A stretch of DNA of 64,000 nucleotides from an uncultured bacterium. GTDB lineage: Bacteria; Patescibacteriota; Minisyncoccia; UBA6257; GWB1-50-10. The notes below the pieces were generated by a model. That model was given only the letters and a program-made list of their open reading frames with translations, searched no databases and was not told the DNA's origin. The stretch is taken from positions 523 through 64,522 of the forward strand of contig CAIKKG010000024.1 of the NCBI GenBank assembly GCA_903827975.1, in the 5' to 3' direction. Made by a program: the position numbers and the translations under genes. Positions 1-64,000 of this stretch are shown one piece after another; within the stretch, counting starts at the first letter, position 1; every line of letters starts with the position of its first letter.

Positions 1-985
1 CTACGGTAACCACATCACCCATAGTAACCTGATCGGTATCCATAAGATTTGAAATAGGTACAACGATATGACGCTCGATTACGCGCTTGAGCTGTCTTGC
101 GCCATATTTCGCGTCGGTGCCCTCTGACAAAAGGAAATTGCGAGCAGCATCCGTATAATGAATTATGAAATTCTTTTCTATTGGGGCTTGAAAAATAATT
201 CGTTCCTGAACCTTCTTTAATTCAATATCAAGAATCTTTTCCATGTGACTTGGTAAAAGCGAGTGAAAAACAATTACTCTATCAAGTCGATTCATAAATT
301 CCGGTGAGAAGTGATGGCTTGCCGCAGTCTTTGCGGTTTTATAAATCTTCTTATCCAGCTCCACACCGTCTTCTTTTATTCCTGGATGAAAGCCAATACC
401 CCCACCAGTTAATTCGGACATCTCACGCGAGGCAAGGTTTGATGTAAAAAATATCATGGTCTCAGTAAAGTCCACAAAATTTCCATCTCCGAGAGTTAGA
501 GTTCCCTCATCAAGAACGCCCAAGAGAAGTTCCCATAGCGCGCCAGATGCTTTTTCAATCTCATCAAACAATACCAATGATATTTTTGTTTCTTCTGTAT
601 GGTAAAGCTTCAGCCGTTCATTTGTAATCCGAGGTTTTCTATCTGAGCCAACATACCCCGGAGGTGAGCCGAGAAGTTTACTTATCTCGTGGCTACGCTG
701 AAACTCTGCACAATCGATTTTAAGAACCGCGCCAGGATTTTCGAAAAGCACATCAGCAACTGAACGCACAAGATGCGTCTTACCCGCACCAGTTGGGCCT
801 AGTAAAAGGAAACTTGCAATCGGCTTCTCATAAGAACAAAGTCCTGAGCGCCACGTCTGCAGCGCCCTTGAAACCGTTCGGATGGCCCTAGCCTGTCCGA
901 TTACACGGGATTTAAGCTCATGCTCAAATTCCATTGACCACGAACTTAAAAGAGTTGGATTGAGCCTAACGGTTTTCTTATCCAC
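1..985 (-). CDS. Clp/Hsp100-family AAA+ ATPase containing only the second nucleotide-binding (D2) domain. The C-terminus runs past the window start.
   Basis: Minus-strand translation gives (M/V)DKKTVRLNPTLLSSWSMEFEHELKSRVIGQARAIRTVSRALQTWRSGL...FLLLGPTGAGKTHLVRSVADVLF...VLFDEIEKAS...ARQLKRVIE. These are the ClpA/B/C D2 Walker A/B, sensor and arginine motifs. An in-frame TAA lies just upstream, and an AAGGGGG RBS sits 5 nt before a GTG at 983-985, so there is no D1 or N-domain. Confidence 0.7.
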   Translation of the reverse strand, partial: MDKKTVRLNPTLLSSWSMEFEHELKSRVIGQARAIRTVSRALQTWRSGLCSYEKPIASFLLLGPTGAGKTHLVRSVADVLFENPGAVLKIDCAEFQRSHEISKLLGSPPGYVGSDRKPRITNERLKLYHTEETKISLVLFDEIEKASGALWELLLGVLDEGTLTLGDGNFVDFTETMIFFTSNLASREMSELTGGGIGFHPGIKEDGVELDKKIYKTAKTAASHHFSPEFMNRLDRVIVFHSLLPSHMEKILDIELKKVQERIIFQAPIEKNFIIHYTDAARNFLLSEGTDAKYGARQLKRVIERHIVVPISNLMDTDQVTMGDVVTV

Positions 986-1189
986 GCACACCCCCTTTGG
1001 TTAGATTATTAATTAGAATTTTCTAGGATTTTAAGTTGTTAATATGTATTCTCCTTGAAAACACTGATGCTAATTGCAGTGTACTTAAATTCTGATTATG
1101 GTGTCAATTAATTGGTATTTCAGCAGGTTTGGTTTTTCCAAAATGATTGTAATGAGCCATAAAATCCTCTATTCTTTATTTTGTAATTT

Positions 1190-1277
1190 GGAGGGGTGGC
1201 TGAGTGGTCGAAGGCACACGACTCGAAATCGTGCAGGGGAGAAATCCCCTCGAGAGTTCAAATCTCTCCCCCTCCGC
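1190..1277 (+). tRNA. tRNA-Ser (anticodon CGA)
   Basis: The sequence folds as a cloverleaf with acceptor GGAGGGG/CCCCTCC, anticodon stem CACGA/TCGTG around loop CTCGAAA (anticodon CGA), a long variable arm (GCAGGGGAGAAATCCCCTCGAG) and T-loop GTTCAAATC. CCA is not encoded. Confidence 0.75.
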
Positions 1278-1298
1278 AAATATTTTTTGTTGTGATGT

Positions 1299-2366
1299 AT
1301 GCACTCTGTTACAATAAAAAGAATGAGACGAGAAAATTCCAGAATAGTTAAGACTGTTCGTAATGTGATGCCGGCCGTAGTTTCAATTGCTCTCACAAAG
1401 CCGTTAGACGAACTTAAAAAGGAGTTTGATGGTATAAAAAGAAAACCTAAAAATGCGAGGTTCTCAATTCCTGCGGAAAAAATTGATGCTCGTGGAATGG
1501 TTGATGTTGGTGGAGGTTCTGGCTTCATCGTTGATAAATCAGGAATCATACTCACAAATCGTCACGTGATTGATGAAGATGGCGTTGAATATTCTGTAAC
1601 GACTTCGGACGGTAGAAAGTTTAGCGCAAAATTATTAGCCCGTGATCCAGTTGATGATGTAGCAATACTTAAAATAGAATCTGAAAAGAAACTCCCATAT
1701 GTAGATTTGGGTGATTCGTCGGACATCGAACTCGGACAAAGAGCACTCGCATTCGGTAATGCTCTCGGAATATTTAAAGACACGGTTTCTATGGGAATTA
1801 TTTCCGGCCTCTCAAGAGCAGTATCTGCGCATGGCGACCCAAAGGCACCGATGCAGGAGATGAGGGGACTCATTCAGACAGATGCGGCAATTAATCCAGG
1901 TAACTCTGGTGGTCCACTCGTTACAATATACGGAGATGTAATAGGTATAAATGCAGCAATTGTTTCTGGTGCTGAAAATATCAGCTTTGCAATTCCAATT
2001 AACTCTGCAAAGCGCGATCTTAATGATTTAAAAAAATATGGTCGCATTCGTCGCCCGCTACTTGGGGTTCGTTATCTGATACTTAACGAGGACTTTAAAG
2101 AAAAAATGAATCTCTCTGTTTCATATGGCGCGCTTATCACGAAAGAGCATCCGATGGATATCGCGGTTGTTGAAGCGAGTCCCGCTGCAGATGCAGATCT
2201 TAGGGAGAATGATATTATCCTTTCCTGGAACAATGAGGACGTGGTGAGTAATAAAAGTATTCAGGACTTTTTAGAAAATTCTAATGTGGGCGACGTCATT
2301 AAACTATCGGTATTGCGTGGCGAGAAAATGTTAGATAAGGAGGTTACACTAACCGAGAGAAATTAA
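1299..2366 (+). CDS. htrA: Trypsin-like serine protease of the HtrA/DegP (S1C) family with a C-terminal PDZ domain
   Basis: The 355-aa ORF carries the catalytic His (TNRHVI), Asp (DVAILK) and GNSGGPL serine motif, followed by a PDZ-like C-terminus. Confidence 0.8.
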   Translation: MHSVTIKRMRRENSRIVKTVRNVMPAVVSIALTKPLDELKKEFDGIKRKPKNARFSIPAEKIDARGMVDVGGGSGFIVDKSGIILTNRHVIDEDGVEYSVTTSDGRKFSAKLLARDPVDDVAILKIESEKKLPYVDLGDSSDIELGQRALAFGNALGIFKDTVSMGIISGLSRAVSAHGDPKAPMQEMRGLIQTDAAINPGNSGGPLVTIYGDVIGINAAIVSGAENISFAIPINSAKRDLNDLKKYGRIRRPLLGVRYLILNEDFKEKMNLSVSYGALITKEHPMDIAVVEASPAADADLRENDIILSWNNEDVVSNKSIQDFLENSNVGDVIKLSVLRGEKMLDKEVTLTERN

Positions 2367-2375
2367 TACTGAAAT

Positions 2376-2402
2376 CAAAAAACGCCGTTAGGCGTTTTTT
2401 GT
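2376..2402 (+). terminator. Rho-independent terminator after htrA
   Basis: AAAAAACGCCGTTAGGCGTTTTTTG forms a GC hairpin followed by a T-run. Confidence 0.7.
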
Positions 2403-2416
2403 TTGCTTATATTTTT

Positions 2417-3346
2417 TTAATATACATACTCATCGACCACCAACCCCTGCTTATCAAAAAGAATTATGCGGTCATGAGATGAATCAAATGTCATTGGCTC
2501 GGAGTTCCATGTTCTCCAATCATTAGAGAAAAATCCAGCATCTGTGCGGTGTTCGTTATAACAAGAAATATGATTTTGATTGCTTATTATAGTTCTACAC
2601 TCAGCCTCAACTAATCCACTTATTCTGTTTAATTCATCTGGCTTTGGTGTCACGCACGTACTTAGAGAGCGCACAAAATCCTGACACTTTCCACTTAAAA
2701 GAATTAATTTTGTGTAACTCGCAATCGGACACTCATTAGGCAGACTAGGACTTATTTTATATTTCTCGTTCAGATAACCAGTGCACTTATTTAATCTGAA
2801 GTTAGAGCCGAACGCACTATACCATCCATATACATAGACCCTCCCGCCAGCATCCAGCGTTATGTCAGATAACTGCATTGTTCCAAATACGCTTGGATTA
2901 TAATCTGGAATTGCCTGCGAAATAATAACTGAATTACCTTTGTTTCCGTGCACGCTCCATCCAGTTACATTGATTGGGCTCTTAATAGATTGGTCTGCAT
3001 ATATTGCGAACTGACCACCATCTGGCGGGTAAATATTTGAATTCGGACGAGAAAACGAATCGATGTGAACCTGCTTATAATATGGTGATAGCTGTTCAGC
3101 AGAAAATCCGATTGGTGGGGTCGGTGGGGCTGGTGGCGTCACTTGAGTTGTCTGATTGTTCTGCCCCTGACCAGAGGTTGTTGTCTGAGTACCGTTCGTG
3201 TTTGTACCTTGACTCGTAGTTCCTGAGCCTACACCACTAGGAAGTGTAAACATACTTTTTAGATTTACTCCCTTAAATACATTAAATAAAATAAATACTC
3301 CGAGGCCCACAATTAACAACCACAGAATTGCTGATCCTTTGCGCAT
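2417..3346 (-). CDS. Hypothetical membrane-anchored exported protein with a Thr/Gln/Gly-rich and PPAPPTPP linker
   Basis: The 309-aa ORF has an N-terminal TM helix, a low-complexity T/Q/N-rich segment, a proline linker and a Cys-containing C-terminal domain. It lies 5 nt downstream of leuS on the same strand. Confidence 0.55.
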   Translation of the reverse strand: MRKGSAILWLLIVGLGVFILFNVFKGVNLKSMFTLPSGVGSGTTSQGTNTNGTQTTTSGQGQNNQTTQVTPPAPPTPPIGFSAEQLSPYYKQVHIDSFSRPNSNIYPPDGGQFAIYADQSIKSPINVTGWSVHGNKGNSVIISQAIPDYNPSVFGTMQLSDITLDAGGRVYVYGWYSAFGSNFRLNKCTGYLNEKYKISPSLPNECPIASYTKLILLSGKCQDFVRSLSTCVTPKPDELNRISGLVEAECRTIISNQNHISCYNEHRTDAGFFSNDWRTWNSEPMTFDSSHDRIILFDKQGLVVDEYVY

Positions 3347-3350
3347 ATAT

Positions 3351-5792
3351 TTATAGTACGAAATTTATTAGTCTATCTTCCACGAAAATAGTTTTCTTAA
3401 TCTCCTTACCATTAAGTATGCCACTAACAGTACTATTTTTCATTGCCTCTACTTTTGCATCGGCCTCTGAAATTCCAACTGGTACAGTAATTCTGGACTT
3501 AAATTTGCCATTAATCTGAACGACTAATTCAAATGTGTCTTCAACTGTCTTACTATGTTCAAAGGTTGGCCATTTTGAAATATGGATTGATTTTTTATTT
3601 CCTAGCTCGTACCAAAGTTCTTCTGTGATGTGTGGCGCAAATGGCGCAATTAGTTTAATCAAAACTTCAAACTCTTTTCGACTTAACCCTTTCTCTTCAA
3701 CTTTATTTAATAGAACCATTAGAGAACTTATCGCTGTATTGTACTGAAGGTTCTCAATATCACTTGTCACCTTCTTTATTGTCTGGTGCAAAATTCTCTC
3801 CCTGCTTTCATCTTTTGCTACTTTTTCTTTTTCAATAACACGTTGTCCCAATCTCCAAACACGATCTAAAAATCTCGTTATTCCAAGCATTCCTGCATCG
3901 CGAAAATCTCCACCCTGCTCAAATGGAGCTAGGAACATTAGATATGTGCGAAGAGTGTCCGCTCCGAATCTCTTTATATACTCGTCTGGATTAACTACAT
4001 TCCCTTTTGACTTAGACATCTTTGCTCCATCCTTAATCAAAAGTCCGTGAGCTCTGAATTTAGTGAATGGCTCCTCAAAATTAATTATTCCTATATCACT
4101 CAAAACCATTGTTATAAATCTTGAGTAAAGAAGATGAAGAACTGAGTGCTCAGCTCCACCAATATACTCATTTACTGGTAGCCATTTCTTTGTAATCGCG
4201 TCATCCCACGCAACTTTTTTGTTAGTCGCACTTGGGTATCGTAAAAAGTACCATGCTGAATCAAGGAATGTGTCTGACACGTCTGTCTCTCTGCGTGCTA
4301 CGCTTCCACAACGAGGACATTTTGCCGAGTGAAATGATTTAACCGAGGCGAGAGGTGACTCTCCGGTACCCTCTGGGCGAAATTCTTTTACATTAGGAAG
4401 TATTATAGGCAACTCTTTCTCAGGAACTGCAAACCAGCCGGGCATTCCCTTCTGCTCTCCAATACCACCGAATGCGCACTCCTCGCAAAATATCATTGGA
4501 ATTGGTGGGCTCCAGTAACGCTGACGAGAGACCAACCAGTCTCGAATACGAAACTGTATTTTTCTCTCACCCCCAACCAACTTAACAATCTCCCACATAG
4601 CGTCAGCACTTTTCATTCCGTTAAATTTTTCGGAATTTACAAGCGTTCCCTCTCCTGCGAATGACTCTGTTTGTGCCTCACCTGGTTTTAGACCGCCCCC
4701 ATCAATTACTACCTTAATTGGTATTTTAAACTTCTTGGCGAATGCAAAATCTCGCTCGTCGTGTGCGGGCACAGCCATAATTGCTCCAGTTCCGTATCCT
4801 GATAATACATAATCACTTATATATATTGGGATTCCATCTCCACTTGCGGGGTTAATTGCGAGAACTCCCTTAAGCTCAACACCGGTTTTTTCCTTGCTAC
4901 CCATTGCTCGCTCCTCTTCTGTTTTCTTAACTGTTAAATCAATATATTTTTTTACCTCTCCGAAATTTAGAATTTTCGTTTTCAGTTTCTGCACTAGTTC
5001 GTGCTCAGGAGCTAAGACAACATAAGTTGCTCCATATAACGTATCTGGTCGTGTTGTAAATACTTTTATTACCTGTGGGAAATCTGAAACTGCAAAATTA
5101 ATTTCTGCGCCTTCTGATTTTCCAATCCAGTTTTTTTGCGCGATCTTAACACGCTCTGACCAATCTAGATTCTCTAAATTATGTAAAAGACGATCAGCAT
5201 AATCAGTGATTCTGAAGAACCACTGCTCCAAATCTTTTTTTGGTGCAACGCTGCTACATCGCTCACACTTACTTGCTATTACCTGCTCATCAGCAAGAAC
5301 TGTTTTACAACTTGGGCACCAGTTTACCGATTGCTTCTTTCGATATGCGAGTCCGCGCTTCCACATCTGAACAAATAACCACTGAGTCCACTTATAATAT
5401 TCCGCGTCGTATGTCTCAACATGTTCATTCCACGCAAACCCATTTCCAAGTATCTCAAGTTGCTTATAAAATCTTTTTTCGGAAATTTTAGATTGTTTAA
5501 TAGGGTGCGTTCCTATTTTCATCGCATAATTTTCTGAGTGGATTCCAAATCCATCAAGTCCGATTGGTTCAAAAACATCATAACCGTTCATTCTCTTGAA
5601 TCGCCCGTAGATATCCGAACCAGTGAACGCATACATATTGCCAACATGTAAGCCTTCCGCCGAAGGATATGGGAACATCATGAGATTATAAAAAGGATTT
5701 TTTGCCTTTTTTAAATCTGGTTCATATATTCCATCCTTTAACCATTTCTTCTGCCACCTACTCTCGATTTTTGAAAACTCATACTTCTTCAT
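3351..5792 (-). CDS. leuS: Leucine--tRNA ligase
   Basis: The 813-aa protein has a HIGH-type motif (HVGNMYAFTGSDIYGRF), a KMSKS motif (KMSKSKGN) and a CP1 editing region. Confidence 0.95.
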   Translation of the reverse strand: MKKYEFSKIESRWQKKWLKDGIYEPDLKKAKNPFYNLMMFPYPSAEGLHVGNMYAFTGSDIYGRFKRMNGYDVFEPIGLDGFGIHSENYAMKIGTHPIKQSKISEKRFYKQLEILGNGFAWNEHVETYDAEYYKWTQWLFVQMWKRGLAYRKKQSVNWCPSCKTVLADEQVIASKCERCSSVAPKKDLEQWFFRITDYADRLLHNLENLDWSERVKIAQKNWIGKSEGAEINFAVSDFPQVIKVFTTRPDTLYGATYVVLAPEHELVQKLKTKILNFGEVKKYIDLTVKKTEEERAMGSKEKTGVELKGVLAINPASGDGIPIYISDYVLSGYGTGAIMAVPAHDERDFAFAKKFKIPIKVVIDGGGLKPGEAQTESFAGEGTLVNSEKFNGMKSADAMWEIVKLVGGERKIQFRIRDWLVSRQRYWSPPIPMIFCEECAFGGIGEQKGMPGWFAVPEKELPIILPNVKEFRPEGTGESPLASVKSFHSAKCPRCGSVARRETDVSDTFLDSAWYFLRYPSATNKKVAWDDAITKKWLPVNEYIGGAEHSVLHLLYSRFITMVLSDIGIINFEEPFTKFRAHGLLIKDGAKMSKSKGNVVNPDEYIKRFGADTLRTYLMFLAPFEQGGDFRDAGMLGITRFLDRVWRLGQRVIEKEKVAKDESRERILHQTIKKVTSDIENLQYNTAISSLMVLLNKVEEKGLSRKEFEVLIKLIAPFAPHITEELWYELGNKKSIHISKWPTFEHSKTVEDTFELVVQINGKFKSRITVPVGISEADAKVEAMKNSTVSGILNGKEIKKTIFVEDRLINFVL

Positions 5793-5831
5793 ATTGTTTA
5801 TTGTACTTCAAAAAATGCTACTTCTACAAAT

Positions 5832-5861
5832 ATTAAAAACCGCCCTAATATTGGGCGGTTT
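5832..5861. terminator. Bidirectional terminator hairpin between leuS and the pyrophosphatase gene
   Basis: AAAAACCGCCCTAATATTGGGCGGTTTTTAA. Confidence 0.6.
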
Positions 5862-5874
5862 TTAATAACTTCGC

Positions 5875-8271
5875 TTAGTTTGTTTTAATGCGCATTCCGT
5901 AAAATGAACGCCAAACGAATACGAGTGATATTACAAAGAATATTGCTGATAGAATTAGGCTTGTCGTGCGAGGAAGTGTTATCGCAAGCTCAACCGCTAA
6001 AAGTCCGAAAAGTGTTGTGAACTTAATAATCGGATTCATCGCAACAGATGAGGTGTCCTTAAATGGATCGCCAACTGTATCTCCAACAACAGTTGCGGCG
6101 TGTAGCGGAGTATTCTTCTGCCTAAGCTCTGTCTCAACGAGTTTCTTCGCATTATCCCAAGCACCACCTGCGTTTGCCATGAAGATTGCCTGGTATAGAC
6201 CGAAAAGCGCAATAGAGATTAGATATCCAATAAAGAAGTATGGCTCTAGTGATGCAAATGCAAGTGTACTAAAGAATACAACTAAGAAAATATTGAACAT
6301 TCCTTTCTGAGCAAACTTTGTGCAGATCTCAACAACTTTTTTAGAATCCTCAATAGATGCCTTTTCTAAATTATCATCGAGTTTTATTTTTGCCTTAATG
6401 AATTCAACAGCGCGATAGGCTCCTGTAACAACAGCCTGAATTGATGCTCCAGAGAACCAATAAATTACAGCGCCACCAGTTATGAGACCAAGAAGAAATG
6501 GTGGATGGAGAATAGAAAGATTACTCACCAAGTCTGGCCTTAGACCCTTTGTCAAAACCATAATAATAGAAAAAATAAGTGTCGTGGCTCCAACAACAGC
6601 GGTTCCAATTAATACGGGCTTTGCTGTTGCTTTAAACGTATTGCCAGCACCATCATTTTCTTCCAAAAACTCTTTTGCTTTTTCAAACTCTGGTTCAAAT
6701 CCAAACTCCTTTTTAATCTCTGCACTGATGTTTGGAAGCGTTTCAATTGTTGATAGTTCATAGACTGATTGTGCGTTGTCCGTTACTGGACCGTACGAAT
6801 CTACAGCAATTGTAATTGGCCCAAGTCCCAAAAATCCAAAGGCCACAAGTCCAAATGCGAATACCGCAGGAGCAATCATAATGCTTCCAAGTCCCATGGT
6901 ACTTATTCCATAAGCGATTGCCATGAGTGCTGTGATTGTTAGGCCAGTCCAGTACGCACTGAAATTACCAGCAACCAATCCTGACAAAACATTAAGAGAT
7001 GCCCCACCCTCTCGTGATGCAGAAATAATCTCATCCACGTGCTTTGATTTTGTTGATGTGAATACTTTTACTAACTCAGGAATAAGTGCTCCGGCAAGTG
7101 TTCCACAACTTATTATTGAGGTGAGTTTCCACCATAATGTTCCGTCTCCAAGTGAGGGGATTAAGAAGTATGAGACCAAAAATGTAACACCAATAGAAAT
7201 AACAGACATAATCCATACCAATGTAGTAAGTGGAACTTCAAAATTCATCTTGTCTGCATTTTTAAAACGTGAATATGTGATACTCTCGTTTATTGCGTAA
7301 GAGATTACACTCGTTACAACCATCATAATGCGCATAGCAAATATCCAAACAAGTAGCTGTGTCTGCACGAGTGCTGCTCCTACAGCCAATAGTATGAATG
7401 TGATTAATGCAACGCCAGTTACTCCATACGTTTCAAATCCGTCCGCTGTCGGACCAACTGAATCACCAGCATTATCACCAACACAGTCTGCAATAACACC
7501 AGGGTTGCGCGCATCGTCCTCTTTAATTCCAAAAATAATCTTCATGAGGTCCGCACCAATATCTGCAATTTTTGTAAATATTCCTCCTGCAACACGAAGT
7601 GCTGCTGCACCAAGCGATTCACCTATTGCAAACCCTATAAGACATGAGCCGGCGAATTCTCCAGGAACAAAAAGTAGAATTGCTAACATCAAAAATAATT
7701 CGACACTTATTAGAAGCGTACCAACACTCATTCCAGCTTGAAGTGGAATCTGGCATGTTGGGAGTGGCTTACCTCTAAGTCCCGCGAATGCCGTGCGTGA
7801 ATTTGCAAACGTATTAATGCGAATTCCAAACCACGCTACTCCGTAACTTCCCAAAATACCGATGACACTGAACAAGAGAATTGTTAAAACGCGTAAAGCC
7901 TCAAAATGTCTAAGATATCCGAAATAAGCAACAATGATTATTCCGATAAAAGCCTCCAAAATCATAAGAAACTTTCCCTGTGTAATAAGATATGTTTTGC
8001 ATGTCTCATAAATAAGCTCTGAAATTTCTTTCATTGCTTTATGTACCGGAAGCTTCTTAACACGGGTAAACATTACCAAACCAAATAACATTCCAAGAGC
8101 GGAGACTAACATACCCCACAGCAAAAGCGTGTGACCATCTATACCCCACATAAATGTCGCTGACCTAAAATCTGGCAAAATAAGTTCCGCTTCACTTGCG
8201 TGTGCAACAGGAACCATAATTACTGCGATTGCTGATACTACTGATGTGATAGCTGCTAATAATTTACTCAT
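5875..8271 (-). CDS. hppA: Membrane-bound proton/sodium-translocating pyrophosphatase (V-type H+-PPase)
   Basis: The 798-aa polytopic protein contains the GGIFTKIADIGADL and DCVGDNAGD (GDNVGD-type) signature motifs. Confidence 0.9.
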   Translation of the reverse strand: MSKLLAAITSVVSAIAVIMVPVAHASEAELILPDFRSATFMWGIDGHTLLLWGMLVSALGMLFGLVMFTRVKKLPVHKAMKEISELIYETCKTYLITQGKFLMILEAFIGIIIVAYFGYLRHFEALRVLTILLFSVIGILGSYGVAWFGIRINTFANSRTAFAGLRGKPLPTCQIPLQAGMSVGTLLISVELFLMLAILLFVPGEFAGSCLIGFAIGESLGAAALRVAGGIFTKIADIGADLMKIIFGIKEDDARNPGVIADCVGDNAGDSVGPTADGFETYGVTGVALITFILLAVGAALVQTQLLVWIFAMRIMMVVTSVISYAINESITYSRFKNADKMNFEVPLTTLVWIMSVISIGVTFLVSYFLIPSLGDGTLWWKLTSIISCGTLAGALIPELVKVFTSTKSKHVDEIISASREGGASLNVLSGLVAGNFSAYWTGLTITALMAIAYGISTMGLGSIMIAPAVFAFGLVAFGFLGLGPITIAVDSYGPVTDNAQSVYELSTIETLPNISAEIKKEFGFEPEFEKAKEFLEENDGAGNTFKATAKPVLIGTAVVGATTLIFSIIMVLTKGLRPDLVSNLSILHPPFLLGLITGGAVIYWFSGASIQAVVTGAYRAVEFIKAKIKLDDNLEKASIEDSKKVVEICTKFAQKGMFNIFLVVFFSTLAFASLEPYFFIGYLISIALFGLYQAIFMANAGGAWDNAKKLVETELRQKNTPLHAATVVGDTVGDPFKDTSSVAMNPIIKFTTLFGLLAVELAITLPRTTSLILSAIFFVISLVFVWRSFYGMRIKTN

Positions 8272-8303
8272 GGTGTTTGTATATTAGTTATTCGATTATT
8301 TTT

Positions 8304-9515
8304 TTATTCTTTTACTTCTTCTTCACTAGAAACAATTGCTGCAACCCCACCATCCTGAGCCTCATCTGGATTTGATTGTGAACGAACATCAATCTTCCAT
8401 CCAGTAAGCTTTGCTGCAAGTCTTACATTCTGCCCACCCTTTCCGATTGCTAGTGATAGTTGATCCTCCGGTACAAGTATTCTTGCTTCGTGATGACCAA
8501 GTATCTCAACTAGTTTTGTTTTTGCTGGAGATATTGCGTTAGCAATAAATTTTGCAGGATCATCTGACCACTCAATAATATCTATTTTTTCATTACCAAG
8601 CTCATTTGTTACCGCCATTACTCTTGTGCCACGCTGTCCAACAGCAGATCCAACTGGATCAACACCCTCTTCTTTTGAAGACACCGCTATCTTACTTCTA
8701 CTACCTGGCTCACGAGCAACTTGTTTTATTTCAACAATTCCTTCTGCAATTTCAGGGACCTCAAGCTCAAATAATTTTGAAACAAATTTTGAGTGTGAAC
8801 GAGATAGAACAATTCCCGGATGTCGTACGTCCTGCTGAACCGTAGCAACATAAAATCTCATTCGCTCGCCAACGCGATAATGCTCTCCCTGGATTCCGTC
8901 TCCTTGAAACATGACTCCGATTGCGCGACCAAGGTCCACATAAACATTTCCTCGATCAAAGCGCTGTATTATTCCACTGACTATCTCTCCCTGTCTGCCA
9001 GCAAATTCTTCCTGTACAGATGCACGTTCTGCATCGCGGATATTTTGTAATACAACTTGCTTTGCTGTCTGTGCTGCAATTCTTCCAAAATCAGAATGAG
9101 ACTCTAAAGGAAATTCTAACTCCTCTCCGATTTCTGCATCTTTTTTAATATCTTTTGCTTCCTCTAAAAATATGTGGCGGTCTGCGTTATATCTAGGAAG
9201 TAATTCTCCCTCGTCTTCTGGCTCCTCTCTTTTTTCAAATCTTGCGCGTGGTGCTTCTTTTGTTTCTGTTTCTGTAACTTCTTCCTCCTCAATAATTCGA
9301 ACTTGCTCTGGATCAACAACTGTTTTTACCTGCCAAAATTTTAATCCACCCGTCTTTGAATCAAATTTTGCACGAATAACCTCTCCGCGCTTTCTGTATT
9401 CTTTTTTATATGCGGCTGCAATTGCGGCCTCGATTGCGCTAAAAACTTTCTCCGGAGAAATTCCTTTCTCGGTTGCAATCTGCTGAACTGCTGCGCCCAA
9501 TTCTTTTATATTCAT
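8304..9515 (-). CDS. nusA: Transcription termination/antitermination factor NusA
   Basis: The 403-aa protein has a conserved N-terminal domain plus S1 and tandem KH domains (GKGGQNVRLAAKLTGWKIDV). Confidence 0.9.
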   Translation of the reverse strand: MNIKELGAAVQQIATEKGISPEKVFSAIEAAIAAAYKKEYRKRGEVIRAKFDSKTGGLKFWQVKTVVDPEQVRIIEEEEVTETETKEAPRARFEKREEPEDEGELLPRYNADRHIFLEEAKDIKKDAEIGEELEFPLESHSDFGRIAAQTAKQVVLQNIRDAERASVQEEFAGRQGEIVSGIIQRFDRGNVYVDLGRAIGVMFQGDGIQGEHYRVGERMRFYVATVQQDVRHPGIVLSRSHSKFVSKLFELEVPEIAEGIVEIKQVAREPGSRSKIAVSSKEEGVDPVGSAVGQRGTRVMAVTNELGNEKIDIIEWSDDPAKFIANAISPAKTKLVEILGHHEARILVPEDQLSLAIGKGGQNVRLAAKLTGWKIDVRSQSNPDEAQDGGVAAIVSSEEEVKE

Positions 9516-9620
9516 TTTTGTTTAAAATTTTATCCGCTCTTATTGAGCGGACTTTGACCTTCGAATATAGTATAACACATATATATTTAGGTGCAAGGCG
9601 ATATTGACATACCAAAAAGA

Positions 9621-9652
9621 AAAAGCCCCGCAATATACGGGGCTTTAATTTA
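9621..9652 (-). terminator. Rho-independent terminator after the small upstream gene and before the nusA leader
   Basis: A GCCCCGCAATATACGGGGC hairpin with a T-run on the minus strand. Confidence 0.55.
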
Positions 9653-9949
9653 TAATAGTAACCTCTCCCAGTCACCAGAAATATATTCACGCGCCTCAAC
9701 ATTAAAGGCGTCAATCAGATAATTCCCCTCAGCCTCAAAAACGCATTTCCTCCTCTTTTTTACTATGACCCAGCACCAACCGCTCATTCCGGATGCGGAT
9801 GCAATCTTGGTCTCAATTCTAATACCCCTACCCACAAACTTCATGTGTTTAAACATGAAAAAGTTATGCGAGTCGATCTGGACCACAGAACCGTTTTTCT
9901 TTACGAAAAGAATTACCTTATTGACCACCTCTTCGAATGTGAATGGCAT
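9650..9949 (-). CDS. Hypothetical protein of about 100 aa, the second gene of a two-gene unit of unknown function
   Basis: The ORF is preceded by GAGGTG 7 nt before ATG (MPFTFEEV...). It has 45-50% GC, above the local average, and no recognisable motifs. Confidence 0.5.
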   Translation of the reverse strand: MPFTFEEVVNKVILFVKKNGSVVQIDSHNFFMFKHMKFVGRGIRIETKIASASGMSGWCWVIVKKRRKCVFEAEGNYLIDAFNVEAREYISGDWERLLL

Positions 9950-9969
9950 CGTACACCTCACTATAGTGG

Positions 9970-10548
9970 TTATACGAAAACCCTGATTCCACTAAGCCTA
10001 TCCTCGATTGCATCCATCTCAAAGGCAAAAAGTGCGCACTCGTGGCCGAAATCAGATGAGAAGTTTGGGTCCACCCATATCATAAAAATCTTCCTGCGAA
10101 TCCGCACAAAAAACACATTGATAGACTCCTTATGGTCTGGGTCAGTAAGCAAAATCTTATTATTTGCCTCTTTTTCCCTGCTATCATGGTCAAATATTGC
10201 TAGAAACAGCCCGGCAAAGTCATCTGGAGTAAGAATATTCCCAGGCTTCATCCCAAGCTTCGAAAGATGTAGGAGCGCCTCGCGGTCACTCATATCTTTA
10301 GCGTAATCGAGACTATGAAGTGAGCCACTGACTTTCGGAATAACTGAGCTAATATATGGGATAATTGACTCCCTGAACGAGCGCATCGGCATAATTCCAG
10401 CCAGCAAAAAAGCCTCTTTTGACTGTTCAGTGGTAGAAATCTCGTGTTCGATGACATTCTTAAAAAAATAAGTACTACTCCCAGGTTGTGCAGTGGATTT
10501 TCTTACCCCACTTATATCACAAGACTTCTTTCTACTTTTTTTTGTCAT
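9970..10548 (-). CDS. Hypothetical protein of 192 aa, the first gene of a two-gene unit
   Basis: A strong GGAGGTG RBS precedes the ATG. The protein is soluble and has no recognisable motifs. Confidence 0.5.
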   Translation of the reverse strand: MTKKSRKKSCDISGVRKSTAQPGSSTYFFKNVIEHEISTTEQSKEAFLLAGIMPMRSFRESIIPYISSVIPKVSGSLHSLDYAKDMSDREALLHLSKLGMKPGNILTPDDFAGLFLAIFDHDSREKEANNKILLTDPDHKESINVFFVRIRRKIFMIWVDPNFSSDFGHECALFAFEMDAIEDRLSGIRVFV

Positions 10549-10639
10549 CTCACACCTCCAATGTGCACATCGACTCTAGACCGACGTGATTATTAATATT
10601 CTAAGCGCATTCTGATACAAACAATAAACCTTGTCAAAG

Positions 10640-10672
10640 TAAAAACCCCCAGGATATGGGGGTTTTAATATT
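10640..10672 (-). terminator. Terminator downstream of tsaD
   Basis: AAAAACCCCCAGGATATGGGGGTTTT hairpin. Confidence 0.6.
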
Positions 10673-10822
10673 TAATTGAGCGCGTTACGCACTCAGCTTT
10701 GTCTTGCTATGCAAGTTATATGTGACCGAATATGTTTAAGGACTGAACTTATAATAGCATAATCAAACTACATTTATATGCCTACCCTGTGGATAAGAAA
10801 ATGAGCCTCAATTTATTGAGGA

Positions 10823-11860
10823 TTAGAGCGAGATATTGGCGTTTGCGGATATCCGTCTATTCTTTTTTCTTAGATGACTCATGTATCCCGCAACTCCAAT
10901 CATTGCAGCATTGTCAGTGTTGTATTCGAATGATGGAGCGAAAAATTTAATTTTTAATTCTTTTGCTTTATTAGAAAGCACACCGCGTAATGCGGAGTTA
11001 GCCGCTACACCACCTGAGAGAAGAATTGATTTTGCTCCGAACTCTTGGGCGGCTCGTTCTGCTTTTTTTGCCAATGTCTCAACGGCAGCAGTTTGGAAAC
11101 TTGCAGCGACATCATTTATATTCGCGTCTTTGTGATCCCTAAGATAATAGAGAACGGAGGTTTTTAGACCTGAAAAGCTAAAATCGTAGTCTTTTGAGTG
11201 CATGAGTGGGCGAGGAAACTCAATTGCCTTAGAATTTCCCAGTTTTGCGTGCTTTTCTATCTCAGGACCACCTGGATACTGAAAACCCAGCATTCTTGCT
11301 ACCTTATCGAAGGCCTCGCCAACAGCATCATCACGTGTCTCACCTAACTTTTTCCACTTTGAAAGGGAATCTACCCTTAGAAGCATTGTATGGCCGCCAC
11401 TAACAACAACCGCAATTGCCGGAAATATAGACTTAAGTCCGGAAATGGAAAATTGCTGATTCTTATCCTTATTTGCAAGTAAAAAGCTGTATAAATGCCC
11501 CTCCATGTGGTTTACACCTATAAGCTCTGCTTTGGGAAAGCTATTTTTTCTAACCTCCTTAGAGAATCCAACGCCAGTCCATAGTGCTGGCTCAAGACCA
11601 GGACCCACAGTAACGGCTACAATATCGGGTAGTTTTTTCCCTAAAGTCTTTTTTATCTCATCAAAAAGTATTGGAAGGTTTATTAAGTGTTCTCTTTTTG
11701 CAATATTTGGTACAACACCACCAAACGGACGGTGAAGTTCGATTTGCGAAGAGACTAGATTACTCAAAATCTTAAACTTGGGCGCTGAAAGTCCTCCAGT
11801 CGCCTCTACAACCGCGAGTGCTGTCTCATCACACGAAGTTTCTATAGACAAAATCCTCAT
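10823..11860 (-). CDS. tsaD: tRNA N6-adenosine threonylcarbamoyltransferase (Kae1/TsaD family)
   Basis: The 345-aa protein starts MRILSIETSCDETALAVVE and has the ASKH-fold motifs and metal-binding His residues (HMEGH). Confidence 0.9.
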   Translation of the reverse strand: MRILSIETSCDETALAVVEATGGLSAPKFKILSNLVSSQIELHRPFGGVVPNIAKREHLINLPILFDEIKKTLGKKLPDIVAVTVGPGLEPALWTGVGFSKEVRKNSFPKAELIGVNHMEGHLYSFLLANKDKNQQFSISGLKSIFPAIAVVVSGGHTMLLRVDSLSKWKKLGETRDDAVGEAFDKVARMLGFQYPGGPEIEKHAKLGNSKAIEFPRPLMHSKDYDFSFSGLKTSVLYYLRDHKDANINDVAASFQTAAVETLAKKAERAAQEFGAKSILLSGGVAANSALRGVLSNKAKELKIKFFAPSFEYNTDNAAMIGVAGYMSHLRKKNRRISANANISL

Positions 11861-11901
11861 TGCGTTGATTATATGGGAATCCTGTAAATTATCAAAGAAA
11901 G

Positions 11902-13425
11902 TTGAATAAAGGGTTTCAGCGTTATACTATAGACTCAATGATACGAGTGTTTGAAATAATACCTGGAGCGCTCTCCTGGACGATACTTTTGACCCTTCTG
12001 CTTCTTTCTTGGAAGCTCCCTCTTTTTGTTTCTGTTTTTATAGTTCTTTTTGACCTCTACTGGTTTCTTAAGACCCTATACCTTTTCTTCCACCTTCGTT
12101 TTTCATTTTCAAAAATGTGGGCGAACATGAAGATTGATTGGTTTAAAAAACTAAGTTCTGACAATCTTGATTACGAAAAAATATATCACTTTGTCGTGCT
12201 CCCAATGTACAAGGAGCCATATGAGGTTGTTCGTGAAACATTTATAAATCTTTTAGATGTAAATTATCCGAAGGATAAAATGTTTGTTCTTCTTGCAACA
12301 GAAGAGAATGGTGGCACAGAGTCAAAAGAAACTGCTGAGAAAATTAAAAAAGAGTTTGGAAATAAATTTAAGGGCTTCCTTATAACAGAACACGTTCTTG
12401 ATCCTATAACAGAGGCTGCTGGAAAAGGGTCAAACGAGGCATATGGCGTACGTGTAGCAATGAGGGAGATGATAGAACCATCTGGCATTCCTATAGAAAA
12501 TATTATTGTTTCTGTTTTTGATGTTGATACTCACGCTGGCACGGAATACTTCGGAATTCTAACTCACTCATTTCTTACAACTCCGAATCCTCACCGCTCA
12601 AGTTATCAGCCGATTCCTATATTTACAAAGAATATTTATGACGTCCCGGTTGTTGTACGACTTATTTCGTTTAGCTGTACGTTCTGGCAACTCATGCAAC
12701 AGGCGCGTCCTGAGCAATTAGTCTCGTTCTCATCTCATAGTGTTCCCTTAAAAGAACTTGTTGAGATTGGCTACTGGCGAACAACAATTGTTTCTGAAGA
12801 TTCTCAAATTTTTTACCAGTTTTACAACCACTTCAATTCTGACTGGCGCGTAGTTCCTTTGTTCTATCCAACATATATGGATGCTGTTGTTGGCGAGACA
12901 ACCTGGGAAGCTATGAAGAACCTCTATAAACAGCAGCGTCGTTGGGCGTGGGGAATTGAGAACTTTGTTTATGCAATGTCATTTTTTGCAAAAAATAAAT
13001 TAATCAGCGCTCGCACTAAAGCGTATTGGACATTTAAACTTGTTGACGGGTTTACCTCGTGGGCCACAAGTTCGTTTATCATTTTCTTTTTTGGTGTCTT
13101 ACCAAATGTTATTGGCGGTGCGGAATTTCACACATCAATTACGTCTTATAACCTACCCAGAATAACTGGTATTATTGTTAAATTGAGTACTTTCGGTATT
13201 ATCACATCCTCATTTTTAAGTATTATGCTTCTTCCGCCACATCCACGTGAAGGGAAGTTGAAGTGGTACCGCATATTCTTCTACATTGCACAGTGGGCTC
13301 TAATTCCTGTTACATTTATATTTTTCAGCGCTATTCCAGCTCTTGAGGCACAGACACGCATGTTACTTGGTGGAAAATTCAAACTTGGTTTCTGGGTAAC
13401 ACCAAAAACAACGAGAAAGAAATAG
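11902..13425 (+). CDS. Family-2 glycosyltransferase, a processive membrane beta-glycosyltransferase of the cellulose/chitin-synthase type
   Basis: There are N-terminal TM helices, a DxD motif (FDVDTH), a QxxRW motif (QQRRWAWG) and C-terminal TM helices. Confidence 0.75.
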   Translation: MNKGFQRYTIDSMIRVFEIIPGALSWTILLTLLLLSWKLPLFVSVFIVLFDLYWFLKTLYLFFHLRFSFSKMWANMKIDWFKKLSSDNLDYEKIYHFVVLPMYKEPYEVVRETFINLLDVNYPKDKMFVLLATEENGGTESKETAEKIKKEFGNKFKGFLITEHVLDPITEAAGKGSNEAYGVRVAMREMIEPSGIPIENIIVSVFDVDTHAGTEYFGILTHSFLTTPNPHRSSYQPIPIFTKNIYDVPVVVRLISFSCTFWQLMQQARPEQLVSFSSHSVPLKELVEIGYWRTTIVSEDSQIFYQFYNHFNSDWRVVPLFYPTYMDAVVGETTWEAMKNLYKQQRRWAWGIENFVYAMSFFAKNKLISARTKAYWTFKLVDGFTSWATSSFIIFFFGVLPNVIGGAEFHTSITSYNLPRITGIIVKLSTFGIITSSFLSIMLLPPHPREGKLKWYRIFFYIAQWALIPVTFIFFSAIPALEAQTRMLLGGKFKLGFWVTPKTTRKK

Positions 13426-13463
13426 ATTCGTTTAGGGTCTTTTTCTGTGTCATACTCATATAA

Positions 13464-13994
13464 ATGAAGGATTTTGTTTCTGAAGCAATTGTACTTGGGA
13501 TTCAACCGTCTAAGGAACACGATAGGATTGTTTCGCTTTTTACAAAAAAACACGGGAGAATTCAGGCTCGTGTTGCTGGTGGTGCGAGACTGCTTTCTAA
13601 GTTTGCACTACACCTAGACCCAATAAATCTTGTATTTATTCGTGTTGCTCACAAAAATAAATTTACAATAACCGACGCGCTCACCTCAGATAGATTTGTA
13701 TCTACGCGCGAAGGACAATCATTTGGAAATGCTCTAAAGGTACTTGGGCTTGTTCGCGTGCTTGCTCCAGAGGGTGAGGCAGACATGAGGCTTTGGCATG
13801 ATCTGCTAGATGCATTTTCAAGCGGGAATGTTAATCCAAATCATTTTTTAAATCTTTTCGGATATGATTCCGAGCTCGGTGCGTGTGATTCGTGTAATGA
13901 GAAGGAGGTCTCATATTTTTCGATAAAAACACACGAGCTTTTATGTGTCACATGCAGTACAAAGCTACCTGAAAATGCGTTATTATTACTCTAA
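13464..13994 (+). CDS. recO: DNA repair protein RecO, short form
   Basis: An N-terminal OB-fold region (EAIVLGIQPSKEHDRIVSLFTKKHGRI) is followed by a C-terminal Cys4 zinc finger (CDSC...CVTC). Confidence 0.6.
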   Translation: MKDFVSEAIVLGIQPSKEHDRIVSLFTKKHGRIQARVAGGARLLSKFALHLDPINLVFIRVAHKNKFTITDALTSDRFVSTREGQSFGNALKVLGLVRVLAPEGEADMRLWHDLLDAFSSGNVNPNHFLNLFGYDSELGACDSCNEKEVSYFSIKTHELLCVTCSTKLPENALLLL

Positions 13995-13997
13995 TAT

Positions 13998-15800
13998 ATG
14001 TCACTTAATAAATTTAAAAAGTTTTTCAAAAAAGAATTTGTTGATGAGGATGAGGAATACGAAGATGATAAATCCTATAAACGATTTAAAAAAATAGTTT
14101 TAGGCCTAGTTTCATTTTTTGGTCTTGTGATAGTAGGGGCGGGCATTGTCCTGTACCTAGTTCTTTTTGGTGCTGGTTCACATCGAGTAGATATAACAAT
14201 TTCTACACCAGAGGAAATAACAGCCGGCGTTCCGTTTGATGTTGTTGCAACAATTTCGAATCGCCAGGATGTCGCGGTTAGTGATGCAAAAATTAGCATA
14301 GACATTCCGCAGGACCTGATATATCTTGGCATTTCAAATGGAAATACAGCAACCGATGCTATTGGGGACATAGGCGCGACAAGTTTTATAAAACACACTT
14401 TTAAGGTTGTCTCGGTTGGTGCGGTTAATTCATCACAAAAAATTATTTTAAATGTCTCTTATATCTCTGGTGGAAGTTCGCGTTTTAAGGTTGAGTCAAG
14501 CAAAACAATCTCAACAAAAAATTCTCCGGTTACTTTAGAGACTAAGATTTTGGGCAATGTAATACGCGGCTCTGCCTTTGAATTAGAAATTAAATATAAA
14601 AACCTAACCTCTTTTGACTTCCCTGATGTTGCGCTCCAGATAAATTATCCAGATGCTTTTAGTTATGAATCCTCATCGATTCCGCCTGAGGTTGCTAATA
14701 ATTATTGGAGGCTAGGTAAATTAAAGGGTGGTGAGGCTGGGGCTATAAAAATAAAAGGTACATACACTGGCCCAGGCGAGACAGCACTTGAAATTCCGGC
14801 CACTTTTTATGCGCAGTTTTCCGGAAAAGACTATCTGATTGCTGATTCTAAAACATCAGCAACCCCGTCTCCATCTCCTGTTAATTTAACAATACTTGTT
14901 AATAATCAGGAAAATTATGTTGCTAGGGTTGGAGATAAGATAACCATAACAATTCACTATGAAAACAAAAGTGGAATCGCGCTCTCAAACGTTGTTTTAA
15001 AAGCTAATATAGATGGCTCAATGATAGATGTTGGAACACTTGATACCAATGCTCGCGTTGATACAACAAATAACTGGATGACTTGGGACTCTTCAAATGT
15101 TCCACAGTTTAATCTTTTGGATGCTGGGGCGGTAGGGAATATGACCGCATCAGTAAGAATAAAAAATCTATATCCAATAAGAAATGTTGGAGATAAAAAT
15201 TTTGCCGTCCATGTTTCTGCAAAGTTAGAATCACCGACTGTTCCATATTATGTCTCATCTTCAAAAACAACATCTGCAATAAGTGAGAATATAAAGATTG
15301 CCGGGCTCACAACAATAACGCCTCAATTATTTTTCCGAGATGAGGGAATAGATTCCGTAAATGCTGGTGCATTCCCTCCGCAGGTTGGGATGCCAACAGA
15401 GTATACAGTTCACTGGATTATCAGGAATTTTTCTACCGATGCTAAAAATGTAAAAATCAGCGCGAGCCTTGGGTCTGGTGTTGAATTTGTTGAATCGATA
15501 CTAAGCACTACAAGTGAATCGCCTACATACGACTCATCAAGCGGCGAGATTGTGTGGAATATAGAAAAGATACCGGCGACTCGTGGTGTAATCGGAAATC
15601 CTGTTGAAGCAATATTTAGAGTTCATGCAACACCAAAAACAAAAAATATCGGACAGTTCATGGAGATACTTGGAGAATCTATTTTAAAAGCAACCGATGA
15701 CTTTACTGGGCTCGAACTTGATGCGCGTGGACCTGGACTTACTACAGCCTTAACAGATGATAGGACCGTTGGCGCTGACGGAGGAAGAGTAATTCAATAG
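13998..15800 (+). CDS. Hypothetical membrane-anchored surface protein with repeated beta-rich domains
   Basis: The 600-aa protein has a basic N-terminus and one TM helix, then a long extracytoplasmic region of repeated Ig-like or DUF11-like segments. Confidence 0.55.
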   Translation: MSLNKFKKFFKKEFVDEDEEYEDDKSYKRFKKIVLGLVSFFGLVIVGAGIVLYLVLFGAGSHRVDITISTPEEITAGVPFDVVATISNRQDVAVSDAKISIDIPQDLIYLGISNGNTATDAIGDIGATSFIKHTFKVVSVGAVNSSQKIILNVSYISGGSSRFKVESSKTISTKNSPVTLETKILGNVIRGSAFELEIKYKNLTSFDFPDVALQINYPDAFSYESSSIPPEVANNYWRLGKLKGGEAGAIKIKGTYTGPGETALEIPATFYAQFSGKDYLIADSKTSATPSPSPVNLTILVNNQENYVARVGDKITITIHYENKSGIALSNVVLKANIDGSMIDVGTLDTNARVDTTNNWMTWDSSNVPQFNLLDAGAVGNMTASVRIKNLYPIRNVGDKNFAVHVSAKLESPTVPYYVSSSKTTSAISENIKIAGLTTITPQLFFRDEGIDSVNAGAFPPQVGMPTEYTVHWIIRNFSTDAKNVKISASLGSGVEFVESILSTTSESPTYDSSSGEIVWNIEKIPATRGVIGNPVEAIFRVHATPKTKNIGQFMEILGESILKATDDFTGLELDARGPGLTTALTDDRTVGADGGRVIQ

Positions 15801-15930
15801 CACTCGACTATTTAAATATATTAGCGTATTATTTTTTTGTTTGATAAGCTCTTTAAAAACTGGCTGACTTGATGCGAGCCATATTCAAATACGCATCTAT
15901 TATCGCCCTACTATGGGCAAAGGAGAAAGT

Positions 15931-16467
15931 ATGAGGTGTTTTACAGTTGAGAATGGCGAACTAAAAAATGGCATTGCCGTTGATGGTTCGTCCTTTACGG
16001 GCGAGTGCTTGTGTCTCGGTTCATGTTGCGAAAAGGGTCACCTGGCCGTAATGCCATTTTTCTACCCCAACCCGCCAACAATTTCTGAGGACGAGCTTGG
16101 TAAGTATTTTTTCTACGACGCACACCCAGTGATGCCTAAAGGCTCAGAGTTCTTTGCAATTGCAAAACCAAACAACCCGATAGACTCACGCATTTTAGTT
16201 CGATTATCGCACTATGAATGCAGGGTGATGTCTGGTTCCTCAACTGAGGTTGGTTTCGGCTTTGCTGTGGTCGGTGAAAAAGCGTCCGACTATTTTTATG
16301 AGTCGATGAGGATTCTAACCCCTGGAACGGTTCTGTTCCTTAGGGAGCAGTGTGTCTCTTCTGCTGATACGCTTGTCCTTGTTGCTGGCACAAGAGAGGC
16401 CAGCTTCATGAAGCTTCAGGAATTTGTAGAGAAAGTTGTAGAGTATGAGGATTCAACTGATAATTAA
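15931..16467 (+). CDS. Hypothetical Cys-rich protein encoded by a GC-elevated gene
   Basis: An AAAGGAG RBS sits 7 nt before the internal ATG (MRCF...). The N-terminus is Cys-rich (CLCLGSCCEKGH), GC is about 47% and the gene has its own terminator. Confidence 0.5.
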   Translation: MRCFTVENGELKNGIAVDGSSFTGECLCLGSCCEKGHLAVMPFFYPNPPTISEDELGKYFFYDAHPVMPKGSEFFAIAKPNNPIDSRILVRLSHYECRVMSGSSTEVGFGFAVVGEKASDYFYESMRILTPGTVLFLREQCVSSADTLVLVAGTREASFMKLQEFVEKVVEYEDSTDN

Positions 16468-16489
16468 TACAACAACCCACACATTATTA

Positions 16490-16514
16490 ACGCCCCGGAA
16501 ACGGGGCTTTTTAT
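16490..16514 (+). terminator. Rho-independent terminator
   Basis: CGCCCCGGAAACGGGGCTTTTTATTT. Confidence 0.7.
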
Positions 16515-16562
16515 TTACTGCTTAGCTTTGCGAACCCAAAATATTGTAGTAGATTTAGGTAT

Positions 16563-17900
16563 ATGGATATTTTCGAAAAAATCACATCTCTAGCCAAAAG
16601 GCGGGGTTTTATTTATCAGGGGTCTGAGATATATGGAGGTCTTGCTGGTACCTGGGATTACGGACCACTTGGTGCAGAGTTGAAGAGAAATATTAAAAAT
16701 GAATACTGGAAAACAATGGTCCAGCTAAGGGACGATGTTGTCGGTATTGATGCGGCAATAATAATGAATCCAAAAGTCTGGGAGGCATCTGGCCACACAG
16801 AATCTTTTGCTGATCCACTATCCGAGTGTAAAAAGTGTCATCATAGATTTCGTGCGGATAATATTATTCCCGAGGAACTTTTCACTTCTGAAAATTTTAA
16901 AATTGCTGATTACAAGTGCCCAGACTGTGGTGGTGAACTAACCGAACCAAAACGTTTCAGTACGCTCGTCGAAACATATCTTGGAGTAATTGAAGGAGAA
17001 AAATTAAAAACATATTTACGTGGGGAAATTACACAGGGCGTTCATGTTAACTTCAAAAATGTTTTAAGTTCTTCGCGCGTAAAAATTCCTTTTGGTGTCG
17101 CACAGATTGGAAAAGCTTTTCGAAATGAAATAACTCCGGGGGATCTAACATTCCGCTCGCGTGAATTTGAGCAGATGGAATTACAGTTTTATGTTAAACC
17201 AGAAGACGAGGAGTCTATGAAGTGGTTTGAATTTTGGAAAGAAGCGCGCCGACAATGGTATCTCTCGCTCGGAATGCGCGCGGAAAACCTTCAGTTCAAA
17301 AAGCATGTTAAACTCGCACATTATGCGAAAGCTGCGTTTGATATTGAATACCACGCAAGAGATGAGTGGTGGGAAATGGAAGGTATTCACCACAGGGGTA
17401 CTTGGGATCTTTCGCGCCATGAACAGTTTTCAAAACAAGACCTTACATATTTTGACGAAGAGACAAAGGAGCGCTACACACCAATGGTCATAGAGACCTC
17501 AGGTGGAGTTGATCGCGCAACACTTTTCTTCCTGATGGACGCATACAGAGAGGAGGAGGTAAAGGAGGGCGACGTCAGAACCGTTTTGAAACTACATCCG
17601 AAACTTGCGCCAATGAAGGCGGCGGTCTTCCCACTTCTCGCAAACAAACCTGAGTTAGTAGCGAAGGCTCGCTCTGTTTATGAAGATTTGAAAAAAGATT
17701 GGATGATTGCGTGGGATGAGCGTGGAAATATTGGAAAGAGGTACCGCTCACAGGATGAGGCTGGAACCCCTTATTGCATTACCGTTGATTTTGAAACATT
17801 GGAAAATGAAACAGTAACGATTCGCGATAGAGACACAATGGAGCAAAAAAGAGTAAAGATATCAGATATTCACGACTTCATTAGATCTAAATTGGTGTAA
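16563..17900 (+). CDS. glyQS: Glycine--tRNA ligase, the dimeric class II form
   Basis: The 445-aa protein starts MDIFEKITSLAKRRGFIYQGSEIYGGLAGTWDYGPLG and has class II motifs plus a Cys-rich insertion. Confidence 0.9.
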   Translation: MDIFEKITSLAKRRGFIYQGSEIYGGLAGTWDYGPLGAELKRNIKNEYWKTMVQLRDDVVGIDAAIIMNPKVWEASGHTESFADPLSECKKCHHRFRADNIIPEELFTSENFKIADYKCPDCGGELTEPKRFSTLVETYLGVIEGEKLKTYLRGEITQGVHVNFKNVLSSSRVKIPFGVAQIGKAFRNEITPGDLTFRSREFEQMELQFYVKPEDEESMKWFEFWKEARRQWYLSLGMRAENLQFKKHVKLAHYAKAAFDIEYHARDEWWEMEGIHHRGTWDLSRHEQFSKQDLTYFDEETKERYTPMVIETSGGVDRATLFFLMDAYREEEVKEGDVRTVLKLHPKLAPMKAAVFPLLANKPELVAKARSVYEDLKKDWMIAWDERGNIGKRYRSQDEAGTPYCITVDFETLENETVTIRDRDTMEQKRVKISDIHDFIRSKLV

Positions 17901-17956
17901 CTATTCACGTTACACTCAGAATTACATAAAATGTTTCTACATAAACATTTTTTAAC

Positions 17957-17975
17957 AAGCTGGTAGTGCGATGAA
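17957..17975 (+). repeat. Copy A of the conserved intergenic motif AAGCTGGTAGTGCGATGAA, preceded by the imperfect palindrome AAATGTTT-CTACAT-AAACATTT
   Basis: The same 19-mer occurs at 27243 and 27362. Confidence 0.6.
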
Positions 17976-17998
17976 TGCTAGACTTTATAAATAAAGAT

Positions 17999-18038
17999 AA
18001 AAAATCCGCCCTTTTCTTGAAGTGGCGGATTTTTATTT
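17999..18038. terminator. Bidirectional terminator between convergent glyQS and hsp20
   Basis: AAAAAATCCGCC-CTTTTCTTGAAGT-GGCGGATTTTTATTT. Confidence 0.7.
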
Positions 18039-18044
18039 GGTTTT

Positions 18045-18509
18045 TTAACCTTCTTTTACTTTTACCTTTTTTGCCTTACTTCTGTTCATCTTTGGCATCC
18101 TTATTGTTAGAACCCCGTTCTTAACAACTGCTGTAGATTTCTCTGGGTCAACCTCAACTGGGAGCATTACCGATCTGGAGAACCTTCCCCAGAAACACTC
18201 CTGATAAAAATAATCTTTTTCTTCAATTTTTTCCGACTTCTCTCGCTCTCCCCTAACTGAAACAGACTCATTTGTTATATGAATATCCAAATCCTCTGGA
18301 CTTACGCCGGCAACAGTAGACTGAACAATGACATCGTCGCCGTCTTGATAGACGTCGATGGTTAACTGCCCCTCAGTCTCATCATCGTTTATCTCATCCT
18401 CATCGGATTCACTTGTTGGCTTAATTTCTTTTTCAATTGTTATTTTCATGGGCTCGCTTTTTACCTTTGCTAACTCCACAAAAATATCTTCGTAGTTTTT
18501 ATCCTCCAT
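18045..18509 (-). CDS. Hsp20/alpha-crystallin family small heat-shock protein
   Basis: The 154-aa protein has an alpha-crystallin domain with the C-terminal VKNGVLTIRMPK motif. Confidence 0.8.
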   Translation of the reverse strand: MEDKNYEDIFVELAKVKSEPMKITIEKEIKPTSESDEDEINDDETEGQLTIDVYQDGDDVIVQSTVAGVSPEDLDIHITNESVSVRGEREKSEKIEEKDYFYQECFWGRFSRSVMLPVEVDPEKSTAVVKNGVLTIRMPKMNRSKAKKVKVKEG

Positions 18510-18516
18510 ATCTGTA

Positions 18517-19224
18517 TTATATCACAATATCTTTTAACTTCTCAAAATCTGAAAAAACAAAGAATGAGACGCCCACAAGAAATAATGTCGGTATAAGTAT
18601 TGAAACATCCTGAAACTGACTTACAAGATAGTTGAAAATACTATGAACTATAACTGCGATTGATATACCGATAATAATAAAGTGGCTTCTATTTTGAGAT
18701 ATTATTCCCTTTGCCCAATAATATCCTATTATTGCCGAGGCTAGTGTGTGCAAAAGAGTCGCACCAACAAGGCGTAATGATATCATCTGTCCAACCTCCA
18801 TGAAATCGACATTACCAACAGACTTCATCAGTGAGGCTACGATAAATATATTTTCAACGGTTGCAAAACCGAGGCCTGCAACAATCATATAAATCATTGC
18901 ATCGACTGGTTCATCAAAATCTGGATTCCCATTAACAAGGGCATACGTACCAAAAAATTTCAGGGTCTCTTCTATTGCCGCATATATGAAAATTGAACCT
19001 AGTAATATGGAGTTTGAATTTGGTGTTACCATCTGCACTAAAATCTGTAATAAAAGTGCTGGCGCGCTTACTATCATACCAATAAGAAAGGTTCTTATAA
19101 TTAACATTACCGGCTCTGGATTCTCATCTTCATGAAGAAAAAATGCCAGCCAGATTATCGCAGGTGAAAGTGCTATTCCTATTATTGTCAGCACCTGAAT
19201 TATTAATGCTTGAGCGGTTACCAT
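18517..19224 (-). CDS. PrsW-family intramembrane metalloprotease
   Basis: The 235-aa polytopic protein has the EExxK motif (AAIEETLKF), FxxxH and a conserved His (ATLLHTL; VIVHSIFN). Confidence 0.55.
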   Translation of the reverse strand: MVTAQALIIQVLTIIGIALSPAIIWLAFFLHEDENPEPVMLIIRTFLIGMIVSAPALLLQILVQMVTPNSNSILLGSIFIYAAIEETLKFFGTYALVNGNPDFDEPVDAMIYMIVAGLGFATVENIFIVASLMKSVGNVDFMEVGQMISLRLVGATLLHTLASAIIGYYWAKGIISQNRSHFIIIGISIAVIVHSIFNYLVSQFQDVSILIPTLFLVGVSFFVFSDFEKLKDIVI

Positions 19225-21344
19225 TTTTCTACAAGTAGTAATTTCTTATTTTCGATTGGTAGTTTTTCATAAATTGCCTCTGTTATAAATGGCATAAATG
19301 GATGCATTAATTTAAGAGATGAAGAGAGTACATGAAATAAAACTTTTTGTGTATTCTCTTTTTGCCCATCAACCTTCATCTGCTCCTTTGATGCCTCAAT
19401 ATAAGTATCGCAAAATGAGTGCCAGAAAAATTCATATATATCGTGTAGCGCCTTTGAAAACTCAAAACCCTCAATATCTTTCCCGACGCTTTCCTTAAGA
19501 TTTTTTAACTCCTCAAGTATTTTTTTGTCTGCCTCTGTAATTCCATCAGGGTTCTCTTCGTTTATTTGTGTCTCCGCATTTTGACTCCCCATTACAAATT
19601 TTGCGGCGTTCCAAATTTTATTTGTAAACTTCCTACCTCCTATTACTGCTGTCTCATCCCAACGAATATCCTGTCCACTTGCCTGCCAGACTACAGCAAA
19701 ACGTGCTACATCCGCTCCATACTCTTCAATATATTTTAGTGGGTCTATCCCAGTACCAAGACTCTTAGACATTCTTTTTCCATCTTTCGTCATTATCGTT
19801 CCGTGTATGAGAACGTTTTTAAATGGTGCCTCACCCATAAATTCGAGACCTGAATATATCATTCGTGCAACCCAAAGATTTAAAATATCACGAGCGGTAA
19901 TAAGTGTATGACCTGGATAATATTTTTTTCTGTCGGATTCTGAAAGTCCGGCAAATGGCCAGAGTGCTGAAGAAAACCACGTATCCAAAACATCATCAGC
20001 TTGAACCATTTTGCACTCGCCACAATGTTCACAAGCACTTGGTTTCTCTGCAGAAACTTTAAATTTTTCTGAGTCCTTCTCACAATACCAGACCGGCAAT
20101 CTATGACCCCACCAAATCTGTCTTGAAATTGTCCAGTCGCGGATGTTTGATAACCAATCAAAATAAGTCTTACTAAATCGCTCTGGCGTAATACTTACTT
20201 TTCCAGACTGAACTGCATCAGTTGCCTTTCCTGCAAGTTCTTTCATTTTTAGAAACCACTGCATTGATGGAATTGGCTCAATAAGTGAGTTACACCTATA
20301 ACATATTGAAACGCGATGTGGATATGGTTCAATTTTTATAACCTTATCGCCGAGATCAGCAATAATTTTTTCGCGGGCCTCAAGCACCTTCATTCCTTCG
20401 TAGACCCCCGCTTCTTTTGTCATTTTTCCTCTTGCATCGATAACAATAACCATTGGGAGTTTGTGCCTCTCACCTATTTCAAAATCTAACACATCATGTG
20501 CTGGGGTTACCTTCACCATTCCAGTTCCAAATGTCTGATCAATCGCCTCGTCACCAATAATAGGAATCTCACGATTTACTAATGGGAGCATAACTTTGGT
20601 TCCGATTAGTTTGGTGTAGCGCGCATCATTTGGATTCACAGCAATTGCTGTATCACCAAGCATTGTCTCAGGACGAGTTGTTGCAACAATAATTTCGTCT
20701 GAATATTTTATATGCCAGAGATTTGTATCCTCATCTTTATATTCAAGTTCAAGTTCTGATAGACTTGTCCCGCAACGCGTGCACCAGTTTACAGTTCTAA
20801 AGCCTCGATATAGCCAACCGCGCTCATAATAATGTACAAATGTTTTTTGAACATCAATTGCGTATTCGGGATCCATGGTGAAACGCGTTCGCGACCAATC
20901 AGCAGAACACCCAAGTCTTTTTAATTGCTCTAAAATTAGACCACCATATATATTCTTCCACTCCCAAACCTTTTCAATAAATTTTTCTCGGCCTATTTCA
21001 AAACGGCTTATGCCCTGTTTTTTTAAATCTTTTTCCACAACAAACTGAGTCGCAATTCCAGCGTGATCGGTGCCAGGAAGCCAGAGTGCTCTTCTCCCTT
21101 TCATGCGTTGGTAGCGCACAGAAATATCCTGCAGCGTATTGTCTAATGCATGGCCCATATGTAGTGAGCCCGTTACATTAGGTAGTGGCATATAGACTAT
21201 GTATGGTTCTGCGTCTTTTTCAACTGGAAGATTATCTGGATTAAAGAATCCAGAACTCATCCATTTCTCGTATATTTTAACCTCATGCGCCTTCGCGTCA
21301 TATGGACCCTCAAAAATCCCGTCAGTTTTTGTTTGTTCCTGCAT
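19218..21344 (-). CDS. valS: Valine--tRNA ligase, short form lacking the C-terminal coiled coil
   Basis: The 708-aa protein has PNVTGSLHMGHALDNTLQDISVRYQRMKGRRALWLPGTDHAGIATQ and a KMSKS motif. Confidence 0.9.
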   Translation of the reverse strand: MQEQTKTDGIFEGPYDAKAHEVKIYEKWMSSGFFNPDNLPVEKDAEPYIVYMPLPNVTGSLHMGHALDNTLQDISVRYQRMKGRRALWLPGTDHAGIATQFVVEKDLKKQGISRFEIGREKFIEKVWEWKNIYGGLILEQLKRLGCSADWSRTRFTMDPEYAIDVQKTFVHYYERGWLYRGFRTVNWCTRCGTSLSELELEYKDEDTNLWHIKYSDEIIVATTRPETMLGDTAIAVNPNDARYTKLIGTKVMLPLVNREIPIIGDEAIDQTFGTGMVKVTPAHDVLDFEIGERHKLPMVIVIDARGKMTKEAGVYEGMKVLEAREKIIADLGDKVIKIEPYPHRVSICYRCNSLIEPIPSMQWFLKMKELAGKATDAVQSGKVSITPERFSKTYFDWLSNIRDWTISRQIWWGHRLPVWYCEKDSEKFKVSAEKPSACEHCGECKMVQADDVLDTWFSSALWPFAGLSESDRKKYYPGHTLITARDILNLWVARMIYSGLEFMGEAPFKNVLIHGTIMTKDGKRMSKSLGTGIDPLKYIEEYGADVARFAVVWQASGQDIRWDETAVIGGRKFTNKIWNAAKFVMGSQNAETQINEENPDGITEADKKILEELKNLKESVGKDIEGFEFSKALHDIYEFFWHSFCDTYIEASKEQMKVDGQKENTQKVLFHVLSSSLKLMHPFMPFITEAIYEKLPIENKKLLLVEKW

Positions 21345-21477
21345 AGTAATCTTAATTCTATCGCCATTTTGGCAATACTATCAAGTTATTATGTTGCCGT
21401 TGACGTGGACGACAAACTGAACGAAAATGCTATAAGAAGGTTAATAAAAAAATAACTCATAAAAGAAGGAGGCCGAA

Positions 21478-21990
21478 ATGGGAACTAAAAAGAAAGAGGG
21501 TTCCACAATGAGGCTGATTAGTAGAGCCTCATTCTTGGACTTTCTCGTAGAGGGTGAGCCATTTGTAATTCCTGCATTAATGTTTGATGTAACTCCATTT
21601 AGCTCTGAGGAATCATTTTCAGAAGAAGATGAGTTTTCTACCCGTGTCATAGATGAGGAAAACCCACCAACTGAAATTACACACGTTCTTTTTTACGAGG
21701 TTGAAAGGCCGGCCACATTCAAGGAGGCACTACTTTCCATTTCTCCTGACATTGAGTCGCTTTCTTTCACTGAGCGTCAGGTTGTTAAATTCCTGAACAC
21801 ACACATCGAGTTACTAAGATGTGCCAAACGCTCTACATTCTTTCTTATCAAGAAAAATGGAAAAATGTTTATTGCACTACACATGTTCTGGGGTACTCAG
21901 GCGCGATTAAGGAAGTTTAACCTTGATTACCACTACAAACTCCTGCCGAGTGAGCACTATCGCCTTGTTGTTCCTGATCGTGAACAATAA
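21478..21990 (+). CDS. Hypothetical protein
   Basis: The 170-aa ORF has a strong AAGGAGG RBS 5 nt upstream and no recognisable motifs. Confidence 0.5.
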   Translation: MGTKKKEGSTMRLISRASFLDFLVEGEPFVIPALMFDVTPFSSEESFSEEDEFSTRVIDEENPPTEITHVLFYEVERPATFKEALLSISPDIESLSFTERQVVKFLNTHIELLRCAKRSTFFLIKKNGKMFIALHMFWGTQARLRKFNLDYHYKLLPSEHYRLVVPDREQ

Positions 21991-22025
21991 TAGCAAAACA
22001 ACACCCCCAACTCCAAAAATGGAGT

Positions 22026-22904
22026 ATGGGGGTTTTTTTATATAAATGTGATATATTGAAACCAATTATGATAATAGATGGAAAAAGGATGGCTGACGGA
22101 ATAATAGATGAATTGAAGAAAAGACCCGACCAGAAGAAGTTTCTGGCTGCTATTCTGGTTGGCGATGACCCAGGCTCAATTGCCTTTTTAAGGCAGAAAG
22201 AGAAGGTCGCTGAGGAACTAGACATCGAATTTCAGCTACATAAATTTCCTGAGCGTGTTTCTAGAGAAACACTAAGAAGGTCAATGGATAAGATTACAGG
22301 CAGAAGAATGTGTGGTGGACTTATTGTGCAATTACCCCTCCCTTCGCATATTAATATGCACTATATTTTAAATGCCATCCCAAGAGAGGAGGACACCGAC
22401 GTTCTTAGCGAGCGCGCACTTGGTTCTTTCTATGCGGGTAGGGGTGTTGGACTTCCACCAGCTGTTGGAACATTAATTACAATTCTAGCTAGTGAGATGA
22501 AGACATCTGATGGCGAGGAAGCAGAGATGGCTAGTTGGCACGTACAGGATAAAAAGGTTGCGGTTGTTGGACTAGGCTTCTTGGTTGGAAGGCCTATTGC
22601 AACTTGGCTTATAGGAAAAAGTCGCGAAGCGCACTTTTTAGATAAGGGTAGTGATTTTTCAGTATTGCAGAGTATGGATATTGTAATCCTTGGTACTGGA
22701 CACGCACATCTTGTAAACGCCGGCATGTTCAAAAAGGATGCGCTTGTTATAGATTTCGGCTATGCGAGAAAAGGAAAGGATACCCTTGGAGATTTTGATC
22801 CGACAAATGTGCCGGACACAATGAAATACACACCAACGCCTGGTGGAACAGGGCCAATACTTGTTGCGCGTCTCTTCAAAAATTTCTACGACTTAAATAA
22901 ATAA
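22026..22904 (+). CDS. folD: Bifunctional methylenetetrahydrofolate dehydrogenase/methenyl-THF cyclohydrolase
   Basis: The sequence shows MIIDGKRMA...ILVGDDPGS...PTPGGTGPILVARL. The true start is probably the internal ATG at MIIDGK. Confidence 0.75.
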   Translation: MGVFLYKCDILKPIMIIDGKRMADGIIDELKKRPDQKKFLAAILVGDDPGSIAFLRQKEKVAEELDIEFQLHKFPERVSRETLRRSMDKITGRRMCGGLIVQLPLPSHINMHYILNAIPREEDTDVLSERALGSFYAGRGVGLPPAVGTLITILASEMKTSDGEEAEMASWHVQDKKVAVVGLGFLVGRPIATWLIGKSREAHFLDKGSDFSVLQSMDIVILGTGHAHLVNAGMFKKDALVIDFGYARKGKDTLGDFDPTNVPDTMKYTPTPGGTGPILVARLFKNFYDLNK

Positions 22905-22936
22905 AAAAATCCCGCCGAGTGGCGGGGATTTTTTTA
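22904..22936. terminator. Bidirectional terminator between folD and recA
   Basis: AAAAAAATCCCGCCGAGTGGCGGGGATTTTTTT. Confidence 0.75.
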
Positions 22937-23971
22937 CTCTTCTTCTTTTTCTTCTTCTACTGCAACTCCTTTTGTTTCTGCTGCAACAGTTGTTTTCTTT
23001 TTTATTATGTCTAGAAGTTTTTTATCTTCTTTTAATTTCAATCTTATATTGTCGAAACCAACTCCAAGTTTCTCATTTTCAAATGAGTAGCTTGCGCCAA
23101 GTTTTTTTACGATGCCGTACTTGATTGCCGTGGTAAGTACATCTGCTTCGTATGAGATTCCCTCTCCGTATAAAATATCAAACTCTGCAACTTTAAACGG
23201 TGGGGCAACTTTATTTTTAACAACTTTTGCCTTTGTTCGATTTCCTACTACGTCCTCACCTTTTTTAATCTGAGCGATGCGACGAATATCTATTCTAACT
23301 GATGAATAAAATTTCAGTGCCATACCGCCTGGTGTTGTTTCTGGATTTCCAAAAACAAGTCCTATTTTCATACGCGTCTGGTTAATAAAAATAACAATTG
23401 TGTTTGACTTGGCTGCAATCGCTGTAAGCTTGCGAAGTGCTTGTGACATTAGGCGTGCCTGTAGTCCCATGTGCTGAGCGCCCATCTCACCCTCGATTTC
23501 TGCGCGAGGCGTTAGTGCGGCGACTGAGTCAACCACAACAACATCAATAATATTTGAACGAACTAAACTTTCTAAAATGTTTAATGCCTCCTCTCCGTTA
23601 TCAGGCTGTGAAATAATTAAATCATTTGTCTTAACGCCAATGCGTGCAGCATACTCTGGATCGAGTGCGTGCTCTGCGTCTATAAATGCAGCTCGTCCTC
23701 CATGCTTCTGAACTTCAGCGACAGCATGCAATGCTAATGTTGTTTTACCAGAACTCTCAGGACCGAAAATCTCAATCACTCTCCCCTTCGGAAATCCTCC
23801 TACCCCAAGTGCGAGGTCGAGGGAAAATGAACCAGTTGGTATTGCCTCCACCTTCATTTTTGCCTGCTCACCCAACTTCATAACAGCTCCCTCACCAAAG
23901 CGCGACTGCAGTGATTCCATTAATGACTCTAAGTCCTTTCCCCCATCTTTTATTTTTTTTGCTGGTGCCAT
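22934..23971 (-). CDS. recA: Recombinase RecA
   Basis: The 345-aa protein has [17 protein letters not shown] (Walker A) and conserved L1/L2 regions. Confidence 0.95.
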
Positions 23972-23973
23972 AT

Positions 23974-24693
23974 TTATTCTTGTGTTGTTGTTGATGTGTT
24001 TATCTCAACTACCGGTTCGACTTGTTTTTCGGTTTTCTTAGTTGATGTAGTTAAGTATACCTGTTTCGTCATTTGAAGTTCTTTTCCTAGAATTCCCCTT
24101 ACTTTAAAATTGAACGTATTGAAGCCTGAAGTGAGTGTGAAGTTTTTTTCAAAAAGACCACTCTCATCTGGAAACACAGTCTCATCGTTTATTGTTATTT
24201 GGTTTTTTGGATCAACCCTTCCTTTAATAGCGAAGGTAGATGTCGAAACTGAAATATTATCATCAAAATTCTCGAGAGATAATGTTGGCTTTCCTATAAA
24301 CGCTGAGCCCCTTAAAATTATCACTATGACCAGACCGAGAATTATTCCTATGATAACTAGAGATTTTGTATTTATAAATTTCTTTATAAGCTCACCATTT
24401 TTTATTTCATTACTTTTTTCAGGACTCTGCTCAACTTTTTTTTCTGCACTTTGCTTCTTATACTCAGCCCACAATGACTCTTTATTTAGATTTAGTATGT
24501 CTGCAATTTTAGAAATATATCCGCGCACATAGGGAGATGATGGAAGCTTCCCAACTTTTTCCTTAACAATTAATTCTATGAATCTCTCTGAGATTCCGCT
24601 CTGTAGTGAAAGCTTTTCAACTGACATACTCTTCGCCTTCATTGCATCCTCAATTATTGAAGCAACTGATTTTGTTTCTGTATTTTCTTCCAT
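23974..24693 (-). CDS. RodZ-like protein with a helix-turn-helix domain and a single TM helix
   Basis: An N-terminal XRE-type HTH ([22 protein letters not shown]) is followed by a basic stretch, one TM helix and an extracytoplasmic tail. Confidence 0.5.
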
Positions 24694-24706
24694 ATTAAAT
24701 TATTTA

Positions 24707-26818
24707 TTAGTTATCTCCCGACTCATCCACTATTAGCACCTCTCTCGGTTTTGCGCCATCACCAGGTCCAACCATTCCCCTTTCTTCCATCATATCAATT
24801 AGACGGGATGCTCGAGCATAGCCAACCTTTAATCTCCTTTGTAAAAGTGATGCCGATGCTTTTTTTGCAACTTTGACTGCCTCAACCGCCTCATCAAAAA
24901 GTTCATCATCATCTCCAGAAGAGCTTCCTGAAAAACTTTCGAATACGTGTGTTGCCTCTGGTTCGGAATCTATCTGCTCGCTAGAATATGCTGGCTCATT
25001 ATTTTCTCTAATAAATTTCGTAACACTCTTAATCTCGTCTTCCGTAATGAATGCCCCTTGAATACGGCGTGGCTTTGAAAAGTCTGAAGAAACAAAAAGC
25101 ATATCACCATGCCCAAGAAGTTTTTCTGCTCCCGCCGTATCAAGAATTGTGCGTGAGTCAATCTGACTTGCTACCTGAAGTGCTATGCGCGTTGTTATGT
25201 TTGCTTTGATGAGTCCCGTGATTACTTCAACCGAAGGTCGTTGGGTAGATACTATTATATGTATTCCAGTTGCGCGCGCCATCTGCGCCAACCTTATTAT
25301 AGAACCCTCAACCTCTCTCCCGTACGTAGACATGAGGTCAGCCAACTCATCAATAACAACCAAAATGTATGGTAGTTTTTCTTCTGCTTCTTTGTTATAA
25401 CTTTTAATATCACGGGAGCCCGCCTCAAGAAGAACCTGATATCTACGATCCATTTCTTGAATCACCCAGCGCAATGCACCGATTGCTTTTTTATTGTCCG
25501 TAACAACTGGCGCAATCAAATGTGGTAAATCATTATAAACAGATAGTTCAACGCGCTTTGGATCTATCATAATCATTCTCAACATTTCTGGAGAATTTTT
25601 ATATAGAAGAGAAATTAATATCGAATGAAGCGCGATTGATTTTCCTGAGCCTGTGGCGCCGGCTACCAACATGTGTGGCATCTTAGCGATGTTTGTAAAT
25701 ATTGGGTCGCCATTCACATCTCTACCAAGAGCGAATGCAAGTGGTTCTGATTTTTGGAATTCGGGATAAAGAAGGAGACTACCTAGTCGCACAATTGCGG
25801 CGGATTTATTTGGGACCTCTATACCAACCAAAGATTTTCCTGGAATCGGAGCCTCGATACGAATTGGGTGCGCTGCGAGTGCCATTGCAAGATCCTGGTT
25901 CAATGTAGTTATGCGCGAAATTTTTACACCCTCAGCTGGTTTCAATGTATATCTCGTAACAGAAGGTCCAACATTTATCTCGCCCATCTCAACAGGAATT
26001 CCAAAACTTTCGAGCGTTCTTTTAATTCCGTTTGCGTTTGCGCGTAAGTCGCCTATCGTAGGTTTTTCAACAGTCGAAGATAAAAGAGTTGTTGGTGGTG
26101 GTGTATAATTTTTTATACTTTTCTGAGCTAATGTTTTTGGAATATCAAACGCACCAACATCAATTTCATTTGATTCATCTTTTTGTTTTTGATCACGCAA
26201 TGGTCTTTTTATTTCATCCTTAATAGGCTCCTCAGCTGCTGTCGTTGGTAATTTTATTTCTATTTCTTTTTCCTCTTCTTCTTCATCCTCATCTCTAATA
26301 AACCAAGAGAAATTAATTGGTCGGTTTAGTGTTAATAAAAATGATGCGACTAGTGCCGCGAGTAAAAGAATTATTGATGCTGGTGTTCCGAGTGGATTTT
26401 TTAATGAACCAATAAATCCTCCAATTACCCCACCACTTCCAGCAGCTAAAACATCCATGAGTCCGAGCCCGGAAAATACAAACAAAACTCCTCCGATTAA
26501 TGCGATGCCGAAAAATTTTTTTGTTTCAGGTGAAACAAATGAGTACGCAAGAATTACTGAGACGATTGGTAGTAGATAATAACCCCAGCCAAATAATTTA
26601 AAAAGTATGTTGTAGATGGATTCACCCAAAGGTCCGGCCTGTTGAAATCCGGCAAGTAAAAGTATTAGCGCCAACCCAGACAATGCGATTGCAATCACAT
26701 ATTTTTTTACATCTGGGTGAATATCTAATCGTTCACTTCGCACTTTCGCTTCCCTTCCTTTTTCTTCCTTTTCTTTTTTTACTTCCCTATTTTTATTTTT
26801 TATTTTTTTTCGTGACAT
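24707..26818 (-). CDS. ftsK: DNA translocase FtsK/SpoIIIE
   Basis: The 703-aa protein has N-terminal TM helices, an acidic linker, a motor domain with VAGATGSGKS and a gamma-domain-like C-terminus. Confidence 0.9.
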   Translation of the reverse strand: MSRKKIKNKNREVKKEKEEKGREAKVRSERLDIHPDVKKYVIAIALSGLALILLLAGFQQAGPLGESIYNILFKLFGWGYYLLPIVSVILAYSFVSPETKKFFGIALIGGVLFVFSGLGLMDVLAAGSGGVIGGFIGSLKNPLGTPASIILLLAALVASFLLTLNRPINFSWFIRDEDEEEEEKEIEIKLPTTAAEEPIKDEIKRPLRDQKQKDESNEIDVGAFDIPKTLAQKSIKNYTPPPTTLLSSTVEKPTIGDLRANANGIKRTLESFGIPVEMGEINVGPSVTRYTLKPAEGVKISRITTLNQDLAMALAAHPIRIEAPIPGKSLVGIEVPNKSAAIVRLGSLLLYPEFQKSEPLAFALGRDVNGDPIFTNIAKMPHMLVAGATGSGKSIALHSILISLLYKNSPEMLRMIMIDPKRVELSVYNDLPHLIAPVVTDNKKAIGALRWVIQEMDRRYQVLLEAGSRDIKSYNKEAEEKLPYILVVIDELADLMSTYGREVEGSIIRLAQMARATGIHIIVSTQRPSVEVITGLIKANITTRIALQVASQIDSRTILDTAGAEKLLGHGDMLFVSSDFSKPRRIQGAFITEDEIKSVTKFIRENNEPAYSSEQIDSEPEATHVFESFSGSSSGDDDELFDEAVEAVKVAKKASASLLQRRLKVGYARASRLIDMMEERGMVGPGDGAKPREVLIVDESGDN

Positions 26819-27242
26819 GAGAGGTTTGTATACATCTAATTAAAGGCGAGTGTGCTTAAAAATTCAAGTAATGAAATTTAGAATTTGTGTCTTAATACTT
26901 GTGTTTTTTCATTTTTTTAAAACTCGTCCCTTATGCTTTTTAAGCACCTCTCATTATCCTGGTTTTTAATTTTCTATTACGACAATCACCCATCACCAAA
27001 CATAAATATATTCACATTCTAATAGCCACCAATTCCCTGTCTTTTTAGCGCCGACCCGCCAATGAAAACTATCTAGTAAGCCCGGGCAGGTAAAATACCC
27101 TCGCGATACAAGAACAACCTTAGACTATAACTCACCCACCCATAAGACATTTCAAGGTTCGTAAATCTGCAGACTGTGAGTCTCACAACTAGGTCATCCC
27201 ATCAACCCACCCATTGGAAGATTTATATTCAAACTAGCCGAC

Positions 27243-27313
27243 AAGCTGGTAGTGCGATGAAACCTACATTTTTTAAAATTTTTATGGAAAAGTGTTTGTG
27301 CACAAACACTTTT
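27243..27313 (+). repeat. Copy B of the intergenic element. It consists of AAGCTGGTAGTGCGATGAA-ACCTACATTTTT, a spacer, and the 26-nt perfect palindrome AAAAGTGTTTGTGCACAAACACTTTT.
   Basis: It is a direct repeat of 27362-27423, and the 19-mer is also at 17957. Confidence 0.7.
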
Positions 27314-27361
27314 AAACCGAAAAACAAGGAAAACAAGGAAAACCTGATTTATCAGCATTGA

Positions 27362-27423
27362 AAGCTGGTAGTGCGATGAAACCTACATTTTTGTTTTTTA
27401 AAGTGTTTGTGCACAAACACTTT
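27362..27423 (+). repeat. Copy C of the intergenic element, the 19-mer plus the 24-nt perfect palindrome AAAGTGTTTGTGCACAAACACTTT
   Basis: It is a near-identical tandem copy about 120 bp downstream of copy B. Confidence 0.7.
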
Positions 27424-27483
27424 GTGTAATTATTCGTGTATAATTTTAGTTTTTTTAGCTAAATGTTTTTAAATTTTATGCAA

Positions 27484-27522
27484 ATAAAAAACCCCCGTCC
27501 GCCTGCTGGCGAATCGGGGGAG
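27484..27522 (-). terminator. Terminator of the GC-rich ORFan
   Basis: A CCCCCG-TCCGCCTGCTGGCGAAT-CGGGGG hairpin with a T-run on the minus strand. Confidence 0.65.
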
Positions 27523-27526
27523 TGAG

Positions 27527-28051
27527 TTATTTCGGCACCACAATCTGAAGTCTTCTCGTCGGACCGCCGACCAGTCTCCATGCGTGGTGTGTAGCGGTTG
27601 AAAATATTTGTGGGACCAGCCTGTCCATCTCTGGGAAGGATTGGAATTCAATGACAACAACCTCGTCATCAACCTCAGTCAAGAACATCGTGGCTCGGCA
27701 GTCCTTCATTATTTCGGAATGCCCGTACACGCGAATAAAGCGGGCAATCTGTGATTGCTGAAGACAGAGACTTTTAAGACTTCCCCTGCCAAGCTCTTCG
27801 AAAATCTTCGAAACGCATGATTTGTTCTTAAGAACCTGCCAGACCTCGAGCTGGACCTCTCCCGCCTCGGCACCCTTTAATGAACTGTGCCATTCATGGG
27901 CAAGCGGATCTATGTGCATAAAAAGTTCCTCGTTCATTAAGCATTCTTTCCGCGCATCGTCTGGTGAGATGCTTTCAATTAAAATTTCCTTTTCCGGAAA
28001 GATGTGCTTCAGAATTCTAACAGGAAAAATCTTTCGGATAGTTCGTCTCAT
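27527..28051 (-). CDS. Hypothetical protein encoded by a GC-anomalous, stand-alone transcription unit
   Basis: The 174-aa ORF has about 50% GC against about 40% background. It has its own TTGACA-type -35, an AAGGGAG RBS and terminators on both sides. Confidence 0.55.
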   Translation of the reverse strand: MRRTIRKIFPVRILKHIFPEKEILIESISPDDARKECLMNEELFMHIDPLAHEWHSSLKGAEAGEVQLEVWQVLKNKSCVSKIFEELGRGSLKSLCLQQSQIARFIRVYGHSEIMKDCRATMFLTEVDDEVVVIEFQSFPEMDRLVPQIFSTATHHAWRLVGGPTRRLQIVVPK

Positions 28052-28160
28052 ACTGTCTCCCTTGTTTTTAATGAGCAGACCTATTCTGTCATAAAATCAA
28101 CTTTTGTCAACCCTTTGCGTTTCTGCTTTGGAATATTCTTTATAAAAAATTTTGCGTTTA

Positions 28161-28196
28161 CAAAAAAACTCTCCCGTATTTGGGAGAGTTTTTTAT
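28161..28196 (-). terminator. Terminator downstream of the exonuclease and small-peptide unit
   Basis: CTCTCCCGTATTTGGGAGAG flanked by A/T runs. Confidence 0.65.
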
Positions 28197-28208
28197 TTAA
28201 TTATTTTC

Positions 28209-28319
28209 TTACTTTGGCCCTAAGAACAACAAGGGAATATAAACCATGATGAGACCGAGAATTAGAAGCGAGACCATGATGATTGTAAAAACTCTGCGTT
28301 TTTTTGGATTCATTTTCAT
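28209..28319 (-). CDS. Small membrane peptide of 36 aa (MKMNPKKRRVFTIIMVSLLILGLIMVYIPLLFLGPK)
   Basis: This ORF is not in the supplied ORF track because it is under 60 aa. It has a basic N-terminus followed by one TM helix, and lies 17 nt downstream of the exonuclease gene on the same strand, before the terminator. Confidence 0.35.
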   Translation of the reverse strand: MKMNPKKRRVFTIIMVSLLILGLIMVYIPLLFLGPK

Positions 28320-28336
28320 AATGTAATTATACTATT

Positions 28337-28909
28337 TTAGAACAATCCTTCTGGTGGGGGAGTCACTTCTTTATAATCTTCAAAATTAACTTTTTTCATA
28401 TCAGTAACATTGCGCTCAGGAATATACAAAAACTTTTTTTCCAATATTTGATCATAGATGCGTTTTGTAACTCTTACGTCCTGAGTACAATAATCTTTTA
28501 ATCTTTGCATCTCTCCGTTTCTATAAAATTCTATTGCTTGTAACCCGTGTCCGCTTTTTCCCTCTCCTAGATTTGCTTCTGCTAATATTCCAAGACCAAC
28601 TCGACGGCCGAATTTTTTTTCAATTTCTTCAAGAATATCGTAGTGTGCAATCTTTGAAATATTTGATTTAAAATATTTTTCTAATACTGGCACATCAAAT
28701 CTTTTACTTGCAAATCCGATTAGTAGGTAAGCGTTTTTAAAATATGCCTCCATCTTGTCAGTCTCGTGTTCGTCAAAGCAATAATAAGCATCCTCATTAT
28801 ATGAGTAGATGCCCACGACCGACATCTCAAGCTTTGTTATATTTTCCTGACCGCCGACATCTGCAAACGTATTTTTTGTTTCGATGTCGAATACTATTTT
28901 GTCTTGCAT
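28337..28909 (-). CDS. DEDD-family 3'-5' exonuclease with an RNase H-like fold
   Basis: The 190-aa protein has an Exo I-like FDIETKN motif and an Exo III-like YCTQDV (YxxxD) motif. Confidence 0.55.
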   Translation of the reverse strand: MQDKIVFDIETKNTFADVGGQENITKLEMSVVGIYSYNEDAYYCFDEHETDKMEAYFKNAYLLIGFASKRFDVPVLEKYFKSNISKIAHYDILEEIEKKFGRRVGLGILAEANLGEGKSGHGLQAIEFYRNGEMQRLKDYCTQDVRVTKRIYDQILEKKFLYIPERNVTDMKKVNFEDYKEVTPPPEGLF

Positions 28910-29103
28910 ATAAAAGTGATTTGTTTAGAGTACCCCCAAGTAGGGAATGGGTCAATAAATTTCGAAACTATCCAACATAATGAGATATGCCTACACTCGC
29001 CTGAAAAATTAGGTGTGGATCAACTGTGGTTAGTTACTTTGTTCGACATCCTACAAATACTATAAATATAAAATGCCCACCTGCGTGGGACATTTTATAT
29101 TTG

Positions 29104-29175
29104 TGGGCGCTGAGGGTGTCGAACCCCCGACCTACTCGGTGTAAACGAGTCGCTCTACCGCTGAGCTAAGCGCCC
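29104..29175 (-). tRNA. tRNA-Val (anticodon TAC)
   Basis: The reverse complement GGGCGCTTAGCTCAGCGGTAGAGCGACTCGTTTACACCGAGTAGGTCGGGGGTTCGACACCCTCAGCGCCCA has the anticodon loop TTTACAC. Confidence 0.8.
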
Positions 29176-29232
29176 TATATATTATTCCGATAGTTTAAAC
29201 AAAAACTTAAAATCACACAACCTCTAACCCCT

Positions 29233-29304
29233 GTCGGTCCGGCAGGACTCGAACCTGCAACCGGGCGTGTATAAGACGCCTGCTCTGCCATTGAGCTACG
29301 GACC
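29233..29304 (-). tRNA. tRNA with anticodon TAT, formally tRNA-Ile(UAU) decoding AUA
   Basis: The reverse complement CGGTCCGTAGCTCAATGGCAGAGCAGGCGTCTTATACACGCCCGGTTGCAGGTTCGAGTCCTGCCGGACCGA forms a good cloverleaf with anticodon stem GGCGT/ACGCC and loop CTTATAC. Confidence 0.7.
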
Positions 29305-29354
29305 GAATCCATCCCTCGGTTTATACTAACGCGAGAGATGCATTTAAATCAATA

Positions 29355-31199
29355 CTATCCTTCAATCGTCGCAATCTTAAATCCGAATTTATTTATTAAA
29401 GAATAGAACTCATCCTGTTCAAGTGTCTCCTTTTCTATAAGAGCTTCTGCTATTGCATCAAGTGCTTTGCGGTGCTTTGTCACAATTGCTCTTGCTGTAG
29501 CGTGTGCTTTCTGTATGTGCTCGTTTATTTCAGAATCTATTATTGAGCCTACTGATTCAGAATAATTTTTTTCTGTTCCTATATCGCGTCCAAGGAAAAC
29601 CATTCCGCCAGAATTACCAAATGCACGTGGCCCGAGTTTTTCACTCATTCCGTATCTAGTAACCAATCGTTCTGCAACATCAGTAGCATTTTGAATATCG
29701 CTTGATGAGCCAGTTGTCACATCTTTAAATACTGCCTGCTCTGCGGCAAATCCTCCAAATGAAACCGCCATGTCTGCAACAAACTGTGCTTTTGTGCGTA
29801 GACTGCTTTCTTCTAGTGGAAGTTTAAGTGTATATCCGCCAGCCATTCCGCGACTCACAATAGAAACTTTATGTACTGGATCTGAGTCTTTCATTGCGGC
29901 CGCAACAAGTGCGTGACCAGCCTCATGATAAGCGGTAATCTCTTTTTGCTTCGGTGTGATTACACGACTTCTTCGTGCTGGACCGAGTAATACCTTTTCA
30001 ATTGAGTTTAGGAAATCCTCCTGCATAACTGTTTTGCGATTACTCCTTGCTGCGAGTATCGCCGCCTCATTCACAAGATTAGAAAGATCCGCTCCTGCAA
30101 ATCCTGGTGTTCGTGTTGCAATCATTTTGAAATCTATTTTTTCATCAAGCGGTTTTCCCTTCGCGTGAATTTTTAAAATTTCCTCCCTATCTTTTACATC
30201 TGGCATATCAAGCACAACTCTTCTATCGAAACGTCCTGGGCGCAACAATGCAGAATCAAGAACATCTGGCCTGTTTGTTGCCGCAATTACAATCACGCTT
30301 GTGTCGCGCTCAAATCCATCCATCTCTACAAGTATCTGATTGAGTGTTTGTTCGCGCTCATCGTGTCCGCCACCCATTCCAGTTCCACGCTCACGACCAA
30401 CAGCATCTATCTCATCAATAAATATAATTGCTGGTGCCATCTTTTTTGCAATCTCAAATAAATCACGAACGCGAGAAGCTCCAACACCAACAAACATTTC
30501 AACAAATTCTGATGCTGAAATATGGAAGAAGGGGACTCCAGCCTCACCAGCCACTGCACGAGCCAACATTGTTTTTCCTGTACCTGGTGAACCCATTAGT
30601 AAGACTCCGCGCGGAATTTTTGCGCCGATCTGTGTAAACTTTTTTGAATTTTTTAAGAATTCCACAATCTCTAATAATTCTTCTTTTGCCTCCTTCAATC
30701 CGGCAACATCCTTAAATGTGGTTTTGTCTTTTGCTGGAGAAAATAGACGAGCGTTTATTTTTCCAAATGAGAACGCCTGACCCGCACCATTTTTTGCCTG
30801 TCTAAAAATCCACCAGAAAATACCAATCATAAGAAGTGCGGGGATAAGTACTGGGATAAGAATACTCATCCAGTATTTTGAACCACTCTCATCTTGAATT
30901 TTAAAATTGACCTTCTGCAATGCATCAGCTGACACTCCATAATTTTTAAATGTTTCTGAAATTCCTAACTCGTTTTCTTTACGAGAAACTGCTTTTTCAG
31001 AACTTTTTAAAGTCACGTTTATTTCGTTACCACTAACTGTAATATCCTTAACCTCGCCAGCAATTATTTTATTAGCTAAAACATCAATGCTTAATTCTGT
31101 TGGTGCTTTTGTATCAAAACTAAGAAGTGCGGTAAACAAAAAGGCTGTTACAGTAAGAGAGAGAACTACCCATATAATATTTTTTCCTAGTGATTTCAT
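29355..31199 (-). CDS. ftsH: ATP-dependent zinc metalloprotease FtsH
   Basis: The 614-aa protein has two N-terminal TM helices, an AAA module (GPPGTGKT; DEIDA), the HEAGHALV zinc site and a second region of homology. Confidence 0.95.
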
Positions 31200-31465
31200 G
31201 CGTTTATAGTTTTTATTTTTAGTTATTTTTTAATTCTGACTTTTCTTTTTCTATTATTACAATATTAGATTACACCACCAATTCTTCTGATTTGTGATGT
31301 CTATCCAAAACCCAAATCGAAATAATATTTTTTACTCCCTTACTATAATTGAATGAACATAATTATGGAATAGGGAATGTGTGTTTTTTGTTTTGTTTGA
31401 ATTTAATTAAGCTGTTCGGTATGGTTTGGTCTGATTTATATAGGGTATATATAGGGGAATACGCG

Positions 31466-31494
31466 TTGACAAATTGGTATATTGGTGATATAAT
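31466..31494 (+). promoter_or_regulatory. Consensus sigma-70 promoter, TTGACA-17 bp-TATAAT, driving the GC-rich two-gene cassette
   Basis: A perfect -35 TTGACA (31466-31471), a 17-nt spacer and a perfect -10 TATAAT (31489-31494), followed by an AAGGGGG RBS and ATG at 31524. Confidence 0.6.
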
Positions 31495-31523
31495 ATCTTT
31501 AAGATCTTTAACAAGGGGGTTAT

Positions 31524-31904
31524 ATGTTGCGCTTCTATAGCCTCATTGAGGCTACGGACTGGAGTAGTATAATAGCTGCTCTAGCAACTGGCGTCGGAAT
31601 ACTCTGGGTCTTTGCTCAGTTTTCCGCGCACAACGTCCATGTCGGCGAGATTGTCGATATTGGAGTCTTCGTCTCCTTCTGTGGTTCCGCTACCTGCGGT
31701 TACACAAAGGAGGAGAAATCTGAGCTTTCGGCCATGCTCAGTTTCTCAATCCCACTCTTCGTGCTTCTACTTATTGCGCGCTGGAATGGGACACTGTTAG
31801 GTGAGTTTGGGGCGAGGATTGCCTACTCGGCGATTATTGCAACAACACTTACCTCAATCTTTGGGGCTAAATTTGGCTCAGTACTATACAGAATACTTAA
31901 CTAG
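31524..31904 (+). CDS. Hypothetical small polytopic membrane protein encoded by a GC-rich acquired cassette
   Basis: The 126-aa protein has 3-4 predicted TM helices and about 55-58% GC codon usage, unlike its neighbours. Confidence 0.55.
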   Translation: MLRFYSLIEATDWSSIIAALATGVGILWVFAQFSAHNVHVGEIVDIGVFVSFCGSATCGYTKEEKSELSAMLSFSIPLFVLLLIARWNGTLLGEFGARIAYSAIIATTLTSIFGAKFGSVLYRILN

Positions 31905-31925
31905 CGGCACGATTGCCGCATTTTC

Positions 31926-32288
31926 TTGGAGCAGGAAATGAATAGCAAGGAAATGAATAGCAAGAAGTTGATCTGCGTGCTCGGCTTACCGATGGCGATG
32001 TTCGCCTTCCTCTTGACCGAGGCTCTCACTGGCTCCGTGATGCTTGGGTTCGCAGGCTTCACGCTCGCGATGATCCTCATCTATGGACTCATCAGCTCGA
32101 CCATCCCGGTTGTGCTGCTTACTATCTCTGCTGCTGACCCCTTTATGTGGGCCGGCGTCGGAATCGGGACCTCGCTGGCCCTCGTGACAGTCTTACTGTC
32201 TCGGAGCTGGGAACCGCCCTTCCGGACAGTCCTTAGGGACTGGGTTCGGACTCACGGTCAACGAGTACCACTGCGCGACAAGATGTAG
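31926..32288 (+). CDS. Hypothetical small polytopic membrane protein, the second gene of the GC-rich cassette
   Basis: The 120-aa protein has 3 TM helices. There is a 15-nt tandem duplication at its start (MNSKE-MNSKK), and GC is about 58%. Confidence 0.55.
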   Translation: MEQEMNSKEMNSKKLICVLGLPMAMFAFLLTEALTGSVMLGFAGFTLAMILIYGLISSTIPVVLLTISAADPFMWAGVGIGTSLALVTVLLSRSWEPPFRTVLRDWVRTHGQRVPLRDKM

Positions 32289-32300
32289 TGTATATAAACA

Positions 32301-32336
32301 AAACCCCCGCCTTTCGGCGGGGGAGATTTTTTTATT
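32301..32336. terminator. Bidirectional terminator shared by the GC-rich cassette and rpsA
   Basis: AAAACCCCCGCCTTTCGGCGGGGGAGATTTTTTT. Confidence 0.75.
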
Positions 32337-33420
32337 TCTTAAGTTTAAGAGTAATCTTTCGTTCCTGTGGTTTTACTGCGTCCACAACGAATGAGTATTC
32401 CTTTCCGATTGTGAGATGTTTTCTCATCTCCTCGGCTCCTCCAAACTCTGTTACGTGAACATATCCCTGATATGTCTCATCCAAGTTTACAATTGCGCCG
32501 AACGGATTGAACATATATACCTTACCCTTAACCTCCTGGTTCTCGCCATACTTATTGGCTACAACCATCCAAGGGTCTGGCTTTAATGCTTTAAGAGAAA
32601 GTGAGATTTTTCCTTCCTTAATATCAACAATCTTTGCTTTTACAACATCATCTACCTTCACAACATCCTTCGGATTCTCAACAATTCTGTAATCCAACTC
32701 TGATACGTGAATAAGTCCCTCAACTGCTGGATTGTCTACGAATTTTACGAATACTCCGAAATCTGCGACACCCGAGACCACGCCATCAACCGTCTGTCCT
32801 ACTTCGTAGTTTTTAGCTAGTTCGCGTGATGAGATTTCAGTTGCTTCCTTTTCAGAAAGAATTAATTTTCCTGCGCGTGGGTTTGCATCAATAATCTTTA
32901 CAGAGATTTCCTCTCCAACAAGCTTTTGTAATGCGCTTCCAATCTCAGTTCTCTCGGCTGTTATTGCTTTAGGATAGTGATCCGCGGCAAGCTGTGAAAC
33001 AGGAAGAAAGGCTGGAATACCCTTAACGTTTGCGATAAGTCCTCCCTTGTTAAATCCTGTGATTTTAATCGTAAATGCCTCATCCTTTCCGCGAAGTTCA
33101 TCAACCTCGCCCCAGGCTTTTTGTTTGCCAGCCTCAGAAAGTGAGAGCTCAACAAATCCATCATCATTATCAACCTCGATAACTTTAGCGTGAATAGGGC
33201 TGCCTACCTCAAGACTCTTTACCAGTTCGCGTGCGTTCTGCAACTCTCCGCGATAAACTACGCCAGTTCCGTGACGTCCAAGGTTCACAAGAATTGCGCG
33301 TGAGCTCTTATCCAAAACAGATCCCTCGACGATATCTCCAACTTTTACAGAGGAGAAAATCTGCGGACTTGTTTTTGCAAGCTGTGTAAGTATAAGCATG
33401 CCGTTCTTTACGATATTCAT
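32332..33420 (-). CDS. rpsA: 30S ribosomal protein S1, short form with four S1 domains
   Basis: The 362-aa protein contains four S1 (OB) repeats with conserved G..V.G.V......G.FV patterns. Confidence 0.8.
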   Translation of the reverse strand: MNIVKNGMLILTQLAKTSPQIFSSVKVGDIVEGSVLDKSSRAILVNLGRHGTGVVYRGELQNARELVKSLEVGSPIHAKVIEVDNDDGFVELSLSEAGKQKAWGEVDELRGKDEAFTIKITGFNKGGLIANVKGIPAFLPVSQLAADHYPKAITAERTEIGSALQKLVGEEISVKIIDANPRAGKLILSEKEATEISSRELAKNYEVGQTVDGVVSGVADFGVFVKFVDNPAVEGLIHVSELDYRIVENPKDVVKVDDVVKAKIVDIKEGKISLSLKALKPDPWMVVANKYGENQEVKGKVYMFNPFGAIVNLDETYQGYVHVTEFGGAEEMRKHLTIGKEYSFVVDAVKPQERKITLKLKK

Positions 33421-33467
33421 AGTGCTAATAGAATAGTGAGTTTTTTTGCGCTAGTCAATGCCATAAT

Positions 33468-34118
33468 ATGAATAGGGCTCAATTATTGAAAAGATGGAAA
33501 AAATCAGCTATCATACATGTTGCATCTATGATTATTACTTACCAGGGCGGCAATTATTTCAAAATTCAGTCTGGTGAATTAGCAATTCTAATTGACCCAG
33601 AAAATCAGCGCTCATATAGAGGAACGCAGATTATTGTAAACACGGTTAAACCAACACTTGTCGCAAGACCGGAGGATTCTGATGATGACTCAGCACAACC
33701 AGTCTGGATAGAGAACCAAGGAGAGTATGAGATTAAGGGTATTCGAATTAGGGGATGGAGCGCTGGATATGACTCGAAGACAAAGAGAGAAACAACTGCT
33801 TATCGTATTCTATTTGATGAGATTTCAATTGTTATACTCGGACATCTTTCAGAAGTTATTAATCCTGAGATTGTTTCGGAACTTACAGACGCTGATATCT
33901 TAATCGCGCCCGCAGGTGGCTCGCCATATGTATCACAACAGATAATTTCAAAATTAATCCGCCAGATGGAACCTGGGATTATAATTCCTTCACTTTATAA
34001 GGATGTTAAGCCATTCTTGAAGGAGCTTGATCACCCGGAAGCGAAGCCCGAGGATAAGTTAGTTATTAAAAAGAAAGATATTGTGGCAAAGGCTATGAAG
34101 GTTAGTGTACTTCAATAA
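33468..34118 (+). CDS. Hypothetical protein, possibly a degenerate metallo-beta-lactamase-fold protein
   Basis: The 216-aa protein has an MBL-like N-terminal beta pattern (YFKIQSGELAILIDP) but lacks the HxHxDH motif. Confidence 0.4.
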   Translation: MNRAQLLKRWKKSAIIHVASMIITYQGGNYFKIQSGELAILIDPENQRSYRGTQIIVNTVKPTLVARPEDSDDDSAQPVWIENQGEYEIKGIRIRGWSAGYDSKTKRETTAYRILFDEISIVILGHLSEVINPEIVSELTDADILIAPAGGSPYVSQQIISKLIRQMEPGIIIPSLYKDVKPFLKELDHPEAKPEDKLVIKKKDIVAKAMKVSVLQ

Positions 34119-34514
34119 ATGGCGAAAAATAGTATTCACAATTATGTTAGTAAGATTCGTAATTCTGATGAGAAGATAAAGAATCGTTTTGTTGCGATTG
34201 CTTCCGCAATAACAATGATTGGTATTATTTTTGTCTGGCTTATGTATCTTAATATAACAATCCCCTCAATTTCAGCAGAAAACAAATCAGCAGAAGAAAT
34301 TCCAAAGATAGATTTTACTGGGCAGGTTATGAATAAGCCCGTAGATAATTCGTTTTTTGGAATTATAAAAAGAGGTTTTTCCGTAATGGGACAGAATATT
34401 GTAGGTCAGTTCTCAGCGCTAAAGAATGATGCCTCCGATAGCTTTTCTAAAATAAAGGGATTGGCCAGTAAAAAAAATGAGTCTATTATAAAGCCTGACA
34501 ATTCTGCGTTCTAA
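34119..34514 (+). CDS. Hypothetical single-pass membrane protein
   Basis: The 131-aa protein has one TM helix and abuts the preceding stop codon. Confidence 0.45.
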   Translation: MAKNSIHNYVSKIRNSDEKIKNRFVAIASAITMIGIIFVWLMYLNITIPSISAENKSAEEIPKIDFTGQVMNKPVDNSFFGIIKRGFSVMGQNIVGQFSALKNDASDSFSKIKGLASKKNESIIKPDNSAF

Positions 34515-34574
34515 TAATTGGTTGTATCAGAATAAATAAAACTCTTGGTATTGTCTGAATAATTTTTAAAAAAT

Positions 34575-37052
34575 ATGAAAAAGAAGAAAGAAGAACCAAT
34601 AGGCGAAATAGTAGTTCAGCGCATTGAGCCGCGCGAGATAACGGACGAGCTCAAAAGTTGCTACCTCGACTATGCGATGTCGGTTATTGTTTCGCGCGCG
34701 CTTCCAGACGTTAGAGATGGACTAAAACCTGTACAGCGCCGCATCCTTTGGGCTATGTGGGATACAGGACTTTTGCATTCCGCAAAATTCAGAAAATCTG
34801 CCAACGTCGTTGGAGAGGTTCTTGGTAAATATCACCCACATGGAGACTCGGCTGTTTATGATGCTATGGCTCGCATGGCACAAGACTTCTCTCTTCGTTA
34901 TCCACTCGTAGATGGTCAGGGTAACTGGGGTTCTATTGATGGTGATGCGCCAGCTGCTATGCGTTATACCGAAGCAAGGCTTACAAAGATTGCTGCGGAA
35001 CTTTTAGTTGATATCGAAAAGGGAACGGTTGATTGGAATCCGAACTATGACAACTCACGTGAGGAGCCAACATTTTTCCCAGCAAAACTTCCACACCTTC
35101 TTCTTAATGGAACTGTTGGTATCGCCGTTGGTATGGCCACATCAATTCCTCCACACAATCTAATGGAGATTGTTGATGCAACTATTTATCTTTCAAATAA
35201 CCCTGATGCAAACACTCGTGAACTTTTGCAGTTTGTTCCCGGACCTGATTTTCCAACTGGTGGAATAATTTATGATAAGCGCGGAATCGAGGAGGCATAT
35301 TCAACAGGACGTGGTGCTATAACAATGCGTGCGGTCACAGAAATTGAAGAACGTAAGGCTGGGAGTTTTCATATTATAGTTTCAGAAATTCCATATCAGG
35401 TTAATAAGTCCGACCTTATAACTAAGATGGCGGAGTTGGCTCAAGAAAAAAGAATTGAGGGTATTCGTGATTTGCGCGATGAGTCTGACCGAGAAGATAA
35501 GGTGCGCATTGTTATTGATTTAAAAAATGATGCGTCTCCGCAAAAAGTTTTAAACCAACTTTTTGAATATACTGAGCTCCAGAAAAATTTTCACTTTAAT
35601 ATGTTGGCGCTCGTAAACGGAATTCAACCACAGATTCTATCACTTAAGGATGTTCTTAGTGAATATATTGCACACAGAAAAGTTATGGTTCGTCGCAGAA
35701 CTGAGTTTGATCTAAAAAAGGCTGAGGACCGTGCTCATATTTTAATTGGTTTGGTTACCGCTCTTGATGTAATAGACAAGATAATCGCAACAATTAAGAA
35801 GTCTAAAGACAAGGAGGCTGCACGCGAAAATTTAATGAAGAATTTCAAACTTTCCGAAATTCAGGCAAATGCAATTTTGGAAATGAAATTGGCTGCACTC
35901 GCTGCACTTGAGAGAATTAAATTGGAAGACGAGTTAAAGGAGAAAAAGAAATTTATTGCTGAGTGTCAGGCGATTTTAAAATCAGCAAAAAGAATGCTCG
36001 AGATTATTCAGTCCGAATTACAAGAATTGAAAGAAACATATTCAAGCCCACGCAGAACCAGAGTTATTGCATCAGGCCTTAAGGAGTTCCGTGAAGAGGA
36101 TCTCGTCCCACAGGAAGAGGTGATTATCACGATGAGTCAGGATGGCTACATAAAGCGCATGTCGGCTGGAATTTTCAAAGCACAGAAACGTGGCGGAAAG
36201 GGACTTATTGGTTCTGAGCTAAAAGATGAGGATTTAGTAAATCAGATTATAACTGCTGATACTCACGATAATATTTTATTCTTCACTGACCATGGACGCG
36301 TATTCCAAACAAAGGCGTATGAGGTTCCAGTTGCAGCAAGAACAGCAAAAGGTAAGTCGGTTCATAATTTCTTAACAATTCCGCCGTCAGAAAAAATCTG
36401 CTCAATTGTGAGTTATTCTGATAAGCAGGAAAAAAATAGTGTGAATAAGTTCTTGGTTATGGCGACTCAGGGCGGTGTAATTAAAAAGACACCGGTCACA
36501 GACTTTGCGAATGTTCGCCGAAGCGGAATTATTGCTCTTAAGTTGAAGGCCGATGATTCGCTTCAGTGGGCTGCATTTTCTGGCGGTGAGGATGAGATTA
36601 TTCTTGTTACTTCAAACGGACAATCAATTCGTTTTAAGGAAAAGGATGTCCGCGCAATGGGAAGAACTGCGGCTGGAACAAAGGCTGCGAGACTTAAGAA
36701 GGGTGATGTTGTTGCTGGATTTGATATCATTCCAAAAGGAACGAGCAATGATACACAGTTTTTAGTTGTAATGGCTCACGGTTTTGCAAAACAAACACCA
36801 TTAAAGGATTACAAGACACAGAAGCGTGGCGGAGGAGGAATTAAGACTGCAAAAATAACAGAAAAAACAGGAAAGGTTATTGCCGCAAGAATTATTTCTG
36901 ATGAGGTTGAGGAGGTTCTGGCATTTTCTTCTAAGGGTCAGGCCTTAAGAACCAAGCTCGCAGACATTAGAGTCGCTGGACGCGCGACGCAAGGTGTAAA
37001 AATAATGAACCTTGATTCAGGGGACTCACTAATGGGAATTGTGTGTCTTTAA
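34575..37052 (+). CDS. gyrA: DNA gyrase subunit A
   Basis: The 825-aa protein has the active-site region [10 protein letters not shown], a GyrA-box-like segment and a C-terminal beta-pinwheel domain. Confidence 0.95.
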
Positions 37053-37112
37053 AAAATTGATTGTTTTATAAACTGGTATAAAAAAAATAAATAGAATTTC
37101 AAAAAACAACTT

Positions 37113-37134
37113 CCACCTATTCATGAATAGGTGG
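37113..37134. promoter_or_regulatory. Perfect 22-nt palindrome CCACCTATTCA|TGAATAGGTGG immediately upstream of a TATAAT (37142-37147) and the start of the SBP-pilin operon
   Basis: It is perfectly self-complementary with no T-tail, so it looks like an operator rather than a terminator. Confidence 0.4.
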
Positions 37135-37153
37135 AATTGCTATAATAAGCTCA

Positions 37154-38452
37154 ATGTCAAACGCTAAGCTCATTATTATTGGTGTGGTCGGGGTTTTAGT
37201 TCTTATTTTTGTTCTAATGCTTATCGGCATTATCCCAGGACTTAAGAGTAATCAACCGAATGCTGCTCCGGCAAGTCTAGTAATGTGGGGCGTAGGAAAT
37301 AGGGCTGGGCAGTTTGATAATGCTTTTCAAGCGTTCAAACAGACCTACCCAAATGTTCAGATTTTATATAAGGGTTTCGATACGCAAGATGAGTATGAAT
37401 CCGCACTAATAGAAGCATTCGCCTCTGGAAATAGTCCGGACATCTTTATGGTCGCAAATGAGAGTTTCCCTCGTTTTGCAAATAAAATAATTCCTTTTTC
37501 TACTGCTGCAATAACACTAACTCAGCTTGAACAGCTATTTCCGCAGACGGTTGAGCAGACATTTGTTCGAAATGGGCAGGCATATGCGCTTCCACTTTCA
37601 ATTGATACACTAGCACTTATTTATAACAAGGATATGTTCAATGCTGCGAGCATTCCTTTTCCACCTAAAACGTGGGAGGAATTTAAAACAATATCTCCGC
37701 GCTTATTGAAAAACGATAAGCTTACTGGCGCGCTTATCACGGCACCAAGCCCAATGGGTGGCTCTGAAAAAAACGTGGCTTACGCATCCGATCTTTTGGG
37801 CACTATCATGATTCAGAATGGAGCTAAAATGGTAAATTCAGATTTTTCGAATGCTTTGTTCTTATCACAGGAGGGTAGGGATGCAATTACTTTTTATACT
37901 CAGTTCGTAGACTCTCCAAATAGCACATCAACATGGAACGATGCGATGCCATACTCGATTGACGCATTCAGTCAGGAGAAAACCGCAATGACATTTGGGT
38001 ACCTGAGTGATGTAAATACAATTCGTTCAAAAAATTCGTTTCTTAATTTTGGCGTAGCGCTTCTTCCACAGTATGAGGGTACTTTAGCGGCCACACATCC
38101 GTTCTATTATGGTCTAGCTGTCTCAATTCAGACTAAGAACAATGATGCGGCTAAAAGATTAATTTTATCTCTTACTACCGACCAGAATATTGCTGAAATG
38201 TATCTCAAGGAAACAAAGACTCCACCAGCCCTTCTATCACTAATTAATCAGGACTTTAATGATTTACAGTTAAATGTTTTTGCGCGTCAGGCTTTAATTG
38301 CTCGCTCATGGCCTAAACCAGATAACCGCGCAGTAAAAGATATTTTTTCTCAGATGATAGATAATATAACCTCTAAAAAGCTCTCAGTTTATTCTGGTAT
38401 CCAGCAGGCGGAAGGCGAAGTTAATACCTTATTCAGAAATAAAAGCTTATAA
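37154..38452 (+). CDS. Extracellular solute-binding protein, ABC-transporter family-1 SBP, membrane-anchored
   Basis: The 432-aa protein has an N-terminal TM anchor and an SBP-like fold, and is the first gene of the operon that continues into the pilin paralogs. Confidence 0.55.
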   Translation: MSNAKLIIIGVVGVLVLIFVLMLIGIIPGLKSNQPNAAPASLVMWGVGNRAGQFDNAFQAFKQTYPNVQILYKGFDTQDEYESALIEAFASGNSPDIFMVANESFPRFANKIIPFSTAAITLTQLEQLFPQTVEQTFVRNGQAYALPLSIDTLALIYNKDMFNAASIPFPPKTWEEFKTISPRLLKNDKLTGALITAPSPMGGSEKNVAYASDLLGTIMIQNGAKMVNSDFSNALFLSQEGRDAITFYTQFVDSPNSTSTWNDAMPYSIDAFSQEKTAMTFGYLSDVNTIRSKNSFLNFGVALLPQYEGTLAATHPFYYGLAVSIQTKNNDAAKRLILSLTTDQNIAEMYLKETKTPPALLSLINQDFNDLQLNVFARQALIARSWPKPDNRAVKDIFSQMIDNITSKKLSVYSGIQQAEGEVNTLFRNKSL

Positions 38453-38462
38453 TAATTAATAT

Positions 38463-38876
38463 ATGAAACAACTAGTTGCTCTAACTGTTTTGTTACTGGT
38501 CGCCTTTGCAATTTTTATGCCCACACACAACGCGCAGGCTTTAAGTATCTGGGCTGGTGCAAAGTGTGGTGGCGCGGTGATTGGTCTGAATGATGGGCCC
38601 ACTGGCGCGTGTAATCTTTGTGATGCAATGATCGTGCTTCGAAACATAATAAACTTCGGGTTTACGCTCGCCATCTCGATAAGCACTGGTATGATTGCGT
38701 GGGGTGCTGTTCGTATGATGACTGCTGGAGGTAGTGAGAGTAACGTTAGTGAGGCAAAGAAAATAATATTTAGTGCCATAACTGGTGTAGCAATTGCACT
38801 TGGTTCGTGGATTATAGTAAATACATTATTCTCCGTGTTTACCGGTTCGTGGAACTGGAATCATTTCACGTGTTAA
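38463..38876 (+). CDS. VirB2/TrbC-like pilin-module protein, paralog 1
   Basis: A signal peptide (…THNAQA) is followed by Cys residues and a hydrophobic-charged loop-hydrophobic hairpin (LAISISTGMIAWGAVRMMTAGGSESNVSEAKKIIFSAITGVAIALGSWIIV). The hairpin is shared with 38893, 39598 and 61648. Confidence 0.6.
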   Translation: MKQLVALTVLLLVAFAIFMPTHNAQALSIWAGAKCGGAVIGLNDGPTGACNLCDAMIVLRNIINFGFTLAISISTGMIAWGAVRMMTAGGSESNVSEAKKIIFSAITGVAIALGSWIIVNTLFSVFTGSWNWNHFTC

Positions 38877-38892
38877 TATAAATAATAAATAA

Positions 38893-39579
38893 ATGAAAAA
38901 ATCTATTTTAAGAAAAATATTGTTTGTTGCACTAATCGTTATCGCGATATCCTTTCCATCGGTTTCTGTGGTCCGCGCACAATGCGCCCCAAACTCTAGT
39001 CAGTGCCCAGCAGAACTGTGTGGTGGAACATCAGGCTTTGTAGATAGCGATGGTGTGTGCTACACATCAGCAAGTTGTACCAACTCAAATATGTGTACTG
39101 GCGTTGTAACTGGTGGTGTATGTAATCCATCAAATGATTGTGCGTCCTCTTGCGGTGGAAGTCAGGGATATGCGGATAGTGAGGGATCATGCTACACAAG
39201 CTCGGCGTGTAATAACTATACTAGGTGTTCTGGTGGAACTAATACTGGTGGTGGCAATGCTGGTAGTGGTAATAATACTGGCGGGTTAGGTATTGGAGGT
39301 GGTGGCAATGCTGGATCAGACATGCAACTACAGAATCCTCTTGGGGTGAGTAGTATAAATGGTCTCATCAACAGAATAATTGATATTCTTATTATTTTAG
39401 GCATTCCTATTGCTAGTGGAATGATTATATGGGCGGCGTTCCTCTTCATGACCTCTGGTGGCGAGCCAGATAAGCTAACAACCGCAAGACACGCAATATT
39501 GTGGACTGTTATTGGATTTGTTATACTTTTAATTGCTAAGGGTATTGCTAGTATTATCAGGTCCGTTATGGGTATATAA
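38893..39579 (+). CDS. Pilin-module protein, paralog 2, with an N-terminal duplicated Cys-rich domain and a Gly-rich linker
   Basis: After the signal peptide come two copies of a roughly 33-aa Cys motif (C..G.SG[FY].DS[DE]G.CYTS..C.N...C.G), then GGNAGSGNNTGG and the conserved C-terminal 2-TM hairpin (LFMTSGGEPDKLTTARHAILWTVIGFVILLIAKG). Confidence 0.6.
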   Translation: MKKSILRKILFVALIVIAISFPSVSVVRAQCAPNSSQCPAELCGGTSGFVDSDGVCYTSASCTNSNMCTGVVTGGVCNPSNDCASSCGGSQGYADSEGSCYTSSACNNYTRCSGGTNTGGGNAGSGNNTGGLGIGGGGNAGSDMQLQNPLGVSSINGLINRIIDILIILGIPIASGMIIWAAFLFMTSGGEPDKLTTARHAILWTVIGFVILLIAKGIASIIRSVMGI

Positions 39580-39597
39580 CTAAAAAAATATTCTGAA

Positions 39598-39999
39598 ATG
39601 AAAGGTCGGATGTTTGTTTATATAATAAATCAATTTATGAAAAATCTAATAAAATATTCAGTACTTGGTCTTTCAATGTTTCCAGTATTAGCATCTGCTG
39701 CTAATGCAATAACTGGTGGTCCTACAAGTGCTGGTGATGTTTGGACTATAATCAATAATCTTTTGGGTTGGATGGTTGGTCTTTTCTTTTTGGCTGCGAC
39801 TGTTTTTATTCTTTTGGCCGGTTTCAAATATATGACTGCGGCTGGAGATGAGTCAAAGGTTACAGAAGCAAAAAACTATCTTACATATGCTGTAATAGGT
39901 ATTGCTGTTGGGCTTTTAGCATTTGCTATCCCAAATATTCTTGCCTCATTCCTAAAAGTTAATGTTCCGACTGGGGGTCCAGCTGGACAGGCCTTCTAA
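39598..39999 (+). CDS. Pilin-module protein, paralog 3. The ATG at 39637 is an alternative start.
   Basis: It has a signal peptide and the conserved hairpin (AGFKYMTAAGDESKVTEAKNYLTYAVIGIAVGLLAFAIP). Confidence 0.6.
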   Translation: MKGRMFVYIINQFMKNLIKYSVLGLSMFPVLASAANAITGGPTSAGDVWTIINNLLGWMVGLFFLAATVFILLAGFKYMTAAGDESKVTEAKNYLTYAVIGIAVGLLAFAIPNILASFLKVNVPTGGPAGQAF

Positions 40000-40017
40000 G
40001 TTATTTAACTAATTAAA

Positions 40018-40050
40018 AACCTCCGAGCTTTCATGTTTCGGAGGTTTTTG
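40018..40050 (+). terminator. Terminator of the SBP-pilin operon
   Basis: AAAAACCTCCGAGCTTTCATGTTTCGGAGGTTTTTGG. Confidence 0.7.
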
Positions 40051-40085
40051 GTTTAATGAGTGGGTTAGCAGGTATTCGTATATAT

Positions 40086-40167
40086 GCTCCCGTGGCGGAA
40101 CTGGCATACGCGCATGGCTTAGGACCATGTCCCGCAAGGGTTGGAGGTTCAAATCCTCTCGGGAGCA
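40086..40167 (+). tRNA. tRNA-Leu (anticodon TAG)
   Basis: The sequence shows acceptor GCTCCCG/CGGGAGC, a D-arm GGCGGAACTGGCATACGCGC like E. coli tRNA-Leu, anticodon stem CATGG/CCATG around loop CTTAGGA, a long variable arm and T-loop GTTCAAATC. Confidence 0.8.
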
Positions 40168-40173
40168 CAAAGA

Positions 40174-40198
40174 TAAAAACACCAATCTGGTGTTTTTA
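40174..40198 (+). terminator. Terminator after tRNA-Leu
   Basis: AAAAACACCAATCTGGTGTTTTTAG. Confidence 0.65.
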
Positions 40199-40369
40199 GT
40201 TTGTTTATTTAAACTATTTAGATTGGATTGTAAATTATTGACAAGCCTTTAAATTAGTGTTTTGCTCTAATTAATTCCTTGCCGCATGGCATAGGTGGTT
40301 ACTGAAAGGTAGCAACGGGGTCTTTCCTTTCCCTATCAAAAGGATGTTCTTTCCAATAGAAAGGGTCGT

Positions 40370-40663
40370 ATGACCAATACACCCATTCCCGCAATTCGCA
40401 TCTCCATCTCTAGCGGCCCCTCCCGCGAGGAGCTGTTCGATGCTCTTCGCCTGCGCCATGAGCACCGGCCCATCTTGGTCAAGGTCCACCCCTTGGACCA
40501 GAAGCCGATGGATATTAAGTTCATCGTGAACGGAATCGCCGTCGAGGATGGAAGCGGACAGAACTGGCTCATTGAGTTTTTGAACGTGCAGACCCACCAG
40601 ATCGTTCGCGGGTATTACAACTCGCGTACGCGCGCGGGTTGGCTCGACTTCCCTCGAGTGTAG
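40370..40663 (+). CDS. Hypothetical 97-aa protein encoded by a GC-rich (about 57%) stand-alone gene
   Basis: It has a TTGACA -35 at 40238, an AAGGG RBS 5 nt before ATG and its own terminator. It is a GC island between tRNA-Leu and the tyrosine recombinase. Confidence 0.5.
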   Translation: MTNTPIPAIRISISSGPSREELFDALRLRHEHRPILVKVHPLDQKPMDIKFIVNGIAVEDGSGQNWLIEFLNVQTHQIVRGYYNSRTRAGWLDFPRV

Positions 40664-40676
40664 TCATCACATCAAT

Positions 40677-40708
40677 CGCCGCCCGATATATTCGGGCGGT
40701 TTTTTTAT
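40677..40708 (+). terminator. Rho-independent terminator
   Basis: CGCCGCCCGATATATTCGGGCGGTTTTTTT. Confidence 0.7.
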
Positions 40709-40713
40709 ATAAA

Positions 40714-41604
40714 TTATTCCTCCTTCCTTCTAACTCCGTGAAATGCTTCGTGTACCTCATGAAGCTCTTTATTTGTAAGATGAGTATAGACCTGAGTTGT
40801 AGAAATATTTGCGTGACCCAGTAATTCCTGCACCGAGCGAAGATCTGCTCCATTAATTAATAGATCTGTTGCAAATGAGTGGCGTAACTCATGAGGATGA
40901 ACTCGCTTCGCAATCCCAGCCTTCCTCGCATATGTATCAACTAAACGCTGAACAGTTCTTGGAATTATTCTACCTAAAATCTTACCTGTTTTTGCAATAC
41001 TAACAAAAAGTGCCTCCTCAGCATCTGTTCGTTTTTCTAAATACTCTTTAATTGCTTTTTTTGAACTTGTAGAAAGAAACACAACACGAATCTTCTCTCC
41101 CTTTCCTCGAACAGAAAGCTCACCACGAGTTAGATCTATATAGCGTGGAAGATTGCATATCTCTGAGACTCGGAGCCCCGTTGAAAACAGAACCTCGAGT
41201 ACGGCCCTATCGCGAAGTGCACGAAGCGAGTCTCCTTCTGGTGCCGCAAGCAATCGTTCGAGCTCTTTATACTCCAAAACCTCTATATCTCTCCTTGCAA
41301 CCTTCGGTAGTTCTATTGTTTCTGGCGCTAGAGACTTTATTCCACGGCGCACAAGGTACTTTAAAAAATTGCGAAGTGAGATTACGTAGTAATTTTGCGT
41401 TATTTTTTTAATATTCTTGCGGGCTAGCGTAATGCGGAATGATCGCACAACCGAGTCTGTTATCTCGCCTGGAGTCTCAACACCAGTCTCCTTTAAAAAT
41501 ACCGTTAGGTAGTGCGAATAATTTTCACGCGTTTTAAGAGAACGGTTCTTTTCAATCTCAAGATAGTCCAAATACTCCTGAAAAAGCTTCTTAATCTCGC
41601 TCAT
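40714..41604 (-). CDS. xerD: Tyrosine site-specific recombinase of the XerC/XerD type
   Basis: The 296-aa protein has an N-terminal core-binding domain (LDYLEIEKNRSLKTRENY) and a C-terminal catalytic region HPHELRHSFATDLLINGADLRSVQELLGHANISTTQVYTHL, with the R...HxxR...Y residues. Confidence 0.8.
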   Translation of the reverse strand: MSEIKKLFQEYLDYLEIEKNRSLKTRENYSHYLTVFLKETGVETPGEITDSVVRSFRITLARKNIKKITQNYYVISLRNFLKYLVRRGIKSLAPETIELPKVARRDIEVLEYKELERLLAAPEGDSLRALRDRAVLEVLFSTGLRVSEICNLPRYIDLTRGELSVRGKGEKIRVVFLSTSSKKAIKEYLEKRTDAEEALFVSIAKTGKILGRIIPRTVQRLVDTYARKAGIAKRVHPHELRHSFATDLLINGADLRSVQELLGHANISTTQVYTHLTNKELHEVHEAFHGVRRKEE

Positions 41605-41667
41605 TACCCTTATTGTATCACAAGAATATTGTGCGACACATAATGTGCCTCGTGGTGGGCATTATTT

Positions 41668-41696
41668 TTGACAAATTTCTCTATTCATAGTAGGAT
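41668..41696 (+). promoter_or_regulatory. Candidate promoter of rpsO: TTGACA, a 17-nt spacer, then TAGGAT
   Basis: A perfect -35, 17-nt spacing and a 4/6 match at -10. Confidence 0.35.
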
Positions 41697-41703
41697 TACG
41701 GAC

Positions 41704-41970
41704 ATGCTTACGAAGCGAAAGAAACAAACCGTAATCAAGGATTTTCAGACACACACAACCGATACCGGCTCTGCCGAGGTTCAGGTTGGGCTTTTGACGA
41801 AACAAATTAAGTCACTTGCTGATCACTTGAAGAAACACGCGAAGGACCACCACTCACGCCGTGGACTTCTTATGATGGTTGGTAAGCGTCGCAGATTCTT
41901 ACAGTATTTAAAGCGTGAGGACGTAAAAAAGTATGACAAGTTGGTCAAAAAACTCGATATCGAATCGTAA
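41704..41970 (+). CDS. rpsO: 30S ribosomal protein S15
   Basis: [73 protein letters not shown]. The ORF-track start at 41668 is an N-terminal over-extension. Confidence 0.85.
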
Positions 41971-42568
41971 CTCAAGAACGGTTAGCCCTGTAAAGAGCGG
42001 ACCTGTTCAGCGAGTACCCTTACAAAAACAACCTCAGGTTGTAAAAAAAGAAATCCCAAGCGCCTACAAAAATCAGCGTGTTGGGATTTTTTTAGATATT
42101 CAGAACATATACCACTCTGCAAAACACCTTTTCAACTCTCGAATTAATTTTCAAGAGCTTGTAAAAGCCTTGGTAAAAGAGCGTGTGCTCGTAAGAGCAG
42201 TTGCGTATGTTGTGAAAAGTGAGACCGCGGCAGGTGAAGAATCGTTCTTTGACGCTCTTAGAAAGACTGGATTCGAACTTCGTTCAAAGGACTTGCAGAT
42301 TTATCCAGATGGTTCCAAAAAAGCCGATTGGGATATCGGAATGGCAATTGATGCCGTACGTATGTCGAGCTCACTCGACACGATAATCCTTGTAACTGGG
42401 GATGGTGACTTTATTCCGCTAGTTGAATATTTGAAAGTTGGGCTTGGAAAGCATGTAGAGGTTGCTGGGTTCTCCAAAACATCCTCTGGAAAGCTAAAAG
42501 AGGTTGCTGAACCATTCATAGAGATAGAAAAGATTCCAAAAATTCTTATGGGTATAAGGAATCGATAA
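41933..42568 (+). CDS. NYN-domain (LabA-like, PIN-fold) putative ribonuclease inserted between rpsO and pnp
   Basis: The motifs [12 protein letters not shown]...[17 protein letters not shown] are present. The start is uncertain because it overlaps the rpsO 3' end. Confidence 0.6.
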
Positions 42569-42716
42569 TACAAAATAAAAACTGCCGCATTGGCGGTTTT
42601 TTGATTTTTGTGTCCTGGTCTGGCAAAAAAATTAGATACAAGGTACGATAAGCTGGTAAATAAAAAGGCGAAAAAATAAAAATAAGTCCTGTTTGACATA
42701 ACGGGGCACAAACAAA

Positions 42717-44783
42717 ATGAATTTAAATAGAAAAAAGTTTGAGACAGTTTTAGGAGATGCTAAGTTGCAGGTTGAGGTTTCTGAGCTAGCCCATCAGGCG
42801 AACTCAGCAGTTTTGGTATCACACGGAGATACGGTTGTTCTTGCGGCCACAGTTATGGGTCACAAAGAGACCTCGTTAGATTATTTTCCGCTTACTGTGG
42901 ATTTCGAGGAGCGTTTTTATGCAGTTGGAAAAATCTTGGGAAGCAGATTCGTACGCAGAGAAAATAGACCGACTGAGAACGCTATTCTCTCAGGAAGGTT
43001 GATAGATAGAACTATCCGCCCTCTTTTTGATCAGCGCTTACGCCGTGAGGTTCAGGTAATTCTCACAATTATTTCATACGATGGTATTCATAGTCCTGAT
43101 GTGGTTGCATTGTTTGCGGCATCAGTCGCTCTCGGTATTTCTGACATCCCTTGGGGTGGTCCAGTTGCTGGCGTACGCACAAGCGTTACGGAATCAGCCG
43201 ACGGAAAAACATACGCATCATTTTTTGCAGGAACAGAGTCATTCATTAACATGATTGAGCTCGAAGGAAAGGAGGTTTCTGAAAAAGTTGCAACAGATGT
43301 TTTTGTGTCCTCACAAGAAACAATTAAACAACTTGTCTCATTCCAGAAAAATATAATTACAGAGATTGGAAAAAAGAAGCAGGATGTATTAGAGCCTGAG
43401 ACAACTCCAGCTGTAAAAGAATTATTTACACGCTTCTTGGATGGAAAATTGGAAGGTGCGTTGAAAAATGACACACTCTATCCACTTAAGGAAGAGTTGT
43501 TTGAATATTTAAAAACTACAGAAAATGCGGAAGCTGCATTAAGGCATGGCGAGCACATATTCGAGACGGTTGTCGATGAGTTTGTTCACACATATGCATT
43601 AAAAGAAGGTAAGCGTGTTGATGGAAGAGGATTCGATGAAGTTCGCGATTTATATGCTGAGGTTCATATGTTTGAGCGCCTTCACGGCTCGGCAGTATTT
43701 ATGCGTGGCGACACCCAGGTATTTGCAGCAACAACACTTGGCTCTCCTGCAGATGAGCAACTAACAGAAGATATTAGTGGTGTAACAAAAAAGCGTTTTA
43801 TGCTCCACTACAACTTCCCAAGTTTCTCAACTGGTGAGACTGGCCGTTCACGTGGCCCAGGAAGACGAGAGATAGGACATGGTGCACTCGCACACAAAGC
43901 AATTTCGCAGGTGATCCCAGACAAGGAAGAATTTCCATATACAATTCGCGTTGTTGCGGAAACTCTCTCATCGAATGGTTCATCATCACAGGCAACAATC
44001 TGCTCAACATCACTTTCACTTATGGATGCTGGTGTGCCGATTAAGAAACCTGTTGCTGGAATTGCAATTGGGCTTATGACTGGAGAAGATGGAAATTATA
44101 AAATATTAACAGATATACAGGGTCCAGAGGATCACTATGGTGATATGGATTTCAAAGTTGCGGGAACAGATGCTGGTGTCCTAGCAATTCAGATGGATGT
44201 AAAAATCGGTGGAATCTCAAAAGAAATATTTATTGAGGCTTTGAAAGCTGGTGAGAAGGCACGTATGACAATACTTAGTGTTATGAATAAAACACTTTCT
44301 GCGAGCAGAGAGTCAGTATCAAAATATGCACCATTAATTCTTAAGATTTCAATTCACCCAAGCCAGATTGGTTTGGTTATTGGCCCTGGTGGAAAAATGA
44401 TTAACGGAATTATTGCTGATTGCGGTGGCGACATCTCAATCGATATTGATGAGGACGGCACAGTATTTGTATCAGGTGCTGACTCAGCAATGGTTAAGAA
44501 GGCACTTAGCACAGTGCAGGCGCTTGTACATGAATACAGCGTTGGTGATGTTGTAACCGGACCGATTATTAAGCTTCTTGAGTTTGGAGCTATTGTTGAT
44601 CTTGGTGGAGGACAGGATGGAATGATACACGTATCAGAATTAAAAGATGGATTTGTTAAGAAGGTTGAGGATGTTGTTCATCTTGGTGAGGTGGTAACCG
44701 CAAAAATTGTACGCTCTGAAAATGGAAAGATTGGTCTTTCATTAAAAGCGCTCGCACCAAAACAAGAAGAACCAAAACAGTAA
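42717..44783 (+). CDS. pnp: Polyribonucleotide nucleotidyltransferase (PNPase)
   Basis: The 688-aa protein has two RNase PH domains plus C-terminal KH and S1 domains. Confidence 0.95.
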   Translation: MNLNRKKFETVLGDAKLQVEVSELAHQANSAVLVSHGDTVVLAATVMGHKETSLDYFPLTVDFEERFYAVGKILGSRFVRRENRPTENAILSGRLIDRTIRPLFDQRLRREVQVILTIISYDGIHSPDVVALFAASVALGISDIPWGGPVAGVRTSVTESADGKTYASFFAGTESFINMIELEGKEVSEKVATDVFVSSQETIKQLVSFQKNIITEIGKKKQDVLEPETTPAVKELFTRFLDGKLEGALKNDTLYPLKEELFEYLKTTENAEAALRHGEHIFETVVDEFVHTYALKEGKRVDGRGFDEVRDLYAEVHMFERLHGSAVFMRGDTQVFAATTLGSPADEQLTEDISGVTKKRFMLHYNFPSFSTGETGRSRGPGRREIGHGALAHKAISQVIPDKEEFPYTIRVVAETLSSNGSSSQATICSTSLSLMDAGVPIKKPVAGIAIGLMTGEDGNYKILTDIQGPEDHYGDMDFKVAGTDAGVLAIQMDVKIGGISKEIFIEALKAGEKARMTILSVMNKTLSASRESVSKYAPLILKISIHPSQIGLVIGPGGKMINGIIADCGGDISIDIDEDGTVFVSGADSAMVKKALSTVQALVHEYSVGDVVTGPIIKLLEFGAIVDLGGGQDGMIHVSELKDGFVKKVEDVVHLGEVVTAKIVRSENGKIGLSLKALAPKQEEPKQ

Positions 44784-44792
44784 TTCACTCAC

Positions 44793-44822
44793 AAAAAAAC
44801 CGCGCTTGCGCGGTTTTTTGTT
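44793..44822 (+). terminator. Terminator after pnp
   Basis: AAAAAAACCGCGCTTGCGCGGTTTTTTG. Confidence 0.75.
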
Positions 44823-44855
44823 GTCCACATTTTTGTATGGTGTATAATAAAACAA

Positions 44856-45953
44856 ATGACAGACTTTCAACCACAACAGGGTCAAAATTGGTCGGACAAA
44901 AACCCTATGATCGGAACAGGAGAAGGAGAGGTACCACTAGCTAATACACCATTAGCAGAAGCGACAATGAGGACAATGTCCTCTGATGTTGCTTCTATAA
45001 AAGAGAGTGGTGGTGGAGAACCAAAACCATATAACCCGCAGGCAGAGAGCTTGCAACCAATGCAGTCGTTTTCTGAGGTTCCAATTCCTCAACCCGAGAT
45101 TGGTGGGGTTGCGCCAATGGCCCCACAACAGGAATACATCGCTCCAAAACCAAAGATGAATATGTACGTAATCATCGTTGGAATATTAGTTGCGGTTGTA
45201 GTTATTGTACTTGGTTATTTCTTTGTATACCCACTTCTTTCTCCATCTGTACAAACCCCACCAGCTCAGCAAGTTGTTCCAAACCCTGAAGCACAGGTAC
45301 CAGCAGCTGGTGAGCCGCTTCCACCAAATCCTTCTGAGACAACTACAACAAGTGCTGTTGTGCCACCAGAGGCTCCGGCAACTGGACCAGCAACCGTTGT
45401 AATGCATTCTTCTTTATTTAAAACATCTGCTGATGCATCATCAGAAGTAACACTCGCGTCACTAGCGCTTCCTGAAGTTAAGAAAGCAATACAGTCAGGT
45501 CCAGTCGAGGTTCCGATTTTTAAGGAGATTGTCTTTAAAAACGATACTGGAAAAGTTTATGCGGCGTCATCAATACTTTCCGTTTTCATTCCAAGCGTCT
45601 TTACTGAAAATGTAAGCTCTTTGTTTGAAAAAGACTTTTCTTTCTTTACCTATGTTGATAAGACGGACGTCTGGCCAGGCGTTGTTCTAAAACTAGCAGT
45701 TGGTGCGGATATTACGGCAGCTAAGGCTGAAATTGCAAAGTTAGAAATTAACAATGAGATTGGATCGCTATTCTTTTCTCAGCCAGGAACAGCGAGTGTT
45801 TGGAAGGATGGTAAGGTTGGATCATTCGCTGGACGCTATATTCCTTTCTCAACAAAAGGTTTTGCCTTCAACTACGCATGGGTTAATGATTATCTAATTC
45901 TTAGTACTAGTTATGTTGGAGAGCAGGCAGCTGTAAAAAACCTTGGGTTTTAA
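44856..45953 (+). CDS. Hypothetical single-pass membrane protein with Pro/Gln-rich low-complexity regions
   Basis: The 365-aa protein has a disordered N-terminus, one TM helix, a proline-rich linker and a C-terminal globular domain. Confidence 0.5.
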   Translation: MTDFQPQQGQNWSDKNPMIGTGEGEVPLANTPLAEATMRTMSSDVASIKESGGGEPKPYNPQAESLQPMQSFSEVPIPQPEIGGVAPMAPQQEYIAPKPKMNMYVIIVGILVAVVVIVLGYFFVYPLLSPSVQTPPAQQVVPNPEAQVPAAGEPLPPNPSETTTTSAVVPPEAPATGPATVVMHSSLFKTSADASSEVTLASLALPEVKKAIQSGPVEVPIFKEIVFKNDTGKVYAASSILSVFIPSVFTENVSSLFEKDFSFFTYVDKTDVWPGVVLKLAVGADITAAKAEIAKLEINNEIGSLFFSQPGTASVWKDGKVGSFAGRYIPFSTKGFAFNYAWVNDYLILSTSYVGEQAAVKNLGF

Positions 45954-46126
45954 TTAATCCGAAATAACTATCAGCTAAAAACCGCCGCGACTATGAAAGA
46001 CTCATAGCTCTCGGTGGTTTTTTTATGCGAGCTCATTTAATAAATCAAATGATTTTTTAATGCAATGTGCTAAAATGATTCTGTCGTAGTTTGACAACGT
46101 CGCCACACTAAACTATTTTTTAAAAT

Positions 46127-46453
46127 ATGATTACAAAGGAAGAGTTTGAGATGCTCAAAGAAAAATTACTCGAGGATAAGATTAAACTTTCTGGGGAACT
46201 AGAAGATCCTCACGTCAGTTTTGGAAGTGATGTTGATGCCTTTGATGAGGAGACTGATGAGGCTGAGGAGTTTGCAAATAGACTTGGCATTCAGGTAACA
46301 CTTAAAGAGCGCCTTCGTGAGGTGAATAGTGCGCTTGAGAGAATGGCTGTTAATGAGTATGGAACTTGCGAAGAGTGTCATAACCCAATCTCACTCGAAG
46401 TTCTTTCGGCGGAACCAGAGTCGCGCCTCTGCAAGTCTTGCAAAATAAAATAA
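46127..46453 (+). CDS. DksA/TraR-family C4-type zinc-finger protein
   Basis: The 108-aa protein has a coiled-coil N-terminus and CEECHNPISLEV...CKSC. Its 3' end overlaps the comM start. Confidence 0.65.
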   Translation: MITKEEFEMLKEKLLEDKIKLSGELEDPHVSFGSDVDAFDEETDEAEEFANRLGIQVTLKERLREVNSALERMAVNEYGTCEECHNPISLEVLSAEPESRLCKSCKIK

Positions 46454-47997
46454 TGATTAGTTCCGTTCCGAAACTTTTCTCGGCGGAACTTGAGGGTATT
46501 GATGCTGATCTTATTGAGGTGGAGGCTGACTTAAATGTTGGCCTCCATTCTTTTAATATTGTTGGGCTTGCGGACAAGGCTGTTAGCGAAGCTAAAGAGC
46601 GCGTTAATTCCGCTCTCAAAAATTCTGGAGTTAAACCACCAACGAGAGAAAACAGAAAGATAACAATAAATCTTGCGCCGGCGGATACTAAAAAAGCTGG
46701 CGCTCGTTTTGATCTTCCAATTGCAATTGCATACATGTTAGCGAGTAACCAGTTAAAAACTTTTGCGACTGATGATAAATTGTTTGTAGGTGAACTTTCT
46801 CTTGATGGGTCATTACGCACAATTAGTGGCGCATTAAACATTGCGCTACTTGCGAGAGCGCGCGGAATTAAACAACTATTCCTTCCGGCTCAGAACGCTT
46901 CTGAGGCTGCTGTTATAGAGGAGGTTGAGATTATTCCAGTAAGGTCTGTTAAACAACTAGTTGATCACTTGGAGGGTGTTCTGAAAATAGAACCACAGCC
47001 AGTCACGAAATTTGTTCCTGGTTATTCTCAATCACAAGTTGCACTTAGAGATGTTCGTGGACATGTCGCTGCAAAACGTGCACTTGCGATTTCGGCGGCT
47101 GGCGGACACAACATCCTTATGTCAGGACCGCCTGGCACGGGCAAGACGATGCTTGCGCAAGCAATCCCATCAATACTTCCACTTCCATCACTTGAAGAGA
47201 GTATTGAGATTACAAAGATTTATAGTGCTGCGGGCCTTACACAACGCGCATCTTTTATTGAGTGGCGACCTTTTCGCGCACCGCACCATAGTGCGTCACT
47301 TGTTTCTATTCTTGGTGGTGGAGCAAATCCGCGCCCTGGAGAAATAAGTCTATCTCATAGAGGTGTTTTATTTTTAGATGAGCTTCCTGAGTTTCACCGT
47401 GACATTTTGGAAGGTCTTCGTCAGCCATTAGAAGATGGTAGGGTACACATAGCTCGCGCAAAAAAGACATTAGTATTTCCAGCGCGCTTTATTCTAGCCG
47501 CCGCAATGAATCCATGTCCGTGTGGTCATTTTGAGTCAGGTGATAAGGAGTGTAAGTGTAGCGCTCATGAAATACTTCGTTACCAGAAAAAACTCTCTGG
47601 CCCATTACTTGATAGATTTGATATTCAGATTGAGGTTAAAAAAATTCCGATAGAGGATTTGCAAAAACCTCGCGAAAAAAATGAGGGAGATGATGAGGAA
47701 AAAATGAAGTGTCAGATTGAGACTGCTAGAAGAATGCAGATTTTTAGATTTAAAGACACCTTCCCGCGAATACATTCTAATGCTGAGATGAGTTCTCGTC
47801 AGACTGAAAAATTTGTATTATCTGATTCTGGTGCTGAGGAATTTTTAAAAATGATTTTAGAAAAACAAGTTCTATCAACGCGAGGGTATTATCGCGTCCT
47901 AAAAGTTGGTAGGACAATTGCAGATCTTGCTGGTTCTGAATGTGTAAAAAAAGAACACCTTGCAGAGGCGTTCCAATATCGCTTAAGAGAGATTTAG
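46438..47997 (+). CDS. comM: YifB/ComM-family Mg-chelatase-like AAA+ ATPase, a competence-associated helicase
   Basis: The 519-aa protein has a Lon-like N-terminal domain, Walker A GPPGTGKT, an MCM-like AAA domain and a C-terminal domain. Confidence 0.85.
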   Translation: MQNKIMISSVPKLFSAELEGIDADLIEVEADLNVGLHSFNIVGLADKAVSEAKERVNSALKNSGVKPPTRENRKITINLAPADTKKAGARFDLPIAIAYMLASNQLKTFATDDKLFVGELSLDGSLRTISGALNIALLARARGIKQLFLPAQNASEAAVIEEVEIIPVRSVKQLVDHLEGVLKIEPQPVTKFVPGYSQSQVALRDVRGHVAAKRALAISAAGGHNILMSGPPGTGKTMLAQAIPSILPLPSLEESIEITKIYSAAGLTQRASFIEWRPFRAPHHSASLVSILGGGANPRPGEISLSHRGVLFLDELPEFHRDILEGLRQPLEDGRVHIARAKKTLVFPARFILAAAMNPCPCGHFESGDKECKCSAHEILRYQKKLSGPLLDRFDIQIEVKKIPIEDLQKPREKNEGDDEEKMKCQIETARRMQIFRFKDTFPRIHSNAEMSSRQTEKFVLSDSGAEEFLKMILEKQVLSTRGYYRVLKVGRTIADLAGSECVKKEHLAEAFQYRLREI

Positions 47998-47998
47998 C

Positions 47999-49069
47999 TT
48001 ACTTATTAGCAAAAGGATTTTTTACTCCTAAAACTTCGAAATGAAGATGGCACCCAGTAGGGCCGTCTGCATTCCCTGTACTTCCAACCAATCCAATCTG
48101 CTCTCCCTGAGTTACTGAATCACCAACCTTCACAAGCGCCTTGCTAAGGTGTGCATAGCGAGTCCTAACTCCGTTTGAGTGTTCAATAAGAACAAATAAT
48201 CCGTATCCATTATTCCATCCAGTAGAGCCATCGCTCTTAAGTGTACTGTCCTCTATTACCATTCCTCCTGCTGATGCCTTCACTGCAATGCCACACTTAT
48301 TTCCGATATCAACCGCGTTTACATCATGCAGCTCTCCAAAATTCATACCAGCAAGTGGAAGTGTAAAGAAATTTTTTAATTCCTGGAGTTTCGCGGTTGT
48401 CTGCTCTGCTGATATTTTAGCCGTTGGTTTTACAGCTGGTAATATCAGAGAACCACTTCCATCTGCCATGATTTTCTGGTAATTAGGGTTATATCTCTTT
48501 ATTGAGTCGATCTCTGTTGAATACTTCTTTGCTACACCCTCTAAAATATCACCCTCTTTTACGGTGTATAGCACACCAGACACTGGAAGTATTGATAATA
48601 CTTGGCCAACTTTTACAGCTTTTATACCACCATTCGCGAACTTTATTGTATCTGCTGAAATATTAAATTTTATTGCGATTTTTGCGATTGTGTCTCCTTT
48701 CTTCACCTTATACTGCTTAATGCCATTTTCTGATGCAGAAAAATCTGGCGTCGGATTTGATGTGGCAATTGCGGTAGCGCTCTCATTATCAACAAAAACC
48801 CTCCTTAGGTCAGTTGTATATGTCGGGGACACACCTAACCCAGACTGTAAAGATGGGTCGGCCTCTATTGAGATTGGGCCACCCTTATTTCCGAAATTAA
48901 GCTCTTCGTGAGCATAATAAAAAACCGCATTTGTGTGCGATAAAGGCATGAGATTCAGAATAAGCATGGTGGTCACGAAAATTAACGACCATATATTGGT
49001 CGTTTTTGATATCTCCTTTATTAGTGGTTCTATTTTCCTGACTATCAATTGTATTTTAGGAATAAACAC
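47999..49069 (-). CDS. LysM-repeat M23-family peptidoglycan endopeptidase
   Basis: There are two LysM repeats (YKVKKGDTIAKIAIKF; YTVKEGDILEGVAKKY) and an M23 catalytic region ending ...GPTGCHLHFEV. Confidence 0.8.
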   Translation of the reverse strand: MFIPKIQLIVRKIEPLIKEISKTTNIWSLIFVTTMLILNLMPLSHTNAVFYYAHEELNFGNKGGPISIEADPSLQSGLGVSPTYTTDLRRVFVDNESATAIATSNPTPDFSASENGIKQYKVKKGDTIAKIAIKFNISADTIKFANGGIKAVKVGQVLSILPVSGVLYTVKEGDILEGVAKKYSTEIDSIKRYNPNYQKIMADGSGSLILPAVKPTAKISAEQTTAKLQELKNFFTLPLAGMNFGELHDVNAVDIGNKCGIAVKASAGGMVIEDSTLKSDGSTGWNNGYGLFVLIEHSNGVRTRYAHLSKALVKVGDSVTQGEQIGLVGSTGNADGPTGCHLHFEVLGVKNPFANK

Positions 49070-49154
49070 ATTCTAGCAAATTCGGGTCTTTTTTTCAATT
49101 TAGTTGATGCTTAATGCGGAGCCCTGTGATAGAATAAAATTAGATATAAAGAAT

Positions 49155-49571
49155 ATGAACCTTATCAAACAACGCAAAACTTATTCTGGAATAATGCTTT
49201 TTATATTTTTATTTGTTATTTTTTTTAGTACACAGATAAAAAAAGCTGATGCTGTGGTTGGTTTTGTTGGTGGAATGACAGTCGGTGGAGAGATTGAGAC
49301 AATGTACCCATGCACATGTGGATATACGGCGTGGCTTGCGGCTATGTATATTTATATTCAAGGAAAGCCTTATACCATGTCAGGAACTTATGTTTTTTCA
49401 GAGACCATGACTGATATTTTCTCTAGTTGGATAGTAAAACCGTTATCAAGTATGGTTGGAACATACATTCCTGGCGTCCAGCTTTGCTATATGCAGGTTG
49501 GGTATGTTTGTACTGTCCTTCCATCAAGGGGATTCATAACAAAGATTGGTACCGGTCTTGCTGTGCAGTAG
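49155..49571 (+). CDS. Hypothetical small exported Cys-containing protein
   Basis: A signal-peptide-like N-terminus (MNLIKQRKTYSGIMLFIFLFVIFF) is present. The start was chosen at the internal ATG, and 49104 is an alternative. Confidence 0.4.
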   Translation: MNLIKQRKTYSGIMLFIFLFVIFFSTQIKKADAVVGFVGGMTVGGEIETMYPCTCGYTAWLAAMYIYIQGKPYTMSGTYVFSETMTDIFSSWIVKPLSSMVGTYIPGVQLCYMQVGYVCTVLPSRGFITKIGTGLAVQ

Positions 49572-49606
49572 TAATAAATTTATTTTTACTAAGTTAAACT
49601 AAAAAA

Positions 49607-50425
49607 ATGCGACAAAAATTTGGTCAGCACTTTCTTAAGAGTTCTGAAAAATTAAAATTAATATCTGAAGCAATACAAATTCAGGCGGGGGATACGGTAA
49701 TCGAGATAGGCCCAGGCCACGGCGAGCTAACCAACTTTATTATTGCTGAATTAGAGGGCCTCAAAAATACCAAGCTTATTCTGATTGAGCGCGATATTTT
49801 ACTTATCCCAGAGCTTCGTAGGAAGTTTAGCACCGCACTTTCTATTGGTAGATTAGAAATTATTGAGGGGGATGCTTTGTTTGAACTTCCGAAACTTGCT
49901 GAGAGGGAGAATATAAAAAATCTATCCTATAAACTGGTTGGTAATATTCCTTATTACATAACTGGATCTCTATTTCGAGTCATTGAGGGGTTGAAGAATA
50001 AGCCCTCGCTTGCAGTCTTCACACTTCAAAAAGAGGTTGCTATTCGCGTAACAGCTGACTCACCAAAAATGAACCTGCTTTCTGCGAGTGTTAAATACTT
50101 TGCGAACTCTGAGCTATTGATGATTTTATCAAAGGACTTATTCTCCCCGCCTCCGGAGGTTGATTCTGCGGTGATCCGCCTTGTAACACTTCCCGAGCCG
50201 GATGTAACACCACCAGAATTTTATTATACTTTTATAAAAGCTCTTTTTAAGCAGCCTAGAAAAACTCTTTTAAATAATCTAAAGGAGCTTCCTGAGTTTG
50301 GCGCGCTCTCACATGATGAACAGGAAAAATTACTTAGTGGTTTTGGTGTTTTGGAAAGCTCAAGACCGCAAGATATGCACATAAGCGCTATAAAACAATT
50401 AGCGAATGTGTTGTATACTAAATAG
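49607..50425 (+). CDS. rsmA: 16S rRNA (adenine1518/1519-N6)-dimethyltransferase
   Basis: MRQKFGQHFLKS followed by a SAM-binding VIEIGPGHGELT motif. Confidence 0.9.
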   Translation: MRQKFGQHFLKSSEKLKLISEAIQIQAGDTVIEIGPGHGELTNFIIAELEGLKNTKLILIERDILLIPELRRKFSTALSIGRLEIIEGDALFELPKLAERENIKNLSYKLVGNIPYYITGSLFRVIEGLKNKPSLAVFTLQKEVAIRVTADSPKMNLLSASVKYFANSELLMILSKDLFSPPPEVDSAVIRLVTLPEPDVTPPEFYYTFIKALFKQPRKTLLNNLKELPEFGALSHDEQEKLLSGFGVLESSRPQDMHISAIKQLANVLYTK

Positions 50426-50430
50426 TATAA

Positions 50431-51186
50431 ATGCAGAAAAGAACTATTATTTCTCTCGGCATTCTTCTAACCGGCATAGTGAGCATGGTCTGGCTTTTTT
50501 CAGGAGAAAAAACAAAGGCTGGTAATTTCGACATATCTATTTCTGCGGGTGGAACAGATGATGCACGTTTTGTTGGTGTTGGTGGTGGGACTGGTGATTA
50601 CTCAAATTCACAAAACAGAACGGAAGACGTTGCAAAGGAGTATGGACTTGAGATGTTAAAAATAAATCCGCAAGGAATTGGAAATGTTACTGGTGTAGCC
50701 CTTCCAAATGATGCGGTTTTAAATGGTATTGTGAATCGAGCGGCTTCCGCAAAAATTTTAGTTAAGCTTTTCACCAAGACAGATTTTAAGATTGTCAGTG
50801 ACTCTTCCTCTAGCACAATAAAAAATTATATTGGCTCACTCGTTGATGAAGAAAACAAAGCAGCCGCAGCTACGGCTCTTTTTTACAAAGTACTTGGTAG
50901 CTTCGTAACTGAGAGTGATTCTCAGAAACTTATTTCTATAAATAATGATATTTCAATACATATAAATGAATTACTTGCGATGCAAGTTCCAGAATCATGG
51001 GCCACTTTTCATCTTGGCCTATTAAATTTTTGGGAGTCAAAGTTAACCTATTCAAAGTCATTTCTTAATAAAGGGAGTGATCCGTTATTGGCGGCAAGTG
51101 CCTCACAAAATCTTTTGCTGTTACTAGATCAAGAAAAAAGTATTAGGACTGATTTTTTAAGTCGCGTTAGTGGAATTAAATTGTAA
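50431..51186 (+). CDS. Hypothetical membrane-anchored protein, the first gene of the T4SS-like operon
   Basis: The 251-aa protein has an N-terminal TM anchor, and the gene is tightly packed with those downstream. Confidence 0.45.
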   Translation: MQKRTIISLGILLTGIVSMVWLFSGEKTKAGNFDISISAGGTDDARFVGVGGGTGDYSNSQNRTEDVAKEYGLEMLKINPQGIGNVTGVALPNDAVLNGIVNRAASAKILVKLFTKTDFKIVSDSSSSTIKNYIGSLVDEENKAAAATALFYKVLGSFVTESDSQKLISINNDISIHINELLAMQVPESWATFHLGLLNFWESKLTYSKSFLNKGSDPLLAASASQNLLLLLDQEKSIRTDFLSRVSGIKL

Positions 51187-51188
51187 AT

Positions 51189-53198
51189 ATGCAGACCAGA
51201 AAAATAAGAATACTCACATCATTTCTCGCGGTTGTAATTCTCTCGAACTCGCTTTTTTTTGCGTTTCCTCAAAAATCTCTTGCCCAGACTAGTGCTGATG
51301 GTGGTGCTCAGGAAATTGCAGCAAAGTGTGGACTCACAAACGCTACTACGTGGATAGCGGGTAAGCTTTCGGCGGTTGTAACTGGTGCGACTCCAAACAC
51401 TCAGGTTTCTGTAAAGAATGATGAGGCAGCCTCAACCTCTCTTTGGGATGGAGCAAAAGAATGTCTCCTTGCGCTTTGGAATGCTCTTATAAAGATAGCT
51501 TTTAACATGTTTAAAAAGCGCTTACTTGATAGGCTCACCGATGATCTGGTTGGTTGGATAAGTGGAAAAACTGGCAAGCCAAAGTTTATCACTAATTATA
51601 AGGACATGTTAAAGAACACGGCTGATGCTGCTCTTGGAGATACTATTCGTGCAATCGGAGCTGGAAAGTTGTGCGACAATAAACTTAGTGTTCAGCTTCA
51701 ATTAAATCTTCAAGCACTGGATTCTCAAGATTTTTCTAAGAGAGTGGACTGCACGCTTTCTCAGGTTGTTAAGAACATTGGGGCTTTTGGAGATAATTTT
51801 AAAAATGGAAGTTGGATTGGGTATCAGGAGGTCAATTCGCTTCAAAATAATAAGTATGGACTACAACTTTTGGCTATGGATAATCTCGCGCGAGGTCAGG
51901 CAAAGCAGACCGATCTTTTAAAAACCGAGATGGGGGGCTCAAACGGATTCCTATCCACTAAACTTTGTAATAAATGGACAATAATAGGACAAAAGAATGA
52001 TTGTAATACAGGAAGGGGAACGCTCTGCCCAGCTGAGATTGAGCTTGGCTCATTTATCTCTCCACGTGGCAATGATACATACCTAGATGCGGAACAGGAT
52101 GGCTCAGCACTAGCCATAAAATTCCAAGGCGACTCATCAATGAGCTCTTCACTAGCTCAGGTTCCTCCTAATGCTCAGATTAATAAGCTTTTGTGTAAGC
52201 CGGAGGACCAGAAAATAACAACACCTGGATCAACGCTCGCCGCCTCACTAAGCAACTCTCTTGATGCTGATACGAGGAAATTAATAGGTGCTGACGACCT
52301 AACTCCATATTTAGCAAAAATATTTGATGCTGCTTTTAATCGTGTAATAAAAGAGGGTGTTAGAGGGCTCGCAGAAGCTAGCACGAATATTTTCAGTCAG
52401 AGTAGTACTGGCACACAACCACAGTCATATCAAACGAGCTCTCAGTGCTCCTCAATTCGTACCAATGGAACAACTCAATGCTCATTAATACTCACTCAGG
52501 GCGCTCCACAGTGTATTGCCGAGAAGAAGCTTGGTGCTACGGATGCTGATTATGCAAAATGTAATTTAGCCGCTAAGAATGATTGTAATGCCGCCGCGGC
52601 ATCTGCTTGTGATCGCGATGCTATCTATGTTGGTTATGGAGGTTCAATGGTTAGCACCGCCACATCGGACTTACAGTTAAATTCTGTGTCCACATCTACA
52701 ATCTATAACCTTGCGTCCACAACACTTAATACAATTAATACAAAGATTCCACCAATACTTGCTGAGGTTCAGGCTTTGTATGTTCAGTACCAAGGAAGCT
52801 TGATGCTTCTCTCTAGTTGTGAAAAGGCCAAAACCCTACCAAAAGAGGTGTGCCCAACTACATCACTACTTCTAACTCAGTTAATACCCGTCTCCTCACG
52901 CATTAATGGTGTTCCGATGGCAGTAACAACATATAAAAATGAATTGTTGGAAATTATTGGAAAATTAAACAACCCATCACTTAAAGCTGCTGATGCATCA
53001 TATCTTTCTGTTCGGGTCCAGCTTATTTCAACTGATATAACAGATACAATAGACAAATTTACTTCTGATAAATCCATGTTGACGGCTATAAACTTAACAG
53101 AAGAATATAATTCATGCTCAGCAGCAATACCATCAGCGAATAAATATTACATATGCCCAGGCACTAGCACTCCGGGTGGTGGTCCGATTCAGCCGTAA
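51189..53198 (+). CDS. Large exported Cys-rich protein of the T4SS-like operon
   Basis: The 669-aa protein has a signal peptide (…SLAQTSA) and more than 20 Cys residues spread through a Ser/Thr/Asn-rich sequence. Confidence 0.45.
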   Translation: MQTRKIRILTSFLAVVILSNSLFFAFPQKSLAQTSADGGAQEIAAKCGLTNATTWIAGKLSAVVTGATPNTQVSVKNDEAASTSLWDGAKECLLALWNALIKIAFNMFKKRLLDRLTDDLVGWISGKTGKPKFITNYKDMLKNTADAALGDTIRAIGAGKLCDNKLSVQLQLNLQALDSQDFSKRVDCTLSQVVKNIGAFGDNFKNGSWIGYQEVNSLQNNKYGLQLLAMDNLARGQAKQTDLLKTEMGGSNGFLSTKLCNKWTIIGQKNDCNTGRGTLCPAEIELGSFISPRGNDTYLDAEQDGSALAIKFQGDSSMSSSLAQVPPNAQINKLLCKPEDQKITTPGSTLAASLSNSLDADTRKLIGADDLTPYLAKIFDAAFNRVIKEGVRGLAEASTNIFSQSSTGTQPQSYQTSSQCSSIRTNGTTQCSLILTQGAPQCIAEKKLGATDADYAKCNLAAKNDCNAAAASACDRDAIYVGYGGSMVSTATSDLQLNSVSTSTIYNLASTTLNTINTKIPPILAEVQALYVQYQGSLMLLSSCEKAKTLPKEVCPTTSLLLTQLIPVSSRINGVPMAVTTYKNELLEIIGKLNNPSLKAADASYLSVRVQLISTDITDTIDKFTSDKSMLTAINLTEEYNSCSAAIPSANKYYICPGTSTPGGGPIQP

Positions 53199-53206
53199 AT
53201 ATAACA

Positions 53207-55237
53207 ATGAAGCTTCTCAATAAAAAACTGTTACTGGTTTTAGGAATCGTTCTTCTTTCTGGACTTGTCGTCCCTCATTTAGCGCATGCAGCTGGTATGA
53301 TGGAACAGGCACTTACAGATGTAGTAACCTATACCTTTAAATTCATTACCTATATTTTTGCATATATAGGTTCGGTATTATTCAGTTTTGCCGGTATGCT
53401 AGTGGACTACACACTGAGACTTAATATGACTGTTGGGGATACTGAAAAGAATCTTCTTCTTGGTGTTGGTTGGGGCATCACAAAAGATATTGCAAACCTT
53501 GGCTTCGTGCTCGCTATGATTATTATTGCGTTCGCAACAATAATCGGAAATGAAAGTTATGGATACAAAAAATTACTTGCTAATTTAATTGGTGCTGCGA
53601 TTGCTGTAAACTTCAGTCTTGCAATTGCTGGGGTATTTATCGATTTCTCTCATGTTATTACTGTATTTTTTATAAATAAAATAAGTACTACTGGCGCTTC
53701 TGGCATGGCTGAGCAGATGGCAAATGCGTTTAGCGTTCAGAATTTTCTATTAGAGGACTCTAACAATCCACTACCTCCGAATCCGTCTGAGGAGAGTGGG
53801 ACAATGTCACGCCTAAGTACTGCGGTTGTAATCTCTCTTGTGAGTTTAGTCTTTGTACTTGTGTTCACAATAACGGCTGCAATTATATTTTTAATATTTG
53901 CAATAATGCTTCTCGCTCGATATGTCTGGCTATCATTCCTTCTTATTATCGCTCCGATAACATGGTTGTTCTGGGTTATCCCTGGAATGAGTGGTAAGTT
54001 CGGAGAGTGGTGGAGTAACTTCTTAAAACAGGTTTTCTTTGCACCAGCAATGACGTTCTTCCTATATCTTGCTTTTATGAGTGTGCAGGGTCTTGCCGAA
54101 AAACCAGCCACGGGTGCTTTCTTCAAAGATGGCGCGCTTGCAGCAATAATAAGTTCTGGAGCTAATATGGTTGTTTTGATTGGAATCCTTGTTGGTGGAC
54201 TTATAACAGCTGAAAAAATGGGCGCAACTGGCGCAAAAATGGGAATGGAGAGATTGTCTGCTTTGGGTGGCGCCTCAAAGGATTATGCAGGGAGTATAGC
54301 TAAGAAATATGGTAAGAAGGTTGCAGAAACAAAAGCTGTTAAGAGTGTGCAGAGTGCAGCCCTTCGTGTTGGCTCTAGCGCAAGGAAGCTTGCTGAATAT
54401 AAACCAACAAGTAGAACTGGTAAGATTTTGACCGCTGTAACAGGGCTAGGTCTTGCAAAGTCTGTTGTTGGACTTGGAGGAGAAAAATTACAAAATATTG
54501 GTGGCGTGCCAGTAAATCCGGACTCGCTTGGTTCAAGGGCCTGGTCTGCGGTCTGGGGTAAGTATCCTGATAATCGCGCTCAATCTAAGAAGGATGCTGA
54601 TGAGAGGGAACAAAACAAGGGAGCTGAGGAGCTCACGGCTGATCATGAGAAACTACGCACCGAGCGACAGAGGCTTGTTGATAATGGCGTAAGTGAGAAA
54701 GACCCAAGAATTGTCACTATGGATAAGCAACTTGGAAAGCTAAAATCAAGTGTTGTAGAGAAAACAAGCCTACCAAAAGACGTAGAAGGATTAATTAACA
54801 AAGAAAAGGAATTGAAGTTGAAGTTGGAAGAATTGGCAGCTGGTGGTAGTGACATCTCTGTGATTAAAAAGCAACTTGAGAAAGCAACTGATGAACTTGA
54901 TAAGGCTCAAAGAGAGGACTCGAAAATAACACCGGCTAGTAGGGCGTGGAAGAGCCACCGCATTACAAAAGAAGCCACTAGAATGGCTGGTATAATAGGC
55001 GGAAAAATAAAACCTGGTGAGCCAGACCCAGACACAGACACAGATTCCGCTATAGCACAAGAGAAATTATGGCGCGAAATTGATACGCAGAAGAAGCCTA
55101 ACTCCAAACCAGCTTGGGCGGAACGCGTAATTAAACTCGACGCTGCTCTAACAGAAGCTACTGCTGCCCACCTTCCACCTGACGCACTTAAGTACATTGG
55201 GGATTTAAAGGCTGAGGCGATTGATAAGAGTACATAA
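53207..55237 (+). CDS. VirB6/TrbL-like polytopic inner-membrane channel protein with a C-terminal coiled-coil charged tail
   Basis: The 676-aa protein has a signal or TM N-terminus, at least 6 TM helices across the first 350 residues, then a K/E-rich coiled coil. Confidence 0.5.
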   Translation: MKLLNKKLLLVLGIVLLSGLVVPHLAHAAGMMEQALTDVVTYTFKFITYIFAYIGSVLFSFAGMLVDYTLRLNMTVGDTEKNLLLGVGWGITKDIANLGFVLAMIIIAFATIIGNESYGYKKLLANLIGAAIAVNFSLAIAGVFIDFSHVITVFFINKISTTGASGMAEQMANAFSVQNFLLEDSNNPLPPNPSEESGTMSRLSTAVVISLVSLVFVLVFTITAAIIFLIFAIMLLARYVWLSFLLIIAPITWLFWVIPGMSGKFGEWWSNFLKQVFFAPAMTFFLYLAFMSVQGLAEKPATGAFFKDGALAAIISSGANMVVLIGILVGGLITAEKMGATGAKMGMERLSALGGASKDYAGSIAKKYGKKVAETKAVKSVQSAALRVGSSARKLAEYKPTSRTGKILTAVTGLGLAKSVVGLGGEKLQNIGGVPVNPDSLGSRAWSAVWGKYPDNRAQSKKDADEREQNKGAEELTADHEKLRTERQRLVDNGVSEKDPRIVTMDKQLGKLKSSVVEKTSLPKDVEGLINKEKELKLKLEELAAGGSDISVIKKQLEKATDELDKAQREDSKITPASRAWKSHRITKEATRMAGIIGGKIKPGEPDPDTDTDSAIAQEKLWREIDTQKKPNSKPAWAERVIKLDAALTEATAAHLPPDALKYIGDLKAEAIDKST

Positions 55238-55308
55238 TTTAGTGGTAGTTGGTAAAATAATTATAGTACTTACCTAATCTAAAATAGTAATCACACAAAA
55301 CAGATAAT

Positions 55309-56439
55309 ATGGCATTCGAATATCCATCAAAAAACGCTTTTCTTAATAGGTATAAAAATCTACACGAAACACTTCGTGAGGTTGTCGACTCCTCTGAAAC
55401 AAATAGGGTTTTTAAGAGTATCTGTAGGGAGCATTATCTAAATAGTGAGAAGGAGGAGCTTCTTGGCGCATTGGTTTCTTTTGTTCTCATGGGTTTCTTA
55501 CCACAGGAAGACCTTGCAAATGAGATAGGTGAGCAGTTGTTCTTGAATGATAGGCACTCAAAGGAGCTTGCGAATGAGATTAATACTCGCGTTTTCTACA
55601 CAATAAAAGATGAGATAGCGTCAGAATACAACCCAACTAGAGATGAGGGTGAACAACCATCAGAGATTGGTGTTCAGCAATATGAGGCTATAGAGCCTGA
55701 GCCGTTAGCGGTTGAAAGCGAGACTGAGGAGATTGAGCTTCCTAATACATTTGGTGAGAATATTCGCGCTAGCGCGGGTGATACAAGTGATATGCCGGTC
55801 TCACTACAGATTAACGAAGATGGTGGGCCAGCAGTGCTTCAAGAAGGTGCTTCGTTTTTCAAAAAATCCACAGAGCAGGCAGAGAGAAGGGCTCCAATTG
55901 CTCCGTTCAAGATGTTCGCCTCATCATCAGAGTCTACGGATGCGAGACCAACTGTAAGAGTAAAAGTTGAAACCCCACGCTCTTTTGGTTGGCCGGCAGA
56001 AAAAAAAGAGGAGGAGAGCGTCGTTCATTATAATGAGTCTGCGTTTCCGACTGACCAGCAGGCCTCTGAAGGTTTAATTCACCTTGAGGCAATTCAAAAT
56101 ATTACTCCTGATACCACGAAAAGTTCTCCAATCCCAGCAGTTGAAACACCAGTTGTGAGTCAGGATGTCGTGAATACAGAGCTTCCTGCGGTTGTGAGCC
56201 AAAATACTGAGGATAAGAAGGCGTGGTCAATAAAATCAATATTCAAAAAAGAAAATACCAACGAGAAGAAAATATCTTTTAATGAGATGCCGGCAACCGA
56301 TACAGATCAACATATTCCTGTTCAGATAACAACGAGTGTTTCAAAAGATGCTCCTTTTGTTATTTCTACAGAGGAATCTTCCAAAGAAGTAGATAAAAAA
56401 GATCCGGCGCTCGATGGTAATGTGGTTCATCTTAAGTAG
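55309..56439 (+). CDS. Hypothetical acidic protein of the T4SS-like operon
   Basis: The 376-aa protein is Glu/Asp/Ser/Thr-rich with no TM helix. Confidence 0.4.
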   Translation: MAFEYPSKNAFLNRYKNLHETLREVVDSSETNRVFKSICREHYLNSEKEELLGALVSFVLMGFLPQEDLANEIGEQLFLNDRHSKELANEINTRVFYTIKDEIASEYNPTRDEGEQPSEIGVQQYEAIEPEPLAVESETEEIELPNTFGENIRASAGDTSDMPVSLQINEDGGPAVLQEGASFFKKSTEQAERRAPIAPFKMFASSSESTDARPTVRVKVETPRSFGWPAEKKEEESVVHYNESAFPTDQQASEGLIHLEAIQNITPDTTKSSPIPAVETPVVSQDVVNTELPAVVSQNTEDKKAWSIKSIFKKENTNEKKISFNEMPATDTDQHIPVQITTSVSKDAPFVISTEESSKEVDKKDPALDGNVVHLK

Positions 56440-56447
56440 TTTTTAAT

Positions 56448-56930
56448 ATGGCAGAATTCCAAGTTCCGCAATTTATCGAGGAGAAACCAAAAATCGTTGG
56501 CCCACTAACCATCGTTCAGTTTTTGTATATTGGTTCTGGTGCGGCAATTTCTCTTATAAGTTATTACGCTTTTAATACTATTTTATGGTTAATTATCTCA
56601 ATAATAGTTGTTGGAATATCAGTTGCGCTCGCCTTTGTTAAGGTTAATGGCCAGGACCTGCCAGTTGTTGCTTTGTCTGCTTTTCAGTTTATATGGGGCC
56701 CAAGAAAATACACTTGGCAAAGAGCGATGGAGCAGACGACTTTTGATACTTCTGATTTGGAGAAGATTCAGGTAATAAGAAAAAATATCAGCATTCAAGA
56801 TAAAATTAAATCTATTGCGCTTGGTATTACAACTGGAAGTATTGAGAGAACGAAAGCCGGCGGTACAAAATTTCAGTCTGTTACCTACATAACAGGGGAG
56901 CATAAGGTTGCGAAGAGAGTTGATTACTAA
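56448..56930 (+). CDS. VirB3/PrgI-like small two-TM protein
   Basis: The 160-aa protein starts MAEFQVPQFIEEKPKIVGPLTIVQFLYIGSGAAISLISYY… with two adjacent TM helices, and sits immediately upstream of the VirB4-type ATPase as in canonical T4SS loci. Confidence 0.5.
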   Translation: MAEFQVPQFIEEKPKIVGPLTIVQFLYIGSGAAISLISYYAFNTILWLIISIIVVGISVALAFVKVNGQDLPVVALSAFQFIWGPRKYTWQRAMEQTTFDTSDLEKIQVIRKNISIQDKIKSIALGITTGSIERTKAGGTKFQSVTYITGEHKVAKRVDY

Positions 56931-56959
56931 ACCGCGTAAATACGGTACAATATTAATAC

Positions 56960-57598
56960 ATGGCTGATATAAGCATCCCAACACAACAATTCGTTGACGT
57001 AAAAGAAGTACGCGATGGCGTTTTGTATTTAAAGTCTGGTGGTATCCGCAAAATACTTATCGTCGGCGGAATTAACTTTGATCTCAAATCAGAAGGTGAG
57101 CAAAATACAATACTTGCAAGTTTCCAGAATTTTTTAAATACAATTGATTTTCCTATACAACTTCTCATTCACTCAAGAAAGGTTAATGTTGAGAGTTATC
57201 TTTCGAAAATGGTTCAGTTAAAAGATAAAGAGGATAATGAACTTTTAAAAATACAGATTGGTGAATATATAAACTTCATACGTTCTTTTGTTGATGAGAA
57301 CGCAATAATTAGTAAGGTATTTTTAGTTGTTGTCCCATATGAGTCTGCTTCTGCGAAATCAAGTTCATCTGGTTTTTTTGATATTTTTAAAAAACAGACG
57401 AAGGTTGAGATTAATGAGTCCGAAAATGCTGCAATAGAGCAACTTAATCATAGGGTTTCTGAGGTGACCGACGGATTAATGCAGGTTGGTCTTAATGTTA
57501 CATCACTTAATAGTGATGAGATTACTGAGTTGTTTTACAATATGTACAATCCACAACTAGCCGAGAAGAAAAATATGGACTTAATAAAAGAATCATAA
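56960..57598 (+). CDS. VirB4/TraE-type conjugation-family ATPase, N-terminal domain ORF
   Basis: MADISIPTQQFVDVKEVRDGVLYLKSGGIRKILIVGGINFDLKSEGEQNTILASFQNFLNTIDFPIQLLIH matches the N-terminal membrane-proximal domain of Gram-positive-type VirB4 (TcpF/PrgJ-like). It ends with TAA-GAA-TAA, in frame with the next ORF. Confidence 0.6.
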   Translation: MADISIPTQQFVDVKEVRDGVLYLKSGGIRKILIVGGINFDLKSEGEQNTILASFQNFLNTIDFPIQLLIHSRKVNVESYLSKMVQLKDKEDNELLKIQIGEYINFIRSFVDENAIISKVFLVVVPYESASAKSSSSGFFDIFKKQTKVEINESENAAIEQLNHRVSEVTDGLMQVGLNVTSLNSDEITELFYNMYNPQLAEKKNMDLIKES

Positions 57599-57607
57599 GA
57601 ATAAAAA

Positions 57608-59359
57608 ATGAAGATACAAATTCCACAAACTTATAAACCATCATCGAAAGACCTACCAAATATTGTAGCGCCGTCAGGTCTTGAGGTAGATGCTAATTAT
57701 TTGAAACTAGGTGATTACTTTGTAAAAACTATTTTTATTTTTACGTACCCTCGCTTCGTGGTTTCTGGTTGGTTCTCTCCTATTATAAATATTTCGGAGA
57801 TGATGGATATCTCTATTTTCGTTCACCCAATGGAGACTGGCGCGGCCTTGCGCGACCTACAAAAGAAGGTTGCTCAAGTGCAGTCTGAGCTTTCTGAGAA
57901 GGAATCGAAGGGTATGGTTCGCGATCCACTACTTGAAACAGCTTATCAGGACATTGAGAGTCTAAGAGATTCATTGATGCAGGCGAGGGAGAAACTTTTT
58001 AAGGTTGGTGTTTATATTACTTTATATGGGCAGAGCCTTGAGGCGCTTACAAAATTGGAGAATGAGATAGAATCCTTACTTGAAAGTAAGTTGATATATG
58101 TTAAACCCGCGCTTTTCAAACAACTTGAAGGTTTTAATTCTATTCTTCCACTTTGTACTGATAAACTACTAACACACACACCACTTAATTCTGGGCCAGC
58201 ATCGTCCCTTTTTCCCTTCGTCTCTCCAGACCTTACATCAGATAAGGGAATTATGTATGGGATTAATATACACAACAGCAGCCTCGTTATATTCGATCGC
58301 TTCTCCCTTGAAAATGCCAACCAGGTTATATTTGCAAAATCAGGTGCTGGTAAATCATACACTGCAAAACTTTTGATTCTTCGCTCTCTCATGGTTGGAA
58401 CTAATGTTATTGTTATTGATCCTGAGAATGAGTATCAGAATCTTTCAAGCGCTATTGGTGGAAGTTATTTTAAAATCTCACTTACTTCATCGAGCCACAT
58501 TAATCCCTTTGACATACCAATCATACCGGAGGGGGATGAGCCGGCGGACGTTTTTAAATCACACATATTAAATTTGTCTGGCTTGGTTAAATTAATGCTT
58601 GGCGCAATATCACCTGAAGAGGATGCTCTACTTGATAAGGCTCTTACTGATACATATGCATCGCGCGATATTACCGCGGAAAACTTTGGTCAAACAAAGG
58701 AAATGGATGCACCACTCTTAGAAGATTTGCAGGTTATCTTACAAAACAACAAGGGTGGTTTCCAACTTGCACAACGCCTTGAAAAATTCACACATGGAAC
58801 ATATGCGGGTTTTACAAATGCTCCAACAAACGTTGATTTTAAAAATCGTTTGATTGTTTTCTCGATTCGCGACCTTGATGAGGAGTTGCGACCAATCGCG
58901 ATGTATATTGTTTTGAACTTTGTTTGGAATCTTGTTCGTGCTGAGCTTCGACCACGATTTCTTATTGTTGATGAGGCGTGGATTATGATGAAGTTTAAAG
59001 ACAGCGCCTCTTTCTTGTTTGGACTTGTTAAGCGTGCTCGTAAATACTACCTTGGAATCACAACCATTACACAGGACGTTGAGGACTTTTTGAAGTCTGA
59101 GTATGGTAAGCCTATCGTCACAAACTCAGCAACCCAGATTTTAATGAAACAATCTCCAGCATCTATTGATTCAGTTGCTAGTGCGTTTAGTCTTACAGAG
59201 GGTGAGCGCGGCTTACTACTTGAGGCGAGTGTTGGAGAGGGATTGTTTTTTGCGGGCGCAAAACATGTTGCTATTAAAATTATTGCGTCATACACAGAGG
59301 ATCAAATAATAACAACAAAACCTGATCAGATTTTAGAAATTAAGGGTCTAAAACAATAA
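57608..59359 (+). CDS. VirB4/TraE-type ATPase, C-terminal ATPase domain ORF
   Basis: Walker A AKSGAGKSYT, Walker B FLIVDEAW and C-terminal motifs are present. The frame is the same as the preceding ORF. Confidence 0.7.
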   Translation: MKIQIPQTYKPSSKDLPNIVAPSGLEVDANYLKLGDYFVKTIFIFTYPRFVVSGWFSPIINISEMMDISIFVHPMETGAALRDLQKKVAQVQSELSEKESKGMVRDPLLETAYQDIESLRDSLMQAREKLFKVGVYITLYGQSLEALTKLENEIESLLESKLIYVKPALFKQLEGFNSILPLCTDKLLTHTPLNSGPASSLFPFVSPDLTSDKGIMYGINIHNSSLVIFDRFSLENANQVIFAKSGAGKSYTAKLLILRSLMVGTNVIVIDPENEYQNLSSAIGGSYFKISLTSSSHINPFDIPIIPEGDEPADVFKSHILNLSGLVKLMLGAISPEEDALLDKALTDTYASRDITAENFGQTKEMDAPLLEDLQVILQNNKGGFQLAQRLEKFTHGTYAGFTNAPTNVDFKNRLIVFSIRDLDEELRPIAMYIVLNFVWNLVRAELRPRFLIVDEAWIMMKFKDSASFLFGLVKRARKYYLGITTITQDVEDFLKSEYGKPIVTNSATQILMKQSPASIDSVASAFSLTEGERGLLLEASVGEGLFFAGAKHVAIKIIASYTEDQIITTKPDQILEIKGLKQ

Positions 59360-59362
59360 TAA

Positions 59363-59752
59363 ATGCCTAAAAAAACGCCGCAAACCCCGCAGAAAAAAAT
59401 GGGTGAGCCACTAGCGGAACCAAAGTTTGGTATGGTTGAGCTATTTTTAGGTTCTTTTTTTTGTCTTCTACTTGATTTGTTATCAGCCATCACAGCAATA
59501 GCTTTTGTGGGTCTTTTCGTAAAATCTTTCTCGTGGCTTATTTTTACTTTTTGGTTTAAAATTAAGAAGTGTCATGTTGCAGATAGTCTTATTGGAAGAT
59601 TTCTTGTTCCAGTATTTGTAAATTTAATTCCAATTGTTCCAACTTTAGCCGCAACGTTTCTTGTCTCCGCATATATGGAGAATCACCCAGAAAAGTTTGC
59701 CGCCGTTGAACAACTGACCCCAGCAACTGCAAATGTTCCCATTAAAAAATAA
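59363..59752 (+). CDS. Hypothetical small membrane protein of the T4SS-like operon
   Basis: The 129-aa protein has 3 TM helices. Confidence 0.4.
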   Translation: MPKKTPQTPQKKMGEPLAEPKFGMVELFLGSFFCLLLDLLSAITAIAFVGLFVKSFSWLIFTFWFKIKKCHVADSLIGRFLVPVFVNLIPIVPTLAATFLVSAYMENHPEKFAAVEQLTPATANVPIKK

Positions 59753-60452
59753 AACTATGAGATTTTTTTTCAAAATAGTAATCACAGCATTTTCTTTTAT
59801 CGCTCTTGTTTCAACAACAAATGTTTTTGCTGCTCCTGTTGTTACCCCTCAAATTCCACCGCGTTTAATTCTTTCTTGGAGTGCGTCGAGCATTCACCCG
59901 TCTAACTATAAGGGCAAGGTTCTTCCTTCTTTAAACACGCCAATAGTTGTTTCTGTTGAGTTGCTCGCAAATGGTAAGTTTGCCGATATATCTAAAACAA
60001 CAATTATTTGGAGAAAGTCTGGAGAGGTGATTAAGCGTGGTGTCGGATTAAAACAAATATTTATTGCACCTGACTCAAATGATTCAAGTGATGTTTTTAT
60101 AGATGCTGAGGTTGATTTTGCTAACAACGTTGTGGAACAGTCGCTTTTGATCCCCGTTGTAAAACCTTTTGTTTCTATCGAGATACCATATCCAAACTCT
60201 GTTGTTCGTGGTGATTCTGATGTAACAATTAGAGCGACCCCTTATTTTTTCAATGCCTCTTCTCTTGATGATCTTGTTTTTTACTGGCAGATTGGTGATA
60301 TAAAAAAGAATATGGAACAGAACAACTCCATCACACTTAAGGTTTCTGGTGCTTATTCCTCCCAGGATAGCCTTCCTATAACCTCGTATGTGCAGAGCAG
60401 GGATGTGTTAACTGATATAATAGTAACTAACAAACCGTTATTTGTTCGATAA
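59733..60452 (+). CDS. Hypothetical exported protein of the T4SS-like operon
   Basis: The 239-aa protein has a signal peptide (…TNVFAAP). Confidence 0.45.
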   Translation: MFPLKNKTMRFFFKIVITAFSFIALVSTTNVFAAPVVTPQIPPRLILSWSASSIHPSNYKGKVLPSLNTPIVVSVELLANGKFADISKTTIIWRKSGEVIKRGVGLKQIFIAPDSNDSSDVFIDAEVDFANNVVEQSLLIPVVKPFVSIEIPYPNSVVRGDSDVTIRATPYFFNASSLDDLVFYWQIGDIKKNMEQNNSITLKVSGAYSSQDSLPITSYVQSRDVLTDIIVTNKPLFVR

Positions 60453-60458
60453 TCACGC

Positions 60459-61670
60459 ATGAAACCAATTTATAAAATTCTTATTACTTTAGTTGTAATA
60501 ATCATCGTCATATTCCTTTCATATTTCTTGTGGACAAAGTTTTTTGCGCCAAAGTCTGTGACGCCACAAGAGCCTGGAACTGGTGTGATAATTACACCTC
60601 CTAGTGATAATAATGGTCAGACTGGAGGAGGTGATAATCCTCCGGGTGGCGCGCCAGGCACATCAACACCTACAACATCTAACGTGGATGAGTATTTATT
60701 TAAAAAACTTTCTGATAAGCCGGCTCTGGCTTTTTGGGTCTCTATAACTGGTAATACGGCTTTTTATGTTTCTGAGTCTGGCGTAGTTATGGAGGCTAAG
60801 GATGGAGAGGACTCTGTAGTTTCAAAACAACCAATCTCTAATTTTATAAGTTTAGAGGCGTCTCCATCTGGTGAGAAGGTTATTCTTTCCTTTGGAAGTC
60901 CGTCAAATATTCAATTGGCAATTTTTGATTCTGTTGATAAGGTTTTGCGCCCACTTCCAAAAGAAATCTTAAGTGCTTCGTGGGCTGGAACTGATAATCA
61001 GTTGGTTGGTGTCACACAACAAAATGATGTAACTCTACTCTCATTAATAAATATCTCAAAACAACCCTACACTTACAAGACGCTTGTAACAAATTTTTCT
61101 ATAAAGGATGCTTTGTTTTCTGCCAAGTCAGCAACTGAGATTTTAATCTCTGAAAAACCTTCATCTCACTCTCTATCTGGCGTCTGGCAACTAGATACTG
61201 ACACCGGCGTTATGACACTTGTTGTGAGCCCTGCTCTTGGTTCTTTTATAAGGTGGGCTAGTGGAAAGGATTTAATGTTTAAGTTCGCATCACCAAATAA
61301 GTTTTCAATACTGGATCGTTCCTTTGGTGAAATATCGCCGGTGTTATTTACAACGCTACCAAATAAATGTGATGGTGGTCTTGATGTGATTTATTGTTTT
61401 ATTCCTAAAGACAAGGGTGTTTTCTCAAATACAAACTCGATGCCTGACGATTATTTTATGAATAATATCTTCACTAGTGACGATTTTTATAAAATCTCTC
61501 CGTCCTCCGGCATTGAATCACTTATAATGGCTGGTGGGTCGGGTAAGATTCCGGTTATTGATGCGGATAATGTCTCATATGCAAACTCATCAACTTATTT
61601 TATTAATAAGTATGATAATTATGTTTATGCAATTCAAAAAACAACAAATGAAGTTATTAATGATTACTAA
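60459..61670 (+). CDS. Hypothetical membrane-anchored extracytoplasmic protein of the T4SS-like operon
   Basis: The 403-aa protein has an N-terminal TM anchor and a Gly/Pro/Thr linker. Confidence 0.45.
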   Translation: MKPIYKILITLVVIIIVIFLSYFLWTKFFAPKSVTPQEPGTGVIITPPSDNNGQTGGGDNPPGGAPGTSTPTTSNVDEYLFKKLSDKPALAFWVSITGNTAFYVSESGVVMEAKDGEDSVVSKQPISNFISLEASPSGEKVILSFGSPSNIQLAIFDSVDKVLRPLPKEILSASWAGTDNQLVGVTQQNDVTLLSLINISKQPYTYKTLVTNFSIKDALFSAKSATEILISEKPSSHSLSGVWQLDTDTGVMTLVVSPALGSFIRWASGKDLMFKFASPNKFSILDRSFGEISPVLFTTLPNKCDGGLDVIYCFIPKDKGVFSNTNSMPDDYFMNNIFTSDDFYKISPSSGIESLIMAGGSGKIPVIDADNVSYANSSTYFINKYDNYVYAIQKTTNEVINDY

Positions 61671-63081
61671 AAAGGTTTTACTGTCCTTGTTTGTGGTTGT
61701 TGCTGTGTTTGCTCCAATGTACTTATTTGCAGCGGAAACAGCATCGACTGGCCCAACACCGATTGTTGTTACAATGTCATCACCAATGCCGTGCATTCCA
61801 GTTCCTTTCATGGGTGGGAACACCTGCTCACAACCCGCAGGAGACTCAGCTATTCAGACTTATATAAAACTTTTGTATCAATTCGCGGTTGGAATCTCTG
61901 GTATTGTTGCTGTAGGAATGATTGTGTGGGGATCTATTCAGATTTCTTTATTTAGCGAGAGTATAACCCAGAAAAGTGAGGGGAGGGATAAAATTACGTC
62001 AGCAATAATTGGTGTTATTCTTCTTCTTGGTTCTTATTTGCTACTTAATACTATAAACCCGAGAATTGTTCAGCTTGGTCAGACACTTACAACTGTTAAA
62101 CAAGCAAAGCCGTCATCAGACATTGCAAAGGTTGGTGTGTCGAGTTGTGGAACATCAACTTTAATATCAGGAGCGGTTGGTACACCAATAGATTTTAATG
62201 TTAAACCAGACGCTGGTAATACTTGTAAATATAGAAAGCTTTTTGTATATAGAGATGGTTTTACAATTTCTGGTATGGATGCTGCATATTATGGTGGTTC
62301 TGGTGATGTTCAAATAGCGGCGCAGTCTGTTATTTGGCTCTACCCTTATCGCGTGAAGGGGGCTGTGGAAACATTTGATAGCAACGGCACACTAGCAAGC
62401 GCTAAGTGTATTGTATATGCATATAAAGAGCCTAGTATGACGAGTATTCGTTTTACAAACCTACAAAATACAATTGAGCCTTGTGTGTTAAGTGACAAAC
62501 AGGAAGATGGGTATGTTGGTGGTCCTGGGTCAGGAGTTGGTAACGTTTCTGGAGATGTAAAGGATTTAGCCAATCAATTAGGTAGTCCAAACTCTACTGT
62601 GAAATTCTCTACGGACAATTCTTGTAATCCTCCCGGCTCTGCCGCAAAAAATATTCTTTATTCTATGCAAAACGGAACGGCGCCTTTTGTCTGCTCTGCT
62701 GGTTGTCAAACAAACAAAACAGAGTGCACACAAAATGGGGCTTATCCTGAGGCTTCTATATTAAAAGCAATTATAGCCCTGCAAAATTCTAAAACAACAG
62801 TTTCGACGGTCACTAGTTTAACTGGTGGTGATCATTCGGCTAATTCTGGGCATTACCAAGGTACAGCTTTTGATCTCAGTGTAGGATCAAGCAACACAGA
62901 TGATTGGAATAATGTTATGAAAATTTTAAATACTTCGGGTGTTACAGCATACTGCGAATACCAAGGACCTGGGGAGGATAAAGCTAAACTTCACACAAAA
63001 TGTGCAACTGGAATAAGTGGTGGGCATCTCCATGTACAGGTCAATAAAAACAGTAATGCTATAAACAATGGGACTCCATAA
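61648..63081 (+). CDS. Fusion protein with an N-terminal VirB2/TrbC-like pilin module and a C-terminal M15-family zinc peptidoglycan peptidase domain
   Basis: After the signal peptide comes the conserved hairpin AVGISGIVAVGMIVWGSIQISLFSESITQKSEGRDKITSAIIGVILLLGSYLLLNT, paralogous to 38463, 38893 and 39598. The C-terminus has SGHYQGTAFDL and GGHLHVQV (H-x6-D ... H-x-H zinc site of M15, VanY/endolysin type). The start was trimmed from the ORF-track 61534 to the ATG after the upstream stop. Confidence 0.6.
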   Translation: MKLLMITKKVLLSLFVVVAVFAPMYLFAAETASTGPTPIVVTMSSPMPCIPVPFMGGNTCSQPAGDSAIQTYIKLLYQFAVGISGIVAVGMIVWGSIQISLFSESITQKSEGRDKITSAIIGVILLLGSYLLLNTINPRIVQLGQTLTTVKQAKPSSDIAKVGVSSCGTSTLISGAVGTPIDFNVKPDAGNTCKYRKLFVYRDGFTISGMDAAYYGGSGDVQIAAQSVIWLYPYRVKGAVETFDSNGTLASAKCIVYAYKEPSMTSIRFTNLQNTIEPCVLSDKQEDGYVGGPGSGVGNVSGDVKDLANQLGSPNSTVKFSTDNSCNPPGSAAKNILYSMQNGTAPFVCSAGCQTNKTECTQNGAYPEASILKAIIALQNSKTTVSTVTSLTGGDHSANSGHYQGTAFDLSVGSSNTDDWNNVMKILNTSGVTAYCEYQGPGEDKAKLHTKCATGISGGHLHVQVNKNSNAINNGTP

Positions 63082-63083
63082 AA

Positions 63084-63118
63084 ATAAAAATCCCCGCTTT
63101 ATGCGGGGATTTTTTTAT
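63084..63118. terminator. Bidirectional terminator between the T4SS-like operon and jag
   Basis: AAAAATCCCCGCTTTATGCGGGGATTTTTTT. Confidence 0.75.
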
Positions 63119-63543
63119 GAGACGAATTTTATTACAACCCTTCTTTCTTTTCCCATTCCAGTACTCTCTGTTTTAAGTTCTGGATTTGCTGTTATCTCCA
63201 TATGCACCAGGCGCCTCTCATAGCCGTTCATTGCGGGTAGTTCGACTTCTTGCTTCGTTATCATCGCTTTGCGTGCTGCAGCCTTAACCAGCTCCACTAT
63301 TAGGCGTTCTCGCTCCTTCCTGTAGTAGTTTAGATCAATAACGTGGGGAATAAGACCCTCTTTCTTTAAAACGATGTTTATTATGTGATCTATTGCCGGA
63401 AGTATTATTTCTACATTATCGGACACAAACCTGTCGTCAATAAGAATGATAACTTTCCTGCGCTCCTCGTCGATAGCAACCTCGGCCTCCGGATACCCGA
63501 GAAGTGCTATTATCTCCTTTGTTTTCTCAATAATAGGGTTCAT
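63115..63543 (-). CDS. jag: Jag/KhpB-family RNA-binding protein with KH-like and R3H domains
   Basis: The 142-aa protein has the R3H motif NGYERRLVHMEI and sits downstream of yidC as in the rnpA-yidC-jag operon. Confidence 0.7.
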   Translation of the reverse strand: MNPIIEKTKEIIALLGYPEAEVAIDEERRKVIILIDDRFVSDNVEIILPAIDHIINIVLKKEGLIPHVIDLNYYRKERERLIVELVKAAARKAMITKQEVELPAMNGYERRLVHMEITANPELKTESTGMGKERRVVIKFVS

Positions 63544-63563
63544 TGGTTTAGGTTTACAGTATA

Positions 63564-64000
63564 CTACTCATCTTCAAATTTTGGCAATCTTTTGTTGATA
63601 TACATCTGTTGGAATATGGAGAAGATACCGGAAACGGTCCAATAAACACTGAGTGCTGTTGGTAGATTGATGAGTATTAGAAGTGTAAATGCGGGACCTA
63701 TTACAGACATTGTTTTGGCCATCCCAGCCATAGGGTTGTCACTTGTTGTGTCTTTCTGCGCGCCCATCATCAATTTTGTTTGGATATATTGTGCTATTCC
63801 AGCAACAATAGGCATTAAATAACCTTTTGTTCCTAGATCAATAAGCCCTAGGAATGTTGTTGTCGCAAAAATTCCAGTTGATAGCTCCTTTGAGAATACT
63901 TGGAATAAAACTATGAACACTGGAAGCTGAAGTATAAGCAATAAGATTCCTGAAAATGGGTTTAGTTTATATTTTTTGTATAAACTAAGCATCTCCTGTG
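63564..64000 (-). CDS. yidC: Membrane protein insertase YidC. The N-terminus lies beyond the window end.
   Basis: …QEMLSLYKKYKLNPFSGILLLILQLPVFIVLF… is the conserved YidC C1-loop to TM3-5 region, and the frame is open to the window edge. Confidence 0.75.
   Translation of the reverse strand, partial: QEMLSLYKKYKLNPFSGILLLILQLPVFIVLFQVFSKELSTGIFATTTFLGLIDLGTKGYLMPIVAGIAQYIQTKLMMGAQKDTTSDNPMAGMAKTMSVIGPAFTLLILINLPTALSVYWTVSGIFSIFQQMYINKRLPKFEDE

Follow-up and report, generated by a model that had tools for sequence, protein, structure and literature searches.

Why would a compact genome leave several hundred base pairs without a gene upstream of ftsK, and what are the repeated, palindromic units that lie there? 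The question arises from a window of 64,000 nucleotides, the whole stretch of DNA analysed here, from an uncultured bacterium of the CPR/Patescibacteria. An earlier note on this DNA had reported the gap as 660 bp long; it is real and among the longest in the window, but its size is 708 bp (26819–27526). It is bordered on the left by ftsK (24707–26818, minus strand) and on the right by an orphan gene of 174 aa (27527–28051, minus strand). The orphan gene has its own terminator, a G+C-rich intrinsic terminator read from the sequence (27484–27521, minus strand) and kept in one relative (L007), which is a boundary feature outside the cassette described below. The conserved element makes up only ~190 bp of the gap (27243–27423), and between it and ftsK lies a lineage-specific spacer of ~420 bp (26819–27242) that is not part of it. 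In a compact genome, then, this gene-free stretch combines functional DNA with lineage-specific filler.

The cassette, its third copy and its relatives

When the sequence was re-examined, the repeats, palindromes, spacer and upstream dyad were all found where the earlier note had placed them. Two copies of a 31-nt direct repeat, AAGCTGGTAGTGCGATGAAACCTACATTTTT, lie on the plus strand at 27243–27273 and 27362–27392 (100% identity; HMM E=1.7e-12 and E=2.8e-12); both carry the same bipartite motif, which in copy 1 reads AAGCTGGTAG-TGCGATGAAA-CCTACAT and runs into a T-run. Copy 1 is followed by a perfect 26-nt palindrome, dyad 1 (27288–27313), and copy 2 by a perfect 24-nt palindrome, dyad 2 (27400–27423). 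The palindrome AAAGTGTTTGTGCACAAACACTTT is present in both (27289–27312 and 27400–27423), as is the core TGTTTGTGCACAAACA (27293–27308 and 27404–27419), and dyad 2 is the sole terminator-like match in the region, a weak one. Between the two units is an A-rich spacer of 48 nt (27314–27361, plus strand), in which TRF finds 2.6 copies of AAAACAAGG at 27321–27343 and which also contains a small dyad, CTGATTTATCAG, at 27344–27355.

The 19-mer singled out earlier within the repeat occurs three times in the window (0.01 expected) and the palindrome twice (0.00 expected). The same module occurs in every one of the 21 related loci, and the element is, as had been claimed, genuine, non-random, non-coding and conserved. 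The adjoining spacer (26819–27242) has no homologue in relatives except for ~45 nt beside the start of ftsK, and a pseudogene remnant there was rejected for want of any tblastn or blastn signal against the genes found at that position in relatives. Across five strains the cassette is invariant, and the ~10 SNPs all fall in this spacer. The spacer also contains the upstream dyad, GTGCTTAAAAA/TTTTTAAGCAC, confirmed at 26852–26862 and 26937–26947, for which reading by eye found no counterpart before ftsK in L020, the closest relative.

The earlier count of two repeats was correct for the gap but overlooked a third, solitary copy downstream of hsp20 (17928–17983), 9.4 kb from the tandem pair. This solitary cassette lies between a glyS-like gene and hsp20 and consists of dyad 3 (AAAATGTTTCTACATAAACATTTT, 17928–17951), whose syntenic counterpart stands beside hsp20 in L020, L021 and L022, and a bipartite motif on the plus strand (AAGCTGGTAG-TGCGATGAAT-GCTAGAC, 17957–17983; HMM E=9e-9) with orthologues in L020 and L021. 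The 19-mer of this motif copy is exact (17957–17975) and its 3' half partly degenerate.

The 21 related loci are from Jorgensenbacteria/Paceibacteria-like CPR with FtsK identities of 63–90% where measured. Synteny is conserved: the cassette is kept near ftsK (at most 3 kb away in most lineages), metallophosphatase, PGM and yraN, and downstream of hsp20. Copy number is low, with one or two loci per genome in the sequence examined, always at syntenic positions. The loci hold 44 motif units, one to four per locus, and 33 of 41 dyads lie within 200 nt of a motif. The distance between motif and dyad varies from ~5 to 53 nt, and the two occur in either order. Almost every relative has A-rich 9–10-nt repeats, GAAAAAC(C/T)YG, before a core; L021 has one inverted unit, and L010 a 77-nt tandem expansion with the same AAGCTGRT head. 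The flanks diverge around an identical motif, the mark of purifying selection and not of recent spread. There are no matches in phage, plasmid or viral-contig collections, on which ground a phage or plasmid origin was rejected, and the best reading is that the cassette was inherited vertically in this lineage. Two identities can be set aside here. The units are not CRISPR, as the earlier note had said, since there are two to four of them at irregular spacings of 56–177 nt, the sequence between repeats is conserved and cas genes are absent. Nor are they fragments of a tRNA, an rRNA or the end of a gene family, which the note had named as the finding that would undo its claim; there is no similarity to tRNA or tmRNA, and none that would make the repeats att repeats of the nearby tRNA-Val/Ile genes.

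The dyad and its relation to parS

The palindromes have the consensus AAARTGTTT-N6-AAACAYTTT. In an alignment of 21 units, the palindrome of the window shares its columns with perfect parS sites, TGTTTCACGTGAAACA, of two relatives, L026 (at 5061 and 5208) and L027 (at 5402 and 5539), and in L010 two aligned sites are each one mismatch from canonical parS. In sequence comparison, the cassette dyad shows homology to canonical parS, the site whose sequence is established and in which ParB reads the G of the TGTTT arm (10.1101/724823). The window's own dyads have moved away from it: their cores match the parS consensus TGTTNCACGTGAAACA at 10 of 16 positions and differ at all six central ones, and one of these is a specificity position in ParB/Noc, which counts against reading them as parS. 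Judged by sequence, the cassette dyads fall outside parS, and the only site within one mismatch is the one at 26522; judged by orthology at the same position in relatives, they belong with it (L026 and L027, with L010 near). Because the six central positions all differ, we term them parS-derived, not parS. The centre is GTGCAC in this genome and, depending on lineage, AGCGCT, GTCGAC, CTACAG or others, and it is often symmetric. Of 22 distinct dyads, 15 have complementary bases at positions 6/11 and 15 at 7/10 (p=2.5e-5 for each), and since a 7/10 pair would leave an RNA loop of 2 nt, this symmetry points to a dimer on DNA.

Further sites of this type lie within genes. A near-canonical parS with one mismatch, TGTTTCAGGTGAAACA, occupies 26522–26537 in the 5' part of ftsK, 770–880 bp from the cassette; none of 100 shuffles yields a site with at most one mismatch to parS, and the site is not kept in L020. 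A TGTTT-N6-AAACA dyad in folD (TGTTTCTAGAGAAACA, 22256–22271) is a weak candidate for the same site cluster. Altogether the window holds five TGTTT-N6-AAACA dyads, where 0.23 are expected, all between 17.9 and 27.4 kb. The window ends on the right with jag-yidC, and a sister strain continues from there into rnpA-rpmH, dnaA and dnaN, with DnaA boxes and a (TAG)5 DnaA-trio in the dnaA-dnaN spacer. Judging from the sister strain, oriC would lie at window coordinate ~66 kb, ~39 kb from the cassette. Given this gene order, the clustered sites are origin-proximal, as parS usually is. An oriC at the element itself was rejected, as a DnaA-box cluster and a skew switch are both absent there. ParB (Pfam ParBc) was found neither among the window's ORFs of at least 110 aa, nor in the 10 kb beyond dnaA, nor in the flanks of relatives. 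Because it was not found in the sequence examined, we can only infer that ParB binds the dyad. Any role of the bipartite motif is likewise inferred.

The bipartite motif and competing readings

The direct repeat proves to be a fixed bipartite motif of 27 bases, AAGCYGRTAR-N10-SCTACAT, set between the A-rich 9–10-nt repeats and T-runs. Its 10-nt spacer keeps its length but can be replaced as a block (TGCGATGAAA, TCAAGCTAGG or TAATGCTGCG) between unchanged flanks, and 26 of the 44 units from the 21 loci agree at 20 motif bases. We read it as a putative accessory site that would bind a protein or shape the DNA. The neighbours offer no motif-binding protein: the unknown ORFs beside the cassette lack homology from one lineage to another, and the 174-aa gene next to it is itself an orphan. 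A small ORF, Phe-rich leader or type I toxin beginning at the motif's ATG was rejected by eye, as the frames differ among close relatives; ORFs from this ATG run from ~7 to 67 codons (units read by eye), and the ATG is absent in TCAAGCTAGG-type (beta-type) units and in unit 2 of L010.

The units might instead be tandem sRNA genes, in which the motif is an unstructured seed, followed by a U-rich stretch and by the palindrome as terminator hairpin. The layout does suggest this, with a conserved 5' sequence, a U-run and an A4-hairpin-U4 arrangement like that of Hfq-type sRNAs, one dyad that is terminator-like, flexible module spacing, and a position between terminators, independent of the adjoining genes. 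PrrF1 and PrrF2 are tandem duplicated Hfq-type sRNAs, and like them the cassette has two near-identical intergenic units, in both of which a conserved 5' segment leads to a U-flanked 3' hairpin; it differs in that no conserved promoter was found for it, in lacking a stable fold and covariation, and in having a protein-type dyad for a hairpin. On neither strand does the motif fold better than shuffled sequence (z −0.1 to +0.8), and folds of the alignment reach −6.9 and −9.5 kcal/mol, each time with a single compensatory pair, a 4-bp frame alone being kept. A consensus scan and inspection by eye found no conserved sigma-70 promoter, although the genome has textbook ones, and in six lineages the first unit has no hairpin. 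The hairpin is exactly parS in relatives, its symmetry reaches into the would-be loop, and its stems are A/U-rich where the genome's terminators are G+C-rich. Rfam 15, searched at gathering and permissive thresholds, gave no credible match: the long inverted repeat drew only plant-microRNA models, which fit the shape of the hairpin and scored far under the threshold. With no fold beyond that of shuffles, no conserved promoter found and some units without a palindrome, the earlier note's proposal of a duplicated small RNA with the palindrome hairpin at its 3' end is not borne out, and we regard the sRNA reading as a whole as unlikely. It could alternatively take the form of a minus-strand RNA with a weak GUAGG...CUAC hairpin, where the substitutions fit G.U pairs. 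The motif's G-to-A changes leave standard pairs in 25 of 28 and 28 of 28 cases on the minus strand versus 14 of 28 and 18 of 28 on the plus strand, and this compatibility with G.U pairing on the minus strand only hints that the motif is read as RNA or single-stranded DNA. LAGLIDADG genes, which often adjoin conserved RNA genes, adjoin the element in two lineages.

The earlier note had also proposed paired operators for a dimeric regulator. The part of this that fits the palindromes is the dimer, since the dyads are symmetric to their innermost positions and are perfect parS in relatives; the part that does not is their assignment as operators of ftsK or of any particular neighbour. As local operators, the palindromes would bind a dimeric factor (for example, an SOS-type or RodZ-like HTH protein) controlling the ftsK/RodZ-like/recA operon. 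Their place upstream of ftsK, co-oriented with the RodZ-like gene and recA, would suit this, as would the short cassette-ftsK distance in most lineages and a promoter-like site directly upstream of dyad 2 (27472–27443, minus strand). However, the dyads lie 430–600 bp from the ftsK start, and in relatives metallophosphatase, PGM and membrane ORFs, in either orientation, intervene between cassette and ftsK; across lineages the cassette occurs in both orientations, ~0.1 to ~2.7 kb from different genes. The solitary copy is between convergent 3' ends, other dyads are intragenic, and the ancestral sequence is parS, no known operator. We consider local operators improbable.

We think it more improbable still that the cassette is the relic of a mobile element, whether MITE-, PATE- or REP-like, with two subterminal hairpins in the same orientation, as at IS200/IS605 ends, or a GTAG-headed REP. 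Direct repeats with a GTAG...CTAC frame, two dyads that together make a long inverted repeat (36-nt arms, 89% complementary), and the variable unit number, inverted unit and tandem expansion among relatives all recall such elements. REP/BIME sequences and IS200/IS605 miniatures are likewise short palindromes outside genes, headed by a GTAG-type sequence, that follow gene ends in variable clusters, but the cassette is rare, is syntenic across deep divergence (down to the 63% FtsK identity noted above) and comes without RAYT/TnpA. An HUH/RAYT (IS200/IS605-type) transposase was not found nearby, the window's only recombinase being Xer-like and ~13 kb off, and both the empty searches of viral-contig, phage and plasmid collections and the purifying selection on the motif argue against such a relic.

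A site-specific recombination site of dif/Xer or att type, with the palindrome supplying inverted arms around a 6-bp crossover and the direct repeats acting as arm-type sites, seems to us the least probable of these alternatives. The 9-6-9 architecture of the dyad with its variable centre, the nearness of ftsK, the Xer-like recombinase gene at 40714–41604 and A-tracts like those of IHF- or Fis-assisted att sites speak for it. Yet dif is a single 28-bp terminus site, its 6-bp centre framed by two 11-bp arms, whereas this locus is near the origin and each genome has several copies; perfect symmetry, frequent among the centres, would remove the polarity required for recombination; the ancestral sequence has the centre of parS; and conservation does not extend to the right of the motif, which leaves no dif-like second arm. 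Inspection by eye disposed of several known signals in the units: dif (a XerC-arm-like GTGCGATGAA), E. coli Chi (GCTGGTGG), and tRNA D-arm and 16S/5S rRNA fragments, whose defining positions are not conserved across units, as is also true of sigma-54, ECF (TGAAAC) and sigma-28 (GCCGATAA) promoter boxes; a hammerhead or box C/D k-turn (CUGA...GAUGA), where half the units have CUGG; and a half-parS (TGAAAC), missing from beta-type units.

A possible composite centromere and its known counterparts

A parS-like dyad together with a conserved 27-base motif throughout this CPR group makes a DNA landmark near the replication origin likelier than an sRNA or a gene switch, and we put at about even chances the reading that the element is a centromere-type cassette, derived from parS and joined to an accessory DNA motif. 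On this reading the dyad, descended from the centromere site parS, would most likely still be read by a ParB-type dimer through its TGTTT arms, while its central hexamer would have drifted to GTGCAC in this genome; dyad and bipartite motif together may form an origin-proximal complex for partition or chromosome organisation. The variable distance and order of motif and dyad count against this, being a poor fit to a rigid two-protein complex, as do the central differences of the window's dyads from parS, the result that ParB was not found in the sequence examined, the minus-strand pattern of the motif's G-to-A changes, and the fact that no protein can be named as binding the motif. A more specific form of the parS-derived reading, which we offer tentatively and as a possibility only, is that the cassette is an undescribed composite centromere or organising centre of Paceibacteria-type CPR, in which the parS centre drifts or co-evolves with ParB and a second factor, either a protein or a short minus-strand RNA, reads AAGCYGRTAR-N10-SCTACAT.

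Chromosome segregation in CPR/Patescibacteria is almost unstudied, and the literature searched yielded no paper on parS in these bacteria. The cassette could mark the origin-proximal centromere region across a large uncultured clade. It also provides a natural series in which lineages differ at the six central bases of parS but share its arms and much of its symmetry, and such lineage-varying centres with fixed arms make ParB specificity and its evolution directly testable. The conservation of the motif would be explicable only by a newly identified factor or RNA.

Among known systems, TIGR arrays belong to Tas/Nop-domain RNA-guided systems of CPR bacteria and phages, and consist of 8–12-nt repeats and 9-nt variable spacers repeated 5–15 times beside a tas gene (PMC12045711). 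The cassette resembles them in being made of tandem non-CRISPR units in CPR, and one TIGR architecture has palindromes flanking its units, but units of the cassette are 60–130 nt and its 'spacers' are conserved between genomes. TIGR-Tas was rejected because the architecture is unlike, there is no tas gene and the neighbouring proteins have no Nop match. The likeness to the chromosomal parS of ParABS systems lies in the 16-bp dyad with invariant TGTTT/AAACA arms and in the presence of several sites, some of them intragenic, no more than a few tens of kb from oriC. Unlike chromosomal parS, cassette dyads have conserved A3-4/T3-4 flanks and almost always come with a second conserved motif, and a ParB gene was not seen in the sequence examined. 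Such coupling recalls P1 parS, a composite plasmid centromere in which box A and box B motifs are arranged around an IHF bend. There is no sequence similarity between the two, and the cassette differs in its variable motif-dyad spacing, its chromosomal location and its vertical inheritance; what they would share is a symmetric ParB-type site, an asymmetric motif and A/T tracts that could bend, with several motif copies in one complex.

Tandem repeats upstream of ftsK and in related genomes

The gap (26819-27526) between ftsK (24707-26818, minus strand, encoding FtsK alpha, motor, and gamma domains) and an orphan 174-aa gene (27527-28051, minus strand, with a G+C-rich terminator at its end) holds two copies of a 31-nt direct repeat, AAGCTGGTAGTGCGATGAAACCTACATTTTT (27243-27273 and 27362-27392), and two of a perfect palindrome, AAAGTGTTTGTGCACAAACACTTT (27289-27312 and 27400-27423), with a 48-nt A-rich spacer containing 2.6 copies of AAAACAAGG between the units. 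These elements are present as the earlier note described them and lie beyond chance: a 19-mer of the direct repeat has three matches in the window (0.01 expected) and the palindrome two (0.00 expected). The third 19-mer match, an exact copy at 17957 unnoticed in the first reading, sits between convergent glyS-like and hsp20 genes and is preceded by a related dyad, AAAATGTTTCTACATAAACATTTT. Just before the ftsK start codon, a perfect 11-nt inverted repeat, GTGCTTAAAAA/TTTTTAAGCAC (26852-26862 and 26937-26947), has its arms 74 nt apart and could be a 5'-UTR structure; it was not seen in L020, a relative 86% identical.

The closest FtsK proteins carry the labels Jorgensenbacteria, Paceibacterota, Parcubacteria, and Minisyncoccia, which indicates a host among CPR bacteria of the Paceibacteria type, and the window is identical, over the compared stretches, to contig JAPLWF010000003.1 (MAG GCA_026396755.1). 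Among five same-species strains the cassette shows no differences; the spacer toward ftsK has about 10 SNPs, clustered at 27100-27150 and 26940-26950 within non-conserved spacer, and one patch (GTCTAAGG vs GTTTGGAG) holds four changes in eight bases.

As the earlier note had proposed, the 19-mer was sought elsewhere: searching 185,579 species genomes for exact matches turned up five loci, at least three of them labelled CPR, and all five share the tandem arrangement. A metagenome scan with a 20-mer added eight loci, IMG/VR, INPHARED phages, and PLSDB plasmids gave zero matches, and following FtsK homologues from 90% down to 63% identity brought the total to 21 distinct loci and 44 motif units, whose phylogenetic breadth is a lower bound because the collection scans predate the generalised motif. 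The element is low-copy, since a motif HMM found no extra copies in the sequence examined for these genomes. It lies near ftsK, metallophosphatase, phosphoglucomutase, yraN, and comM, with the solitary unit downstream of hsp20, and while flanks diverge between loci, the motif stays identical and keeps its position, which argues for vertical inheritance under selection rather than a spreading mobile element.

Two separate lineages have an ORF directly beside the cassette with a LAGLIDADG Pfam match (L008, 3215-3670, minus strand) or a LAGLIDADG-like motif with no Pfam match (L011, 632-1084). In three other relatives, 77-nt tandem repeats occur between cassette and ftsK (L010, 7316-7676, at least four copies interrupted by an assembly gap; L020, at the contig end; L027, about 5600-5720), each with the cassette's AAGCTGRT head in a CCTCGC/GCGAGG stem and a TGTTT-N7-AAACA dyad, so the unit number can grow.

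The palindromes and parS

Across loci the dyad has the consensus AAARTGTTT-N6-AAACAYTTT. In an alignment of 21 units, the columns occupied in the window by TGTTTGTGCACAAACA hold a perfect canonical parS, TGTTTCACGTGAAACA, twice in each of two relatives (L026 and L027), and a third (L010) has two sites there, each one mismatch from canonical parS. Because exact 16-mer identity at orthologous positions cannot be chance, the cassette palindromes are probably parS-derived. The canonical sequence is documented, and the G of its arm is read by a conserved ParB arginine (10.1101/724823).

The arms are invariant among 22 distinct dyads, although they were the criterion by which sites were selected. 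The centre depends on lineage (GTGCAC, AGCGCT, GTCGAC, TTCGAA, CTACAG, GTTGAC, and others), yet complementarity holds between positions 6 and 11 in 15 of the 22 sites and likewise between 7 and 10 in 15 (p=2.5e-5), whereas positions 8/9 are not complementary. A 7/10 pair would leave a 2-nt loop, impossible in an RNA hairpin; the symmetry is thus of the kind found where a dimer binds duplex DNA.

Five TGTTT-N6-AAACA dyads occur in the window, against 0.23 expected. One of them, TGTTTCAGGTGAAACA (26522-26537), is a near-canonical parS with a single mismatch in the 5' portion of ftsK; shuffling did not yield such a site, and L020 lacks it. Within folD, two lineages have parS-like dyads at positions that do not correspond: TGTTTCTAGAGAAACA in the window (22256-22271) and TGTTTCATGTGAAACA in L026 (10447-10462). 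Elsewhere, in L012 (6999-7014 and 7075-7090) and L016 (1281-1296), the dyad is TGTTTAGCGCTAAACA, which includes TTTAGCGCTAAA, a near match to the RK2 operator of KorB, TTTAGCSGCTAAA; KorB is another member of the ParB family.

Position relative to the replication origin

Jag (R3H domain) and YidC are encoded at the right end of the window, and in a sister strain (L028) rnpA, rpmH, dnaA, and dnaN follow. The dnaA-dnaN spacer (L028 7102-7294), about 2.3 kb beyond the window, has DnaA boxes TGTGGATAT/TGTGAATAT beside TAGTAGTAGTAGTAG, a (TAG)5 DnaA-trio-type unwinding element, the usual oriC signature, and is likely the oriC of this organism. If the strains are collinear, oriC would fall near window coordinate 66 kb, about 39 kb from the tandem cassette and 48 kb from the solitary unit, a location typical of parS clusters.

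Two type IV secretion-like gene blocks (38463-39999 and 51189-63081), transcribed towards the origin, lie between cassette and oriC. Four of their ORFs match T4SS pilin in Pfam, and further Pfam matches are to PrgI and to a TraG-type P-loop ATPase; the sister strain's annotation adds a TrbL match. At 40086-41604, tRNA-Leu(UAG) has as its neighbour the gene of a 296-aa tyrosine recombinase, Xer-like, with Phage_integrase and SAM-like N domains. A tRNA-Ile with anticodon UAU (29233-29305, minus strand) adjoins tRNA-Val(UAC); such a tRNA is unusual, most bacteria decoding AUA by a lysidine-modified CAU tRNA.

The bipartite motif and a possible composite site

Over 44 units the direct repeat resolves to AAGCYGRTAR-N10-SCTACAT, with flanks constant across discrete spacer types of exactly 10 nt: TGCGATGAAA in the window and most loci, TCAAGCTAGG in L023, L025, L026, and one L027 unit, and TAATGCTGCG in one L021 unit. 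On the plus strand, A-rich 9-10-nt repeats (GAAAAACCYG, AAAACAAGG) usually precede the motif and T5 runs follow it. The dyad lies about 35, 43, or 53 nt from the motif in tandem units, is absent after the first unit in six lineages, and in the solitary unit stands in reversed order, some 5-8 nt upstream.

A tandem small RNA ending in the palindrome hairpin, as the earlier note suggested, would suit the stand-alone position and the layout of motif, U-run, and hairpin, but we consider it unlikely. No conserved promoter, stable fold, or credible Rfam match was found for it, the dyad symmetry exceeds that of an RNA hairpin, and a reason would be needed for its terminator being parS. A textbook sigma-70 promoter (TTGACA-17-TATAAT; 31467-31495, plus strand) upstream of an ORF at 31524 indicates that the organism uses canonical promoters, which makes the failure to find one in the cassette meaningful. 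On both strands the motif's fold is no more stable than that of shuffled sequence, and consensus folding of six loci gives no more than -7 to -9.5 kcal/mol and a single compensatory pair. The sole possible stem, a 4-bp GTAG/CTAC frame, has G-to-A changes at two positions that leave uncompensated A.C on the plus strand and would be G.U on the minus strand (standard pairs in 25/28 and 28/28 on the minus strand vs 14/28 and 18/28 on the plus), a hint without explanation rather than evidence of structure.

The note's other proposal, paired operators for a dimeric regulator, agrees with the dimer-type DNA symmetry, but a local operator for ftsK-recA is improbable given the variable gene context and the convergent genes on either side of the solitary copy. 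Less probable again is a relic of a mobile element, and least of all an Xer or att recombination site; copy number, synteny, closeness to the origin, and the symmetric centres speak against both.

That the parS-derived palindromes are still ParB sites in this genome is less certain than their descent, because the centre has wholly changed and neither about 75 kb around oriC nor the relatives' flanks examined showed a ParB gene. The invariant arms, including the ParB-contacted G, together with the kept symmetry and the invariance among strains, favour the view that a dimeric protein still reads the sites through their arms. The bipartite motif behaves like an asymmetric protein-recognition sequence within A/T-tract DNA and may serve, as an accessory or in shaping the DNA, in one nucleoprotein complex with the dyads. 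An overall reading in which parS-derived dyads and an accessory motif form one such complex is, we judge, about an even prospect; loose analogues would be the composite centromeres of plasmids, for example P1 parS.

Follow-up and report, generated by a model that had tools for sequence, protein, structure and literature searches.

A two-gene membrane-protein operon between rpsA and ftsH in a subclade of Candidatus Jorgensenbacteria

Genes and signals of the cassette

The window analyzed here, a stretch of 64,000 nucleotides (64 kb) of bacterial DNA, is 99.8% identical to a MAG of Candidatus Jorgensenbacteria (CPR/Patescibacteria). Between ftsH and the convergent rpsA, it carries a cassette that comprises two genes, here called ORF1 and ORF2, with a promoter, a hairpin and a terminator. 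The flanks hold ftsH, tRNA-Val, tRNA-Ile, the S1-domain rpsA gene, a lactamase_B gene and gyrA, and the order gyrA-p131-lactamase_B-rpsA-slot-ftsH-rnh is kept among relatives. Other orphans occur nearby, namely p174, p131 and the slot genes of the relatives labeled L010-L016. The features of the locus are as follows.

31330..31349, minus strand: ftsH promoter element ATTATAGTAAGGGAGTAAAA, with its -10 element TATAGT at 31342-31347 of the minus strand; a boundary marker outside the cassette
31466..31494, plus strand: sigma-70 promoter, TTGACA-17-TATAAT with a TG extended -10 (score 12/12)
31513..31519, plus strand: Shine-Dalgarno sequence AAGGGGG of ORF1, read in the sequence, 4 nt before the ATG
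31524..31904, plus strand: ORF1, 126 aa, four transmembrane (TM) helices; GC 48.3%, GC3 0.53
31904..31919, plus strand: GC-rich intercistronic stem-loop GCGGCA-CGAT-TGCCGC, followed in the window genome by ATTTTCTT
31933..31962, plus strand: perfect 15-nt tandem duplication (two copies of AGGAAATGAATAGCA) around the start of ORF2, whose N-terminus it extends by MNSKE
31938..32288, plus strand: ORF2, 116 aa from the ATG; GC about 56.5-56.7%, GC3 0.74; GGAG 6 nt upstream
32304..32333, both strands: bidirectional intrinsic terminator CCCCCGCC-TTTC-GGCGGGGG between an A-run and a T-run, called on both strands

A preliminary description of this DNA had already reported the perfect promoter, the AAGGGGG ribosome-binding site, a first protein of 126 aa with no detectable family, the 15-nt duplication and a terminator common to the cassette and rpsA, and our analysis bears out each of these. 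Its count of three or four TM helices per protein also holds, with four in ORF1 and a single hydrophobic block that accommodates three or four in ORF2. The length of 120 aa given for the second protein depends on a TTG start at 31926; the ATG at 31938, which is also the NCBI gene call, yields 116 aa.

No site in the 64 kb other than the cassette promoter comes within one mismatch of the consensus, and transcription from this promoter would begin near position 31501. At the orthologous position, TTGACA-N13-GTGATAYAAT is kept in L001-L006 and L024-L026. The window's version, spacer included, most resembles that of L006, the closest relative by housekeeping genes. A palindrome at the presumed +1, AAGATCTT, was considered as an operator, but its destruction in strains L002, L003 and L004 led us to reject it.

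At the other end, the GC-rich hairpin of the terminator (32304-32323) ends both the cassette transcript on the plus strand and rpsA on the minus strand. Since an equivalent rpsA terminator is present in relatives whose site is empty, we take the terminator to be native to rpsA and reused by the cassette. In these empty-site relatives, the ftsH promoter element directly follows the rpsA terminator. Alignment of ftsH upstream regions revealed a (T/C)TATAGTAA(G/A)TGAGTAA-like block that is conserved in almost all of 13 genomes.

The stem-loop between ORF1 and ORF2 had been overlooked in the preliminary description. It is kept as a structure in all orthologous operons, with 91.7% of cells paired versus 17-56% in slid controls, and compensatory changes affect three of its eight pairs. 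Strain L001 retains the hairpin as its exact reverse complement. The element may stabilize the mRNA, mark a processing site or act as an attenuator that determines the ORF1:ORF2 ratio. Over positions 31100-32450, an Rfam scan gave only sub-threshold, terminator-like matches and no family at the gathering threshold.

Both ORFs behave as real genes under purifying selection, as judged from a dN/dS of 0.07-0.21 across species (0.09-0.18 for ORF1 in the L005 clade and 0.14-0.21 for ORF2), from strain-level indels inside the ORFs that are all in frame, and from a GC3>GC1>GC2 pattern that fits coding sequence. The reading frame, the length and the pattern of TM helices persist at 25-50% identity. 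The in-frame indels between strains include codons 2-4 of ORF1. The N- and C-termini of this protein are predicted to be cytoplasmic, and its conserved polar or charged residues in or near the membrane are D12, G41-E/D42 and K116. In ORF2, hydropathy delineates an 80-residue hydrophobic block (residues 9-88) followed by a basic tail with seven K/R and three D/E. This tail carries a conserved EPPF motif and then a basic amphipathic C-terminal helix, and the cytoplasmic pattern EPPF...W.R is conserved. The membrane part of ORF2 contains packing glycines, an invariant Asp (D67) and a conserved E/D after TM1. Small-residue packing motifs are present, and loops are very short. The two proteins are not detectably related to each other, as no alignment was obtained at E <= 100. 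Their AF2 models are of moderate or low confidence (pLDDT 69.5 and 60.1).

Every strain-level contig that extends this far carries the 15-nt duplication; the orthologues in L005, L006, L023, L024 and L026 lack it. Therefore, only the window species has two in-frame ATGs five codons apart at the start of ORF2, and orthologues have a single start. The second ATG has poor Shine-Dalgarno spacing.

Distribution and rate of change

Searches for known families were consistently negative. With both proteins and their orthologues, Pfam, PHROGs, PADLOC and NCBIfam yielded nothing above threshold. For either protein, PADLOC-DB v2 gave 0 families at E <= 10, as did a profile search of PDB sequences (0 matches at E <= 10). 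Neither the small multidrug resistance (SMR) family PF00893, nor the Fluc/CrcB family PF02537, nor any other transporter family matched even at E <= 10. Foldseek comparisons with PDB and with viral predicted structures found nothing below E = 0.88, the value of the best BFVD match, and entries annotated as holins appeared only at E > 2 with TM-scores of 0.23-0.30. By tblastn, no homologue of either protein was detected in phages or plasmids. Three 30-residue hits in viral contigs fall in a short frame between stop codons, and we set them aside as chance hydrophobic matches. The same applies to a local match of ORF2 residues 43-95 to DUF3087 (PF11286; E 0.0034), whose 17.3 bits lie below the gathering score of 23.4 and which was not reproduced in the three ORF2 orthologues scanned (P0003, P0007 and L006).

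Homologues are few. The first searches of 5.77 billion protein clusters returned only the clusters to which ORF1 and ORF2 themselves belong; a profile search returned nine clusters, and the family totals about ten. Among 1.84 billion representatives, three are credible relatives of ORF2. A metagenome pattern scan and a scan of viral contigs with ORF1 found no homologue, and a literature search combining Jorgensenbacteria with "membrane protein" returned no paper. Every homologue with readable context lies in the same slot between ftsH and rpsA, within one Jorgensenbacteria subclade. The preliminary description had proposed that patchy homologues across phyla would reveal a mobile cassette, and none of that kind was found.

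The orthologues of ORF2 are those of P0003/L023 (46% identity, E 2e-18), L005 (30%, E 1.5e-11) and L006; ORF1 has orthologues in L023 (E 1e-10) and in the L005 clade (hhalign probability 94.7%, E 5.6e-8). Both window proteins are nearest to the GC-rich L023 version (46% identity for ORF2 and 28% for ORF1), not to L006. When the loci were compared, the slot, the promoter, the order ORF1-hairpin-ORF2, the terminator and the homologous proteins proved to be shared, and the ftsH-rpsA context is equal in all orthologous loci.

Gene content within the slot varies among relatives. Among operon versions with a completely readable gap, ORF2 is the only gene that none lacks. In L006, the promoter and ORF2 are retained and ORF1 is missing; a degraded remnant of ORF1 was sought there and not found. 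A third gene, A, lies upstream in L005, L006 and L023-L026 and is absent from the window species; no second copy of ORF1 or ORF2, and no gene A, was found elsewhere in the 64 kb. In the more distant relatives L010-L013 and L016, the slot is occupied by orphan genes unrelated to the cassette. It is empty in the sister clade L007-L009, where only 89-188 bp separate the rpsA terminator from ftsH. This arrangement shows that the cassette was either acquired at the subclade's base or lost by the sister clade; it does not document a recent event.

The cassette proteins change rapidly. Overall, their dN is 5-20 times that of ftsH and rpsA, a pace about tenfold that of the neighbors; within the L005 clade, the ratio of their dN to that of housekeeping genes is 5-23. 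The same ratio predicts the divergence of the window from L005 and from L006, so that vertical descent suffices to account for the divergence of the proteins.

Composition and strain variation

The GC content is 56.5% in ORF2, 48.3% in ORF1 and 50.7% over the interval 31466-32288, versus 40.3% for the window. The figure of about 56% in the preliminary description is thus correct for ORF2 only, and its excess of 15-18 points over the surrounding genes becomes 14-16 points for ORF2 and only 6-8 for ORF1 when ftsH and rpsA are the reference. That the composition is atypical is nevertheless clear. The interval is the top GC outlier among segments of 823 bp; 0.28% of such segments reach its GC, and every one above 50% GC overlaps it. 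In third codon positions, the GC3 of 0.74 in ORF2 lies 5.9 SD, and the 0.53 in ORF1 lies 2.7 SD, above the mean of the 55 other ORFs (0.347, SD 0.067).

This excess is not peculiar to the window. ORF2 GC3 is above that of the flanks in every lineage examined: 0.74 versus 0.28-0.37 in the window, 0.77 versus 0.53-0.59 in L005, 0.59 versus 0.47-0.50 in L006, 0.82 versus 0.58 in L024, 0.78 versus 0.43-0.52 in L026, and 0.84 versus 0.71 in L023, where the flank is an rpsA fragment. In the window, the L005 clade and L023, ORF2 also has a higher GC3 than ORF1. Relatives as a whole span 31-57% GC. Translational selection was rejected as the cause, given that G- and C-ending codons are both increased, that host-rare codons (CGG, CTG and CCG in the window ORF2) are used, and that the pattern is absent from rpsA, rpsO and other membrane proteins.

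Third positions of ORF2 in the L005 clade show 24 S->W versus seven W->S changes, a parsimony count that is small and biased at skewed composition, and their per-site rates of change are similar to those of the flanks. Subject to this parsimony bias, the count and the rates tentatively suggest that GC3 is slowly ameliorating and is not actively maintained.

Strain differences are concentrated at the cassette. In three comparisons, 13 of 29, 13 of 23 and 22 of 26 differences fall inside 981 bp (p = 6e-8 to 1e-14), and sites 31462 and 31868 show all four gametes; these data all derive from metagenome assemblies, which are possibly chimeric. The differences cluster in the stretch from the -10 element to codon 4 of ORF1, precisely where GC jumps.

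Of two observations that the preliminary description would have held against its own interpretation, orthologues in the same ftsH-rpsA position across related genomes were found, and many native genes of this composition were not. The GC anomaly therefore still needs an explanation.

Interpretation and significance

We favor the view, with a probability of roughly 0.6, that the locus is a taxonomically restricted accessory operon of one Candidatus Jorgensenbacteria subclade, that it is not mobile, and that its GC excess originated within the clade. On this model, the operon occupies a constant place, bounded by the rpsA terminator and the ftsH promoter, and would be transcribed from the consensus extended -10 promoter as an mRNA of roughly 830 nt, carrying ORF1, the stem-loop and ORF2 and ending at the bidirectional rpsA terminator. 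Both products are small and almost wholly buried in the membrane, with ORF2 as the invariant core and with ORF1 and the upstream gene A as optional partners. Because the GC excess lies at silent sites, recurs in every lineage and coincides with a hot spot of strain-level variation and recombination, we attribute it to processes internal to the clade. These would be allele exchange with GC-richer relatives, recombination-associated GC bias, or both, and not import from a foreign phylum. The host-rare codons and the joint rise of G- and C-ending codons in the window ORF2, which have the look of freshly imported DNA, count against this view.

The most substantial competitor overlaps with the favored explanation and departs from it only on the origin of the GC excess. 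It holds that the window lineage (40% GC) recently took the ORF1-ORF2 block by homologous recombination from an unsampled, GC-richer, L023-like Jorgensenbacteria relative, and that the block entered between the promoter/ftsH side and the terminator/rpsA side, ousting an older resident version. The GC3 values (0.74 and 0.53 versus 0.35 +/- 0.07 in 55 ORFs) and the rare codons fit such a replacement, as does the placement of the nearest ORF1 and ORF2 in L023, and the GC range of the relatives implies that GC-rich donors exist in the group. The pile-up of variation at the GC jump could be a recombination junction, to which the four-gamete signal adds, and the S->W excess in the L005 clade suggests amelioration. 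However, the nearest known ORF2 is only 46-53% identical, so that no donor emerges among known relatives; the proteins have diverged as expected from vertical descent with a constant ratio of rates; the species tree is mirrored in the promoter; and the recurrence of a higher GC3 in ORF2 than in ORF1 points to a gene-specific cause and not to time since transfer. We consider a recent replacement possible, although less probable than not.

Other alternatives concern what the genes are. The preliminary description had suggested a horizontally acquired toxin/immunity pair, a holin-antiholin module or a membrane-depolarizing defence effector. Holins of the lambda S105/S107 type have a dual-start motif, and ORF2 of the window species resembles them in its small size, several TM helices, basic cytoplasmic tail (the generic appearance of a holin) and two close Met codons; atypical composition and a slot that is empty in the sister clade could be read in the same direction. 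But neither protein has a match by family, fold, phage or plasmid. No endolysin or spanin adjoins the cassette here or in the orthologous loci, and it has no adjacent toxin gene, export gene, integrase or transposase and no phage or plasmid context; flanking direct or inverted repeats amount to weak, imperfect pairs of 10-20 nt at chance level. The double start is specific to the species, with a poorly spaced second ATG, and the partners are dispensable and form no obligate pair (ORF1 is missing from L006, and gene A from the window). In contrast to such holins, the operon is chromosomal and syntenic, and its conserved, consensus-strength promoter without a conserved operator is hard to square with a lytic or toxic product. 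A mobile module of this kind is thus very improbable. The notion that the ORFs are not genes, but frames left open by chance in a GC-rich segment that is non-coding or encodes RNA, would draw on the lower number of stops in GC-rich DNA, the lack of a family match and the modest AF2 confidence. The dN/dS values, the in-frame indels, the conservation of frame, length and TM pattern, a Shine-Dalgarno sequence before each start and the absence of an Rfam family leave it with hardly any credence. A further proposal is a small hetero-oligomeric transporter or channel, in which two unrelated four-TM subunits of about 115-125 aa assemble as SMR or Fluc-type pairs do and transport an ion or a small solute. 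Members of those families resemble the cassette in having two adjacent genes, about 110-125 aa, about four TM helices and minimal loops, and the conserved acidic and polar membrane residues, the small-residue packing motifs and the apparently constitutive expression would suit this role. SMR and Fluc pairs, however, are paralogues, whereas ORF1 and ORF2 are unrelated and match no model of either family. One partner is dispensable, and a rate 5-20 times that of housekeeping genes is unusual for a defined substrate site. We therefore regard a transporter as unlikely.

Our proposals for function are more tentative than those for identity and evolution. The products might form an abundant, constitutive, non-lytic helical oligomer of the inner membrane that protects the membrane or confers immunity, or that helps to keep ions or small solutes in balance, a suggestion we make with low confidence. 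Immunity proteins against pore-forming colicins and bacteriocins (Cai/Cei-like) span the inner membrane with 3-4 TM helices and measure about 110-180 aa; they are constitutively expressed from their own promoters and evolve rapidly, and orphan immunity genes are known. The likeness of the cassette products to them would be a functional analogy only, with no similarity of sequence or structure and none of the usual gene or plasmid context. A more specific version, which we consider doubtful, is that this abundant, hypervariable and hitherto undescribed inner-membrane family serves a lineage of ultra-small CPR bacteria as an immunity or exclusion determinant at the membrane level against attack by phage, host or competitor, that its diversity is maintained by frequent homologous allele exchange, and that its silent-site GC excess is the trace of a recombination-associated GC bias (Lassalle et al. 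2015, PMC4450053). If so, such bias would here be seen, as it rarely is, at one single locus of a reduced genome.

Many short membrane proteins of CPR bacteria are hypothetical and of unassigned role, and this locus is a well-delimited example. Like other orphan small membrane-protein genes of CPR/Patescibacteria, ORF1 and ORF2 are short, hydrophobic, fast-evolving and without detectable relatives beyond a narrow clade, and are labeled "hypothetical protein". The cassette differs from them in its perfect extended -10 promoter, covarying hairpin, reused bidirectional terminator, persistent GC3 excess and strain hot spot. It thus combines a conserved promoter of maximal strength and a structured intercistronic element with one constant core protein and interchangeable partners. 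Moreover, a GC3 anomaly that coexists with strict synteny and clade restriction indicates that atypical composition, although often equated with a foreign mobile origin, is separable from it. If there is no recurrent allele exchange, this is simply a fast-evolving orphan operon. If alleles are indeed exchanged repeatedly, and the hot spot and the GC3 excess are the result, the locus would help to trace gene flow between uncultured Jorgensenbacteria as a useful marker and would be a candidate conflict interface.

Architecture of the locus

The two small membrane-protein genes between ftsH and rpsA (ORF1 and ORF2, together the cassette) are arranged with the following signals.

Features of the cassette (window positions)
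31466-31494: sigma-70 consensus promoter TTGACA-17-TATAAT with a TG extended -10; perfect match to consensus
31513-31519: Shine-Dalgarno sequence AAGGGGG, 5' of ORF1
31524-31904: ORF1, 126 aa
31904-31919: GC-rich stem-loop between ORF1 and ORF2
31933-31962: perfect 15-nt tandem duplication
31938-32288: ORF2, 116 aa counted from the ATG, with GGAG 6 nt upstream of the ATG
32304-32323: terminator hairpin shared with the convergent rpsA; scores on both strands

The promoter, the ribosome-binding site, the terminator common to the cassette and rpsA, and the duplication at the start of the second gene had all been reported in a preliminary description and are present. Of the protein sizes given there (126 and 120 aa), the first is correct, but the second counts from a TTG at 31926. 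In the 64 kb scanned, the promoter is the sole site with at most one consensus mismatch. All strain-level contigs, and the cassette-bearing relatives L005, L006 and L024-L026, carry TTGACA-N13-GTGATAYAAT at the orthologous position, and the window promoter, including its spacer, is closest to that of L006, the nearest housekeeping relative of the window. Conservation extends beyond the ORFs to the architecture of the operon. The strain comparison revealed no conserved operator at this promoter, and a palindrome at +1 is broken in strains L002, L003 and L004.

Among five otherwise near-identical strain contigs, three alleles are found right after the ORF1 start (31527-31530, codons 2-4: ML-R, MRGR and MGLR), with further changes between the -10 element and the Shine-Dalgarno sequence (31500-31502). 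Such variants may modulate translation initiation; alternatively, they may be the trace of a recombination junction at the jump in GC content.

In every species, a GC-rich stem-loop with a 4-nt loop lies between the ORF1 position and the Shine-Dalgarno sequence of ORF2. The stem varies in sequence while pairing is preserved (91.7% of cells paired, versus 17-56% in slid controls), and three of its eight pairs exhibit compensatory changes. The hairpin of strain L001 (2792-2807) and that of the window (31904-31919) are exact reverse complements (GCGGCACGATTGCCGC vs GCGGCAATCGTGCCGC), a palindrome flip that leaves the structure intact. A T-rich run 3' of the hairpin is confined to the window. Therefore, we infer that the hairpin is an mRNA stabilizer, processing element or attenuator, and not a general terminator.

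Protein families and distribution of the operon

As originally described, both proteins are small and polytopic. ORF1 has four transmembrane helices joined by short loops; in ORF2, 3-4 helices lie within a hydrophobic block of 80 residues, and after it comes a basic tail, an amphipathic helix in the model. They are unrelated to each other. Also in line with that description, neither has a significant match in Pfam, PHROGs, PADLOC or NCBIfam. PDB sequence profiles gave no match, nor did Foldseek comparison of a moderate-confidence ORF2 model with PDB and viral models, and Rfam gave nothing above threshold. A single sub-threshold match to DUF3087 was rejected, as the orthologues scanned did not reproduce it. 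Word-seeded searches of 5.77 billion protein clusters returned nothing beyond the genes' own clusters; when 1.84 billion representatives were scanned exhaustively with ORF2 by HMMER, three credible relatives emerged, and a profile search yielded nine clusters in all. A cassette match in the IMG/VR viral contig L028 was dismissed as spurious. A 700-bp region of this contig (4700-5400) has no ORF of at least 50 aa on either strand, which may mean that it is non-coding or read with a different genetic code.

The window shares 99.8% identity with the Candidatus Jorgensenbacteria MAG GCA_026396755.1. Relatives were gathered by using the neighboring rpsA gene and exact-protein look-ups. The gene order gyrA-p131-lactamase_B-rpsA-slot-ftsH-rnh is conserved, and the content of the slot (the gap between the rpsA terminator and the ftsH promoter) is variable. 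Cassette homologues are present in the window species, the L005/L024-L026 clade, L006 and L023, all on the same relative strand. In the last 75 residues of rpsA, carriers are 77-100% identical among themselves and 68-76% identical to the sister clade (L007-L009), in which the slot is empty (89-188 bp, with just the rpsA terminator and a conserved ftsH -10 element). Unrelated orphan genes occupy the slot in the more distant L010-L013 and L016. Across Jorgensenbacteria and Paceibacterota (compared in L005-L016), the slot is empty in some genomes and in others holds unrelated orphans of 100-290 aa without a Pfam family (examples of the rpsA-ftsH gap: L010 7194-7889, L013 7156-8028, L016 7100-7402). 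A patchy distribution of homologues had been proposed as a sign of mobility; those found are confined to one Jorgensenbacteria subclade, in which the operon is inherited at a fixed, variable slot.

ORF2 is the sole constant gene. The window species lacks gene A, a third small gene, and L006 lacks ORF1. ORF1 proteins of the window/L023 group and the L005 group match weakly by BLAST and clearly in profile-profile comparison (probability 94.7%, E 5.6e-8, full length). In the L005 clade, L006 and probably L023, gene A is found upstream of the conserved promoter; its product is a small glycine-rich membrane protein of 128-163 aa.

Positions of gene A
L005: 8114-8554 (-)
L006: 8168-8659 (-)
L024: 1178-1564 (+)
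L026: 1663-2049 (+)
L023: 1-270 (+)

Gene A is followed by a terminator-like hairpin of its own in L005, L006, L024 and L026. The L023 protein at this position has no significant similarity to other gene A proteins, and no family was found for the three gene A copies scanned. L006 has no ORF1 homologue in the roughly 290 nt (7674-7966, -) downstream of the conserved promoter, after which come the conserved hairpin and ORF2. The only ORF in this stretch (81 aa, non-membrane) would start too near the -10 element for translation from that transcript, and ORF1 has been replaced or lost.

Sequence evolution and the GC3 excess

Within the L005 clade, dN/dS values are 0.07-0.21 for gene A, ORF1 and ORF2, which marks them as real genes under constraint. 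Relative to ftsH and rpsA, their dN is 5-23 times as high. An identity of 26-33% between the window and L005/L006 is what this ratio predicts, so the protein divergence requires no horizontal transfer. In strains that share 99.9% identity outside the locus, differences concentrate in the cassette, with 13 of 29, 13 of 23 and 22 of 26 falling within 981 bp (p = 6e-8 to 1e-14). Indels inside the ORFs are all in frame, and all four gametes occur at two sites.

Composition is atypical, as the preliminary description had claimed: windowed GC and codon analysis identified the interval as the window's top GC outlier, with deviating GC3 and host-rare codons. The figure of about 56% GC holds for ORF2 (56.5-56.7%), but not for ORF1 (48.3%) or the interval (50.7%; window 40.3%). 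GC3 is 0.74 in ORF2 and 0.53 in ORF1, or 5.9 and 2.7 SD above the 55 other ORFs (mean 0.347, SD 0.067); remaining membrane proteins of the window have 0.22-0.41. ORF1 is consistently below ORF2 in GC3, and genome GC across the group ranges from 31% to 57%.

GC3 of ORF2 versus flanking genes
Window: 0.74 vs 0.28-0.37
L005: 0.77 vs 0.53-0.59
L006: 0.59 vs 0.47-0.50
L024: 0.82 vs 0.58
L026: 0.78 vs 0.43-0.52
L023: 0.84 vs 0.71

Since ORF2 is rich in codons ending in G as well as those ending in C, some of them scarcely used by the host (CGG, CTG, CCG), translational selection does not account for the bias. There are two candidate explanations, and both place the source inside the clade. A gene- or locus-specific force is consistent with the variation hot spot at the cassette; one example is recombination-associated GC bias, which Lassalle et al. 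2015 (PMC4450053) proposed for bacteria. Alternatively, cassette alleles may have been exchanged with GC-richer relatives; the window allele would then be a recent arrival, consistent with its host-rare codons and its nearness to the GC-rich L023 version. A polarized count for ORF2 (24 S->W vs 7 W->S, at per-site rates like the flanks) suggests amelioration over maintenance, although the count is small and parsimony is biased at skewed composition.

Elsewhere in the window, a second GC-rich islet (40180-40700), with a strain-level SNP cluster at 40264-40579, contains a 97-aa ORF without a Pfam family (40370-40663, +) between tRNA-Leu (40086-40168) and a tyrosine-recombinase gene (40714-41604, -), and may be the remnant of an integrated element. 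A 174-aa orphan ORF (27527-28051, -) has raised GC3 (0.51) and is 39% identical to its L005 counterpart, versus 86-91% for neighbor genes; of the 18 strain differences in 7.4 kb, 13 fall in the RNase H-like gene next to it and in the stretch upstream of that gene (28150-28577). Three tandem genes at 38463-39999 are assigned to PF18895 (T4SS_pilin) in the L002 gene table, and strain contigs disagree on the called length of the third (L002, 120 aa; L003, 129 aa).

Possible roles of the operon

ORF2 conserves packing glycines (G16, G37, G50, G77), an I46/Y49 motif, a single invariant membrane Asp (D67) and a tail motif (PP...W.R...G.R); these features point to a helical bundle that may oligomerize and interact through a cytoplasmic helix. 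Our working model, to which we assign a probability of roughly 0.2-0.25, is an abundant non-lytic membrane complex for protection/immunity or for ion/solute homeostasis. A small transporter is a less likely role. The anomalous composition is real and the operon is accessory, but nothing further supports the horizontally acquired toxin, holin or defence module envisaged earlier, and we consider such a module improbable. Conservation of a consensus promoter without a conserved operator argues for tolerance of high, constitutive expression, a point against a holin or free toxin. Also against this reading, no lysin, toxin, export or mobility gene lies near the cassette, the doubled ORF2 start is a species-specific slip duplication whose second ATG is poorly spaced from the Shine-Dalgarno sequence, and the partner genes of ORF2 are dispensable.

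Nothing points to a new kind of system. The operon represents a family of orphan small membrane-protein genes that is so far in no protein-family library, and for transcriptomic and population-genomic work it is a reasonable target, given its conserved expression architecture, GC3 excess and microdiversity hot spot.

What the first reader, a model, noticed from the sequence alone, without database searches (positions are those of the whole stretch)
37113..40050. Satellite operon of three VirB2/TrbC-like pilin paralogs behind a solute-binding protein, 10 kb from the T4SS core
Three consecutive genes (38463, 38893, 39598) encode small exported proteins. They share the conserved hairpin …[AG]G[GDS]ES[NK]V[ST]EAK… flanked by two hydrophobic helices, the VirB2/TrbC pilin architecture. 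The same module recurs in the 61648 fusion, giving four paralogs. The three are co-transcribed with a family-1 solute-binding protein from a promoter region containing a perfect 22-nt palindrome. A terminator and tRNA-Leu follow. Multiple pilin variants suggest a heteropolymeric or phase-variable filament. The SBP linkage is unexplained.
Basis: partly seen in the sequence, partly recalled or inferred. Interest (0 to 1): 0.7.

Follow-up and report, generated by a model that had tools for sequence, protein, structure and literature searches.

The report
Sugar-binding protein operon with three pilins
In an ultrasmall Parcubacteria-type bacterium, three ancient and distinct VirB2-like "pilin" genes always sit behind one sugar-binding protein gene; pilin arrays like this are already known, but the fixed partnership with a sugar-binding protein is not described in the papers I could search and may hint at what this group's unexplained type IV secretion system does.

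Summary
Window 37154-39999 encodes a family-1 solute-binding protein (SBP) followed by three small exported two-helix proteins. All three reach the Pfam T4SS_pilin (PF18895) cut-off. A terminator and tRNA-Leu follow, and a VirB3/VirB4 type IV secretion cluster lies 10-17 kb downstream. Tandem VirB2-like pilin arrays in Patescibacteria are already published (2023, 2025), so that part is not new.

What I found no description of is the context. In 80 species-level genomes the order gyrA, SBP, pilin A, pilin B, pilin C (1-4 copies) is nearly invariant. Pilin A follows the SBP in 75/75 loci, and all three classes are present in 61/63. The SBP-pilin link persists where gyrA adjacency is lost and where the SBP is only 28% identical.

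The three pilins are orthologous classes, not recent or phase-variable copies. Class A shows cysteine covariation that predicts a disulfide joining its two outer ends. No ABC permease or ATPase lies nearby.

Best reading: a heteromeric T4SS filament or conduit module with a dedicated oligosaccharide-binding partner. The 26-nt palindrome looks like the gyrA terminator hairpin rather than an operator. This is a new variant of a known kind, of moderate interest.

The parts
37111..37136 (+). Perfect 26-nt palindrome (11-bp stem with a 4-nt loop as RNA) between the gyrA stop and the SBP promoter. Most likely the gyrA terminator or attenuator hairpin.
   Evidence: 13+13 nt, 100% complementary. (dG -15.6 kcal/mol, z -5.8); not conserved in sequence; relatives L004 and L005 have canonical terminator hairpins at the same position.
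37138..37146 (+). Extended -10 box TGcTATAAT, ending 7 nt before the SBP start codon. Implies a leaderless or near-leaderless transcript.
   Evidence: Sequence. The same arrangement occurs in L009 and L021. TA[TA]AAT starts 11-18 nt before the ATG at 7 of 54 genes in the window, against about 0.6 expected.
37154..38452 (+). Membrane-anchored family-1 (CUT1, MalE-like) oligosaccharide-binding protein, 432 aa. It has an N-terminal transmembrane helix followed by a conserved IPGL motif.
   Evidence: PF01547 88.8 bits. AlphaFold model pLDDT 92.3, helix 3-24. Foldseek best hits are oligosaccharide SBPs, E 6e-27, TM about 0.7. PDB profile search E 3e-31. L21, P28 and G29 are conserved in at least 90% of 101 orthologues.
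38463..38876 (+). Class A pilin, 137 aa: signal peptide, four Cys (C35, C50, C53, C137), two long helices (52-87, 92-127) joined by a GGSE loop, and a C-terminal W..H/I.TC tail.
   Evidence: PF18895 26.7 bits. AlphaFold hairpin pLDDT 79. Alignment of 40 orthologues. Cys covariation.
38893..39579 (+). Class B pilin, 228 aa: signal peptide; a duplicated 12-Cys module (residues 31-115, nt 38983-39237); a Gly-rich linker (nt 39238-39318); an NPLG motif; and the two-helix hairpin (nt 39319-39576).
   Evidence: PF18895 43.3 bits and TrbC 21.9 bits for the whole protein. The isolated hairpin gives 46.9 and 25.7 bits. Class consensus. N- or C-terminal Cys-rich additions occur in other A and B orthologues.
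39637..39999 (+). Class C pilin, 120 aa from the ATG at 39637 (the longest ORF starts at 39598). No Cys and no extra domain. This class is present in 1-4 copies in relatives, making it the candidate bulk subunit.
   Evidence: PF18895 52.7 bits. NCBIfam Mbov_0395 pilin-like family 38.6 bits against a cut-off of 40. Orthologue starts. Copy numbers.
40011..40053 (+). Intrinsic terminator hairpin followed by a T-run, closing the operon.
   Evidence: dG -21.5 kcal/mol, z -7.1. Sequence.
40086..40168 (+). tRNA-Leu (anticodon UAG).
   Evidence: ARAGORN. (Rfam tRNA, 54.7 bits).
56448..59359 (+). Recognisable T4SS core: PrgI/VirB3-like (56448-56930), TrsD-like or VirB4 N-terminal domain protein (56960-57598), and a VirB4 ATPase of the monoderm CD1110 type (57608-59359).
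   Evidence: PF12666, PF19044, AAA_10. (NF045971 346.5 bits against cut-off 325; TrsD E 6e-9).
53207..55237 (+). 676-aa protein with about 9 predicted transmembrane segments inside the putative T4SS cluster. A possible VirB6-like channel subunit, based on hydropathy alone.
   Evidence: Kyte-Doolittle scan. No family match.
61648..63081 (+). Fourth PF18895 hairpin (about nt 61843-62031) fused to a 300-aa Cys-rich C-terminal region. That region ends in an SxHxxGxAxD...HxH motif.
   Evidence: PF18895 32.9 bits. (sequence). (Peptidase_M15_3 only E 0.05, below cut-off).

Best explanation
**What it is.** The locus is a conserved chromosomal operon of Parcubacteria/Paceibacteria-type Patescibacteria. 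A membrane-tethered oligosaccharide-binding protein of the MalE/CUT1 family is followed by three anciently diverged VirB2/TrbC-superfamily hairpin proteins (classes A, B and C).

**Shown here**
- Family membership of all four proteins.
- Near-invariant gene order across species.
- Three orthologous pilin classes.
- Cysteine covariation in class A.
- Absence of ABC transporter partners nearby.
- A monoderm-type VirB3/VirB4 T4SS elsewhere in the same window.

**Inferred mechanism**
1. Each pilin is inserted through Sec and loses its signal peptide. It then sits in the membrane as a hairpin with both ends outside.
2. The separately encoded VirB4/VirB3/VirB6-like machine extracts the hairpins and stacks them into one heteromeric filament or conduit.
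3. Class C is undecorated and variable in copy number, so it supplies the bulk.
4. Classes A and B are single-copy specialised subunits that can carry Cys-rich surface domains. In this genome class B carries one.
5. Class A is closed by a disulfide between the segment before helix 1 and its C-terminal Cys. This would be a chemical counterpart of the head-to-tail cyclisation of T-pilin, TrbC and TrhA.
6. The SBP is the most conserved member and always sits immediately upstream of class A. It acts as a dedicated partner that binds a conserved oligosaccharide at the cell surface. It would either sense contact or nutrient to prime the structure, or hand the ligand to it.
For: **Family membership**
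- PF18895 at or above the cut-off for all three pilins and for the fusion.
- TrbC/VirB2 PF04956 matches in 18 of 28 class-B orthologues.
- The AlphaFold model of class A is a two-helix hairpin.

**Conserved synteny**
- Searches cover 80 species-level loci with SBP identity of 38-68%.
- Pilin A is the next gene after the SBP in 75/75 loci. A, B and C are all present in 61/63. gyrA is upstream in 67/68.
- The median gap between the SBP stop and the pilin A start is 6 nt.
- The linkage survives loss of gyrA adjacency (L084) and holds at 28% SBP identity with a lipoprotein-type anchor (L086).

**Pilin classes**
- The classes are homologous but distinct.
- Cys53 co-occurs with an odd number of Cys in the C-terminal tail: 76 sequences have both, 35 have neither, 1 is an exception.
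- Natural single-chain proteins with 6-7 hairpins, and one with 17 matched stretches, argue that array members pack side by side.

**Link to type IV secretion**
- T4SS genes lie in the same window.
- The best plasmid relative of pilin C lies directly upstream of a PrgI / VirB4-like ATPase / coupling-protein cluster.

**The SBP**
- Its fold and profile match oligosaccharide-binding SBPs.
- No ABC ATPase and only one possible permease motif were found in 1075 ORFs from 84 sources.
- The 64-kb window has no ABC genes at all.

**Literature**
- VirB2-like arrays exist in Patescibacteria and are essential in Southlakia epibionticum (PMC10633639, PMC12102498, PMC12857230).
Against: - No filament has been seen in any Patescibacterium, and none can be inferred from sequence.
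- The module is never within 8 kb of VirB4 or PrgI in 83 related loci. Dependence on the T4SS therefore rests on homology alone.
- The T4SS cluster carries its own PF18895 domain protein, which could be its true VirB2.
- The window's own pilins fall below the cut-off of the canonical TrbC/VirB2 model.
- The fold search and the PDB profile searches found no solved pilin.
- No SBP-pilin fusion was seen.
- The SBP looks like a fully ordinary transporter SBP. The rest of the genome could not be searched for a cognate permease.
- The covariation counts are not corrected for shared ancestry.
Confidence: 0.55

Rival explanations
1. The SBP and the three hairpin proteins form an SBP-dependent membrane ring or conduit for uptake of host-derived oligosaccharide, not an extended pilus. 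This would work with or without the VirB4 machine.
For: - The SBP is strictly coupled to the hairpins, and no ABC permease or ATPase lies nearby.
- The module is never adjacent to VirB4.
- Single-chain proteins with one signal peptide and 6-7 hairpins, and one with 17 matched stretches, resemble covalently linked ring subunits.
- Structure-based annotation in S. epibionticum listed ATP synthase subunit c as a top fold for one pilin.
- Nutrient uptake has been proposed for this T4SS (PMC11665869).
Against: - No energy-coupling component is encoded in the module.
- Family relatives sit in conjugation clusters at the VirB2 position.
- There is no precedent for sugar transport by VirB2-like proteins.
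- Fused hairpins are also compatible with a filament.
Confidence: 0.2
2. The SBP is an ordinary ABC-importer binding protein whose permease is encoded elsewhere. It merely shares a conserved housekeeping neighbourhood with the pilin genes and has no functional link to them.
For: - It has an intact CUT1 fold and strong profile matches to transporter SBPs.
- It is more conserved than the pilins.
- The whole gyrA to S15/PNPase neighbourhood is syntenic.
- Orphan SBP genes exist in other bacteria (general knowledge).
Against: - Adjacency holds in 75/75 loci with a median 6-nt gap.
- It persists after rearrangements that removed gyrA, and at 28% SBP identity.
- No ABC genes occur in 84 sources.
Confidence: 0.12
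3. The paralogues are alternative pilin variants used for antigenic, phase or host-range variation, as proposed for Bartonella and Anaplasma VirB2 arrays and suggested for Patescibacteria.
For: - The genes are tandem and divergent, 28-34% identical.
- The idea is raised in PMC12102498.
- Class C copy number varies from 1 to 4.
- Variable Cys-rich decorations occur on classes A and B.
Against: - Each gene is a positional orthologue conserved across more than 60 species in fixed order.
- No simple-sequence repeats, invertible segments or silent cassettes were found.
- The nearby recombinase is the conserved XerC/D-type gene next to S15.
Confidence: 0.04
4. The small proteins are unrelated two-helix membrane proteins such as holins or bacteriocin immunity proteins. 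The pilin label would then be an artefact of hydrophobic composition.
For: - Pilin 1 only just reaches the PF18895 cut-off (26.7 against 26.6 bits).
- The fold search returns only generic helical hairpins.
Against: - No holin, immunity or phage family hit.
- TrbC/VirB2 matches in 18 of 28 orthologues.
- A relative lies in a conjugation cluster.
- The polar loop is conserved, not only the hydrophobic helices.
Confidence: 0.01

Closest known systems
VirB2-like pilin arrays of Patescibacteria (S. epibionticum SEML1_0014-0019; 441 arrays in 383 assemblies; PMC10633639, PMC12102498)
   Same: - PF18895 proteins in tandem.
- Low pairwise identity: 28-34% here, an average of 25% reported.
- Chromosomal location in monoderm cells with an MPF-FATA-like VirB4 and a PrgI.
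- No relaxase in view.
   Different: - Here the array is separate from the T4SS core.
- It is led by a solute-binding protein.
- It consists of three orthologous classes in fixed order beside gyrA.
- The published arrays are described as variable paralogues inside or near the T4SS cluster and as most abundant in Microgenomatia and Saccharimonadia. No SBP or gyrA link is mentioned.
Canonical conjugative pilins VirB2 / TrbC / TrhA (PF04956)
   Same: - A signal peptide, two hydrophobic helices and a short polar loop.
- Both termini lie on the outer face.
- The termini are joined: by peptide-bond cyclisation in T-pilin, TrbC and TrhA (PMC12037004, PMC13434634), and by a predicted disulfide in class A here.
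   Different: - The window proteins fall below the PF04956 cut-off.
- The envelope is monoderm.
- There are three co-conserved classes rather than one major pilin.
- No cyclase was identified.
- Extra Cys-rich domains are present.
CUT1 oligosaccharide-binding proteins of ABC importers (MalE, GacH, CbpB, Lmo0181, Tlet_1705)
   Same: - Pfam family, two-lobed fold and size are the same.
   Different: - No permease or ATPase genes were found nearby in 84 sources.
- The N-terminal transmembrane helix carries a conserved IPGL motif.
- It is invariably followed by pilin genes.
Binding proteins tied to type IV secretion: ChvE-VirA of Agrobacterium, PrgZ/TraC of enterococcal pheromone plasmids (recalled from general knowledge, not tested here)
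   Same: An SBP-fold protein feeds an extracellular chemical cue into a T4SS-related process.
   Different: Those proteins act through a histidine kinase or the Opp permease. They are not encoded with pilin genes. PrgZ and TraC belong to SBP family 5.
Mycoplasma ICE Mbov_0395 pilin-like conjugal transfer proteins (NCBIfam NF045849)
   Same: Small VirB2-like membrane proteins of a wall-less or monoderm T4SS. Pilin C scores 38.6 bits against a cut-off of 40.
   Different: The score is below the cut-off. Those proteins are single genes inside a mobile element, with no SBP.

Membership tests
Pfam PF18895 T4SS_pilin | Profile score at or above the gathering cut-off (26.6 bits) | tested here: met
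   26.7, 43.3 and 52.7 bits for the three genes, and 32.9 bits for the fusion. All 28 class-B orthologues match.
Pfam PF18895 T4SS_pilin | Signal peptide followed by two hydrophobic helices joined by a short polar loop | tested here: met
   AlphaFold model of class A: helices 52-87 and 92-127 with a 4-residue loop. Alignments. Signal peptides were judged by eye only.
Pfam PF18895 T4SS_pilin | T4SS core genes (VirB4, VirB3) in the same genome | tested here: met
   PrgI at 56448 and VirB4 at 57608. They are 16-18 kb away and never adjacent in 83 related loci.
Canonical TrbC/VirB2 pilins (PF04956) | Profile score at or above the gathering cut-off (27.9 bits) | tested here: not met
   The window's best score is 25.7 bits, for the class B hairpin alone. 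Eighteen of 28 orthologues match at E<=1e-3, best 1.6e-9. Homology is therefore supported, but I do not file the window proteins in this family.
Canonical TrbC/VirB2 pilins (PF04956) | Fold or sequence match to a solved conjugative pilin | tested here: inconclusive
   Foldseek against the PDB gave no hit with E<=0.001, only generic hairpins. PDB profile searches with classes B and C gave nothing relevant.
Canonical TrbC/VirB2 pilins (PF04956) | Polymerises into an extracellular filament; termini processed or cyclised | not testable with these tools
   The only related evidence is cysteine covariation that predicts an N-segment to C-tail disulfide in class A.
Patescibacterial VirB2 array (as defined in PMC12102498) | Two or more pilin genes in tandem, or separated by one non-pilin gene, in a genome with VirB4 | tested here: met
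   Three consecutive PF18895 genes, with VirB4 in the same window.
SBP_bac_1 / CUT1 solute-binding proteins | Profile match and two-lobed binding-protein fold | tested here: met
   PF01547 88.8 bits. Model pLDDT 92.3. Foldseek E 6e-27 to oligosaccharide SBPs. PDB profile E 3e-31.
SBP_bac_1 / CUT1 solute-binding proteins | Works with a cognate ABC permease pair and ATPase, usually encoded alongside | tested here: not met
   None by Pfam in the 64-kb window. A motif scan of 1075 ORFs in 84 sources found 0 ABC ATPases and 1 EAA-motif ORF. The rest of the genome could not be examined.
SBP_bac_1 / CUT1 solute-binding proteins | Binds an oligosaccharide ligand | not testable with these tools
   Aromatic residues that are conserved or nearly so (W45, Y81, W174, Y248, W261, Y283, W386) are compatible with sugar stacking. 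They were not mapped onto the binding cleft.
Phase- or antigen-variable pilin systems | Simple-sequence tracts, invertible promoter or segment, or silent cassettes | tested here: not met
   Only in-frame imperfect Gly-linker repeats were found. The single long-range inverted repeat is an A/T run. The paralogues are fixed orthologous classes.

The most novel reading that the evidence does not exclude
The SBP-led pilin triad is the substrate-capturing end of an import device. The binding protein collects a host-derived oligosaccharide and passes it to a conduit built from VirB2-like hairpins. If so, the essential but unexplained Patescibacterial T4SS, or a derivative of it, would be a nutrient-uptake machine rather than a secretion or conjugation system.
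Probability: 0.18. Interest if true: 0.85.

Novelty: new variant of a known kind. Interest (0 to 1): 0.55.

Why it matters
Patescibacteria make up a large share of bacterial diversity and depend on host cells. Their T4SS is essential in the one species tested, yet a 2024 perspective calls its role 'completely unknown' (PMC11665869).

Relatives of this SBP were found in 524 species-level genomes. The SBP-pilin order was checked in the best 80 of them. A sugar-binding protein locked to VirB2-like subunits across these genomes gives a concrete, testable handle on that question. The tests would be to identify the SBP ligand, to find out whether the SBP contacts the pilins, and to see whether the triad forms a filament or a channel.

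Two further points matter:
- At least some 'pilin arrays' are fixed sets of non-interchangeable subunits rather than variable copies.
- The predicted disulfide in class A may be a substitute for pilin cyclisation.

Tried and rejected
- **Single-sequence search with pilin A.** It found only 5 relatives. An alignment query was needed to reach further.
- **Fold search of the pilin A model against the PDB.** It returned only generic helical hairpins, with no hit at E<=0.001.
- **PDB profile searches with classes B and C.** They found no solved pilin.
- **PHROGs search for holin-like families.** No hits.
- **Palindrome as an operator.** Rejected. There are no further half-sites in the window and no similar sequence in any related locus. 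Relatives have ordinary terminators at that position.
- **Phase variation.** Rejected.
- **Riboswitch or other RNA element.** Only the tRNA was found.
- **C-terminal domain of the 61648 fusion as an M15/LAS peptidase.** The motif is visible, but the Pfam match is E 0.05 and the PDB search gave nothing relevant. I leave this as a hint only.
- **SBP-pilin fusion proteins.** None among the 120 listed SBP relatives.
- **Plasmid search with pilin C.** It gave 4 weak hits. Only the Embleya hit was informative.
- **Literature searches for an SBP or gyrA link to these pilins.** Nothing found.

Full report
**1. Observation check**

The ORF list shows gyrA (34575-37052) followed on the same strand by four genes. 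These are a 432-aa protein (37154-38452) and three small proteins (38463-38876, 38893-39579, 39598-39999).

ARAGORN and Rfam place tRNA-Leu(UAG) at 40086-40168. A hairpin plus T-run at 40011-40053 folds at -21.5 kcal/mol (z -7.1).

The palindrome is real but is 26 nt rather than 22 (37111-37136).

The quoted loop motif fits the first and third small proteins exactly and the second only loosely.

**2. What the proteins are**

Pfam assigns the large protein to SBP_bac_1 at 88.8 bits. It assigns all three small proteins to T4SS_pilin PF18895 at 26.7, 43.3 and 52.7 bits against a cut-off of 26.6.

The ORF at 61534/61648-63081 carries the same domain at 32.9 bits.

NCBIfam places pilins 2 and 3 near the Mycoplasma ICE 'pilin-like conjugal transfer protein' family, just under its cut-off. 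No holin, immunity or phage family matches.

The window paralogues are 28-34% identical.

The class B hairpin alone scores 25.7 bits on the canonical TrbC/VirB2 model, which is below the cut-off. However, 18 of 28 class-B orthologues match that model at E<=1e-3, with a best value of 1.6e-9.

An AlphaFold model of the first pilin, built from 51 sequences, has pLDDT 79. It is a hairpin of two 36-residue helices joined by a 4-residue loop.

Fold and sequence searches against solved structures were uninformative.

I therefore file the proteins in PF18895, a VirB2-superfamily family. I do not file them in PF04956 itself.

**3. The surroundings and the T4SS**

The rest of the window is housekeeping: LeuRS, H+-PPase, NusA, RecA, FtsK, FtsH, PNPase and others. 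This content and the SBP relatives point to a Parcubacteria/Paceibacteria-type Patescibacterium.

A T4SS core lies downstream:
- PrgI/VirB3 at 56448-56930.
- A TrsD-like or VirB4 N-terminal domain protein at 56960-57598.
- A VirB4 of the monoderm CD1110 type at 57608-59359 (346.5 bits against a cut-off of 325).

This cluster follows ksgA and precedes jag and yidC. That matches the origin-proximal location reported for Patescibacteria (PMC12102498).

**4. The key comparative result**

The SBP has hundreds of full-length relatives of about 430 aa.

Three gene-context look-ups, at 68%, 48% and 43% identity, all showed gyrA, SBP and three PF18895 genes in that order.

A scan of one genome per species found 524 genomes with a relative. 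I analysed the best 80 with class-specific HMMs:
- A class A pilin is the next gene after the SBP in 75 of 75 loci that extend far enough.
- gyrA is immediately upstream in 67 of 68.
- Classes A, B and C are all present in 61 of 63.
- The gene orders are ABC (35 loci), ABCC (13), ABCCC (5), and a few with B moved to the end.
- The median gap between the SBP stop and the pilin A start is 6 nt.

Two more distant contexts lack gyrA. One of them (L086) has an SBP only 28% identical and of lipoprotein type. Both still show an SBP_bac_1 gene directly followed by 3-5 PF18895 genes.

The conserved unit is therefore SBP plus pilins, not the gyrA neighbourhood.

No VirB4 or PrgI homologue lies within 8 kb of the module in any locus. 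'Satellite' is an accurate description.

**5. Three classes, not variable copies**

The classes have distinct conserved features.
- **Class A** has a C..C..CDA segment before helix 1 and a PW..I.C tail.
- **Class B** has an NPLG motif before helix 1.
- **Class C** has an AAF.YLTA.GD.EK core and no Cys. It is the class that is duplicated.

In 112 distinct class A sequences, Cys53 co-occurs with an odd number of Cys in the tail after helix 2. There are 76 sequences with both, 35 with neither and 1 exception. This predicts a disulfide that joins the two outer ends of the hairpin.

That would parallel the head-to-tail cyclisation known for T-pilin, TrbC and TrhA, whose joined ends lie on the pilus surface (PMC12037004, PMC13031515, PMC13434634). 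The counts are not corrected for phylogeny.

Classes A and B in several lineages carry Cys-rich domains at the N- or C-terminus, both of which are extracytoplasmic. The 12-Cys duplicated module and Gly linker of the window's class B protein is one such decoration.

**6. Family-wide context**

A profile search of 1.84 billion representatives finds 94,027 relatives at E<=1e-3.

Some are single polypeptides with one signal peptide and 6-7 consecutive hairpins, and one has 17 matched stretches. By Rosetta-stone logic this supports side-by-side packing of array members. It is also compatible with a ring or conduit rather than a long filament.

The best plasmid relative of pilin C (E 8e-5) is an unannotated ORF in an Embleya plasmid. 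It lies directly upstream of a cluster of PrgI, a VirB4-like ATPase, a coupling protein and a relaxase-type gene. This ties the family to monoderm T4SS loci independently of Pfam's name.

**7. The SBP**

The AlphaFold model has pLDDT 92.3 and pTM 0.86. It has an N-terminal transmembrane helix (residues 3-24), a low-confidence linker, and then a two-lobed domain.

The best structural matches all bind oligosaccharides. They include binders of cycloalternan, acarbose/maltose, cello-oligosaccharides, sophoro-oligosaccharides and maltose (E down to 6e-27, TM about 0.7, roughly 20% identity). The PDB profile search agrees (E 3e-31).

Residues L21, P28 and G29 in and just after the anchor are conserved in at least 90% of 101 orthologues, as are many aromatic residues.

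The SBP is more conserved than the pilins: 38-68% identity against 25-59%. This argues for a conserved ligand or partner rather than a fast-evolving adhesin.

No ABC ATPase and only one possible permease motif were found among 1075 ORFs of at least 150 aa in 84 sources. The window has no ABC genes at all.

**8. Regulation**

The palindrome folds into an 11-bp stem (-15.6 kcal/mol, z -5.8). It is not conserved in sequence. It occupies the place where close relatives have canonical gyrA terminators.

Directly after it lies TGcTATAAT, ending 7 nt before the SBP start codon.

TA[TA]AAT boxes start 11-18 nt before the ATG at 7 of 54 genes, against about 0.6 expected. These include the SBP, pilin A and pilin C genes. 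Shine-Dalgarno-like sequences occur at about 6 of 54 genes.

Leaderless starts are therefore likely. 'One operon from one promoter' is plausible but not shown.

I found no evidence for phase variation.

**9. What is already known**

VirB2-like pilin arrays in Patescibacteria are published:
- Six essential PF18895 genes lie in the S. epibionticum T4SS cluster (PMC10633639).
- 441 arrays of 2-11 genes occur in 383 assemblies, with about 25% mean identity. The authors suggest a role in host-range or antigenic versatility (PMC12102498).
- A 2025 review highlights their potential to build pili in a monoderm (PMC12857230).

None of these texts, nor further full-text searches, mention a solute-binding protein or gyrA linkage.

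The multi-pilin observation is therefore known. I found no description of the SBP-led, three-class module. The search covers only the held library.

**10. Mechanism and its rivals**

*Best explanation (0.55).* The module supplies a heteromeric filament or conduit for the separately encoded T4SS.
- Class C is the bulk subunit.
- Classes A and B are specialised single-copy subunits.
- The SBP is a dedicated oligosaccharide-binding partner.

*What is shown.* Families, synteny, class structure, covariation and the missing ABC partners.

*What is inferred.* Assembly, dependence on VirB4, the SBP-pilin contact and the ligand.

*Rivals.*
- An SBP-dependent hairpin conduit for uptake rather than a pilus (0.20).
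- An ordinary ABC SBP that merely hitchhikes next to the pilins (0.12).
- Variable pilin copies (0.04).
- Unrelated small membrane proteins (0.01).

**11. Limits**

- No coordinates of the predicted models were available, so binding-site residues and Cys distances were not measured.
- Multimer prediction, whole-genome searches and signal-peptide prediction were not possible.
- ORF starts in related loci are longest-ORF calls.
- Several MAG labels in the related loci are probably unreliable.

Noticed in passing
window 61648-63081: The fourth PF18895 hairpin is fused to a 300-aa Cys-rich extracellular region. That region ends in SGHYQGTAFD...GGHLHVQV, an SxHxxGxAxD...HxH pattern like LAS/M15 cell-wall peptidases. 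Pfam Peptidase_M15_3 reaches only E 0.05. It could be a pilin-anchored wall hydrolase acting as a VirB1 analogue.
   Followed up: partly
window, all 54 gene starts (for example 37141, 38448, 39621, 18045 region, 44856 region): TA[TA]AAT boxes start 11-18 nt before the ATG at 7 of 54 genes, against about 0.6 expected by chance. Shine-Dalgarno-like sequences precede only about 6 of 54 genes. This suggests widespread leaderless mRNAs in this genome.
   Followed up: partly
proteins P0218, P0220, P0229: Database relatives exist as single polypeptides with one signal peptide followed by 6-7 tandem pilin hairpins. One, of 1775 aa, has 17 matched stretches but I did not read its sequence. I could not check whether these are real genes or merged gene calls beyond reading two sequences, which looked seamless.
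   Followed up: partly
L002 8629-9948, L009, L017, L019, L020, L024, L029, L032, L039, L056, L064, L069, L078, L079: A PMT-type (GT-C) protein glycosyltransferase gene directly follows the pilin array on the same strand in 14 related species loci. In S. epibionticum an STT3/PglB-like glycosyltransferase sits beside pilin SEML1_0024 and S15. This hints at pilin glycosylation, and a sugar-binding SBP could recognise such a glycan. No homologue is present in this window.
   Followed up: partly
L087 (Embleya plasmid NZ_CP108778.1) 9001-9273: An unannotated ORF related to pilin C (E 8e-5) lies just upstream of a conjugation cluster of PrgI, a VirB4-like ATPase, a coupling protein and a relaxase-type gene. 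VirB2-like proteins may therefore be overlooked in actinomycete conjugation systems.
   Followed up: partly
window 56960-57598 and 57608-59359: VirB4 appears split. A 212-aa protein matches the N-terminal part of VirB4 models and TrsD/TraD. It is followed 10 nt later by the ATPase body.
   Followed up: partly
window 47999-49069 (- strand): A LysM + Peptidase_M23 protein lies about 1.4 kb upstream of the putative T4SS cluster. The 2025 paper reports such proteins as VirB1-like partners of VirB4 in Paceibacteria.
   Followed up: no
L008 4256-7900, L037 1774-5418, L056 2406-6077, L059 3660-7880: The gyrA ORFs in these relatives are 3.6-4.2 kb instead of about 2.5 kb. This suggests an intein or another large insertion in gyrA.
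   Followed up: no
L013, L071 and many loci titled 'uncultured Candidatus Saccharibacteria': Contigs labelled Gammaproteobacteria, Spirochaetia or Saccharibacteria carry the Parcubacteria-type gyrA-SBP-pilin module. The cause is probably mis-binning or generic labels.
   Followed up: no
window 40200-40700: A roughly 500-nt stretch lies between tRNA-Leu and the XerC/D-type recombinase gene. It has only short overlapping ORFs on both strands and slightly higher G+C. A second hairpin lies at 40174-40198, directly after the tRNA.
   Followed up: no
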